Both the position numbers and the translations under genes were made by a program. From assembly GCA_030704615.1 (NCBI GenBank), contig CM060731.1:80228001-80292000 (forward strand): a stretch of DNA of 64,000 nt, read 5' to 3'. The stretch comes from Takakia lepidozioides. Lineage: Eukaryota; Plantae; Bryophyta. Numbering within the stretch: position 1 is the first letter of the stretch; each line of letters starts with the position of its first letter. The notes beneath the pieces were generated by a model. It made no database searches. It saw only the letters and a list, made by a program, of their open reading frames with translations, and was not told the origin of the DNA. Of this stretch, positions 1 through 64,000 are shown piece by piece.

Positions 1-1275
1 ACAGTTTTATCCTGCTGCAAACTGGGTGGTTCCTTTTCACAAGAGGGGAATGGATTTAGAAAGATAGATCGGCCTAATGCATGGTTGCCCTTGCCCCTCA
101 TCAGTTGCAAATGGTGGATGTGGAAAGGATCTTTTTTGATGTTTCAACGCCTTGCAGCCGTTTCAGGGAGGAACCATATACCGCGTTAGAAAATAGATTC
201 CCGATACTCCAGTTCCTTGATACTCCTGTTCCTTGTCGGCATGTGGTTCCACCAATAGTTTCTTCTTCTAGGGCTTCGTATGCTCATGAGGTGCACAATG
301 TTTTCTCTTCTTCCACTGCAGAATGTCGCTCAGGTGGATCCGCTCGTCAGGTGCAATATATGATACAGTTCCATTTCACGTATTTTAAATTCTGTATACA
401 GCTACTTGTACAAATTTGTATTTAATCTTTGTGAATACACCATGCCACTTTCGCTTTTCGGACCGATGGATGATTTTGTATTCCACTTCCTTCCAACATT
501 CATTTTTGCACCATCAAAAGTTTTAAGAAAACAGCCAAATAAATGAAAGGGGTTAATCCTCAAGGGCCTGAGTAGCTCCCAGGTTTCCTTTTTTTTTAAA
601 ATGATAACTATGAAAATAAATAATATTTTGAAATAAATTACCAAACCGTCTTAGCTCTAAAGAAACTCGTCAAAGTTGCCTGTGTAAAGAACTCTCATTC
701 ACAAGTATATGTGGTATGATGTGTCACTGAGCCCAAGTTTTTTTTTTTTTGGATAAACAGGGGTATGGCCCTGGAAGCTTTATTTGGAATTATTGAAGGC
801 AAGGTTAATGTGAAAGATGTTATTTTCTCCTCTCACTACAATTAACCCATATAGGCCTACAGCTTTTTCCACCTGTGACTGCAAAATTTGCACCCCTTGC
901 CACCTTTTTAATCGTTACTAAGAGTGTGTTAAAATCTACACATCTTGACCATCCAATCATGTTCCTAACTATATCCCTTACCTCCACCTCTAATATCACT
1001 ATTTTTTCAGGAAGATTTAAAATCTTATAGTGTTTTTGTGAGCATAAAAAAATTCTGCAACCTTTGCAAAATAGGAAAACAAAATCACAAATCTTATCGA
1101 AATTCCTCAATGCCAGCTGATCCAATTGTTGAACCCAATTTCAAAAAAAAAAGAACAAAACCAATTTCCATAAGAATATATCTCATGATATTGGGCAGCG
1201 TCTCCTAATATTTTAGATATCTCGGACAAAATTTGGGTATACCTCCTTTGCAGTGATCTTTAGGGGAGTCAACAC

Positions 1276-2146
1276 GAGTGTTGGGCGGGTGTTTTGATTT
1301 CAATATACCCTTAGGGTATAAGTAAATTACTTTTGTCAAAACATTTACCCTCCAGGTATGGATAAATTGAAATCTCAAAAAATTATTTACCCTCCGAGTA
1401 TGGGTAAATTAACTTTTTCAGATTTCTATATAACCCCCGGGTATGGATATATATGCCAAAATATACCCTGAGGGTATGAATAGTTTCCGGGTATGGATAG
1501 TTATTTCAATTAATATATAATTTAATGGTTTTAAGGAATATATGATGTTCTTCAATATGTACAAAACACAAAAAAAACAATCTATGGTAAAAGAGAAAAT
1601 TGATAAGATATTACATAATATTTTGGTTTTAATTTCCAATGCAAGATGGAGGAGGTTTGAGATTCAAAAAAATCACCCTAAAAAATAAATTAAAAAATCC
1701 CCACCTCAAGGGTCTAAATTGTGGGCTGCCAGGTTTATATATATATATATATGCTCGATCTGAAGAGGTATTCTTTGGGTTATATGACATTTTAGGAGTG
1801 ATATATATGTAGCATTTGTTTTAGCTGTGATTGGAACTTTCTTATAGCTCAAGGCTCCCTAACAACACAACAACAAGAGAAAAGACCTAGCACATAAAGG
1901 CCCTTATTATATACCCTGATTAGATATACCCTTCATTTTAACATATACCCTTCAGAAAAGTAGGGTATATTGAGCGTTTTTGATGCAGGGTAAATATAAG
2001 GATAAGGGTATATCATAAAAATATACCCTGATATAAGGGTATAAATCCGGGTACCTAAACTTGCCACACCAGGGTATATATACATCAACATACCCTGATA
2101 TACCCGCCGGGAATATCAGGGTAATTCATATACCCGGCCCACGCTG
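1276..2146. mobile_element. Non-autonomous hAT-like DNA transposon
   Basis: Imperfect TIRs (gagtgttgggcgggt at the left; acccggcccacgctg at the right, reverse complement cagcgtgggccgggt). Flanked by a near-perfect 8-bp TSD, gtcaacac (1268-1275) / gtcatcac (2147-2154). Many TATACCC/GGGTATA subterminal motifs in both orientations; AT-rich core with no credible ORF. Confidence 0.7.
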
Positions 2147-2179
2147 GTCATCACATTGCATTTTTCAGCACTTTGCCAC

Positions 2180-2464
2180 CAGTGTTTTTTAATCTGGCGA
2201 AAAATCGCCAGATTTCGACCTGGAAAATGGGTCAGCTACTTTTACTAAGGAATTATGGGAATAAAAATCAAGAAAATCGCAGAAAGCGCCAAAGGTTAAA
2301 TACCAGGAGCCAGATTTGTCCTACGTGGACCTGTTAAAATATGACACCTGTAATATAGCCTCTTTTCTAGCTCTGTCACCTCGTTATTCTCGCCACATGG
2401 GCGTTGGGTAGAATCTACATGTCGCCCTGCCTGCGATTTTGGAAAAGTGAAAAAGAAAACATTG
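2180..2464. mobile_element. hAT-type MITE
   Basis: Ends cagtgttttt...aagaaaacattg with a perfect 8-bp TSD tttgccac (2172-2179 and 2465-2472). A related copy lies at 28532-28813. Confidence 0.85.
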
Positions 2465-3322
2465 TTTGCCACCTTTTCTATTTTAAAAGAAATTGGGTTT
2501 GTTATTTAAAAGCCGGAACAGTCTTAATGTTTTAAATCAAGTGGGGAAGGGCCTCACAATTCTTTGATTTATTCCATCCATGTAATTCCCCTCGAATGGG
2601 GTTGGCACTGACCCTTTGTTTCTCAAGGCTTAGACAATGGGCCACCCAGTCCATGCAATCCATTTGACCCTTCTCATGCTCATCTCTCTCACTTGCCAAA
2701 TAGCCATTTGCATCACAGTAGACATTCCGGTAGAGGAGATCTTCTTGCAGATGTTGCATGTTGCAGCTTTGGATTACGGTGAGAATCCATAGATAACTTT
2801 GTATTGAAGTGAAACCATGAGACCACTAAATGGCCCCTTAGGCGTGTAGGGGTTATGATTTCTTGGGGCATGGTGTTCCATTTTCAAATAAATAAGAATA
2901 AGAAGTCAATATTGGGGCCCATTTGGGGGGAGTGTCCATGGAACCTGCCCAAAGCCTTTGAAATTTTGGGTTGTTGCTAAGCTTAGTCACCCACACTTTT
3001 GGGTGAGCAACATGAGGGACAGGATGCCCCAGTCCTTTTTTTGGACAGAAAGGGACCCTGAATATCATATTAAAAAAGACATGGAAAAAATAACCGAGTC
3101 ACAGAAGGCCGTAAGAGACAGGCGTTTACATCAGTTCTGAAAACTTCTGATGTCCAGTCCTTTTGACTGACAGTGGTGGTTTAAATTCAGGCCAAATATA
3201 GTATCTACTATTTCATGGACTGATGTTGGATTGGGTGAACAAATTTTAATTTACTTTACTTACTCATTAAATTGACCATAGCAATATGCTCTATCTGCAC
3301 TACTGTATCAATAAAATGGGTA

Positions 3323-3894
3323 ATCTGTCCGTCTGTCTAGATCCGCTATGCCACCACCTCAATCCGGCAAACTAATTCCGGATGCCTGCGTCGTGCCTCC
3401 AAGACATGGCATGTCCGATTTCTGCCTCCATACAGTCCTCTTTTTGCTCAAGTCTTGGTGCCAATCTGGCCATTCTTTTCAGATAAGAACAGATTGTTGT
3501 GGCTGTTGACCGGTGTGCGCAATAGTGTGACTTGGGGGAAATAGAGCCCATTCCCGAAAGGGGGTAGTACCCGCTATGCTAACCCGTGACACCATAAGTT
3601 ACGCTGGTGAATTAGGGCTACCGGGCTCACAAAAAGCCCATGATGTCCCTTAGATTCCATGTGAAGTGTCTGCACTTCAATTTGAAGAGCTGTGGTCCGT
3701 TCCATCCCCCAAGTCACATATACATATATATGATGCTATGCTAACCCGCTATGCTTTTTGTGATCCTGGTAGCGCTATTATCAAATCCGCCCTCCGTGCG
3801 GACTGCAAGCATCACAACCAAATTACATTGTGAAAGAGCCTGCCCGCGATCATGCCCACAGCCTGGCTTTGACAGTTAGGGCAGACGGACAGAT
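3323..3894. mobile_element. Possible degenerate TIR element
   Basis: 13-bp inverted repeat atctgtccgtctg (3323-3335) / cagacggacagat (3882-3894). No convincing TSD. Confidence 0.3.
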
Positions 3895-4630
3895 GGTCCT
3901 GTCAGCCGTGACTGGTTTGTAGTTCGTAGTTTGTACCTTCACAATGGGCTGGCCTGCGCCACACTGCAAAGCAGTTTATGATTTTCTTAGTTTGACTAAC
4001 AGGGCTTCTGTCCCCTTTGATTTTCGAAAGACCAGAAAAAAAGTTGATGGAAATAGTGAAGTAAACAATGCCCATTCATGTCTCCAAGAGCCCATTTCTA
4101 AGGAAAAAGAAGGGGTATGAGTGCGATGGTGGGGCCTCATGAATTGACAGCAAAGATGTGAATAAGTCAATTAAAATGTGGCCTTGGGGCCCTCCCCGAG
4201 CCTTATTAAGAGTGAAGTGACACCATCAGTTACGCTTGCTTCGGCCGGAGTGTTCTTTTAGTGTAAGAGTCCCTCCGGCCTCGCCTTTACATAATAAAGA
4301 GAACCATTTTAGGTTCTGTCACTGTATGTTTGACTGCCTAATATTAAATATATAAATATTACAAAAACACTTGCATGGGTGTTTTTTAAGTACAGAAAGT
4401 AATGAGAATTTGTCGTTTTGCTGAAGAGCAGCAGTCTGGGAAAACAGAAACTGAAGCCGGGAACTGAGGAGAGAGAGAGAGAGAGAGAGGAAGCTGGCGC
4501 TAATCTTCACTCCGAGATCAGATCAGATCCTGCACACCATCGCTGTGAGGGAGTGGGTAATGCAAGCAGCTGCGGTGGCATCCGAGGAGAGGAGGAGGAA
4601 GTGCAGTTGGGTCTGCTAAAGAAGGCATTG

Positions 4631-7600
4631 ATGAGATCAGAAGAGGTTGCTGATGATAGGAGATACTCTGTGTCCAGGAGGTCTTCCCGGAATGGTGGCT
4701 ATGGCGGGAATCAGAGCTTGGGTGAGCTTGTTGCTGAGGATGTTTGTGTCCTATCTAGCTCCAAGGAGCTGAGTGGCGAGGAGGGTGACGGGCTGGGAAG
4801 CTTGTCTCCCACCAGGCAGCTCCCCATGAGGTGCTTGTCTCGTGACCCATCTCTTTCTACAGTCAGCGCATTGCGGTTTCCTCATTGGCATTGTCCAATT
4901 CCAGTTCGGCACCCTTCTTGGGATTATCTATTCCACATTGGTAGTTCGTTGTCATGAAAGGGGTAACCAGCAATGCCGCATTCAACGAGCCATTTGACTT
5001 CGACGTGGTTTGATTGGGTGGCATCGTTGTAAGAGTACCAATGTAGCTAAACTGGTTGGTTTAGACATCACGGGGTAGGAAGGAGGTTAACTTCGAGGGT
5101 GAAGTTAGATTGCCTGTGGGATATTTGCCAGACTGCAGGACCAACACCTCTGTACCACCAGTAGCTCAGCTTCTAAGGACTGCTGCACTGCCAATATAGA
5201 TGTGGTCTGGTGGTACACTGGGATTTATCCCACGGTATCAAATGACATGGATCCATTTTATCCATTGGGTACCAATGGTGGCTCCGTGCAGAATGATCTC
5301 ATCCCTCAAGACTACCTATTTGGATAGGCTTGGTCGAATTCACCTGGTCAGCCTTTCCAGTTTTCATAGCAATTGATCATTGGACCAGCGGGTGTGCACA
5401 ATTGTGAAATTGCTGGTGATCGAAGCCGTTGTCAGGGATTTCAGGCGGAGATGCATCTGGCGAATTGTTGTCCTCACTTGCATTCTTTCCAAATGCCTGA
5501 CAGCGGGGCCTGAATGTAACCACTGACTAATGCTTTTAGCTTTTACCGCCATCCCGTCACTGGGTTGCCACACTGGGTTGTCACGCACTTATTTGGGTCA
5601 AAGATTGGTCTCTTCTGTGTGTCTAGGAATAAAATAGCACCAGCAGACTGGGTATGTGAAAACATGTAGCATTTGATATTGCAGCTTCGGGTTAGGAGGA
5701 GCAGCACTGGACTGCTCATCACTTTATTATGGTGCATACTGTCAGCTAGTTCCATGCACTGTTGGTTATGCCACGTGCTGTGAATGGACAAAGATGGCAC
5801 ATCATTCTTCCCTCTTATCTGTGATCTATCCCCTCAGGAGAAAACCCTGAACTTTATTGCAGAAACCCTGCAAATGAATTAAATATTCAAGTTCTCCCAG
5901 GGGTGAGTCTGAAGATGACCATGCAGCCTTCTCTTATGAATACGAAAGACCATCGCTTGAATTACAAGCACAATACTCAAGTCACCCAGGTGTTGTTATC
6001 GGGGACTTGCTCACGTCTGGGTTCAAATCCAAGCTCAGTTGGTTTTTTTCATGTTTTGATTTGCTTTTCCAGAAGGTCCAGGACATTTGGCGAGCTTGAA
6101 AAGGACCCAGGTTTCAGCAGTCCCTCAGCCACATCCAAATTGCCGACTGTAACTGCCTTCACACCCCTGACACCATTGAAGTGGAAGTCTTCCACTCGGG
6201 AAGAAGATTTAGAGCAAGATGGAAAGATCCCAGAATACTCGAATCAAGGAAGGACAGGTGCAGAAATGCCAACAAACTCTAATTCTGAGAGTGTGAAGGC
6301 CCATCGAAAACGGGAGAAAGTACAGGAACAGCAGCAATCTATGGAGCCATGCAGTGGCCCAGGAGTAGATGGCCTGACACATTCGCCTGATGAAACATCG
6401 TCAATCAAAGGGCAGCAGAGCATGGAACAGGGCAATGGTGGAGAAGTAGGACTTGAGAGGTAAAGTTGAGGCTGCATCTCTTGGAGAGTCTTATTGCATG
6501 TATGTTAGGTTGGATGTGTAGGCTCTCAATAAACATGTTATGCACACTTTTGTGACAGATTCACTCATAAAGGGGTCTAGTCAGTGTCAAATCTTTAGGA
6601 CACTCTTGCAATAAATTGTGAGTGATCTTTCGTGCAGTGGCTGCAGGTGTTTCTATTGGTCAGTTGAGATATAGATCCCCAATACCTGTGAATGGGTGTC
6701 ACTTTTGAGGGTCCAGGGAATGCATTCTTTAACATACACATTGCCCAACTTCTCCCTCCAAGATGAACCATAGTTGGTGGTTTGAATGGGATATGTAGGA
6801 AGTCTTCAGCAGGGGAAGATCCAGCTGTTATGACCATTGAATTTTTACGAGCAAGGCTCTTGTCAGAGCGTGCTTCATCAAAGGCTGCAAGAGATCGTGT
6901 TGTGCAGCTCGGAAAGAAGGTGTGGACTCTGACTTCTATCAAGCCCGGATCAAACTGGATTATAAGGAGTTGTATTTTGCTTCTTATATAAAATTGTGTT
7001 GGTTTTTGCGCCCATAGTTTATTGGTGCTTTCTTTCATTGAATGCTTGAGCATAGACGTAACATGTAATCCAATCATGGACTTAAGGTATTTTTATGGTC
7101 AACAGCAGGAAAGCTCAGCTTTCACAACCCCAAAATACTAGTGCGTGAGATGGAAGGTTGTCATTTTTGGTTATATGCTGTGGTTAACAGCCCTCTGCTT
7201 GTGGCTGTAAGGTTAAAATTCTTAGTCTCTGCCTATGATTTCAGGTGGCTGAGCTGGAGCATAAATTGGAACATGAAATCGAACTGAGGAAAAAGACTGA
7301 AGCAGCTGCAGAGGAAGCTTTGTCAAAGCTTAAAAGTGCAGGTCCGGGCCTGGACTTTACCAATGTGGGCAATTGTTTGACAAAATGAAGTTATCATGTC
7401 AAGTTTCTGTAATAGTGGATTAGGGCACCTGCTTGCTCGACTTGTGCAACCCACACTTGGTTGTTGTCTGGTAGCAGTAACAGCCGTAGATCCACAGCAA
7501 ACATTGCAGAAACCTGAGATGGTCCAAAACAATGCCTTATGATGCCCATGATTTAGTTATGTAAAGTTAAGTTGTATGAGAGTTGGAGTCACAGACGTCG

Positions 7601-10600
7601 TTCTCAGAAGATCTATTTTCTGGTTCACCTTGTTCAGGCTCAGAAGAGATGACTGTGATCACAGAAGTGACTAGTAAAGCACCAGGGGATCCTCAGGACA
7701 CAGCCGTTGGTGCAGAAACTACATCTGCCCTCCCAGAGACACAGGAAGCATCAGTGGGCTCTGAGTCTAGAAGTGGATTGGATGAAGGAGAACAAGAACT
7801 TGAGCAAGATGTGACCAGTGATGAGGGTTTGTTGAGGCAGTGCTCAAACAGAGACTTGAATGGTGGGGACAATTATAGCTCTACTGTGAACCAACACTTG
7901 GCAGCAACTGATGCCAAGAAAGTGGAAAATGCAGCAGAAAGGAGGTAGGGTAACTCTGCTCTCCTGGAAAGGCAACAGGATCTTGTTTGGACAAATGAGA
8001 CTGGTGATTCTGAGCATCAGTATGAGGAGGAGATGAATAGCTCAGATCGTATACCAAACAATGTGCAGTCAGGGGTTTTGCAAGCCATGTCCTCCACTGA
8101 GGTGCCGATTGTGTGGGGTACATCTCAGAAGTTGTCTGAGATGTCGCGTTCTGGGACAGAACGGCAAGGAAAAAAGTGTTTCATCTTAACGATATCACTC
8201 ACCACTAGTTGCTTAAGTTTATTTCAGGGTTTTCATTGTCTTTCTTTGTGATTTGCAAGCATCCATCTGGCTTGTTGTAGGAAGAGGGAATAGAGGGAGA
8301 GCAAATCCTGAAAGGTACAGGTTTCACTGAATTTTTGAAGTTTTTCATGACAGAGCTGCAATGGAGGAACGTGTTCGCAATATGTGGAATCGAATTAGTG
8401 AGGAGATGATAGCTCTTGCTGAAGATCAGAACCAAGAGGACTTGCTCCGTGAGGAGCTTTTCAACTGGATGGAGCAAGTGCCTGCGGTGCTTCAGGACTT
8501 CGTCCAAAAACCCAGGACTACTTGCCAAATAGAAGTTTCTGGACAAAACAAAACTAGTTGTGGCGAAAATCTGAAAATTGTCATGGAAAATGTCAGGATG
8601 GTTGTAAAACACTCTGCAGCCGATGCAGAGAACCCTGAGAGCATTTCTTTTAAGGACCAAGGCTCTTTTGATCGTGGAAATATGAGCACAACAGGTCAGT
8701 TGTCCTCAACCAATGAGTCGTGTCCCTTATTTACATGAGACAGGAATTATTGAGAACAGTAGATCACAAACTAAAGGTACAACACCATCCTAAATGTATT
8801 TAGTCTTGACACCCGATGAGTTGTAATCCATGTACTTCATAGTAGCCAGCACAAATATTCAAGCCATTAAACTAGAGTCCAAATTGCACGCTAACTAGTT
8901 TCAAGTACTTTCCAATCTCTCCTGAGTAGGAAGTACTTTTCTATGCACTTACTGATGGTCGATCTCAATTCGAGCCAACACCTATGCGTAGTATCCCTTC
9001 TTGGGAAGCAGTGCTACAGGATACTGCCCTGGTCTTCGAGTTCTACTTTGATCTTTTTGTCTGGGTTATTCTCAGTTTCTAGCTTCACTGCTGCTAATGT
9101 GAACAGTATTCGTGTCAGGGGTCCATAACATTGTATACATTGTGAACTTTCCAATCTTTTGACTGATTGATTGATATTAATGCACCAGGTGGACAGGGAG
9201 GTCCTACATGGCATGGAGAGTTACGACTGAAAGCTTTTAAGACAGATGCTGAGACCAAGAAGGTGTCACAGCTTATTGAGCAATATGAGGCTCAGGAGAG
9301 TGTCCAGCAGGCATGGGAGAAAAACTATTATGCTCAACAAAAAATAGATCAGTCGAAGGTACCTTCAGTTCCTTTGTTATCAATTGCGAAATTGGTATCC
9401 TGACAGATATCTGGGGACATTTGATACAACTGCTTGTGTGCCAAGGTATAACCATAATTGTGGGGACTCATTATATCCACAGGTTTGCAGCCTGAAATAC
9501 CTCTGCTCTCTTTCTTTCTCTGTGACGATGTTAGGAACAAAAACACAATGGTGGTTTAACATAGGATTGCAAACCACCCCTGCTGTCACAGGCAGCATTG
9601 GTTAAGTTCCCTTCTTTTAGACCAGATGTATCTGGTTGAAGAAGGCACGCTTGCTATTTCATACAAGTCATCTAACCCGGAGAGACCAAGCATGTGTAGT
9701 CTATGGCCACACCCCCACTGGTTCAGAGTGATGAAGTTAATGAGATTGTCTCTCTATGAGAGACTCCGGAAGTCAAGATTTGAGTTGAAGAACAAACCTA
9801 TGTATGCTATTTGGGATCCACACGCTGGTACTTGCACTGGAACAATTGTATTTTAAGTTGGAATTTCAGATGCACTCTCGACCAATGCATCAGCGAAATA
9901 GCCGTCATCTGTTTGCACTGCAGCTTGCACATCCCGGGCCTAGCAGTTCTTTGTCCTTTCTGAGTTGTCTTTGTTTTATCCTGTCAAGGAGTTGTACTTG
10001 ATCATGTTACTGCAATGTGTCTCTGCCTATATGATGCATTTTGGGAAGACCATCAGTTGTGTGGGACCGTTGCAACTGTGGCTCTCATGCACTGCTATTG
10101 GCTTGACAGGTTGGAAACAAGGAAACCGTCATAAGAGGAACAGCTGTGATTTGCACCAGCAGTGATACAGGAACCCCGCCATCGGAGTCTTCCCTAGACA
10201 AGCTACAAAACACAGAGAAAGAGGGACCAGAGTATATATCATGTACTGTTCCCATAGTTGATAACAATGGTGAGACTACGAGCTTGCCACTAAAGCTAGG
10301 GGAGAGAGAGTGTGTCAATGATGTCCCCATAAACGGATCTGGAAAACTAGATGCTCCTCACTTGGATGCCCTGCACGTGGACTCGGATATGAGTAAGGGA
10401 AATGGGCCACATGATGCAACATACATAGATAAGGAAGCAATGCGGGGGCAGAAAGAGTCTGGGGTGGTGAGGTCACTAGACCCGGCCTTCGTGATTCCCT
10501 CTCAAGGGATGGCGACCAGGTTCAGCAAAGCAGAAGACCAGGGGTGGGTTCAGAGAGAAAGGGAACTGGATGACTTCTATTATCCTCAGGCTGCTTCTAG

Positions 10601-12638
10601 TGGGGCTGGATTTGGCAGCAATGTAACCTATCCTGAGAGAGGTGCCATCAGAAGGAAGGAGGTGCATAGACATGAACAGGATCTTGGGTCCAGATTTTCA
10701 GAGGACGCTTATAGGAATGGCCAAGTTGACTATAGGTCTATGCCACCAGCATGGGAGATGCAAGGTGAGGACCCAGGCTGGGTCCAGCAGCAATTACATG
10801 AGGAGAGAGGCTATTCACAGGCTGGGTACGGTGGTGGACACGTGAGGCTTGAGCCTTCTGTGGGCCACCATTTGAGAAGTTCTCGAAGAGAGGTGCTCCA
10901 CATGCCGGAGGAAGTGTATGGACATCATTGGAGATCCCAGTCTGACAGTTATGGCTGGCAAGGTGATGAGGATCACTATAGGGAGAGGTATCACTTCAGG
11001 GAAGCAGGTTTTGTGCAGAGACAACGCACTCAACCCCCTGCACAGGTTAGTCCTGTCTTCGCTCTATAAGTCAAAGCTAGAGACTTGACAGCTGTAATAA
11101 CTATAGGTTTATTATATAGGTGAGTTCAAATTGCTGGGAGGAAGGAGATTCCTTGTTACACTGCTCTTCTTTGTGTCCCATAGGCCCTTCATCCCCCTGT
11201 AGTCGTTATAAAAGTTTCTGCATTCTTTCTTTCCCATAGACATACTGGATCCATGACCAGCATGCTAGAAGTGAATATCATAATTCATGGTGGAAGATTG
11301 TTTTCCAGCAATGAGATTCTTTGGGATTTGCTTCATACAAAACATTACATATACCTTTGCACCGCACAAAAAAACTGGTTCCAGCTTGTACCTCCTTGCC
11401 CACGTGTATCATCTAACCCATCTTGTGCGGCAAGGATTACCCTTTAGGCACCCAAGTATACCTTTACACAAGGTTGCTCTCCCTCGTTGCAGTGGGCCAG
11501 GATAGAGATTAACTTTGCTAGAGGAAGGAGCGGAGAGAGTCTCTTCTGGCACAGTTCATTGAAGAAGACAAGGCTTTTACTACTGCTTGGACAGGCGAAT
11601 TTATGTGTAAAGATGTGGGGTTAGAATGAATCTCATGGACAGGCTGAGTGGAATGAGGAGGATTTCGCCTTCCCATGACAAGTAGAAGCCAAAACTCACA
11701 TAAACAAATTTCAAGTTGTAGTAGCTAATGCAATACTTGTAATTTGCATCACACAGGGAAACCAAAGCTTGGGGGCCCATTATCACTCGCTAACTGAGAA
11801 TGTGGGAGGAAGAACAGACTTCAGAAAATCAGAAGGAGAGGCGCCCCTCAGCATTGGCTATCCTGGCTGGGATGCTCCAAAGGAAGAGACATCAGCTGCT
11901 CAGTCCTCCATTGACAACTCAAGTAGCAAAGTGAATGACGTGTTGCGGGCCTTGCAGATTGCAAAGCTAAACATTCAAAGCCCTGGGTCATCGAAGAGCT
12001 TCCCTGCCCGATCGCATTCCACCAGTAATGATCACAGGTTAGTCGTTAACTGCACTGATGTGACTGTTCAAATGGGGGTCTGCTTTTGAACAGCTTGGTT
12101 CTTCCACTTGAGGCCAGACTTGTGCTCAGGGACTTGGAGTCAGTGTCAGTCAGATTAAAAGCTGGTTGTTGTCACAAGAAGTGATCTTCAAGCTTTTAAT
12201 TTTTGTGTCGAATGATTCTATTTTTTCTTCTCAGCACCTTGGATGACTTTGCATTCCCTGAGCCATCAAATATAATTTGTCCTGAAATGTTGATGCCTGT
12301 GCAGATATAGAGGAGACTCCACACCTGGTTTCAGGTCTGGGTATGGAGTTGATTCTGCGGTTAAGTACCTCAGACCTCAAGTCGAGGTAGAGTGGCACTG
12401 GAAAGAGCAACAAAGGCTCTCTAACTCCTATCATTCAAACCAGGGGGCCCCCATTGTCCGAATGCCCAGTTCAGCCAATGGTTCAGTGTATGACAGTCCT
12501 GGGACACAACTGATCGTCCGAGACACCAGTGACATAGTCAATTCTGTTACTGGGCCTGCGTCCCTCATAGTCAGTGGACACAGCAGCTACGTCGATAAGA
12601 TGACTGTGGGTAGAGGTATCCAATTCTTCTTTACATAG
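4631..12638 (+). CDS. Conserved plant uncharacterised coiled-coil / low-complexity protein, about 11 exons
   Basis: Phase-consistent exons: 4631-4830, 6073-6459, 6799-6919, 7245-7341, 7638-7944, (8041)-8163, 8354-8694, 9189-9358, 10110-11045, 11757-12037, 12305-12638 (TAG). The motifs MTIEFLRARLLSER..VAELE, QLIEQYEAQE..QQAWEK and VLRALQIAKL match a conserved land-plant family (At3g52240-like, from recall). A (GA)n tract lies in the 5' UTR near 4470. The start codon and the 7945-8040 junction are uncertain. Confidence 0.75.
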
Positions 12639-13531
12639 TGTGATCTGCGATCTTTATCAAGACTAAATCAGTCCTTTTCAAAGAGACATAGGGCCTGAAA
12701 GTTGGTGTGGGCTAGAGGCTCACAGCCCCCCACTTTCATACCTCAATTAACAATTTTCCATGGGAGTGTGCCCCCTTACACAGAATATTTCTGAACATGT
12801 TGGGTGGTGGATTCCCGTGTCAAATAACATGTACACGTTTTTCATCCCTGGGGGTGTGCATGGAGAGGTTGATGCCACTATGTAATAAGGAGATAACAGA
12901 GTATGGGTCACTAAAATGGTTGGTTTCTTATGTAAATATACTCTGAATCACTTAAAACTTCTCCTTCCTTCCTGATCGTGGGGATTGTTCTATGATGCTG
13001 GCTCACAGCATTCTAAATACTCCATTGGGCTGGCAGCTACATGCCAAAAGTTGAGATCCTCTTTGTAGAACTCTCTTGCTATCGGATACTCTGGGGCCAG
13101 TGAGCCAGTTTACTGAATGAGTGCACATGGGCTAATAACAGCAGCTCTTTCTAATGATCCGTGGGCTGGGGATATTGGGTGGAATGAGGTGATCCACCCG
13201 ATGGCAGGGAACCAGATGTTCTACCCCCCCCTGATCCCTTGACGTGGGATTCCGCCTTGAAAACTCCCCTCAAATCACACTAAGAAAATCAGACCTCGGT
13301 GGTCTTTACATTCAAAAGAGTACAATCAGAGAGGAATGAAGGTGGAGTGCAATCCATAAGGAACTCGCTGGGGCAACCTCAGTCTTGCCACTGGCGCCTC
13401 CTGAAAGTGTTGTGCATGAACCATGTCCACATGCAACCAGAGCCCCACTCAATTTTCGTGCAGGGAGAGAAATCTAGGTTATCCAGGTCTCTTTAAATTC
13501 TAGCGACGACCGAAGGTCGGAAACTAGTTTA

Positions 13532-14162
13532 GCGTAGAGCAGGAATAGGGTGCCTTAGTGCCTCGTCATTGTTGCCACGTCATCGTAGCCACGTCATCGT
13601 CGCCACGTTTCGTAGACACGTCATCGTCGTCAATTTCTTTGGAACCTGCATACAGCAGGAATAGAGTGCCATAGTGCCTCGTCATCGTCGCCACGTTCTG
13701 TCAACACGTCATCTTCGTCAATTTCGTTGGAACCTGCGTAGACCAGGAATAATAGTGCCATGTCATCGTCGCCACGTCATCGTCGCCACGTTTCGTAGAC
13801 ACGTCAACGTCGTCAATTTCTTTGGAAACTGCGTAGAGCAGGAATAGGGTGCCATAGTGCCTCGTCATCGTCACCACGTCATCGTCACCATGTCATCATC
13901 ACCATGTCATCGTCACCACGTCATTGTAGCCACGTCATCGTCCCCACGTTTTGTCGACACGTCATCCTCGTCAATTTCCTTGGAACCTGCGTAGACCAGA
14001 AATAGGGTGCCATAGTGCCCTATCATCGTCGCCACGTCATCGTCGCCACGTTTCGTCGACACATCATCGTCGTCGAGCAGGAATAGGGTACCATATAGTG
14101 CCTTGTCATCGTCACCACGTCATCGTCGCTACGTCATCGTCGTCAATTTCCTTGGAACCTGC
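13532..14162. repeat. Compound minisatellite of about 6 higher-order units built from 14-bp CACGTCATCGTCGC subrepeats
   Basis: Unit heads gcgtagagcaggaatagggtgcc near 13532, 13647, 13735, 13830, 13988 and 14075. Each is followed by a variable number of cacgtcatcgtcgc copies and, in most units, a tail gtcaatttc(t/c)ttggaacctgc. Confidence 0.9.
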
Positions 14163-15309
14163 CCGAAATGCCCGAAAATAACCGGAAGAGACGTCTTGCA
14201 GCGCGGGGTGCTTGAGCGCGGAGGGAGACATTTGCAGATTATGAGTACACCGCATGAGAGCTGGAAATTTGCACGATGGTGGGACAACCGCAATCGCAAG
14301 GTGTGGCTTTTCTTAATGTACGATGTGAAGAAGTTTGTCCATCCTGCAAATGTGGGCCCTTGGCTCCTGTTAGTACCATGATTTGGTATTCTTCCCGATG
14401 TTTACAAGGTTCTTGGGAGAGTCAGCTTGGTCTTAGCAGACTGTGTTTCAATCTCTGCCTGCTCAGCTGCACCGTGGTGGTTCTCACAGACCAATCCGAC
14501 ATTACCTGACTACAGACACAAGCAGCACACACAAGAGGTCCTTTTGGGTTGATGGTCGGTCAAGTCCTCCATGGGTCATGACACAAGGTCAAGGACAATG
14601 TGGAGAGGGCACCTTCTTCTTCGACCTATTTCAGCTTGTTTTGCCCTCTCATCAGACTCAGCCCTTACAAGTTACTGCCGATGTGGCAGCAGGAAAGTAT
14701 CTAAAAACAGATAACAGAGATGAGGAGAAGCTTTGGAATGACACTTTTCCGACCCCAGTCAATGGTGGGACAATGGAGACAAAAAGGTGAATGCCTGTTG
14801 GACTACAGAGAGAAGCAGATGCAATTCAGAATTGGAACTACTGTAATAAGTAGGGTTGGGGTGTTTGCTGGAAGAACTTCACGCCGTCAGTGTCAGCTGC
14901 TAGCAGCAAGGCTGAGGATGTATTCATGATTGGTACACAGGCAGGGATAGCTGAAGGACCAGGGATAGTGGTCGAGATTCATCCAAGAGGGCCGGATTTT
15001 AAACACAAGATTACTTCTGATTCCCTGTGGATCAATAGGTACAAGAAATATGCGTGGGTAGATGGTCAACTGGAAACAGCAGCGGCAGCAGCACAATTGA
15101 TAGAACAAGGCACTGCTAAGGAAGGCACCTTCTTCAACACATTTCACCCTGTTTTTCCCTCTTATGAGCATCGGCAATAGCTTTTAAAGAAGAATTGTGC
15201 AAGTTAGCTGGTTGATGATAGTTTAGAGTGACTTTGACATGATACTGCCAATGTGACAACAGGAAAGTATCCAGAAACAGGTAACAGAGACGAGGAGAAG
15301 CTGTTCTGG

Positions 15310-15545
15310 CGGTGGTCCTTGCTGATATGTATGCCAAATGTGGTAGTGTAGAGGATGCAAGTATAGTATGGCTCAACGAGATGTGGTGTCATGGAATGCA
15401 ATGATCGCAGGATATGGTCAGCATGGCTGTGCTAGGGAGGCTTGAACAGCTGAAACAGGAAGGCTTGAAGCCAGATGATATCACCTTTGTATGTTCTCTC
15501 TGCATGTAGCCATGCGGGCCTACTAGTGGATGAAGGCTGTCACAA
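15310..15545 (+). pseudogene. PLS-class pentatricopeptide repeat (PPR) gene fragment, frameshifted
   Basis: Across frames it reads LADMYAKCGSVEDA / WNAMIAGYGQHG.AREA / QEGLKPDDITF / VLSACSHAGL.VDEG, the canonical PLS-PPR motifs, with a stop and frameshifts. Confidence 0.8.
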
Positions 15546-16899
15546 GCAGAAGGTGGAGCTCAAGGCCACGAAAATCACTTTGGTTGTACAATGCCCTCCC
15601 TCCACTCCCCTTCTTTTTGTCTCTTGTACTTCTCTCTTTTCATTCTTCTTTTTTTTACCTTCAAGTAAATGTAGGGCAATCTCTTTGGGCTGAACAGTAT
15701 GGTTTATAGTACAATGTCAATACCAGCTCTCAAGACCAAGCTCTCAATGCCCCTGTCGGTTTACGGGGGAAAGCTGAAGATTTTTGGGAGCTTACATCGT
15801 GGTGGGTGCAAACCCCACTGTGAAGTCTATCTAGGAGGGTCAGTCAATTGTAGGGCATTGCTAGGGTGTATAGCCAATGTTCAGTGAGTGGATATTTCCA
15901 ATATCAGCTTTCGTAAAGTTTCTCTGTCTGCTTCTCACACACTTCATTTGCTTCTCCCAGTGCTTCTATCGTCTCCCTTAAGACACTGCTTAGATGTTGA
16001 AGTTATTGGTTCTTTTGTTGTGAGTTGTTGTAATTAAAATCTAGCAGCTGTACGTTCGTCCAAGTATTAAAAGAAATAAAATTCAGTTGGAGCCTGTAAG
16101 GCTCTCTATTTTCCAAAGTTAATTTCATTATCATACCCTAGTGAGTGAAATTCCCGTGTGTTCAATGTGACAGAAACAAGATGATGAACTGGATTTTTTT
16201 GCTGTTACCTATAGTGTTACCCCTACTAGGAGTTTCAGCTTTGAATTTCTGTTCGTGGGAGGGAGACTCAGAGAGGGCTTGTTTATGTGTGCAAACAGGC
16301 TGGCCTGGCCTCCTTCGCATTACCTGCATAGTTCCCTGAAATTATAGGGCCTCTAAACTCCCTCAGGACACAGTCACGGGGATTGGTATGTGTGAGAGAA
16401 GCAAATAACATCTAATGCTTAGCGAGGCACATATGACAGAATGTTCAAGGTTCGATTACCGCAATATATTATTCCTCTCTTGTGGAAAAACCCCCAAAAA
16501 GTTGGGTAAGATTTGGACCCCACTCCCACATAATAGCAGTTTCCTGTCAGGCCAGGACCTAAACCGCTACCGGCCGCTATTTCACATCTACATTGTCTGT
16601 TGTGAAGATTCCAGGTAGCTGGGGAGACAAGAAAATTGAAAGATGAACACACACAATCACTTTTGCGAGTTTTCTAGTTTACTGTAATGTCCACTCTAAG
16701 ACAAAATATCTACCTTTCCTTGCACTAAGCTTATGCTTCCAAGAGATCAGACACCAATGCTGATCCTCATTGCCTGACACACATTTTTTTTCCCAATCAA
16801 AACTCGTGCTGGAGGCCATACCTCTCCATTTCTGTTCTGCGATTTCGAATCTGGGAGAGAGAAGAGAGAGGAGAGTCTTATTATTACAGGGTCCGACAA

Positions 16900-17180
16900 C
16901 CAGCATATAGCCCAGTGGTAATGGGCACATACCAGTGGTAATGGGCACATACCACGTTGGATGTGGAATGTAGGGGGTCCGGCTGTGTTCATTTTAAAAA
17001 TGAACCAAATGAACCCGGGTCAGGGTCCAGGTTTTTTGTGATAGCCCGGGTCCGCGTGCGGCTCCAGGTAACCCGGATCCTAACCCGCCGGGTACACGCC
17101 CTTCAAAACCCGGACCCGCACAACACTGGAAGAGACACCATAAGTTACGCTCCCTTCAGGAGGCGTCATATTTTTATTTT
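16900..17180 (+). mobile_element. tRNA-derived SINE, rearranged copy (internal 20-bp duplication; centre replaced by a hAT-like ACCCG-rich fragment)
   Basis: Head ccagcatatagcccagtggtaatgggcac..ccacgttggatgtgg and tail gacaccataagttacg..ggaggcgtcatatt match the intact copy at 19021-19206. The segment 16965-17128 is rich in acccg/cgggt and ends caacactg. Confidence 0.7.
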
Positions 17181-17755
17181 TTCTTAACAGGATCCAAAGC
17201 TCAGCAGCTCTCTGCTTCCTACATCCATCACCACCGTGCTTTGTTCATCCATCCACCCATGTTTTCATCCTTTTGTTTTCTTTGTAAGGGCCCATTAACA
17301 GAGCACACCAGATAATAGCGAGATTTGAGCCGAGGATTATGTACTATGGAACAGTCAGGGCCGGGCCATTCTGCCTCCCGAGCTACCTGGCCCTGAATTT
17401 ACTTAACGGAGGGGCAAAAATGGCAGAAAAACCACCCCCTGACCATACCTTGTACATTATCCTGTCCACTTCCGCACTTGTGATCTCAAATTGACATTCA
17501 TAATCCAAATAATATGTAGAGCAGTTTCATTGGGGGCTGTTCATTCTAGTGGGGGGCTTATGTAGTAAGGCCACGTGTATTAAGGAATGAGATCAAGGGG
17601 TCAAAAAAAAGAAGGGAGCAAATTTAGATAGGGAGTCTTGTAGGGCTGACATGTGTCAAGGGCCTTCTAGAAGGGTCCCACCGCCCTCAGAGGGTGTATA
17701 AGGGATGGCCCCTTCTTACTGCATACTAACTTAGTACTTACTAAATTAGTAAGTA

Positions 17756-18490
17756 CCGTCCCTGGACAATCGTTTAGACGATAATTAATTCAAAATAAAA
17801 TTGCCTAATCAATTCTGTGAATTTTTCAGATTTTGGCCTAATTGTTGGGAAATTATGGGACCAAAGTGCCTAATGCCCAAAAATTCCATCAAAAAACTTG
17901 CAAGCCTCTTCTTATGTTGTTTGTAATAAGATCAAAATTTCTTTGAACAAAAATCAATACAAATATATGTGTGCGGGGAAATAACTAGCCTACCAGCCTA
18001 CCACAACTCAAGAGTACCATTATGTAAGAGGCTTCACCATGCACCGGCATACCAATATGAAAACCAGTGTACCCAATGACCAATGTATCAAAGCCCTGAA
18101 CCAGCATGCCTACCCAATGACCATTGTACCAAAGCCCTGTACCAACGTGCCTACACTAGTGTGGACTAATATTGAACTCACCTAAAGTGTGAGAGCGAAG
18201 GGAGAGCTTGCCTAGCTTGAGCCTTGGAGCACCGCGTACAACAAAGAGGGGCATTTTTAGGGTTTCAAAGAAAATGAAAGGTAGCTGGAGCCACCCATGG
18301 GCATTGGGTGTCTATTTTGTAATTTTATTCTTAAGGAAATAAATGTTTTCTCTTCTCATGTGCCTAATTTAAAAAAATTATAGCATGAAGATGCCTAATT
18401 TGAGAAATTGTTTTCAAAACATGCCTAATTTTCTGATTGATTGATTCTATTATTAGGCGCAAAAATGCCTAAATGGTTGTCCGGGGACGG
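17756..18490. mobile_element. Non-autonomous Tc1/mariner-like element
   Basis: Imperfect TIRs of about 25 bp (ccgtccctggacaatcgtttagac / gcctaaatggttgtccggggacgg), each flanked by TA. Repeated gcctaat subterminal motifs and an internal tandem repeat of about 40 bp at 18070-18150. Confidence 0.75.
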
Positions 18491-19020
18491 TAGTGGGCTC
18501 TCCACAGGCAGGCCCCCCTAAAAAACAGCAAACATGAATCTATTAATTAGTAGAAACCACATTCATTGCTGGATGAATCCATCCCAAATGCAATACACTT
18601 GAATATGTCCCATCAACAAATTAACGTGCCGTATTTTCTGGACGTTGTTCTCAGAAGTGGTCGCTAGTAGTGCGGAGCAACGCCAAGCCCTAGTTCTGTT
18701 TTCTTCCTCAGCTCTCTCTGTACTTGAGCAGGTAGCCTTCAGACCCTCCATTGGGCCCTCGAGGGCTTGTGTGTTGAGCAGTAGGCTCTGTAAATTCACT
18801 CGACATTAAAGTAACTTTATCTTTATCTTTATCGCTTCAAACTTTATTTTCAGAGGAGCTGATTCTTAAGAAGGGTCATTTTGATGTCCCATAGCCACAA
18901 GTTCAAAGGAGCTGATTTTTATGAAGGGTCGATGTCTTGTCAGACTGGTGATTCATTGTGAAAGGAGTCCCAGATCAGAGTCTGGATTTGCAATGTAGTG
19001 CAGTCATTTGCGTTCCACTT

Positions 19021-19206
19021 ATAATAATAATAATATAATAATATGACGCCTCCCCAAGGGGCCGTAACTTATGGTGTCACTTGACCCCCAAGGGCTACTG
19101 CCTTCCAGCAGGAAGGTGGACACCTTCATCACACACCAGACGGTGGTTTGAACCCACAACCACATCCAACGTGGTCTGTGCCCATTACCACTGGGCTACA
19201 TGCTGG
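19021..19206 (-). mobile_element. tRNA-derived SINE, apparently full length (about 185 bp)
   Basis: On the minus strand: A-box TAGCCCAGTGG (19198-19188), B-box GGTTCAAACC (19154-19145), a unique body, and an (ATT)n tail at 19021-19043. Confidence 0.8.
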
Positions 19207-19731
19207 TTATCTTACAATATATGCAGGTGGTTGTGAGAGGCTGCCACTTGCAACAATACAAGGTGGAAGCTGGAGAAGGCTGGGGTCTCAACAAAATTGT
19301 CTTTGGAAACATGAAGCCTTTTAAGCCAGTGGAGGGTGAAGACTATTCCCGGCAGGACCAGTCTAGTGTCAAATCTGTATGAATGGAGGTTGAACTTAAA
19401 GACAGGTTCTCTTTCACGACCCGGGCACAACCCTCCTCTTATAAGTCTCCCACTGACTGCAGACCCACCACTTTCTAATCAATTCGTCCCCTGTTTGCCC
19501 AAAAAAAAGCCAAACAGAAAAAACCCACCAGCAACTTCAATCTTAGGGCTTGTATCTTTTAGGGAGGAGCCAATAAACTCCAATAGTAAAGCAATATCAG
19601 TAAGAAGAAATATTATTTGCGAAAAGCAGAGTACATCCAGCCTGGATGAATGCATGGATTGGTGCATATCAAACCAACAGCAAGGAGAGTCTCCAGTTAG
19701 TCAATTTGGAATGTGAAATGGAGGAAGAAGA

Positions 19732-22700
19732 TTAATCACAAATGAAAGAAGCCTCGGCGTTCTGGTCGCTGGAATACAAGCAGGGGTGCTGCTTGAATCC
19801 TTGTTGGGCGAGCACACTGCGAACTTGTGTGACTAAGCTGCGGTTAGAGATGGGACCCCGCGTCTTGGCCAAAACGATTTGAATTGCATTGCTGAAAGCT
19901 CCATAAGAATCCACTTTGTTCTTGCTTGGATTAGCATCTGCTGAGGTCTCGTCATGCTGACACCCACTTAGAAGAATACCAGCATCAGATGGCAGACGTT
20001 CACTCTTACTAGGTCTCATCCCACTGTAGGCTGCTTCAGGAGGTGGAGGAGCACCTCCCTGTACAGCAGGAGCCACATAATTAGCAGCTTGGTTGTAGCT
20101 TTGATCGCCCAGTTTTGTCTTGAGGAACTGACCAGCCACACTCTCAACCATTCCCATCCATCCACCACTGTTGCCACCTCCACTCTGCAAACATAGTAAG
20201 TAGATACTTGCTCAGCCGGTCCCGGTATCAGGTTGTGGATAACAAAACAACAATCTCTACATGGCTCTCCCTCCTCTGGAACTAATGATCTTTTTCTTCT
20301 CCTAATTTCCCCTTCTCCTGCAATGCGACAAGGCTACGAATGGGACAAAGGAATGATTCACAACATGTCACCAAGGGAGTTTTCAAAAGGTGTAAACATG
20401 CAAACCGAATGTACCTTGAGCTGGTTGAGAATGACGTTCACGAACGTTTTTACTGCTGGGCTGGCATCATCTCCAAACATGTCAAAGATCGTAGTCCGAA
20501 TGTTCCCTACTTTAACATTCTGTCCTGTTCGTTCGCTCAAAATCTCTGTCAGAGTCTCAATGGAGAGACTTTTATTCTGGAAGTGTGGCAGAGGTTCACA
20601 ATAACCTCCCTCAGTATAAGCATTCCCACCATAGACTGGTTCCCGTCTATCGTAGTGACCATAGCCTTCACCCTCCCTCCTTTCATGCCGGCCGTAGCCT
20701 TCGTCCTCCCTCCTTCGATGCTGGCCATAGCCTTCGTCCTCCCTCCTTCCATGCCGGCCATAGCCGTCATCTTCCCTCCTTTCATGACGACCATACCCTT
20801 CTTCCTCCCTTCTTTCAGGCCAGCCATAGCTGCCTTCCTCCCTTCTCTCCCCCTGCAACAGTTCCACTACGGAGGTGCGTCAAAAATCTGAGCTTTGGTG
20901 AAGCAAACCACAAAACACTTTAGCATCCGGAGACACAAGGCCAAGCACCAGAAATCCAGTCAGGTAACACTGGATGTGATTAGAACTGTCACACCATACC
21001 AGGCCCATGAGAAAGTCAATTGTGGGCGTGAGAGGTCACAATTAGATCCAATGCTGGAACTCAACATTTTGAAGTGTAAGACATGGCAAATCAGTACAAT
21101 GAGTGCTCTTTTCAAGACAACACGTTGATAGCCGGAGCTTTTGAACATCAAGGGCCGGGCAGTCATGGTTTTGCATCCATGCCAACCCGAGCGAGTTGGA
21201 GGCCAGGATTGTGGTTGTAGGCCTGCAACCAGAACCTAACAACCAGAAAACATCTCTTTGCTGAAATTCACAAATACTGATCAGGTACGGATTTCGAAGG
21301 AGCATGCACAGCAAACTTGCACAGTGAAACCTTGCCTGATATTCATAGCCTCCCACATATTCTCCTCCATCGTGTCTGTACTCTCCACCAGGATGTCTGC
21401 TCCCTTCCCATCCATACCCTTGCTCTCCATGTCGTCTCTCACCTCTGTGCCGGTCGTGTGCATCATGATGTCCCTCCCCCTCGTGCCGTCTATCGTCATC
21501 ACTTGGGAAGATGAAATCTCTTGTTTTATTTTGGTCATATCCACTCTCCTCATGCCGCCCCTGCTTGCTCAAAGCTGACAACCCTTGGGAAAACATCCCC
21601 ATAAGGCCAGTGTTCTGCTCCTCTCCACCATGGCCTTTCTTCACATAGGACTCCAGACCCTTCTGCAGACCCTGAGAGACCAATCCCATGAGCCCTCCTG
21701 ATCCACCCTGATGTCCAATTTGCCCTCCCCCTTGTCCGCTTGTTGCATGCCCAGTTGGGGGGATGCTGGCATATGTCATCAAACCACCCCCAATCTGTTC
21801 CTTTTCAGAATCAATTAGACCTCCACTGTGGCATGAATCGGATATAAAAGTGAATCTAACCCCTGCAGGAATTTTGTCCACCACCTCCCGAAAATCATCA
21901 TCTGTAGACACACAACTTCAGATACTCAGAAAACAGGGAGTAGAACAGAAAAGGGCTGTAAAAGAGGGAGAGAGGAAGCTGCCAGAAGGTTCAAACAGAT
22001 TATTGAGGATTGCTAACATAACGCTTGAAACTTTATTATTAGGGAAGAAAACCATATAATGCACCACTAGCAAGGATACAGCACTGTCAAGAGGGACAAA
22101 ATGAAGAAAGATAGACCTGTCAGGAAATTCATGTCAGTAGGCACAATAGCCTCTTCCTTCCCTGTGTCATCAGCCTCTCCACTCTCCCCTGGCACCTGTC
22201 ACAGTGGTACCATGGTCACCATATTGAAGTAGCACTGTGGTTGAGACAATATTACCTGTCCCCAAGGTACTAGCTTGACTGCTCTAAATTAGATTGACTG
22301 CGTCATCATGAGACACATCCATGCTCAAAATTTTGAAGCAGCAATTTTGTTGGATCCTTACCTCAGATAATGAGTGAAGCTTTAGTCAAAACATTCATGG
22401 AGATCATTGCATACATTTCATACTCTTTCTTTCTCACTCTCAAACACACGACACCGACATTCATGCTCTGCTCAGTCACAGACACATTTCTCAACTAGAC
22501 CATCCACCAGCTCTAAGCACATTTCCTTGCTAAACCTCCATACAATGAGTACTGCATCTTCACCTGCGTCCCGTGACCACTATAGTGAAAGACCAGACTA
22601 TCCCCAGGTCCAACTCCTTTGATGAGTTTTGCCAGTGAGGATCGAATGTTGGCCCCAGTAGGTTGTGGCAAGCTTTTGTCAGTATCAAGAAGCACAAGAA

Positions 22701-22830
22701 TGTCCGCCTCATCGAATCCAAACTGTTCAATGAGGCATTTTTTCATACGCGTCACATCGTTGGCACACCCATGAAGCTCGCACTTCGTGCCTGGGTAGTT
22801 GCACCCCACTAGAAGCGCCCTCTTTGACAT
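19732..22830 (-). CDS. Type II metacaspase (peptidase C14B) with expanded linker
   Basis: Exons 22830-22564, 22195-22117, 21901-21336, 20852-20415, 20184-19732, all phase-consistent; intron 3 is GC-AG. p20 domain [21 protein letters not shown] (catalytic His)..DSCHSGG (catalytic Cys); NKSLSIETL cleavage region; p10 domain [25 protein letters not shown]. Confidence 0.95.
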
Positions 22831-22979
22831 GGTCCCTGTTTCTCAAAAGACAAACAGCCACAATGTCATGCCTCTCTCCACCCACTCTCTTTCAATATTA
22901 TGTCTCTAATAGTTTATCCCGACCGCAATGTCAGTCTAATACAAAAGCCTCTCTCTCTCTTTCTCTCTCTCTCAAACTC

Positions 22980-23525
22980 TCTTAAGCTCAGGGCGGAAGC
23001 CTACCTTTCAACAGCAAACAGAAGCAGAGAGGAAAGGGAGAGTGCAATTGCCCGTAGGGTGGGCACCCTGAAGACAATATTCATTTTCTGATTCATTGTC
23101 CGGGGTTCTCTCACCGGAGAGATGCTCTCTTCAAATCTATCCAGGGAATTGTGCCTGTACCTCTGTTTACCAACTTTGAAAGTCTTGAGGCTGAGCCAAA
23201 GCCCAGGCCCTTTTGGGGCCTAGTTATTGGGCAAACCACACACAGCAGGTTGATGCTTGTGTAAAGGGATTTCTAGGGATATCTGGAAAACCCGGATCAA
23301 TAGTTTATTCCAAGGTAAGTCTTCCTACCGGCGTCAGCCCCTGACAAAGGTAGGTTCTGTCCCTTTGTGTTCCGCTCAAACTGGGCGCAGGGTCAATAGC
23401 CACAAGGCTACGGCATATTCTGCCGGACGAGGGTAGAAGAGATTTTCAAGGATCTGAATCTAAGTCCGCAAGCCATGACCCTGCTGGATAAATCTGACTT
23501 AGAGGCTGAAGTTTCTAAAGCCATC
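22980..23525 (+). mobile_element. Fragments of a CCHC zinc-knuckle LINE (RTEX-like, inferred)
   Basis: 22980-23350 is the reverse-complement homolog of 61650-62045 (LRAGSLPL..CNCP..EDxxHFLIHCPGFSH). 23430-23525 (VEEIFKDLNL..TLLDKSDLEA) matches an upstream part of the same LINE at about 62180-62270. Confidence 0.75.
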
Positions 23526-25448
23526 TCTCTCTCTCTCTCTCTCTCCCTCGCAATGCACAGATCCTTGCTCCAAATGAGCTCCCTACATTCACACTTGCCA
23601 GCCTCTGCAAGGCCTAACAGTCACAACATCCTTAGCTCTATCTCCCCTCAATCTACCGAGGCATCTCTCAAATTCAACTACATTTCACAACCACGCCTGT
23701 CACCACTGCAACTCCTAACTTCTCACAGAGTTAAGAAAACATCTTCTGACCTCTGTTCCCCTCGATGCACAGATCCTTGCTACGAAACTACCTCCTCGTT
23801 GACACACCTCCACACCAGCCCAGCTCTGTTTCCCAGCAACACACAGTTCCTTGCTCTAAGTGAGCTCCTCGTTTATAGACCTCCACACCTGCCAGCCGAT
23901 GCAAATCCTACCTTCTCAGAAATCTCTCTCCACCGAAATCGCTCTTGAAATCGCTCTCTGCAATTCACAGTCTTGACATCGTCTTCCCTCTTTGCCTGGG
24001 ACCCTCTTGGACTCCATTGTCCCGGCCGAAGCTCCTGAGACGTCCGATCTCAGATCGGACGTCAACAGTGCCTGCATCTGGGACCCGCACTGTCGGTCAT
24101 ACCTAATCCACATCCAACACGTGCCGTTGTGACTCCGTCAAATCCTCCGCCAGCTAGATCAATGGACGGAATCACTTACGGATGTATGAATTTGTGGACG
24201 AAATCACTGACTCCGGATCGACAAGGAAGACAGTGCAGCATTGTCTCTCGACCCTTGGCAGTTGTCTTCGTATGAATTATACAAGGCTGTTTGGGATATT
24301 GATAAGTACCACCACAGATTGCGAACGCGCACGAAGCTGTGAAATTATGAGTGGAGCTTCTTGTACTTTCACGCTTATCTCTCGAATCTGTGGAGAATGA
24401 AACCATGAAGTTATTGTGAAATTTTTGCTCGCCTCGCAATGCTGAACTCTCTTCGTACTTCGTGCCCATATGTGTATGACGAGACTTTACTGGTTTTTGT
24501 TTCAGGGTCAGGGAACACTTCTTCTTGAACGCTGACGGAACGAAATAACCTTTTTGTACTGGTAATCGAGATCCTCATCACGGAATTGACAATATGAGCA
24601 AGGCAAGAAGCAAGTGGAGGATTGACAGCCTGCGGAACTCCATCTACGCCAAAGTCTCAGTGCAAAACTATCTCCGTAAAGGGATTGTCAGAGAGAGAGA
24701 GAGTTTCAAAATTCTCGGATCGTTTCGTAGTGTCAGTGGTACAGAAGACTTGCCTGCAAAGTGCAAGATCAATCTTGGAGCAAAACATCCCCAAAACGAA
24801 GTATTTGACCATTCCATCCGCAGCAATGACAATAGAGCATAACTCGACGGCCTAATTTGTGATTCCTAGTATGATAGTACGGAATGTCTTCAAAATTCAA
24901 GGACAACAGAATCTTTAAGCAAATTCACGATTTACACTGTTCACTTGTTACCAAATATGAATAGTGAGTGTTGTACATTTCCACCATGATGGTCTTGTCA
25001 TGGTGAAGTTCGAAGTGATAACACATGAAGGCGATCTGTTCTGGTTGAGTTTAAACGAGGAATACATGTGCGCAAGATTGCTATCGCCATACATGTTCGC
25101 CCAATCTACTCACATTCCCTGGAAATTAGCATCTGCTCAACCTCAGAGACATGAGTGCTGAAGATTGGCTGCAGTAATAAAGAGCAATTAAAGTGTATAC
25201 TTGCTTTCAACCTGCCTAAGTTTGATTCGTTACAATGGTCACAGACGAATAAAGATGCCCACACTGACATTGATCAGCAAGCCATGTTCTCACTTGAAAA
25301 ATCATTTTCCCTGAAGAACTCACTGCTCATACAAATTTCAGGGCAGCACACAGTCTTGAGACGAAACAGATATCTTTACATGATCAGAATAAAGGCCAGC
25401 AAAGATGTTCCAGTGAGTAGACATAGCAGAAAGAAAATGGCGAAAAAC

Positions 25449-26197
25449 TTAAACTTCCTCCAGCTCATCAATGGCATAATTGTTTGTAGAGATGCCAGCA
25501 TAGTTAACTTTCTCAAATCTCACCACCACTGGGTACCTCACTCCCGGTGCCTGCACCACACAAGCCAACAGAATACCAGTCTGAGCGACAACCAGAGTCT
25601 GGGGGTTCGATTGCAAAGATGGGGAGGCAGCATAGAAACAGATAAATTGCAGCCAATTCCAACGATCAATGTACAAAAACCGTCTCTTCCCTTCTGGCAC
25701 ACAGAGAAAAAACAAGCTACGGCATCCCTGCTATCCTTCCAATCTGATGCCCCTCCCCCTCCCTATTTATCCCCTGTTTCTCATTAATATCTCAGCGTAT
25801 TGATTTTCGACCAACACAAGATTACCTCAGCTTACATGTGGCACGGTCTGAAATCAGACGACTCTATATACTCTGTAAGAAAATGGAGAGAGAAAGTTAA
25901 GATGCTAACCTGATCAACGGCAACGACCTTTCCAAAGTCATTGTACCAGTACGACTCAGGCCTTTTGATCTTCACCTCAGCTCCTCTCTTAGGGCCGATG
26001 ACTGCCGGCTTCTCTGGGGCCGCCACAGCAGCAGCGGTATCCTCTGAGGCTCTTACAGAGAGACCGACGACGCGGCCAGCAGGTCTGGCCACAGGTCTAC
26101 ATTGCACCTTGGTCGAGAAGATGCTGCTCTTCACGCATCCAGCGATGGCGGACATCCCTGCCACCGCTCCCACGAAGCTCGAAGCAGCTGTTGCCAT
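25449..26197 (-). CDS. psaE: Photosystem I reaction centre subunit IV, chloroplast precursor
   Basis: Exons 26197-25910 and 25550-25449. Transit peptide followed by [30 protein letters not shown]|[33 protein letters not shown]. Confidence 0.97.
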
Positions 26198-28224
26198 GAT
26201 CAACGCACTGACAGTTGTGGCCGAGGAATTGCAGAAAACGCGAGCAGATTAGCAGCTGTCGTGACTCGCTGTTTGCAGCTTCGTGTTCCTACACTCAAGG
26301 TTCGAGGCAGAGAGACGACGAGTCTACCCGCCAAAACAGTTTTCTCTCCGGGCAGAGAGGGCAGCATCCACAGATTTTGTATTGTTCGCTGTCACGCGCC
26401 AAACACGCGCTATGGGGCAACGGGCAGTCTACCCGGAACAAAAACTAAGTCGACGGGCCCTTATCTTAGGGCAGCAAGAGGAGCGTGCGCATTGGTTGGC
26501 ATGGATGTGGGCACCCCTATTATCCGATATCCTACATGGATGACAACTGCAAGTATGGATGTGGATGTGTTTCATCCGTAGTGTTTATGGACTTATTAAC
26601 TTCTGGTAGGAAAACATTTTGAGCAAATATCGGAGATAATGGAATAACACGATACCGATGAATGTTCCAGCCAACGGAGTACATTCATCTGTTCCATTCT
26701 TTGCTTACAGTATCTCGAGAGAGATGATTCGAGAGAGATGAAGGCAAGCATGTCTGATCGTAAACATCCCCGGTGCTTGCCTCAATGTAGAGCAAAGGCA
26801 AGCTGCACAGAATTCCCCCACATCATCTGTTCCCATTCGCTCCATGTGTTGCCAAGTAGATCTCGTGCACCGCACCCGCTTACAATACGCTTGGTTTCCC
26901 AGTCAAGGGCTTTGGCATTCCAAAGATGTGTGCTTCATGTGTTCTCTCTTGCCTGCAGGGCGAACTTGATGAGTCTCTTTCTTTGATTTGACGAAGAAGT
27001 GATTCTGTCTCATCAATTAATATGACGGGGAATTTAATCCACCCATTAGCTGTAGCTGGAGCGACATATTGTAGAGAATTATCCAGCTCCAGATCCTTTC
27101 CTGCAGGTTTTTTGTTTGACGATGGATAATTTGTAAGTTGTAATCAATCACGACGAACACTAGCATGCAGCGACCTTCCACCACCACTCATAAATTTCAC
27201 TATCATAATCTCGATCATATGCAATTTTACTTCATACTATGTCTAACTTACAATTGAAATCCGCCCGGGAGCAGTCATAATATAGTGAATTGAGTCTAGG
27301 GGACAGGTTCCGTACAAGAAACATAGAACAGACTTTGCAATCTGAGCATTTATAACAAACTGTTGAGACACTCACGTTGCCACCACTCGTAGAAGTAGAC
27401 ATCCATAGCCCTGATCCAGGGGTCTTCGACGATAGCCAGCTACTGTGGGGGGTAGTACTAGTTTTGCAAGCTGCTTGCTGGACATCATAAATGTTATGTA
27501 CGCCACCAGCGGAGCGAGGATTCAGGAACACAACGGAATTTAAGAGAGTATAATTACTGAATGCTCGACGTTTATTTCCAGAAATTGGTACGAAGGACTC
27601 AGGTGTGACCTTCTGATGGAGAGAAGAGCCTGCATATCCAGCAGCCAACGACAGGTTAGCGACAAAGTGTCTTGAAATTAAGGAAGGACCTCGCCGTGAA
27701 CGGCCTCATGAACTAGGGGAAGGCTCTACTGTGGATTATCTTGACCTCTCCTAGACGGGACATTGACAAGGATATGTTGATGGTATGCTCGCACTTCTGA
27801 TCAACTGATTGTTTGTCAACTCAAATTTTCTTAAGAACAAAGTAGCCATATGTTTACCTGATCGCAGCTATCCAACAAGATAATTAGCTGGCTTTAGACT
27901 TGCAGACGTCATGAACACGTGTGAGCTCTCCAGATGAAAGAATTCTCTTACCAGCTGAAGGCAGCTGCATACCTTTCCCAGGAGACCATGTGACCAACTG
28001 TGTCCAGCTCTCCGATTGCAGGCGTTCGTGCAAATATGTTGACTGACCGACCATGTATTATCAAGAGATCGTCTTCAAAACTTTCTGAGAACAACCGCTA
28101 TCTCATATTGGCTAATCAAATGGAATGTCGCGACCAGTTGAGCTATTGGAGATAGGACCTAAGTAGATCCATGTATTCAACCGTACAATTATGTTTTGAG
28201 GAACAACCAGGACCCCCAGAGCCT

Positions 28225-28950
28225 TACCTGGATTCGTAGAGCGAGATGCATACACACTGTAAACTGCAAGTAGGAGACTCTCTCTCTCTCCGACTGCCTA
28301 GGGGACCAGACAGTACAGCGGAAAAGACAACACAGCCGAGAATTACAGTTTACAAGAGAGTGATTACGAGACTAGAGTCCTGGACACCTATACTGGAGCT
28401 GATGCTACTGCAAAAGACTGGTCCCTGACCTACTTCTTGATCCTTCTCAAGCATAGAATCACCTGGATACGTAGAGCGAGATGAATTACAAAAGTGCCTT
28501 GGAGCTCTCTAGACTGGCTAGGGGGCCAGACCAGTGTTTTTATTTCTGGCGAAATTTCGCACTTTTTCGACCTCAAAAATCAAAATCGAATATTCTGTCG
28601 TAAATTTCCTATTTTCTCATGGATGAAATCGCCAAAATTCTCCAAAAAAAAAACTCTTGGATGAATTCGCCTAATGTGGATGACATAAATGGATGAAAGT
28701 ACAGAGGAGGATGATTCTGTCCAAATTTTAGTGGATGAGCAGAAAATATGGCTATTTCCTGCAAAACTCAGTAGCCACTCCTGTTCTTTTCCAAATTTGA
28801 AAAAAAAACACTGGGCCAGGCACAGCGGAAAAGACAATACAGTCAAGACTAGCCAAGACTTACAGTTTACAAGAGATGATAACGAGTCTAGAGTCCTGGA
28901 CACATATTGAAGCTGATGCTACAGTCCCTAGCCCACTTCTTGATCCATCT
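28225..28950. repeat. Diverged tandem duplication (unit about 235 bp); the second unit is interrupted by a MITE
   Basis: acctggat(t/a)cgtagagcgagatg .. cagcggaaaagacaa .. acagtttacaagaga .. tagagtcctggacac .. gctgatgctac .. acttcttgatcc occurs at 28226-28443 and again at 28461-28946. Confidence 0.85.
28532..28813. mobile_element. hAT-type MITE, same family as 2180-2464
   Basis: TIRs cagtgttttt / aaaaaacactg; 8-bp TSD ggccagac / ggccaggc; shared 5' sequence tctggcgaaa..tcgc...ttcgacc. Confidence 0.85.
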
Positions 28951-29933
28951 CATCAATCATATCAAGAGGCTGCGTGACTAACAGAACTGGGTCATCATAT
29001 GTACAGTTTTTCGGAGTCTTTGCATCAAGGAGACATCAAGCATTTATCCACGAACAAACTCTCGAGGATTCCAGAAATATTGTAAGAGAGACTGGGGTGG
29101 GTCAAGTTGGTCCAAAGTCATCTCACATAACTGCAACGACATGGAGTGTACATACTACACTGCTGACACTTCCTGCACGACTGTCATGTGCATGGGCATA
29201 CGGCTAAGGGTGGTTGACATGGCAGGTCTGCCGGTCTGTGACAAATTCCATTACAGACTCTCTACCCTCTATATGTGGGAGAGAATTGTGATGGTGTCAT
29301 GCAAGCTTCCAATGACAATTAAGTCATCTAGACCACAATACAAGTAATCCAAATCCTCCACACCTGGCCAGCTCTACAGTGTGGGACAACAGCTGACAGT
29401 GTAAGAGCTCATTTGCGGTGCCCAGGGAGACTAAGAACAGAGACCATGACTTTCTATAATGTAAAGGCACATAGACCTATTAGAGGTGAGTGTTGGCATT
29501 TGAGGATGGATTGACTTGATATAGAAGATTTGCTCCAGGAGAAACCAGAAAATTCCCATAAAAGGTAGGAGCTTGTCTGGCTTGACTATACACCGAAAAC
29601 AAAACCCAAACTTAAAAATATAGCAGGGAAACAAGACCAACACCCGATGAGCGCAATACACACTCTCAATATGCACTCTTTAGAAAAATTAAGAGCAGCT
29701 TTACCAAAGATGGTCCCCTCTTGGTGAGGTTTCAATTCACAAGAACAATACAGATGTATAAAGACAATGAAGAACATATGATTCTCTGCCAAACAAGTCC
29801 ATATGTTCCTTCACCTGTTTTCTGCATATGCTTCCAGAACCCCACCATACCCCCAGGTACAAGCTTGCAATTTGTTTCGAAACTAAGTATGAAGGCAAGC
29901 CACCTAAGCTCCAAGCCCCACCTCTTCAGAACC

Positions 29934-32725
29934 TCAGAGGTGCGCTTCCTGCACACGCCCAAATCAGACAGCTTTACTTAGGTTCAGACACTGAAGTTGA
30001 CAATTGAGACAACAGAAACAAAAAACTTTCAATCTAAACAAGAATGGAAGTGGCCACACATAATTGTTCTGCCCTTATGTAAAGAAGCCAAAACTGGCCA
30101 AGTGAGAAGATGAGATCAGCCAGGCAAAATAAAAGGCAGTCCCAAGTACAGGTTGGTGTAGTCTTCGAAAATCTACTGGATAAGACAGCACAAGGCACTG
30201 CTCCAAAAATGATTAGAAAATACAAGGATTTGAAACATCTCACTCTATTTACGAATAATGTCCTCATCTATGCCCTCTTGGACCTAACCAGCATGTCAAT
30301 GACAATCTAGCATTTGACCCTGTCTACAAATCCCATGCAAAGTTGATGGTTTCCACTACCAGCCCTTGCACTTACCCATGGCGATTGTTCCAACCTTACA
30401 GAAGTAGAGCTAAATACCTCCAGACATTTACAACAACTTTCCATATTGGAAATATTCTGTACAAAGATCTTACTTTTTCATGCCCATGACCGTGCCCATG
30501 CTCATCGCTATGACCATGCCCATGTGCCTCCCACGGGTGGCGCCATCCCTGAAAATGACAGTAGTTTTTTTGAAAATGAGAAATGCAACACAATAGGGAG
30601 TGACAAACAAAATCAAAAGGATCCTGATCCAGAATCCTGATTTGGCCTCATTGTTGAAAATGTCTCTCCTAACCCACACGTAATTTGCACTTAGGGCTAG
30701 TGACAGAAATGGAAGGGTCCTTAGGGCACCCTGTCAGTTCCACTTGATCAGGAAAGGTTGCAGACAAGTTATATTTCATGTATGGCCTTGCTGTCCTCAA
30801 CATGAATATCATCCACTGATCTCTTTAGAACATGCATAATTCAAGGGACATGTAGTTTAATCTACCTGCTTCCACCTAGATGACCACTTGACAGGTCGAC
30901 ATTGCCGCCATGTGATATAGTCAGCAAAGCCACTCTGTACTTGTCTCATCCATTTGATCTAAGGGATCACAAAACCTTGTGCTTTCCCACTAGATTGTAG
31001 GGAACGTATGCTACAACACTACTATATTGGCAGGTCTGGAAGAGGCATTGCAAAGCAGCAAAGTCTTGCAGTACTTTCTATGTATCACCTGGCATTGACA
31101 TCAGACTAGAAAGTGCCAGTCTATCTCCAGCAATGCTCTTTTAAGCTGCAGTTACAACATATGTGACATGTGGCTGTAGTTGTATAATCGCCCACAAAGT
31201 TGAAAGAAAAGTCTACAGACACACACAAATGAACACGTACCAAAAGCACTGCGCCGTCCTGCTTTGCCCTGTACAAAATCCAAAACCTGGCCATCCATTG
31301 CCAAACACCAAAACATGAACCACTAGGTACCGTAGCTCAGAGATTGCTGGTATAAGAGGTGGGATGCACTTACTACACTCATGAAAAGGGTACTTGTAGA
31401 GTTACCGCATAGCTCATATGTACAAAGAAGATAGATATGTTCCTCGTCACTCAATGAAAACTTCATGATTCCTAAGTCGCTGAATGATGGGGCTCGGTTT
31501 ACTGAGTCAACATACAACAGATGGCCCAGTGCTTAGGGCACAAGGTAGCCTTACAAGCGACCCGTGACCTCCTCTCCCTATGTGCAGGACCATTGCCTCC
31601 CCCTTTTAAGATGGGCAACTGGAGGCTTAGAACACAAAAGGTCCGCTCCAATATGAAGGGCACAATCTGCCAAGCCTGGAAATCGTATTCCTACTTGACG
31701 GTCCATTTCCAAGCACCTGAGGGTCAAATCCATCCAATGGAATTTGCCATTCATTGCCACTGGAAACTACTCTAAAAGACTGTACAAAATCTGTCCTCAA
31801 TGCTATTCCAGGCACCCCTGCTGAGATTTTCCCACAACCAGTGCTTGTCCACTGGAGGAGGGCTTAATGTAGGGAAGGGAAAAAGAGTTACTGGAGAGGT
31901 TGGGAGGGTGTCTCACAGCTCTTAAAGACAAATATAAGAGCTGAACTTGGTTGATAACATGCCAACTCTCAGATCTCCCCTTTCTTAAGTACTACCCCAA
32001 GCTCACATACACATACAGCTAAAAACCAACTCAGGTGTTGGTGAGCCATTTGGTAAACATCTGGTTTCTATAAAAACCTGGAATGATAAATTCTCTATCA
32101 CCTAAAGGCTGTGACGCTCGAATTATAGAGACTCTGGAGCATAGCTTTCTCTTCTGCCCCTGGGCCTAAAAAATATCGACGCCAAGGTCTGCAGCCACTG
32201 GTTTCCACGACTGCAGTTGCCATCCACAAACTCGGATGCAGGACGGCGGGGAGTAGGATCTTAGACAGCATAGAGCATTCACTCCATGGTACATTCTGAA
32301 TCCCAACCATCAACAGAATGAACAGTTTATGCCAGGACTATGATAAGCAGCATTTTGTTTGAACTAAAGGTTCCCCCATCAAGATTTTCTAGCCAGATCT
32401 CTTATGGTCGAAGGAGGACACTTCCGAGGACATCTTCTCTCAATTGAAAAGACCATGGGGACATAATGGCCCAATATGCATCGTACTTACCCCACCCACT
32501 GTTGTCTCAATCCATAACTGGTGGGATGACACGAAGGGGTTTCAGGTGAAATTCAGCATAGATTCTTTTTCTTCCTACTCATTAGTTGTTTCCTCGACGC
32601 GAAAGAGGTATAGAGACGTACCACATAACGGCGCACATGCCTTGACCCACGCGCCCATGCCATCCCCTGGGTTGATGCAAGGTCAACCCTCCATAGCTAA
32701 TCTCATGGCCACTATGCCCTGCCAT
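29934..32725 (-). CDS. NDUFB2: NADH dehydrogenase (complex I) 1 beta subcomplex subunit 2 (AGGG)
   Basis: Exons 32725-32622, 31286-31241, 30548-30474, 29948-29934 give MAGHSGHEISYGGLTLHQPRGWHGRVGQGMCAVMWFWILYRAKQDGAVLLGWRHPWEAHGHGHSDEHGHGHGHEKEAHL*. This matches the plant AGGG signature CAVMWFWILYRAKQDG..GWRHPW. The last micro-exon is less certain. Confidence 0.92.
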
Positions 32726-33403
32726 TGTCTCGTCTCCAACACACACAATCTGTGCAGCCCTCTCACAACACAAGCACAAACACTCCGAACAAGACGAAGA
32801 CGACGACAAGGAACATGGATGAATGCAGGCCCTTGCTCGGGCTTTCAGAACATATCAACCGTTATCCACTATTCATCGATATTTCTCACATCATTCATCC
32901 ATTAGTCTTTGGGAACACGGTTCCACTGAAAAGGACGTGTTCCCAAAAATTTATATCATACAATATGGACTAGGTAGCATTCGAGAGGAGCCCCTGCTAC
33001 CGGATATAGCAGGGAGCCAGGACCTACCGAGCCGCGTTAGCGGCGAGATGTCATGGCGACCTGCTATATCCGGTAGCAGGGGCTCCTCTCGAGCGCTACC
33101 GGACATAACCGGGTTTTAGGGCAGCGAGCCAGTCAGTTTACCCTTGTACGTACCTACCACCACGTTTTCTATCCATTTGGAGCTGTGATATGAAGTTTTC
33201 ATCCCCTCAGCAGGTAGGAAGGTAGTTAAAATCTAGTAGGTCGTAGAATACCACATATAGCACCCCTACTCAAATCCAGTAGAAACACGCCACGTCAGCG
33301 AGTCTGCTCTAAAGTATTGTTGTGCTTTATATATTATATCGATTCAGAGACGGTGCATGCCACGTGTACCGGTGGTGTTTGGGCAATTGGGGTTTCTCTC
33401 TCT

Positions 33404-33434
<31 letters not shown>

Positions 33435-33559
33435 TGTCGCTCGCTCGCGCGCATGTTTGGGAAGGAGCTGCGGGGATCGTGCAGCGCATTTGTGCGATCC
33501 GTGAGAGGGTTCTCTCTGTTGTGTGCAACCACTAGTTTGATTCAGGTGCAAGGGAAGTC
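32726..33559. promoter_or_regulatory. Shared divergent promoter / 5' UTR region of NDUFB2 and the Rieske gene
   Basis: 834 bp between divergent ATGs. Contains ACGT elements GCCACGTCA (33289-33297) and G-box CACGTG (33361-33366), plus a (CT)n tract at about 33395-33433. Confidence 0.65.
32973..33100. repeat. Inverted repeat (33-bp perfect arms) or small MITE
   Basis: tcgagaggagcccctgctaccggatatagcagg (32981-33013) is exactly reverse-complemented at 33060-33092. The arms extend to about 41 bp with 2 mismatches. Confidence 0.9.
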
Positions 33560-34788
33560 ATGATGATGCGCGGGGTGGGCCGGAGGCTGCCCTCTCTGTC
33601 ACGCTTCTCGCCTTCTTCCTATTCAATCTCTTCGGTTGCTGGGAGGAGTGGTCCTTCTTTGACAGGGCAGGAAGAGAACAAATCTGGGGAGGACAGGAGC
33701 GATGGAGTAACTGCCGCAGCAAGATCTTGGAACTCTTCATTTTCCCGCGGTATGCCTGGAATCCTTCCCTTATGAACTTTATTTCCAACCCTAGCGTGGC
33801 AACATTTTTGCATGACATTGGCCAGATCGGGGTCCGAGGCCCGATGAGAAGTCACGTTACTTGGCACCTGGGGAGGAAAAACGCTGATTTCTCCTGCAAC
33901 GATGCTACCGAGGATGTGGTTACAATGTAAGACGACCTTCCAATGGGGGCACCAACATGTAGACCCAAGTATGTATCCCCAAGATGTAGACAAGCCAAGT
34001 TCTTGTCGTGTTCACCATGTGCTGATCGAGCAGCATATGATCCTCAAGAGCATCCTTGTAAGCAGTCTAGGTTTTCTAGACAGTGGGAAAATGATAGATA
34101 AACTGTAAATTATGCACTAAAGGGCCACTGATTTCACTGCTTGTACTGGAATACAGGATTTGCTGCGGACTCATTGACGCATCAATCATCAGGAGCAATT
34201 CCTGCAACAGTAGTGGCGTCGAAAAATCCCACCAACAACATTTTGTATGATGAAGCTGTATATGAGCGATTCCCACCAGGAGACCCCAGTAAGAAGGCCT
34301 TCACTTACCTTGTGCTCACAGGGGGCCGTTTCATCTATGCATCTGCCCTGCGACTCTTTTTTCTCAAGGTTATATTATCCATGTCCGCCAGTCGGGATGT
34401 GCTGGCACTTGCGTCTCTGGAAGTGGAACTGGGCAATATTGAGCCAGGGGCAACTGTGACAGTGAAGTGGCGTGGAAAGCCTGTTTTCATTCGGCACCGC
34501 ACAGAGAGCGATATTGCACTGGCCAACAGCGTCAACCTAAACGAACTTCGCGACCCTGAAACAGATTCCGAAAGAGTGCAAAACCCCGAGTGGCTGGTAG
34601 TCGTTGGTGTTTGCACCCATCTGGGCTGTGTTCCTCTACCTAATGCAGGTGACTATGGTGGCTGGTTCTGCCCTTGCCACGGTTCACATTATGACATTTC
34701 AGGCCGTGTTCGCAAGGGTCCAGCTCCCTACAATCTAGAGGTTCCAACTTACAAATTTTTGGATGAGACCAAGCTTCTGGTGGGCTAG
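33560..34788 (+). CDS. UQCRFS1: Mitochondrial cytochrome bc1 complex Rieske iron-sulfur subunit
   Basis: Exon 33560-33749 (presequence [15 protein letters not shown]) and exon 34157-34788. Rieske boxes CTHLGCVP and CPCHGSHY, plus [13 protein letters not shown] and [10 protein letters not shown]. Confidence 0.97.
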
Positions 34789-35931
34789 GTGAGGGCATCT
34801 GTGCTCACTGCTGCGCATACAAACATCATCTTTTAGATGAAATGGAAATTGTGTTTGGTCTCATAAATGAGACGTTTACATGAACTATTCTTTAGGCATA
34901 TTCAGTTTGGGGGTTCCCTTCATTAAAAGGGCAATGCAATGTCCTTGTGTCTGGTAGCATAGCCTTTCAGGTGTAGTTTGATTCTGTTCGACTATCATTA
35001 CACATGCGCTATGTGGGTTATAAAGGGGACTTTATTTCTTAAGATTGCATGTATCAGTATAGTGTACTTCCACATTGTATATGTATGTGGCTTTCTTGTT
35101 GTGTTGACAGAGGACTTCTGCAGGTGGGTGACCTGATGATCCCGAGTCTCCAGGTGGTCAGATTAGAGTAGAGCAGGGCCTAAGGTATGTGTCTCTGAGA
35201 AAGAAGTAGCTGCAAAGATGAGGCACACCAGTGCTTATGCAGTTATTTAGGTTATCATCTTCCAACATTAGATGTGGGGGGATTGACTGCCTCAAAGTGT
35301 CTTTATAGTACCTACTTTGAAGGAAGCCCAAAAAAATTTCAGGTCTAAACCCTTCCTCCTATGATGTCTTCTTGGCTGGCCCCATCTCTTTCTCTCCCTC
35401 ACTTAAGACACATCCAGCGATTGGCCCTTGACAGGCTGTGTGTAGAGCTGGATGCTCTCTGTACATTGCTGGACATGAAAATTGTCTTTCTTCCTGTGCA
35501 TTGAGTAATGGGCTCTGTAAATTTGCCGGACATTAAATAAACTTGAACTTCAGCTTTATTTTTTATGTAGAGTCAAGCCGAGGACTACCTGGTTATGCCC
35601 AGGCATGACAACCACTGCCTCCCACGGAAGTATCCCCATAACTTCTTCAGACTAAAGCTCGTGTAGTGAAAGATACATTACATTTATATTTTGGTGACAG
35701 TTTGTAGTTAGAAGTGTGTAATTTTGCCTCATTCAACAAATTATACCTTTCAAGTGTTGCTGGAACATTGATGGATTGAAGTAGTCTTGCCAGCTGGTTC
35801 CTCTATGATCCACAAAGTGTTCTTGACAACCTTGGTAGGGACGAATCAATTCCACTACATCAAAAACATGAACAACTTGGGGAAATCTAGATGAGCTTGC
35901 CAATGTAGTGGCAATAGCATTTTTATAGAGC

Positions 35932-36702
35932 TGTGAAGCCTCAAAACGGGTCTGAAGCATATACTCCCTTCCTCTCAAGAAACGTGTTTTCACAACAAAA
36001 GGGGCAAGGCATGCTCGAGAGGAGGATCAAGCAGGTGGATCTGACACACACGGGAGCTCTCATCCAAAGTTTGTACACCCAAATCACATATACACTAACA
36101 CCTGAATACACCGCCCTGACACAAGGTCAGGGCGCCGTCTTTATACAAAAGCCCTAACCATGGTTGCCCGCCGCGTGGTGAGGCATCATAGGCCAAAGCC
36201 CATGGCGCTGCCTTGTAGCCCTAGATTTGATGAAGGGCCAGGATCGAACCACCAACCTAAACCAACCCTAACCTAGACATCATTGTAACGGATTAACGGC
36301 TTTATACGCCAAAAAAATATACTATGGATGTGTATCGCCGTTTTGGATGAAACGGGTTATTTCCAGGCTTAAGCAAGTGTGGGGCTTTACGTCTCTGAAG
36401 CCTACCCCCCACGAAAAATCCTGAGCTCCGCGAAGGAAAACAAATAATGGGAAACTATCACCCTCCACTGCTGGGTGAAAAACCTACCAAGGGAAAACCT
36501 GGCACCTGCAAGTTGGGCCGAGGACAAAACCCTTGGCTAGGAAAACCGTGCAGGGAGTACAGATGATGAGATGTCATAGAAATGTTCTAGGTCCTAGATA
36601 TGGCAAGTCCGAGGACCCCAAGAGTCATCATCCGCATACTAAGCCGTTAAGAAGAAAAGTGGATTAAGCTGAAGTAGATCGGCTAAGAAGATCAAGACAT
36701 CA
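35932..36702 (-). repeat. Putative 3' LTR of the gypsy element
   Basis: On the minus strand it starts TG at 36702 directly after a purine-rich tract (..gaggggcgcacggtgggg) and ends ..TCACA at 35932. There is no second LTR to confirm the boundaries. Confidence 0.5.
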
Positions 36703-39700
36703 CCCCACCGTGCGCCCCTCCACGTTGATACATGTAAGATCAAAAACGAGCTCGGAATGCACCAAGTCTGTCAAGGAAATAGGTTCATCCCGCACTTCAG
36801 TATTAGAGCCTTAGGGAAGAAGAAGAGCACGTCGCCCACATAAAATCTGATAGATCAAGTAAGGACCGTCGATCTTGAGCTTAGATTTGCATGCATGTTT
36901 GTCATGCTGTAATCGAACGCACACGGTCTGTCCCACCTAAAACATGATAGAATACTTGACACGTTTGTTAAAATTACGGGCCTGGGTGAGTTGAGCCTTA
37001 CCAATGTTCGTCTTGGCATCATGGATAGACACCGCGAGCATGAAGATCCTCAACAAAGGTCTCAAGATCAACCGGATCAGCAACAGTAGAGATAAAAGGG
37101 GTAGAATGCAAAGGAGAAACACACTTGTGACCATACAATAACTCAAAAAGAGTTTTTTTGGTGCTAGCATGCACGGCGGTGCGATAAGCAAAGAGAATAG
37201 GGGGAAGAAAGGTATCCCACTCCCTGGTAAGTGCGCCATTCTTTTCCAACATTCGGCAAAGAGTTTGGTTGAAGCGTTCCGTAAGGCCATTGGTCTGGGG
37301 ACAGTATGGGGCGGTGGTGGAATGCTTGACACCGAAGTTGAAGCAAACCACCGTGAGGAGTTGGTTACAAAACTCCTTGCCCTGATCCATTAGTATCTCC
37401 CGAGGACACCCATGCCACATAAGGATCTCATTGAAGAAGAACTGAGCTACAGCATCATTAGCCTTGGAACGCAAAGGCCGGACTTCTATCCACTTAGTCA
37501 AGTAGTCGGTAGCAACACAAAGGTAGCTTCGACCCTTTGATGTGAGTGCGAAGGGTCCTACCAAGTCAATGCCAACACGAGCAAAAACATGGGTGACAGG
37601 CAGAGGCTGCAGCTCATACAAGATCCGGGCCCTAGGGAGAGCAATGTTAGCACGACAACCTTCGCACTTAGAGATGAACTCGGTGACGTCTCGGTGAATT
37701 CCCAGCCAAGAGTATACCTCTTGGATGCGGGCCACAGTTTTTTTGATACCAAGGTGACCTGCATACAATGAACAATAAAAACCTCCAATAAAGCATTCAG
37801 CTGGCTCCGTTGTGGCACCTCCAAGTAGCATGGCACTCCCCCTCGAGTGAGCTCCTTGAAAAGCTTATCACCCATAAAACGGTGAGTAGACACATGATAG
37901 AGAATTTGTTTACGCAAGGACTCGGAAAAGCCAACTGGTGAACGCCCTGATTGGCATCGCTGGAGTAGCACGGCATGTAGCTGATCATCCATGACTGCAC
38001 TGCACATAAGAGGTAGACAATGGGTTTTAGAGAAGGTGGTCTGGAGTGCCTGCACCTATGATCTCCAGCCAGGGATACCTTCACCTCATTTGTTACTACT
38101 CATGGACCAAATCAGGCCTTGAGGCTCAAGCCAATAGTTACACCGGAGTGCAGCAGCTGAATTACAACAAACTTGGGGGCCTAGGAAACAGAATGGATAA
38201 AACACAACAAGGAACTTCCACCAAACCATCCGAATTCTCGCTAAGCGATAGATCCACCACACATACCAACACACATATAAATCAACCAGGCTCATCAAGC
38301 AGGCTAGACCAGCCCCAAGCAGCCAATAGGCCAAGTGAATCCAGGGCCAAGAGTTGTTGATCTGCACAAAGAAGGGTAGGATCAGGAGGAGAGGCAGCAT
38401 CAACAGCAACCAGGTCATCCAAGGTGAGCATAGGCCTGCTGATAGGAGGATCAACCCGTGTGAGTGAATCAGCATTTGTGTTTTCCTTGCCTTTCTTGTA
38501 GACTATATCCATGTCAAATTCCTGCAGGTACATAGCCCATCTAGCAAGTCTGTCATGAAGTTCCCTTGGCTTAACAAGAGCCTTTAGTGGAAGATGATCA
38601 GTCTCTACTACACATAAGATTACAAAGATGGCAACATCAGATGCATCAGTCTGAAGCAAGAAAGGTAGCTCAAAGTTGGGAAACATCAGGATGGGAGCTG
38701 AACAAGCCTTGCAAAGGGTGTCAAAGGCAGCCAACTGGGAGAAAGTCCATTCAAGCCTGGCATCTTTGCACAACACCTTGGTCAGAGGGTGAGCAAGCTT
38801 GGCAAAGTTCTTTATGAAGCACATATAATAAGAAGCCAGACCAAGGAAGGATTTGATACAATGTTTATCCCTGGGGATAGGAAAGCCCCAAACAGACTCA
38901 AGCTTGGCAGGATCAGGAAGCAAACCATCTTTGGACAGAATATGACCAAGGAAGTGCAGCTCAGGCATGAACAACTCACACTTCTTGGGCTTTACTTTGA
39001 GACCTGCAGTGCGCAATTTGCTGAAAACACGCTGCAAATCAGCTAAGTGAGCATCAAAACTGGCTGAGTAAACAATGATATCATCGACATAAATTAAAGC
39101 ACACTCCCAGCGAAGATTGCCCAAGACAATGTCCATGAGGCGTTGGAATGTAGAGGTGGCATTGCCCAAAAGGCATGGTCTCATATTGGTACTTGCCCAT
39201 GCAACACACAAAGGAGGTCTTTTCCTTGGCTGCTTCAGTAAGAGGAACTTGCCAAAAGCCAGACGCAAGATCAAGAGAGGAGAAAATTGTAGCACCATGC
39301 AATTGATCCAAGGTTTCATTAATCCTGGGTAGAATGTAGGCATCTTTTTTTGTGATGTCATTCAGCTTCCTGAAGTCAACACAGAAGCGGGTTGTGCCAT
39401 CTTTCTTATCGACCAAGACAATTGGACTGGCCCAAGGAGAGACTGAAGGTTTAATCACACCAGCATCAAGCATTTTCTGGACTTCTTCTTGGATTATAGC
39501 ACGTTCCTTGACACTCTCTCGGTAAGCAAATTGTTTAATAAGAGCCCCTTCAGTGACATGTTGAAGAATAGCCACTAATCTGAGTAGAAAGAATTGCGGT
39601 TCTTGCCACCCCCGATGCTATGGGCAAACAGCAGAGCCCTCCTTATCTATTCTTACGATACCATCATCATGCAATAGTTCTAAGTCCTCCTCAAAATTAC

Positions 39701-39900
39701 CAGAGTCCAAGGAAACGTCATCAATCAAGGCATTACCTGCCTGGAGGTTGTCTGATTCCCCACTTACATCAGGCATGCCTCTGCCAGGCGGCCCGAGTGG
39801 CTCTTGCAAACCAAACATGAACCTCTATCTACCAGATCGCAACCAAGAACTTGCAGATGCGTTTGGCATGCAAAAACAATGACAATCGTGGAAGAAAAAG
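35932..39900 (-). mobile_element. Degenerate, 5'-truncated Ty3/gypsy LTR retrotransposon
   Basis: RT (SPWASPIVLVDKKDGTTRFCVDFRKLN; YVDD), RNase H (LQTDAS..ETDH, internally deleted), then integrase (GHLGIKKT..CEGC; GIDLVGP; PQTNGLTERFN; GPY motif), in gypsy order with frameshifts. No 5' LTR, chromodomain or intact gag seen. Confidence 0.93.
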
Positions 39901-40157
39901 AACCTCTAAGCCGTTGGGATGAGCAGTCGCGGCCTTGGGCTCGGCACCCGTGAGGCTTCGGGAGTCCAAACAGAGCAAGAAAGAAGCTTGAGCAGGTCGT
40001 GGGAATCGGGACTATACACTGCCAACGCTAGCCTCCTAGGTACGTTAGTTCCTATATGGGAAGAGGCTCTTATTTCCGCGAACTCTGGTTGGCATCACAC
40101 ATATATCTATGTCACTTTCAATCTTGCATTTGTTAAGGATGAGAGCTGGAAGTGATC

Positions 40158-40955
40158 TCATAGCCGTAAAATGTAGGGTACAAAGGAGTTTTGTGGGATT
40201 ATTAGGTTTTGTTTCATTATAATATTAATATTGTGGCTATGGACGACACCCTTGACACCTATAGTATTAATAGTCAATGGAGCATTGTACCATCCATGTT
40301 GACGAAGGGCCAGAAGTAGGGGATCATATTTTTCGTGTTTGTTAAGGATTGATTGGGCTAGGTAGTGACCATGGCAGAATGAAAATTTAACTATATGGAT
40401 AGTGAAGAAGGGATATGGACTTGTTGATGTTGTTGAGAAAAATATGGAGTTGGACAATCAATATATTAAGATAGGCAGTGGCATGATGGGTGGACGAAGA
40501 AAGTGCAAGGCAGGAACCCGGGAGTGATTGTGTGGTTTGATGGCCTACTTTGGGATGCCCTAGCGTTTATGAGGTTGAACCATTTGGAGATCTGATGTGA
40601 TAGGAGGAGTTTTTGGAGTGTCAAACTCCTTGATTATGTCGAATTATTTGAAGACCATGGAGTGTGGGGGTGTTTTTAATGTATGAGAAGATGAGGCCAT
40701 GTGTGTATTTGAGGGGGTTGAGTCCATCACATCATGCAATATTTGTCTATAGTGATGGTAAAATATGTTGCGCCTTTAGTTGTCCATATATTGTCCATTT
40801 CGGAAGTGGAGTGTTTGTTTGGATGTCCAAAAATGGTTGGATAGACTATATGTAGGAGATGTGGGGAGACAACCCATTTGGATATGTACGAATTTGTGTA
40901 AGTGCAAGAGGTGAGGTTGGGCAGCGCACGAGCATGAAGGGCATACTCCAAATAT
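40158..40955 (-). mobile_element. 3' remnant of a restriction-like-endonuclease (RLE) non-LTR retrotransposon, Dualen/RandI-like
   Basis: Across frames: LSNHFWTSKQTLHFRNGQYM..HTWPHLL..LHGLQIIRHNQGV, then IHIVKFSFC..NKHEKYDPLLLALRQHGW..TIGVKGVVH. These correspond to the decayed zinc knuckle/RHN and the RLE KxxKY..IGVxG motifs. Confidence 0.65.
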
Positions 40956-43900
40956 TCCCTAAAACGAAATCACGAAACTCACGAAATTAATTATATATTA
41001 TTTAAAAACATATTAGAAGCTCTACTCACACGCCCAGCCCACATGGTAATAGATACCCACAACAAAAGTGCCCAGTACTTTAAGGTCAACACGTAAACAA
41101 TCAGATTTGTTAGAACATATTCGAAAGGTGAAGTGGCTCTTAGTTCTGCCGGCCCAGCCAGAGTCTTTTCTCTCTCTATGTGTCAGAACATATTTGTGAT
41201 CACTGTAGAAACTGCATGTTACGCAAAAACTGAGACACCCAATCCTACGCTTCATCGCCATTGCTTCATTGTGTCATTGTATTTTGTGTCTGTCGCAGGA
41301 TCTTTCTGATGATTCGTCAAGCAATCATCAGTGTGGTTGAGTGGTCTGCACTCTACTTGCACGTAAGCTGATTGCAGAGAGAGATCAATAAATTATTATT
41401 TTTTCTTCACTTTTCTTTCTCATTGGATTTTCATATTATTGATTTTTCTTCCTATTGTTCAGCCCCATGCCATTGCTCAACATTTTTCGTTGGTGTTTAG
41501 GTGGTGTTTGATATGAGTCTTCTAGGTTTTGCATATAGTGTACTGGTAGCAGGTCTAGTTTGAATTGTAAATGTAGATGACCTAGTCCCTCAAATAGATG
41601 CTTGCTGAAACCTCAGTTGGTATGTGTGAATCCTTACCTCTACTAGAAGCAAGCTTAATTAATGTTGGCAGTTAAATGTGTGATGAGCTTGCCTCTTGGT
41701 GGATGTCGTGTGTTTCCGTGGACTGTCCATTTGTTATGAATCACTTGGTCACTAGTCATATTGGTGGCTAAGATTGGGTCTGGAAAAGGATTCGGGGGAT
41801 GTTGCTTGCTTATCTAGGGTTGTCCAAGATAGACACATCTATGGCATTGGACTTAGAGTTAGCATAGCAGTTGTATGCTGAACGGGGTGCAATACAGGGA
41901 CTACCAAAGCAAGCCTTTGGTCTTGAGGAGCATCATGGGTTTAATTAGATGCAGGAGACGACTGATCCAACAGTAGGATATAGTCTCTTCATCGCAAATC
42001 ATCTTGTACTTGCGCCATGAAGACTGAAGGTGGCTATTATGTGGGATGTACCCTGACCAAGACAAGGAAATAATGATGCAATTGTAATCAAGTAATTGCA
42101 TATGGGTCGATAGTTCCAAAAAACCACTTCGGGGATTCACAATTGAAGTAATATCCTAAGGTTTGTGAACTATGAGCGTTCGGCTGTACATGAAGGTTGG
42201 TGAGATGATGAAAGCAAGTTTCATCTTAACATGCACTCAAATGGGTTCCCTTTTCAACACCAATCTACAGATTTCATCCCTGTTGAAAACAAAGTGACAA
42301 CTATTCTTCTGCATTTTTAACTCATTTCAACCACATGACCATTTTCTCTTTCCACCATTTCCACTGGCAGCGTACTCTACAAATACTAATTGGGCCATCC
42401 CTCTGCCGCGCAAGGTATTAGTGTCCCAGTACTTAGAACTATTCAAAATATAGCCTAAGCAACGTAGCACAGATGAATTCCAAGGTTGCTTGCAATTTGA
42501 TGCAATATACACGCATATTACCTTTGAAATTGAGAATACCCACGTTGATGAATGATGAAGAAAGCTAAAACCTCCTGCTTGAGGCTTGTCATACACATGT
42601 TCAAATCTCATCGCATGTGTCAGAGTGAAGTTCCTAATGAGAGGTTCTATAAATCAATTCATGAGATACTCAGTTTCCAAGTGCTAGTGCTGTTCATATG
42701 GTGTGATTATTTGAGACTTCAACACATAGACAACTAATCTAAGATCTCTAGACTTACGATGTCTCCAATTCACTTCGGTGTCCTCATTTTTGTAGGCAGA
42801 CTGCCAAATTTTAGAGAACTCGCCGTGCCAAACCACTGCTGAGTCGGAAATTTTGACGTAAAGAATGTTGTCCTTACACCAACTGATATCGAAATTTGAA
42901 AGCAACTTTTGTTTTCTCTTCTCCGAACACCTGCAAAAAGTTTTGACAAACATATATTATGTCTTCTTCCCCTCAGTCAGGTCATTGTAAGACTGAGGTG
43001 GGGTCCCCATGGCCGAATTGACAATGTAATTTCCAAATCTGCCAAACGGAGTGAGCCTTGAGACATGCCCAAACATGAGTCATTGCTTTAGCATTGCCAT
43101 TCTTCTTTACCCCTTTTGTACATCACCACGGACTCAAACCCCTGCAACCTCAAATAGTGCCCAACGAGCTTAATGGCCCAGTCTACACTTCCTCAACACT
43201 CTGCTCATGTGTATTTTAAATAGAAGGCTTAGAACTTTTTATATTGAAACCTTGTTTCCTTGTATATATAACCAAGGGTGATTTTCATTAGACAGTGCAC
43301 TTGGGGTTTTGTTGGTGAATCCCAATTATGTAGTCGTGAAGGTGAATATAATTCGTGAATTTCTTTGCAGAGATGTCGCATTTGGAACAGTCCACATGTT
43401 TGTTCAACAACTCAATATTTCATCTAAATTTATATAGTGTAGGGTTTCTAACTACAATAGGTATGTGTACCAACTGTTAGATTGCAAAAACAATAATGTA
43501 CCAGATAACTATAGATTTTTAAAGTTGATTACTATGGATTGCAGATGTTACATATAAAATCTTACGGACTAAAAAAACATCATCTACACTCATATAATGG
43601 CACAAAGGAAAACATACTAGAGGTGCCATTTTTAAAACCAATCCAAATCCACTTTTATATGGACTAGTTATCTTAGGTATTGAGAGCTATGGACTATTTT
43701 ATACCTAAAAAATAAATTGTCCATAACATGCTATATTTTGGATATTGGGATGTCACCTTTTACTAAAAAGACATACAAACCTATAATCTAGAGGTGTCGG
43801 GTGGTATATGGACAAGTGGTTGTAAACTCTAAGTTTTGACATTTTCAAATTAAAGAGTAATATATCTAGTTTACAATGTCTTCAATATTTTGAGAGGGGA

Positions 43901-46174
43901 CTCTTTACTAAAAACGTTAGGTATACTACTTTCTTTCTTTTTTAATAAAACAAAAACATATAATGATTTTTTTTTTTTTCTCCCCATGGACTTTCATGGA
44001 CTCAACATCTGTTGTTTTTAGACACCAAATCCTGCAAACACCCAGATAAGGGACAGTGGGATGAATCAATTTTATTTTCAATCTGATACAAACTAGAGAC
44101 CAGACCTTCAATCCTGCCAGTTTCACTTTCTGTATTGTGGATTATATTGTGGATTTGTCAAAACACTCCTCAAGTTGCAGTTTTGGTTATGAAGTAGGGT
44201 ATCTTCATCATGGGGGGTCTCTCTTCAAGGTCCTCCTTGTTGGATAGAAATTGGCTATGGTGTTCATCATTTTTCTCATGGTTCCATGTGGTGTTAGGAT
44301 CAGTCTAATGATTGAATGGAGTTTTGATTCACGGTCACAATTTATTTTGATATCTCAATCTTTCTACAAATGGGCTGAGTGACACAATAATTTTCTCATC
44401 CCGCACCTACTATTGATGTGTTTGCTTTATGGTCCCTTGGGTTTTTTTTTTTTTTGTGAAAATAAAGAAAGGAGACAGCGGCCCTTGAACTCATAAAGAA
44501 AAAACGCAGATACAAGGAGGAAAAAAATAACCTCCGATGAGTGCCATAAGATGCGCCGATGAGTGCCTTTTTCCCCCTTATCGATAACATTTTGAGGGCT
44601 ATTTCCCCACTTTAAAAATTATTTTTATATTTTTTATATTTTTAAATATCCGAAATTAAAATATCAAACTATAATTGTCAGCCATAATTGAATGTTTTAT
44701 CAAGTTGTTGTACCGTGGAATTCGACATAAAATTTAGATATAAATAATTTTGTTACTTAATTTTTTTGTCTCAATTTTGTCACTTGTTTACATAAATTGG
44801 TTCTTTTATTTTTTGTAATGTAGATTATTATTTTTTCAAAAAAAACGAATATGTCATTATGAAAAAATTTAATTTGTGTTGAGGAACCTTTATGTTGGAC
44901 CCGCAATCTTCAAGTTGGATACTTGAGAAATTGATAACCGAAAAAATAAAAAATTAGATTTCTCTATTGATTATCTCTAACCGACCAAATTTTCACCTAT
45001 TTGCATTATGCATAACTACCTTGGTTTCAATTTAGAAAATATGTCTTTTTCGGGTTTTTTAGAAAAGCAAAAACTTGAGACCTTAGTACCTTATATCATT
45101 CCATTTACTGCAAATGGCTTTTTTATTTTATGCAAATATTTTAGATACAGCCATGCCACACTTGGGGATCTTTCAGGTGGTGAAATCGTGTTTCAGCACA
45201 GGTCTTGGCTTTCATTCAATGTTGAAATGGTTCACAAACTTCCAATTGGAAGCTATGCAACGCCACCATTCAATACAGGCTAACCGCCTCTCTATCCATT
45301 ACAAACCTGCAACCTGTTCGCATTCGCACTCTATCCGCTTTGGATAGACTCATGCACGGATCCCTGCATTCTAAGCTGAACCACTTCTCATGAAAACATA
45401 AGTGCTACAAAACAACTCGAACCTGGCACTCACAGACTCGAGCTCATCTTTCTCGAGTGATAAAGAAATGAAGATACAAGCACACAAGCTCTCTCAAACT
45501 CACACACTTGCACATGAAAACATCACTCATATTAAGTCGAGCCAAATGCACCCCACGCAATCCACACTACAGCGCCATAGCTAGACGCGGTGAGGCTCAA
45601 CTCGAGAAAGATGAGCCCACCGCGATCTGCCGTGAAGATAACAACGCCAGGTGCCCAAACATATATTGACCCCTGGATTGACACTTGGGTCAATCCCAAA
45701 TGTCAATATATAAAAGCTAGCTATTTTCTAGCTAACTTCACACTAGTGGTAAAATAACTTGACAAATACAAAAGAGTCACAACCTTGCAGAACATCCATG
45801 TGAATTGGGTCATCTTTATTGTCTAACTGAAACACCAAAGTTTTGTACAAAATGATGAACTTCTAAAAAAGAGGTCCACTCTTCTTGGAAGAAGCATATA
45901 TTATAGTGTCACTTCACCCTAAAGGACTATTGTTTCCCATTGGACGATGGACATTTTGAACCCTAATTCACCTAGAATATACATAGATAAGGTACAAACA
46001 TCCAATCCGTTGGCTACTTGCTCTAGTATGGAACTTTCTAGTTATTGTGGATAAGAAGATAGAGAGACCACCATGTTATTTAGGGTTGTGCCCACAATGA
46101 AATAACATTCTCTAGTGTTATTGTGGGATCTACTATAGTATGAAACAGCTTGCTTCTAGGACTTACAAATAATG

Positions 46175-49100
46175 TTATGTATATTGGACTTTATATGTGG
46201 GGTTGCCGGTTGTTTCTCTCGAAATATTGTCCATGTACTCAGTATCTTGTTGACTTATAATCGTGCTTATTTTTGCTACATCTGCAACAGCTAGTAAATA
46301 TTGTATTTGTTGGGTGTCCCCATTCTAGGCTATAGACCATCTTGCTCTAGTAGTACTCTACCTTAAGTCCGCTCGAGAGGTACAATAAATCTTAAGGTGT
46401 ACAGTTTTTTTCAAGAAAATTATTTTGACTGAATACACTAGCTATGTCTATGACAAATTATTGAATAGAGAAGACAAGCCCTAGCAACACTTTCTTTCGT
46501 TTTTTTCTCTTTCTTTATCTTCTTCAACTTTCTTTTTCGCACCAGCTACAAACTTCGGGGAGGCTCTTTGGTTTAGTTTCAGCTGTATCAATGGAATCAA
46601 ACTATAAAATATAAGGAGAAATATTTAATGGTCAACAAATTTTGGATAATCTATTCTAATAAATTGAACAACAAACTCTAGTTGAACAAATACTATAAGA
46701 AAGAATTTGATCACCTGGAGGGCTGGAGGACTTGGGAATCGGCACAAGGCGCTGTGGAGGCTGTGGATTTTGTCGTGAGTACAAAGATTCTAAGAACTCC
46801 AAGTCTTTGTCCAATTGATTACAGAAATCCATCGATTTTTGGAAGGGTCCCTCCAGCTCTTTTTCATATGAATTCAGCATAGTGTAGTATTTGTTCTAAA
46901 AAGAGAAATATTATACTTGTATTAAGTTGAATAGAGAAAAAATCTAAATATTGATAAATGAGGACGTCATACATAGTAATATGTATCATATAGAGTTTAT
47001 ATATCAAACAAACTAAGAATTTTCAATACAATAAACTTTTGCATAGGAGCATATTAATGTCAAATACATACCAACAAGTTTACTATTTACTATAGAATCA
47101 CTCTATAATATTGGAGAATACAACTTCAAGTTTCCACCATAAGCTAGGATAAAACGTAAAGAATAATGTACATGCACATGCATTATTACATTACATAGTT
47201 TAACCTCTTCGAATTGGGATAATTGTCGTATAGATTGCGTTATTGATAACATAACCCCAAACAAATTATTATCACCATTACAACTAGAAAGTATTTTCCT
47301 ATTAACCGACCTTTCTCTATGAACTAATTGCGTGCTTGCATTATTATCTTGAAAAAAAACCTAGACAAATAAACCAACATTTTGACCAAACTCGTCATTA
47401 CCTAAAACACAAAGTTGTGAGCATGAAAATACATAGCTTGTACCATGGTTTCATTAGAAGGGGAGTGAATATCATAAAGTTGCCATTGTTGCATTTGAGT
47501 TTGGAGCTCTTTTAGCCTTTTCATCATTTGTGGGGTTGCTCCCACCTTCAGATATGTCCAACATTACCCTTTATTAACATTATGATATGCACTTACAATG
47601 TACATTGAAATCGTTGACTCTACGTTATATATTTTTAAGAAATTCATTAACCAAAATTTAGGAAATATAGTCATTCCAAATGGAGCACTACTAAACTGCA
47701 AAAATAATGTAACATTCAAAATTTTAAATGACACACTCACCCTACGATTCTTGATGTAGGCATCTACAAGACGAGGGTAAAAACTATGCGAAATGATTGT
47801 AGCTTTCATGCCATCCAGTTGAGTGCCATTCAAAGGGCAATGTGCCTTCCGTAAGAGTGTCTTGTGCGCAAATCTCAATTTGTCATAGACATAACCAGAA
47901 GATACACGTGAATATGGTCGACTGTTGTGGAGGGTAAGATGTTCCAATTGGGTAGATACCTTTTGGTTTGGATTGATGGGTCGACATTGTACAATGTTAT
48001 AAAGCCCACAAGTATGAGGAGAGGGAGCCAAAGGCCAAGATGTGTGCAAATCTTGAGAACAAAGTTCATGTGGTTCACAAGGCTTTTGAGGAAAATGTGT
48101 ATTGTGCACAATCTGTTTGGTATTATAAGCACAATTGCATGGACTACAATGAGGATGTGTGCATGATTCACTGGAGCAAAATTGATTCGGAGAGGAAGAG
48201 CCAAAAAAATCTTCGAGTCTTGACAGATCGATGGATGACAATGGTTCGCAATGAGTCTTCATTGACGTGATTAATTCACAATTGGGAAAATTTGATACTT
48301 CATCGGTCCGCCAGTTATTTTCTCTATGTCTTATGCTTCCTGGTTCAAACATGAGAACAAAGTCTACGATAATAATGAGCAAGTAACACACATTGAATAA
48401 CAATTTCTCTCCACAAAAAAAATCAGGCATCATATTTTTTCAATGCAATGTCATTTAAATACTCAATAAGTAATAAATGACAACAATAAAATGATCGATT
48501 GTAATACTCTAAATCCACTAGAGTGCTTTTAAGTCTCTATATGAACTGAAAAATATCTTTGTTATTGCCCTTTATGGGGTCAAATGTTTGATATATGAAC
48601 TTGGGATGCATAGTTTAATGGAGATCACCAATTGCATTCATGTTAAAATCAACGATCATAATAATATCTATAGAAGTCAATAAATGTACATTTGTTTTAT
48701 GTCCACCATATATTCAAACGTAATTGTTCTGAAGTTAAAGCCCACATTAATTGAAAATATGAGACCACATTTCAAATACCTAACTTTGCTTCCATTGGTT
48801 GACTGCTCAATGTTCAATTCTTTAAAAACAAATTGGGATGTGACAATTTTCCCGTGATACGTAAATTATCACAGATGGTAATAGACCTCGAGTACATTTG
48901 GTTTGTCCACAATTCTCCAAAATTTAGGATTGGAACTTATAACCAAATAATATCCATAATTGCTTAGAGCATGAGATAATTACCTCATTTTTATTGTGAT
49001 CTAAATTTATTTTTGTATATATGCATACATGTGTACATTATTAGAAATACAATTTGTATCTAGGTCTTGAAGCACTTACGAGGTTTAATGCCCATTAGAG

Positions 49101-49452
49101 CTATGGACGAAACCAAACACTCCTCACGTTTGCTTGCGCAACACCTTGCACAATGCCATATTTCAGGGATTCTTTTAAACTTCACATTTTTCTTGCACCA
49201 TGTGCCACAAGCACACATGTCTAAAATTGGAGGCTCGTTGGAGCAATCCAGCATTGTATAATTGTTGGCCACATCAATTGATTGATGATCACACTTCAAA
49301 GAATTAGAGACAAATGACGTATCCAATGTCATTTCTTTTTTTGTATATTTTGGACTATGATGTAATGGTGAGAAATGTCCATCGTGACGTAGATAGTCGA
49401 GTCCAATATGTTCTCTTTCTCTTTTCCGTTTTCTATGTCTAGGATCATCCAT
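46175..49452 (-). CDS. Class I KNOX-like MEINOX (KNOX1+KNOX2) protein apparently lacking ELK and homeodomain
   Basis: Phase-consistent exons 49452-49080, 48339-47741, 47545-47444, 47360-47205, 46895-46715; the terminal exon is uncertain (e.g. 46281-46175). KNOX1: MKATIISHSFYPRLVDAYIKNRR|VGATPQMMKRL. KNOX2: NKYYTMLNSYEKELEGPFQKSMDFCNQL. Confidence 0.75.
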
Positions 49453-50971
49453 TTCAATATAGTTTGCAGATCCCTCAGTCTCCCAAAGTTCTTCAAACAC
49501 TTACTCATTTGCACTTGACTGTTTAGAACATGCAGACTTCCAACCTCTCGGTGGTGCTTGACCATGATTTTTCCCTCTTATGCTTTCTGGATAGGATTTC
49601 CACGTACTTGTGGTGGGATCATAAACTTGACGAATAAACACCATCCAAACCAATCGTAATACTAAGTTCTAATAGTTTATTCTTAGCCCAGTGTTTTTTT
49701 TCTAGTAGACAATATTTTTGTGTGATGGTAGCAATTACAACTAGATGCCCATATTAATCTAGAATACTACTTATACATATTTTCGTGGAGAGTTTGTGAA
49801 TAACGTCATGTTTATTTAAAATGTGTGGTTATTGCATTATAAAAAGTGAACTAGCAGCTAACTTGAATTCATGCTTTACATATCTCTCTGTATTATAGAC
49901 TCTAAATGATGCAATCATTCATCTCCACTTTATCATGCCCATAAACTTCCTACAATAAGACATCAAATATTTTTCTAGACGGTCATATCGCCTTTAGAAA
50001 CACTATCATAATTTATAATTATACTATTTGCCTTCTTCAGCCTCCAAATGTTACTGTGGATCTTTATGTCTCTCACCCTACTTCAGTTTACATCATTTTA
50101 CAACTCATGGCACCTTGCTGACCATTTCTTTGCAATCCAAACTCTTTCATCTCGTGGTTGAAACGGAAGAGCTTAGTGTTTATTAAGAGAAAAAGATTGC
50201 TTCATATCTCGCGGTCGACCGTTCAAATACCCGGGGGAGGGGGGCTTTCACTATTCCGTCGGCTAAAACATCATGTGTGATCAATATTTTATTGCACAAT
50301 GGGTTTATGTATGGGAAGAGGTATGACTGATTAAAAATTTGAAGTATATGTAGGGGATAATGAATGTATATATAAAAAAAAGATTATATTTACATGTATG
50401 GGCACAAGTTTATATATATTTTTCATCATTTGTAGATGGGATTGAATCCAAGACCACTTGAGTCATATTTTGCCAGGATATACTGTCCAATGAACTTAGA
50501 GCATAAACGTGGCAAAATCATCTTGGTTGAGTGGATTGTGATGAATCTCTCTTCTTGGTTTCTTCCTTCTTTTTTTCTCATTCAGCCCTAGTTTTTCCTC
50601 CATCTTTCTTGTGGTGGCTCCAACAACTCGATCTCCTCTATTGCATTGTTGCGTTTGTCCTTTCCCAAAGCTTGGATAGATGAGGTGAAATGGTACCTAG
50701 CTTTTGAACAAGAGAATAGATAACATGATGCACAGTCATTCAAAAACCGCCCGACGATGTCCATATTGAGACACCCAATCTTGCATCCACCCACGTGTTT
50801 CGTCCACTGTCTATGTGAAGGATCAACAGATATACCGTGGGTGCCGACGAATCTCAACAAAACGTCACATGATAAGAGAATTTCCGGGGTTGACCACGTA
50901 TAAATTATAAAACTAATTCAAGTTCTTGATGCTGATTTGCATAATTTGTTCTTTGTACTCGGAGAAACTAG

Positions 50972-51446
50972 CACTACAACAAATGGGAGGGGGGGGTTTG
51001 CGATGCCAGTCGCGCCCCCACGCCCCGCGTGGCGCCGAGCGTGCGACGCCAACCCCGCGGAGCGTGTTTGCGATGCCGAGCCGTTGCAGCCAAAACCCGC
51101 GGGTCGCCACCTGGCCGTCGCACGGGCGGATGAAGGGCAGCAGGCAGCCCTTCCGTGCGACGCCCAAGCATCGCCCCCAGCGAGGAGGAGAAGCCAGCCC
51201 TTTCTGGCGACGGCCGGTCGTCGCAAGCCCAAAAAAAAAACCCTTTCTTGCCATTTCTTTCATCGCAGCCCTTTTTTGCGACACCCAGCCGCATGTCACA
51301 TTTTGCGACAGCGTGCCGTCGCCAATTGCGACCCCCGGCCTCATAAATCCTAAAAACCGCGTCGCAGGTTGCGACGCGTGGGGGTCGCAGGCAGCGACTG
51401 CAAGGCTTTCTAGGTTTAGGTTTAGGGCCTTTAGGGGTTCTCAGTT

Positions 51447-51477
<31 letters not shown>

Positions 51478-54400
51478 CCATATGGTACTGGGGTAGGGTG
51501 TTTGTTTTTCTTTGTGGTTTAGCTTGTTGTTGTGGACTTTCTTGTAGATTGTGACATTCATTTTGATAATTCTCTTGATACCACATCTGTATGTGTTGCT
51601 CCAACATATTCTTGCCTCTGCCTTCTTTCTTGAAAGACTACCAGCCACAGCCATATTTGATCAATCATAGAAATAAACTACAATATGCATGTACATGTAC
51701 AATCGATCGAAGGGACGGGTCGAGTTCGGTGCGAGAATTGTTATGTAGCTTTGATTTTGTGTCTAATCAACTTGAACATCATCATCCGGAGCTTCTTCAT
51801 CCTCATCAAGCTGCAAGTCTTTTTGGTCATCGGAGTCATCATCATAAATGGCCCGGCCCTCAAAAGGCACCTCCGAATCATCCTCCACCTCGTTGTCAAT
51901 GGCCGTGTCTTCGTCTCCTTCTCCAACATCCGTATCTTCTAGAGCTTCATCATATAGGGTCCAGGATGCATTGTCCAGGGCGTTATCATCATCTTCTACC
52001 CCCTCTACCCAACCTCCATCATCAACATCATTATGACCAGTCTCTCCGTCCACCCCATGAAGATCCGAGACCATGATAGATACATCTTCCTCTTGGCTGA
52101 GCATGCACAACCACCTTCCAATTCCCCCCTCTTGTTTTGTCATCGGAGAAGAAAACTTGCTCCATGTCTGAAGGCCGTGAAAAAAAATTCATCGGAGGGA
52201 CGATGAGTAGGGTTGAGCCTATCTGCATTGACGCGCATGAAACCACAATCATCTTGCACTAGTGTTGCGGAGGGCCCCACCAGATGTGGCTGGAACCACC
52301 TTCTCTTGAAGAGAAGAGGTCGGTACCTTGTATACTGAAGTTGGAGTATGTTCTCAAGCTCTCCAATGTACTCAAGTTTGCTCATAACAGGTCGTGTATC
52401 TCCCTTGCCCCACATGGAGTCTTGCCAATATGTGGCACACAAGCCAGAATCAAAGGTTGTTTTGCACTTCATGTCAAGAGCACGAATGCGGAAATGACGA
52501 CCGTGAACCCAAACCGCCGTGTATGAGGTCGCGAATTAAGAGGGGCCCCTTGCAATATCTTGCACCAAATCTGAAACCACCTCTCCTTGAGCAACAACGT
52601 CATAAACTGAAGTCCGAAGCCACTGTTGGAATGAACTTAGAGGCTGCAATTCCATGGGCAAATTTTGTGAATGAACATTCCGGCGGCCCGCTCCTCGTCG
52701 TGGCGTCTAGTAACCGGCCTTGGATGGTTCCGCCTCCATGCAAGCGTCTCCTCCTCTCGTTGTTGAACAAGATTATTGTATCTTGTCTCCCACTCATGTA
52801 TGGATGGGGTATTCTTCAGTATGAAGTCATGCGCTTGCTCAATCACCAAGGTCGGCAATTTTACCCTCTTCGATTTTTTGGGCAAAACGATGTCATTGGT
52901 TTGTGCATCCTCCTCTTCCTTCCACATCCGCCCTTGCCATGTACTCCGTGCAATAGAACATAGCTTCTTGCAACGTATACCCCATCTGTCATGCTATCCT
53001 CCGAGTGCGCCATTTGTCTTACAAATCTTTTCAAAATCTTCATATAACGCTCAAGGAAGTACAGCCACCGAGAATGAACGGGGCCGACAATCGAAGCCTC
53101 TTCCACTAAGTGCACAACCAAGTGCACTTGGATGTCAAAGAAGGAGGGAGAAAGGTGCATCTCCAACATACACATTACCTCCGCCGCCTCCTTCTTCATG
53201 CGTGGAAAATCTGATACTTCCAACTCTTTGGAGCAAATCCACCGGAACAAGCCTCCCAATCTATAGATTGTCTCACGAACCTCGGGAGTCAATGTCCCAC
53301 GTACTGCAATGGGCAAGATGTCTTGCAATAGATTGTGGTAGTCATGAGACTTCAAACCATGGACCCTGTCTTCGTCGCTGAACTTCGTACGGAGGGATGA
53401 CCCATAACCAGTTGGTGTTCGGACAACACTTATGGTGGCTATCACTTTCTTGTATTCCTCCTTTGTCCATTGCCAAGATGCGCGCCTATACTTCCATCGT
53501 ACAACACCCTTTGGGTCCACACCATTTTGTTCGGCCCATAGATGACGCATGCGACCCTGCTCCTCAAGCTCCTTTCTAACACCGAGAGAATCTCCTTTTG
53601 CAGCCACTCCCTTCTTTGTTGGCGTGCCATGAAGAACCCGAAAAAGGGACGAGCAGACATTCTTCTCAATATGCATGGGATCTAGAAGATGACGAATCTT
53701 CAAGTCCTACAAATATCCCCACCCACAAAGACTTACACAAAATATTTTACGTGAAAATGACAATGCAACGCATACCAAATGTGCAATATCACATGCATGC
53801 ATAGGGATATTGACGGTGTTTTTGTGGAATATGTACCGCCCAATATGGCAACTCATAGAAAATTGAAAGTCGTTTAATGTCGGGCACGTCCACTTCACCG
53901 TCCATGCCTGCATGGGCCTCCTTCCATCAGTCCTCCCAAAACTGCCCGGACGGTGTCATAGGGGGGGGGGACGTACTTCCTCTTTGCCATCAAACAAATT
54001 TTTCTCTCTTCTTTTCCATCGATGGCTCATAAAAAGAAATTTGCGGTGGTTGGGATACACCATCTTGTGAAGATGGCGGGAGCTATGTGCATCAAGATCA
54101 TCGCCACAATGCAAGCATGCATGGTACCCTTTGGTGTGTAGCCCCGAGCAAACAACTAGTCATGTACTACACATCCCGCCACATTAGCAAAAACAAAAAG
54201 TTGTCATGTGCATGGCCCATAATGCCTTCTACCCCACTACGGTGCACAAGACTGTCGCCGCTACTTCAATCAATCCCAATCCTCATCGATATTATCCGGC
54301 ATTGACAAGTGAATGTACGCGGGTTGTTCATGGGGAACATAATATACCTGGACAATCATGCATTGTCCAAAGCAAGATGCCTCTCATCTGAAAATATTGT

Positions 54401-57400
54401 CCGGCCATAGGGTCAAGTGAAGCATCCAATGTCGGGACCCCCATCCATAGCTCCTTAAGTTCATCAACAAGAGGTCGCAAGTATGTGTCTATGTTTGCCA
54501 CTTGTTTTTTTCTCTATGAGACATTCACATCATTGTTTCAATACTCCACCAATATGCAATATACTACAAAATGAATTACACGTCTTACTCCATGATTATG
54601 TCACTCATCAATTTTGCATCCGAATTGCGTCAGAGATCAGAAGTTTAATGTAAAGTCTAAGGCAATAATAAACATGAAATGAATACACTCACCTGGCACA
54701 ATGGCAGCCAACATGATATGGTCTTTTTTAATTGAAAAATACAGAGGGATGTTGTAATTCACCATGGTCACCGGCCAAGTGGAATGACTACATGATTGGA
54801 CAGAGAATGGGTTGACCTCATCCGAGGAGAAGCCGAGGTGGACATGTCGTGGGTCCTCCAAGAGAAAAGGCCACATCTCTTCAATATGCCTTCATGCTTG
54901 TGAATCTTGTGGCCCGCACACCTTTCCCGGGGGGCTCCGATGCAAGGCGTGTCATCTCATGAGTCTGGCCAATTTGGGGCTTCGGTACTGTGCACCCTCA
55001 ATCGCGGGATGATCGGAAAATAATACATTTTCTAGGATGAAATACCCCACGCCCCCCACATGTAATCATCCCATTAGCACACATAATACAACACCCTTAT
55101 GTCTTTCCCTTTATGCAGCCTCTCCCTCATTTGGGTGTGAATGGTCAAAACCGAACGTCGTTCCTTCCACTCCTCACTCACTCCTTCCAAAACCACAATC
55201 ATATCTTGCATGAGTACTACTCTCTAAACTCTAAACTTTGTGGAATACACTTTACATTGAGAAGATTAAAGAAAGTAATCTCCATGCGAGGGAGAATGAC
55301 GCTTATACCTTGCGTGGTACTTTTTTCCCTTGGACATTATCCCGATATCGGTCTTTCTTGCACTTTGGGCACTTGAGAAGATGTGAATCATCTCCGTAGT
55401 ATAGGGTTTTATCACATGGACATGCATGAAAAATCTTATAGCCCATCCCCACAAAGTCCAAGACTTCGCGCGCCTCTTTCCGCGACCGTGGCATCTTGGG
55501 TTTCAAGGGTGGAGCAAGGATATAGTCTGCAATAGTTCGTATTATGGCAGACATCCCAACATTACTTATGGCAAATCGAATTTGAAGATTGAGCAAAAGT
55601 AAGATTGTTGAAAGTCGACTCACTTTCGCCCCTTCGTACAAGGGAGTTCTCGCCTCCCTCTCCATGTCATTTGAGGGGGCCATTTCAAGATCATCAATTG
55701 GCCGGGTTCCCTCTTCATGGGATACATCAGCGCCCACATGATGCATTAAGAGATCCTCCATGGCTTGCACATCCTCCTGGTTAATTCCATGCTCATTGTT
55801 GTTGTCGCTGTCACTGTTACTGTCATCGTCATCATCGTCCGGTACCGTGGGGGCGGCGTCTCGCCCATGGCTCCCGCCTGATGTACTTGGGTTGTTTTCG
55901 GATGGGGTGCCAAGAAAAAGGACCGGGAAGGGATGGACAAAGTCCTGATACGAACAAATGAACATAGGGACATATATTATAATGTGTCCTTGCAACCATA
56001 CACTTCATTATAAGCGAAATGCAAACAACAACCTTCAATGTGTGCGTGCATCAAATATGTCATTCAATAATTACATGTATGTGCACAACGTACACGCATG
56101 CAAAGTTTCAAACCCAAACAAAATCATTTGCCCCCCCAATGACACATTCACCCTATCAACCAATTTTTGTTTATTAATGTGAAAGAAAATCCTCTCATGC
56201 CATTGCATCCAACAAACGGATGTGGCTCAAGCTTCATTTTTTCCTACATGTGCTTAAATATGTGTGCAACACCTGTACACAGATCCAGCAGGGGAAAAAA
56301 AACATTTGCCTCCCCAACGACGCACTCACCCTTGCACCAATTTTGAATTAAATCGAATTTAAATGAATTTAAAAATAAATATTTGCATTTAGAAAATATA
56401 TGATTGCGGTTTTGAGGGGCGTAATGATTTTATTTTTATCTCTATTTTGTTCCTTGACATCGGGCTTTGCACCACTACATCCATGCAAAAAAATGGACAA
56501 AAAAAAAATGGAAAAAAAATTAGTGTGTTTCTAGGGTCACTCTTGCAAAACTCTCTATGTAGAGTGCATGAAATTGAAGATAACTCAACTTTGGAGTGCA
56601 AATGAGAGAACAAAATCTGGTTATGGGTCCAAATGACTTTTGTTTACTCCCAAATTTTGCACGCACATTGCATATGCTATCATTAAGCATATGGCTTGAA
56701 AATGGAATAAAAAAAAAATCATCTGCAGGCGAAACGCAATTTTCCGTCTCTATGACACGTAGCTGCGTTCAACACTAGAATGACCCATTGAATCAACTTG
56801 GTTCAAGCTCATATTTGGTCCACATGTGCATAAGTATGTTTAGATCACATATGCAAAGTTGCAACCTACACAAGCAACAAGAAAAAAATTTACATCAATC
56901 GATTAATCGGATGTATACAAAGTACATCATGAGAATATCTACAATGCCCCTCTACGCGATCCCTGTCTCAAAGGAACCCTATTTCTATCATACACATCCC
57001 ACTCACGCTGTAATCAGAGGTCCCAATCATCCCGGGAGAACTCGTATGATGCAAATAGTTCGTTGCTAGCCCTAATAGTCCTACTAGCACATGTCATCAC
57101 AAACATGTGCATCCCCTCACAGTATATTGACGTATGACCACAAAAGCTCTCATGCCCATCGCTTCGCTCGTCCCATACTACATTGGTTCTCCTAGGATGA
57201 CCAAAAGAACTATTGATCGTTATATGAAGTAACATAGTCCTATGTGCTTCCCATCGGGGGCGAGGATCCGGCTCAGGCCGCCCAAGCCGAAGGGGAGGAA
57301 ACCTAGGGCGAAGCCGACCCCTCCTAGGGGTTCGGGGGGCACATGCACGTGGAGGTGGAGGTGGTGGTGGTGGTGGTGGTACTGCTGGCGGAGGAGATGA

Positions 57401-58205
57401 AAGTGGAGGTGGTTGAGGATGTAATGTCGGAGGTGCAGCCAGGGGTACAACGTCCGGATCAAGTACTACCGGAGGTGGATCAGGCAAAGAAACAGACGGG
57501 GGGGGGGGGGGGGGGGGGGGGGGCCTGCTCGTCGCCGGCCATAGCGCCTACGACACCTACGATACCCCTCAACCCTACGCATCTCATGTACGTGTTGGGG
57601 AACCAACTGGTCACATCGGGCACATGCTCTGGCACAAATTCTGCAAGTAGACCGGCGCGAAATGCATCATATGCAATGTGATTGCGAGCTTGGGCATCAA
57701 GTCATGGTTGCAATGTGCGTAGTGAACGACGCATCAATACTTATGTCATAATTTTGATGCATGTATGCTTACCAATCATACTATATTATTAGATAAACCT
57801 AAATGTACCTTAAATGAATGTTAATAAGAGGGGTGGGAAAAACACTCATATTTGCCGCATCCGCAATCTTGTTCTTCTTGTAATGTTTTTCGACAACATG
57901 CGGTCGCCGCCTCGGTGGTCTGGTGCCGCCCGACGGTATCCGTTCCCAACATTTAGTGCACCAACACTCAATCCTGTCGGGGGGGGGGGGGGGGGGTCAA
58001 AGGTGAACATGGTTGGACGGGGTGGCCCGCGAGAGGGCAACCCGCAGCGCGCCCGACTCGATCCCGGAGTGTCATCATCCTCCGCATCACCTGAAATTTG
58101 GGTCCAGTCCCTTCTACGATTGTGCCCGACAGCCTGTATTGGATCAGGTGCAATGGGTGGCTCCTCGCCACGAAAAACGGTCGCTTTAGGGCCACAAGGG
58201 CTTAC
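50972..58205 (-). mobile_element. Degenerate CACTA (En/Spm) transposon; only one terminus seen
   Basis: Terminus CACTACAAC at 50972 with dense TGCGAC/GTCGCA subterminal repeats to about 51390. Tnp2-type transposase pieces with frameshifts (IFHACPCDK..CPKC; DPRHVHLGFSSDEVNPF..STWPV; HLLDPMHIEKNV; GLKSHDYH; FFDIQVHLVVHL; GPVHSRW; DSG..YIGELENILQLQY) and an acidic C-terminus. A Pro-rich second ORF remnant lies at 57.0-58.2 kb. Confidence 0.92.
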
Positions 58206-58405
58206 CCTGTTTGACAAGGCGGTCATGTTTCCAAGATATAGAGTCGATTAACTTAGGATATCTGGTGTTGGACATATGTTGCAGCTGAACCCACCATCTG
58301 ACCTTGAATTTATCTCATCGGAAGCTTAAAAGAGAGCAGCACTGAAGAGAGGGAAGATACTATGTCTTGTCGGGACATGGACAGGACCAAACATGGTCAT
58401 TGTCA
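58205..58405 (-). mobile_element. LINE fragment, same family as 61650-62480, abutting the truncated CACTA
   Basis: Near-identical to 62289-62478. Translates DKFKVRWWVQLQHMSNTRYPKLIDSISWK, a post-RT LINE region. Confidence 0.65.
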
Positions 58406-58959
58406 ATTTTTACAACAAATCAACCTCATGAAGAGGCATTATCAGTCAAACTCCACTTCAAATCAGATCTTATGATGACCTCCATTACATTTCAAAGACA
58501 AAGAATCTACCTGGTAGATTTCAATGACAAGAAAATACGGGTGGGAGGGTGGGATTACTTAGAAGATCCCCTCGTTATAATAATCCAGCTTTATATTCTA
58601 AGGAACAGTATGCTAAACAAGTGTTACCAGCCTGTTTTTATGCCTGTTCTAGAATTATAAGCTATGGGTGGCATCTAAGCAAACAATTAAATGTTTACCT
58701 ATACCATGCAATAGTACTGCTCATCTGGAACCCAAAAGTTCCAGCTATTTTCCATTAATCACACAACCGGGATATTAAATCATCTGATTACTTGATAAGA
58801 TAACCAGTTTTTTAATAACAACAACCCAGAGCTTATCTGCTACATTTTTAGAACTTCTTGTAATCATGACATAGAGTCAAAACTCATTGCATTGTTTAGT
58901 AAGCTTGATTTCCCAGAACTGCTTTCTATTGCAGTGTTCTGTATCAGAATATGCCATAG

Positions 58960-60295
58960 CTAGCAAAAAACAAACAGCTATCTTTTTTGTAACATAAAAT
59001 CCAGAGCCATGCTGTAGGTATGATTGTTAATCAGTCTTTGATTACCAAGCAACAACAGAGGCTTCTCTTTAAAACAACCAGACCTGGTTTAGGTCTGGGG
59101 TCATTATGTTACAACCTCGACAAGGTGTTTGCAAGGCAAAAAAGACTTTTAATGAAGTTCAAAAAGGCCATAGTTCCCACACTTGTTCAAACCCTGGTGT
59201 TACACAGGTTTTGAATCGATAACATCTGAAAAAATTATATTGTGTAGCCTGATATTTTTATCAAGCCAGAGCAGCTGAAATCATTTAATCTAACCCAACT
59301 AAAGCTTGGAGGGTTTTTAGAAGAGCTCGATTCTGGGTCCCCACCAACTCATGTTTCTTGTGTGTCTTGGCATCAATCATGCCAGAGCAGAAATAGTGAG
59401 TCATGTGTTCTTTTTTTGTAACCCACAAGCCATAAACAAGCTGTATATAATCTGTAATTACAGGAATCATATCCAGAGCCTAGTTTAGGCCTGATGACAT
59501 CAGGTTACTTACCTTAGCAGATTGTATGCAAGGTACAAAAAACACAGATGGAGTTCAGAAAGCCACAGATGTTCCATAGTATGAGTACATAAAGGCATAC
59601 AGGGCCTTAGAACAAAACAAATGCAATGCTATGTCATATCAAAACCAGCCATAGCCAGAAAGATCAAACAAACAACAGTTTTTTTTGTAATCATACAATC
59701 CAGAGCCATGCTGGTAAGTATGATGTTAATCATTCTTCGGTCGTCAAGCAACAGAAGAGGATTTTCTTCAAACACCAGGACCTGGTTTAGGTCTGGGGTC
59801 ATTATGTTACCACCTTAACAAGGTGTTTGCAAGGTAAAAAAGACATTTTAATGAAGTTCAGAAAGGCTATAGTGCCAATACATGTTCAAACCCCAATGTT
59901 ACACAGGTTTTGAAGTCATAACATCTGAAAAAAAGGCTGTGTTGCCAGATATCAGAGCAGCTGATATCTTCAATCCAACCCAACCTTCTGGAACCAAGAG
60001 TCTATAAAGCCAATACATGTTTTTCTAAAAAAACAAAAACTTGCTTTTAGAAGAGTAATTATGGGTCCCCACCAGTCCATGTTTCTTGTGGAGCAGAAAC
60101 AATGAGTCATGTGTTCTTTTATTGTAACCCAAAAGCCACAAACACAACTGTATACAATCTGTAATTACAGAGTGACATGAAGAGGTAGCAGGTTACTTAC
60201 CTTAGCAGATTGTATGCAAGGTAAAAAAGGAAAGGGGGTTCAGAAAGCCACAAAGGTTCCATAGATTGAGCACATAAAGGCATACAGGGCTTAGT
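58960..60295. repeat. Diverged tandem duplication of a non-coding unit of about 670 bp
   Basis: Blocks atccagagccatgctg, cctggtttaggtctggggtcattatgttac, caaggtgtttgcaagg, tgggtccccacca and caggttacttaccttagcagattgtatgcaaggt recur in the same order at 58960-59610 and 59650-60295. Confidence 0.85.
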
Positions 60296-61649
60296 ATAAA
60301 CCAGATGCAAGCTCTGGCCTCTCCCCTACCGTGTTGCTTGAAAGTGTACATATTAGAGTAGCAAATCGTGCTCTAAGCATGAAAAAAGAGCATATATTTG
60401 GTCTGAAAACCCTACTTCCAGTACCATATTTCAATGCAGCGGAAATCATAACCCAGAGTCCTTAATATAATTCATGTGTTCTAAAAAGGCTCGCTAATGC
60501 ACTTGCTGCTTCAACACAGAGATAAAGGTTGTAAGCATATCCAGATTGGTCAAGGTAGGGAGGCAAAAATGAGACATCTCCCTGGATAATCAGCTGATGT
60601 CGATGTCACTTCACTTGCAGGTTTGTCATCAGATTCAAGCTTCAAAAATCACATTAAGTGAGGACCCTCACCTGGTCCCATCACAAGCCCCCACAAGAAC
60701 CAACAGGTTAGTGAGAATTGTGGAACCCCAGGTGAATCGGGTCTCACGCTTGTTATCGCTGTACAACATGAGTTCTAAAGCAAGAATCAATTCTAAACAC
60801 AAGCAGGGTTATCCACAACCTTAATCGATTGCGGAAGAGGACTCGACATCGCTCCAAGCACTTGACAATCAACAGCACAAACAAGCAATGGTTTGCTGAA
60901 ATCTATGCGCATTTTAACAGGTGAAGAAACCCCCTGAGTTTTTATGAGCAGTGCTGAAACTTAATGATCCAGAGAGCAATCGGGCAGCCTAAGGTAGATT
61001 GCCCACCAAGGGAATAGGCCACCATACTGAGGGAATTGAAGCACTGCCGCCGTTACGCATCCCAAGGGAGATGAGAAAGGACTGGAATCTTGCCAGAGTA
61101 CTTGTAAGCAGCATTGAAGCGTCTCCATAGCCATCAAAATCATAAAATTCATGCTAAGAGATCCCTCTGACACCATCACTTCATCTCCCGTAGAAAAAAC
61201 GCACAGTATCGTGCAAGTTTTATGGCAGGAGAGGAGATATGGCAAACCATTGCGATTTCATCCATGTCGGATGAAAAATAAGGAATGAAAGGTGAATATT
61301 CCCCTGTTGTCATCGCCATGACATCCTAAAATCGATGACCAGAACCTGGCATTCATTAGGGTTAGATATAAATGACCTTAATAATCCAAAGGAACCAGGT
61401 AAAAAATGATAACCAGAATTAACATTTAATGGAATTCATCCATTATTAACTATATCCGGTATGGATGAGGATAGCAGAAAGGGAGAGAGAGAGACGGATA
61501 GAGAGAGGGAGTGAGAGGGAGATACCAGGGGGCAACAAAGAAAAGAAAAGAAGGTGGGGGGGGGGGGGGGGTGACTGAGCTGCTGCTGCTGCTCAGTCAC
61601 CCCCCCCCCACACATTCTTTTTTTTCCTTTGTTGCCCCCTCTCTTGGGT

Positions 61650-62480
61650 AAACAAAAGGGACAGATCCTACCTCTGTCAGGGGCTGACGTTGGTAGTAAG
61701 ACTTACCTTCACATATAGAATTAATCCGGGTTTTCCAGATATCCTCTACAAATCTCTTCACACAAGCATCAATCTGTTGTGTGTGAGATGCCCAAAAACT
61801 AGGCCTCAGAAGGGGCTGGGCTTTTGGCTCAGCCTCGACTTTTTCAAAGTTAGTAAACAGAGGTACATGGAAATTCCTTTGATAGATTTGAAGAGAGCGT
61901 CTCTTTGGTGAGAGAACCCCGGACAATGTATCAGAAAATGAGTACTGTCTTCAGATTGCCCACACAACGGGCAATTGCACTCTCCTTTTCCTCTCTGCTT
62001 CTGTTTGATGTTCAAAGGTAGGCTTCCTGCCCTGAGTTTAAATTTCAGTCTAGTGCCGAGAGTGGGTAGACCCTTGAGGTCATCCAAGATGTCCTCCCCC
62101 GTGTCACTGACTGGAAACAAGTTCAGGGAAGTTTTTTGCCTAACTTCATTTTCATCAGACAATCTCATGGCAACAGACATGGTTGGACACTACAGCCTCT
62201 AAGTCAAATTTATCCAGCAGGGTGAAGACTTGCGGTTTCAGGTCCAGGTCCTTGAGAATCTCTTCTACTGTCTTCTGCCAGGACTTAGCCTGTTTGACAG
62301 GTCGGTGGGCGGTCCTGTTTCCAAGATATAGAGTCGATTAACTTTTGATATCTGGTGTTGGACATATGCTGCAGCTGACCTCACCATCTGACCTTAAACA
62401 CTCGTCGGGAGCTTAAAAGAGAGGGAAGATACTTTTTGTCATGTCAAGACAAGGACAGGACCCCTAGGGTCATTGTCATG
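61650..62480 (-). mobile_element. 5'-truncated LINE, C-terminal region with CCHC zinc knuckle (RTEX-like, inferred)
   Basis: GQLQHMSNTRYQKLI..SWQKTVEEILKDL..GTRLKFKLRAGSLPL..CPLCGQSEDSTHFLIHCPGFSHQRDALF..DIWKTR, with frameshifts. Confidence 0.8.
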
Positions 62481-62899
62481 AAAGAATAATTAGACATATC
62501 AGCCACTTAACAGTGGCACCGTCCATCAATCATCAAGCTTAGAAAATCCAGAATTACATCCATGCACAATAACGTGTTTATGTTAGTATTATTCATAACC
62601 CAAAGAGTATGCCACTGATGTTGATTGACCACCAGTCATGATCATGATACACATTCAGAGGTCTGGGTGGGATGGCGGGTACTTGGCCATATTTTGGCCT
62701 TGATGTGTTGCAGGTCAAATGGTCATACAGATTTATTGTCCGCAAGCTGTAATCCAAGCATACTTACTCAAACCCCATGGGTGTCATGGAGGGTTTTTTT
62801 TCCAAAACAAAAAGAACAAGAAGAACACTTGGACATCACAGATTTAAATATCTTGCCCTGCCAGTAGTTTAGACTGATCTGCAGCACAGCTTGCCCCCA

Positions 62900-64000
62900 C
62901 AGGGGAGGTGGATATGTCGCGCACCTCACTTCGGTAAACTCCCCTTCAAGTCATAGTTACTCGCTTTGATGCGCGCGCCTGACTCCCAACCTGGCCGCCG
63001 GGCCAACTTGGAGCTTCGGCTGCTCACCAGGACATAACGGTCCCCCCTTCGCTTCCCTCTAAAACCCTCCACCTAATTGGGACTAGGAGAATTCCCTTTG
63101 GTAGATGGCAGTCCGGAACAGCTCTCCACTCTTTGGTCGCTTTCCGGCTCGCTTGCTTACTCACTAGTTTTTGGTCACCAACGGGCTTGCACCGTTCTCG
63201 GGGTTACTACTCCCTATATATACTTCTGTAGCTGTCCGCGGGGGTTTCACAACCAGCCATGCCATTTTATGGCGAACCACCACGAAGACCCTCGATTCCC
63301 GGTGGTGAGTCGCGGTGAGTCTTGGCCCGCTCACCACGGCCCCTATGGACCGTGATGAGTCCCAAGACTCCCCACGACTCCCACCACGAGGTCTCCGCCC
63401 CCATGGTGAGTCCTATGCCACCCCCACTAAGTCCCACTAAGCTACCACCACCCCTTGTGGAGCCACCCCCACCGCAACCCGGTGTGCGGGGCTCCACCTA
63501 GTGAGCGCCTCCGCTTCCCTGAGTGCCTTGGGCACTCAAGGGTGCTTCAGCCCCCCTATACCTATCGCTGCCGCTGCCCCCACCACAGGGGCAGCCCCTC
63601 ATGTGTCCCGACCCCCTGCCCTCAAGGCAAAGGGCCGCGACACACACCCCTACCAACAGGGAGTCGATGTCCTCATCGACTTGTCCATTTTGTAGAAACG
63701 AACATCCAAGTTGCGGCGTCCCACATCAAGGAGTTTGTTTCTGTACCATGGCGTCCCATGGCAAAGAACCAAACCCCACACTTGACTCTACTCTCCACTA
63801 GCTAGTTCGGCCGACTTCCTCCAAGTCCCGGCCAAGGGTGGAGCCTCTCCAGCTCCTCCCAGTGCACTCTTCTTGGCCTACTTCAAGGCCAAGGAACGAT
63901 CCTCCCGAGGATCGAATCGCCTTACTGCAACAACATTGCTTGCGATCGCTCATGATGCCGCTTTTGGCATCACCTTGAGCAAGGGTTCACCTGGAACCCT
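62900..64000 (+). mobile_element. Possible 5' UTR and decayed ORF1/gag of a retroelement running off the window
   Basis: Abrupt GC-rich segment with a broken Pro/Ala-rich reading frame. No diagnostic domain is visible. Confidence 0.3.

Follow-up and report, generated by a model that had tools for sequence, protein, structure and literature searches.

The window analysed here, a 64,000-nucleotide (64 kb) stretch of the genome of the moss Takakia lepidozioides, carries on its minus strand, from position 49452 to 46524, a five-exon gene that encodes a MEINOX region (KNOX1 plus KNOX2) and reaches its stop codon without a homeodomain. A MEINOX-only KNOX-type gene had been proposed in an earlier note on this DNA and is supported by our analysis: all of its exons are open and the gene looks functional. 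We consider it probable that this is a functional and conserved gene whose MEINOX still binds BELL-class TALE proteins and which modulates KNOX/BELL activity. The predicted protein would consist of a conserved N-terminal exon, a long and fast-evolving spacer, a divergent class-I-like MEINOX and a short Cys-bearing tail.

All introns of the gene are GT-AG with compatible phases, and the coding sequence measures 1314 nt (437 residues), or 1338 nt (445 residues) with an alternative acceptor, both lengths being divisible by three. The exons have a G+C content of 40-44%, compared with 28-29% for the introns. Exon 1 (49080-49452) opens with an ATG at 49452, the upper bound given in the earlier note and the likely start. 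It comprises 124 codons plus one nucleotide, forms part of a stop-free ORF of 146 codons and ends at a phase 1 donor (C/GTAAGT, where the slash marks the exon boundary, as below). No Pfam family was matched by this exon, which contains a basic cluster (RHRKRKRE), an LRHDGHF motif and a Cys-rich stretch with WHCxxCC. Exon 2 (47741-48339) encodes a variable N-terminal region followed by the first half of KNOX1 (MKATIISHSFYPRLVDAYIKNRR) and has a phase 0 donor (AGG/GTGAGT). Its conserved acceptor (ccag/GA) lies at 48339 and a second, in-phase acceptor at 48363. The ORF to which this exon belongs (window:47567-48433, minus strand) closes with MKATIISHSFYPRLVDAYIKNRR followed by GTGAGT, and its stop-free stretch of 291 codons, in DNA of 35.5% G+C, was not reached in any of 300 Markov simulations of this region, in which the longest ORF had 213 codons. 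Exon 3 (47444-47545) has 34 codons and is in phase 0 at both ends (acceptor gaag/GTG, donor ATG/GTACAA); it supplies the second half of KNOX1, starting VGATPQMMKRLKEL, and a linker. Exon 4 (46715-46895) encodes KNOX2 (YYTMLNSYEKELEGPFQKSMDFCNQLDKDLEFL) and a Pro-rich tail, and ends at a phase 1 donor (CAG/GTGATC). In translation, exon 5 (46524-46582) completes an Ala codon and continues with ETKPKSLPEVCSWCEKES to a TGA stop.

Both halves of the MEINOX are recognised by Pfam, although the searches, like the homology searches below, were made with single exons one at a time, such that KNOX1 was scored as an unjoined half domain. On this basis, KNOX1 (PF03790) matched the exon 2 ORF over profile positions 2-26 of 43 with an E-value of 2.1e-5 and 24.6 bits, slightly below the curated cut-off of 26. 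KNOX2 (PF03791) matched the exon 4 ORF (window:46659-46895, minus strand) over positions 14-46 of 48 with an E-value of 2.5e-6 and 27.4 bits, where the cut-off is 27. Given these matches and a reading frame that resumes with VGATPQMMKRLKEL directly after the AG at 47547-47546, we conclude that KNOX1 and KNOX2 are real and in frame, as had been claimed, their exons being joined through GT-AG introns. The KNOX1 domain departs from the usual consensus at conserved positions, with HSFY in place of HPxY and NRR in place of CQK.

When the KNOX2 exon was used as the query of an exhaustive phmmer search, three matches were returned, of which one (P0003) was rejected as a coiled-coil false positive. 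The other two, P0002 (44% identical, E-value 4.5e-5) and P0004 (62% identical over 32 aligned residues), are ORF calls on intron-bearing contigs, hereafter L002 (SRR22405887, 6.1 kb) and L003 (SRR33208216, 2.6 kb). Both come from sequencing samples other than that of the window, and together with the window gene they make a family of three loci. In reciprocal searches, the ORFs of L002 and L003 matched only the KNOX locus within the window. No annotated protein relative was found, and the sole relatives that these searches returned are the raw ORF calls on sequencing-run contigs, so genome annotations may lack this gene. A word-based protein search gave no match for the 289-residue exon 2 ORF and, for its KNOX1 part alone, no candidate sharing three words. 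Metagenome scans with the family alignments and a PDB profile search found nothing, and the ESM Atlas yielded no usable match.

L002 and L003 share with the window gene the order of the exons and the positions and phases of the first three introns; the last intron is in phase 1 in two of the loci (window and L002) and in phase 0 in L003. Homologues of exon 1 are found as ORFs directly upstream of the KNOX1 exon, with E-values of 1.5e-4 for L003 and 8e-4 for L002. The LRHDGHF motif is held in common with L003 and WHCxxCC with L002, and the basic cluster has a counterpart (KERTRKRE) in L003. The exon 1 donor falls at the same codon and phase in L003 (CCC C/GTAAGT); in L002 (A/GTGAGT) it lies a single codon further downstream and is likewise in phase 1. 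The exon 2 acceptor splits an Arg codon (cag/GA or cag/GG) in all three loci. The long variable exon, which reaches 922 codons in L002, is 35% identical between window and L003 over 149 residues (tblastn, E-value 5.5e-18), and it ends across the loci in L(D/N)xMKAxIxxHxFYPRLVxxYI(K/R)x R(R/K), immediately followed by the GT of the intron; the KNOX1 exon of L003 scores 25.7 bits in Pfam. In each locus the small third exon then starts (V/I)GA(S/T), specifically VGAS in L003 and IGAS in L002, and these homologues are 43-45% identical to the window exon over 21-22 residues. Exon 4 matches both loci with E-values of about 4e-13 (tblastn), and its donor in L002 (T/GTAAGC) is likewise in phase 1. Conservation within the family is highest in the cores of KNOX1 and KNOX2.

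The comparison also settles how the gene ends. Two last exons had been suggested, and of these it is the Lys/Glu-rich one near 46545 that stands (46582-46524, ending EVCSWCEKES and a stop), whereas the alternative at 46281-46175 does not. Its CSWCE string recurs in the same phase 1 in L002, where DCSWCEQDKK follows an AG acceptor and likewise runs to a stop. The last exon of L003 reads GTCICCGSS before its stop and is also short and Cys-bearing, with phase 0 on both sides of the junction. CSWCE is identical in the window and L002, and this is not a chance match: when the DNA downstream in L002 was shuffled 3000 times, no shuffle shared an equally informative 5-mer with the downstream DNA of the window. 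An unweighted count of shared 5-mers was matched in 298 of 2000 shuffles and is not significant, because of Lys-rich words, a difficulty which weighting by information content resolved.

Downstream of exon 5, the stretch down to the Rieske gene (34800-46523, minus strand), which holds a retroelement, is without an ELK or homeodomain exon, and the earlier remark to this effect, made by eye, is borne out by two kinds of search. Motif searches (WF.N.R, WPYP, NWF, QRKR and ELK..L) in six frames of the whole 64 kb found nothing homeodomain-like. Pfam scans of the minus strand, made on stop-to-stop segments 28 or more codons long and submitted as three alignments, gave no match to ELK (PF03789), Homeobox_KN (PF05920) or Homeodomain (PF00046) across 34.6-37.4 and 39.8-46.9 kb, the sole relevant match in these segments being the KNOX2 exon itself. 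The retroelement sequence at 37.4-39.8 kb was covered by the motif searches and by two Pfam-scanned ORFs only. A normal full-length KNOX gene, with homeodomain exons placed out of range because an intron is very long, the assembly is wrong or exon 5 is skipped in alternative splicing, might still be argued from the phase 1 donor of exon 4, after which something must follow, and from the L002 and L003 contigs, which stop 260-300 nt past the stop codons. What follows in all three loci, however, is a short, phase-compatible stop exon; no frame of the window contains a homeodomain signature, and the next gene, Rieske, lies on the opposite strand. We therefore regard a full-length gene as extremely unlikely.

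Across 82-84 ungapped MEINOX codons, pairwise amino-acid identity among the three loci is 50-58%. Counted exon by exon and summed, and for alignable, conserved MEINOX blocks only, pairwise pS is saturated at 0.81-0.93 compared with a pN of 0.24-0.32. It follows from this combination that the loci are anciently diverged and that the MEINOX is under purifying selection, and the neutral dN/dS which the earlier note named as a refutation was not found. These values bear on whether the gene is a truncated KNOX pseudogene, i.e. a decaying relic that has lost its ELK and homeodomain exons. Several features could be taken to favour decay: the surroundings are rich in A+T and in transposons, an annotated homologue was not found, and in exon 3 of L002 the codon that follows a conserved Trp, CAA in the window, is instead an in-frame TAA. 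That locus is otherwise intact, and its stop suggests that some taxa may be able to do without the gene. Set against a relic are the five open exons with canonical splice sites, the length of the exon 2 ORF far past chance and an architecture that is retained, together with its own stop exon, in three taxa at synonymous saturation. The saturated pS with low pN and the conserved stop exon argue strongly against both a truncated pseudogene and a missed homeodomain exon, and we judge the former very improbable.

The gene lies among other coding sequences and mobile elements. The mitochondrial Rieske gene is at 34.1-34.8 kb on the plus strand, a Ty3-type retroelement recognised by its retroelement domains at approximately 36.9-39.9 kb and a CACTA-type transposase at approximately 52.9-56 kb. 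A metacaspase exon is also present in the neighbourhood, and Rfam searches found nothing in the window. The transposase, with its DUF4218 ORF at 52.9-53.7 kb, is just upstream of the gene, and this position, together with a CACTACAACAAA word at 50972, raises the idea of a KNOX fragment captured by a transposon. However, the gene is not bracketed by terminal inverted repeats, and CACTA-like words are no commoner than expected by chance; on these grounds we rejected capture. It is also opposed by L002 and L003, which have no adjoining transposase, and by a divergence between the loci that is ancient yet constrained, making capture barely credible overall.

Compared by eye with a published alignment (PMC4617109, supplement 3), the KNOX1 of the family reads ..AYI....VGA.. 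in the place taken by AYIDCQKVGAPP in the class I rows and by AHVSCLRIATPV-DQLP in those of class II. In the same alignment, the KNOX2 string YEKELEGPF of this gene runs straight into QKSMDF, as in the class I and KNATM rows, and the four extra KNOX2 residues of the class II rows (QQHVRVHAMEAV) are absent from the family. These signatures offer a lead towards a MEINOX of class I type. They resemble those of class I KNOX proteins of canonical build (STM/KNAT, moss MKN2/4/5 and MpKNOX1), from which the gene differs in having neither ELK nor TALE homeodomain and in its unusually divergent KNOX1.

After fertilisation, green plants start their diploid programme through KNOX/BELL dimers, and homeodomain-less KNOX proteins are thought to prevent BELL proteins from acting in the wrong cell. 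To our knowledge, homeodomain-less KNOX proteins in non-seed plants have been described so far from liverworts only. The MEINOX of the protein predicted here would dimerise with BELL-class TALE proteins and, because the protein cannot bind DNA, would sequester or redirect these partners, modulating KNOX/BELL activity. The basic cluster of exon 1 may serve as a nuclear localisation signal, and the Cys motifs at the two ends of the protein may bind metal. In Marchantia antheridia this mode of action has been proposed for MpKNOX1A/B, and it has been demonstrated for KNATM and PTS/TKD1 of angiosperms (PMC8476127). By analogy with these proteins, it is reasonable to infer that the Takakia protein would act as a BELL antagonist; a role in gametes or in the zygote switch would be a guess.

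Since its KNOX1 diverges at canonical positions and the half domain scores below the Pfam cut-off, BELL binding may be altered. The gene could, in consequence, be conserved and homeodomain-less but encode a MEINOX that no longer binds BELL, with a new function exercised through the N- and C-terminal Cys motifs, for example in metal binding or in contacts with different partners. Such a change of partner would also be in keeping with the conserved exons outside the MEINOX, which match no known family, and with the retention of the CSWC and WHCxxCC motifs in two of the three taxa. The strongest conservation in the family nevertheless falls on the KNOX1 and KNOX2 cores, as continued use of the MEINOX interface predicts, and a protein that has abandoned BELL seems to us rather unlikely. 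We favour instead a MEINOX that still engages BELL partners.

Genes of this kind are already known from another bryophyte. MpKNOX1A (Mp4g12450) and MpKNOX1B (Mp2g11140) of Marchantia polymorpha are homeodomain-less KNOX1 paralogues that are expressed in antheridia and sperm, where they have been proposed to sequester MpBELL2/3/4 (Dierschke et al. 2021, PMC8476127). Like the gene described here, these KNOX1-type genes come from a bryophyte and combine a conserved MEINOX with the lack of a homeodomain. The host here is a moss rather than a liverwort, and the C-termini of the Marchantia proteins, as given by the reverse primers (PLEGEV and AQTMFS), bear no likeness to the CSWCE tail. None of the three loci contains the primers published for MpKNOX1A/B, which says little about orthology.

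The earlier note had taken the gene to be independently derived in this lineage. This is not supported, both because homeodomain-less KNOX1 paralogues had already been published for liverworts (PMC8476127) and because two other taxa, diverged to synonymous saturation, have the same architecture including the early stop. The latter indicates that the homeodomain-less state is ancestral to an old family. MpKNOX1A/B have been termed liverwort-specific (PMC8476127). We suggest tentatively, and with some doubt, that the homeodomain-less KNOX1 lineage is not confined to liverworts, and that a BELL-sequestering partner, serving as a safeguard in the KNOX/BELL zygote switch of gametes, either dates back at least to the moss/liverwort ancestor or arose a third time independently. 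If true, an early-diverging moss and at least two other taxa would possess an old family marked by a conserved N-terminal exon and a Cys-bearing tail of its own. A homeodomain-less KNOX in Takakia is a plausible fit and would widen the known distribution. Liverworts and early-diverging mosses have retained 'gamete' BELL genes (PMC8476127), and a conserved homeodomain-less KNOX gene in a moss lineage that has them too would make the age and generality of the safeguard testable, in a version with extra conserved parts.

The Takakia gene also resembles KNATM of Arabidopsis and PTS/TKD1 of tomato, which compete for BELL partners and in which KNOX1 and KNOX2 are likewise accompanied by neither ELK nor homeodomain; these angiosperm proteins are cited as independently evolved inhibitors (PMC8476127). 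A KNATM row of the published alignment (PMC4617109) shares the KNOX2 string QKSM.F with this gene, probably through parallel change. KNATM and PTS/TKD1 are small and angiosperm-specific, whereas the protein predicted here has around 440 residues and additional conserved N- and C-terminal parts. For the same reason, the term microProtein-like used in the earlier note does not suit it: microProteins are small single-domain proteins, typically well under 200 residues, and this product, in either of its two predicted lengths, has conserved exons 1 and 5 outside the MEINOX. A further parallel is found in animals, where homeodomain-less isoforms of MEIS1 are reported (PMC3157405, PMC13379096), which likewise are MEINOX products without a homeodomain. 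Those isoforms belong to another kingdom and are alternative splice forms of a complete gene, whereas here the MEINOX is encoded by a separate locus whose frame ends at 46524 before any homeodomain, as do the frames of L002 and L003.

The KNOX2 exon of the homeodomain-less KNOX-type gene (exon 4) encodes the string QKSM.F (window 46820-46840), which is also present in the Morus row for KNATM, an angiosperm MEINOX-only protein, in a published alignment (PMC4617109, supplement 3). The canonical class I rows of that alignment read differently at this position, and the shared string may reflect a parallel change among homeodomain-less KNOX proteins. Exon 3, which encodes the second half of KNOX1, contains an in-frame TAA in L002, a relative locus with matching exon order (6.1-kb contig, SRR22405887; exon 3 at 4934-5035). 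This stop lies immediately 3' of a conserved Trp codon; the corresponding codon is CAA in the window and AGG in L003, a second such locus (2.6-kb contig, SRR33208216). The L002 gene is otherwise open, including its 922-codon exon 2, and the TAA may be a nonsense mutation that arose very recently, an artefact of assembly or a stop that is read through.

Approximately 1.5 kb upstream of the ATG of the homeodomain-less gene lies a G+C-rich island (50900-51660), in which both strands carry long overlapping ORFs. The island includes a poly(T) tract, and the word CACTACAACAAA occurs in it at 50972. No match for the island was found in Pfam or Rfam. It may represent the end of a CACTA-type element whose transposase (DUF4218) is encoded at 52.9-53.7 kb.

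A Ty3-type retroelement with RVT_1, RNase H and integrase occupies the minus strand at 36900-39900, its reading frames interrupted and in several pieces. Three inverted-repeat pairs (81-90% complementarity), spaced by ~38.5 kb, link 22995-23518 with 61655-62281; the two regions probably represent a single dispersed element that is present twice, in opposite orientations. Immediately downstream of the metacaspase gene (21.0-22.8 kb), a 33-nt unit recurs in tandem (20626-20846), with five or more overlapping copies that fall within a long minus-strand ORF and encode an 11-residue repeat rich in Gly, Tyr, Arg and Glu. Finally, a complex direct-repeat array at 13532-14148 is built of 42- to 183-nt units in which the word GTCATCGTCGCCACGT is abundant.
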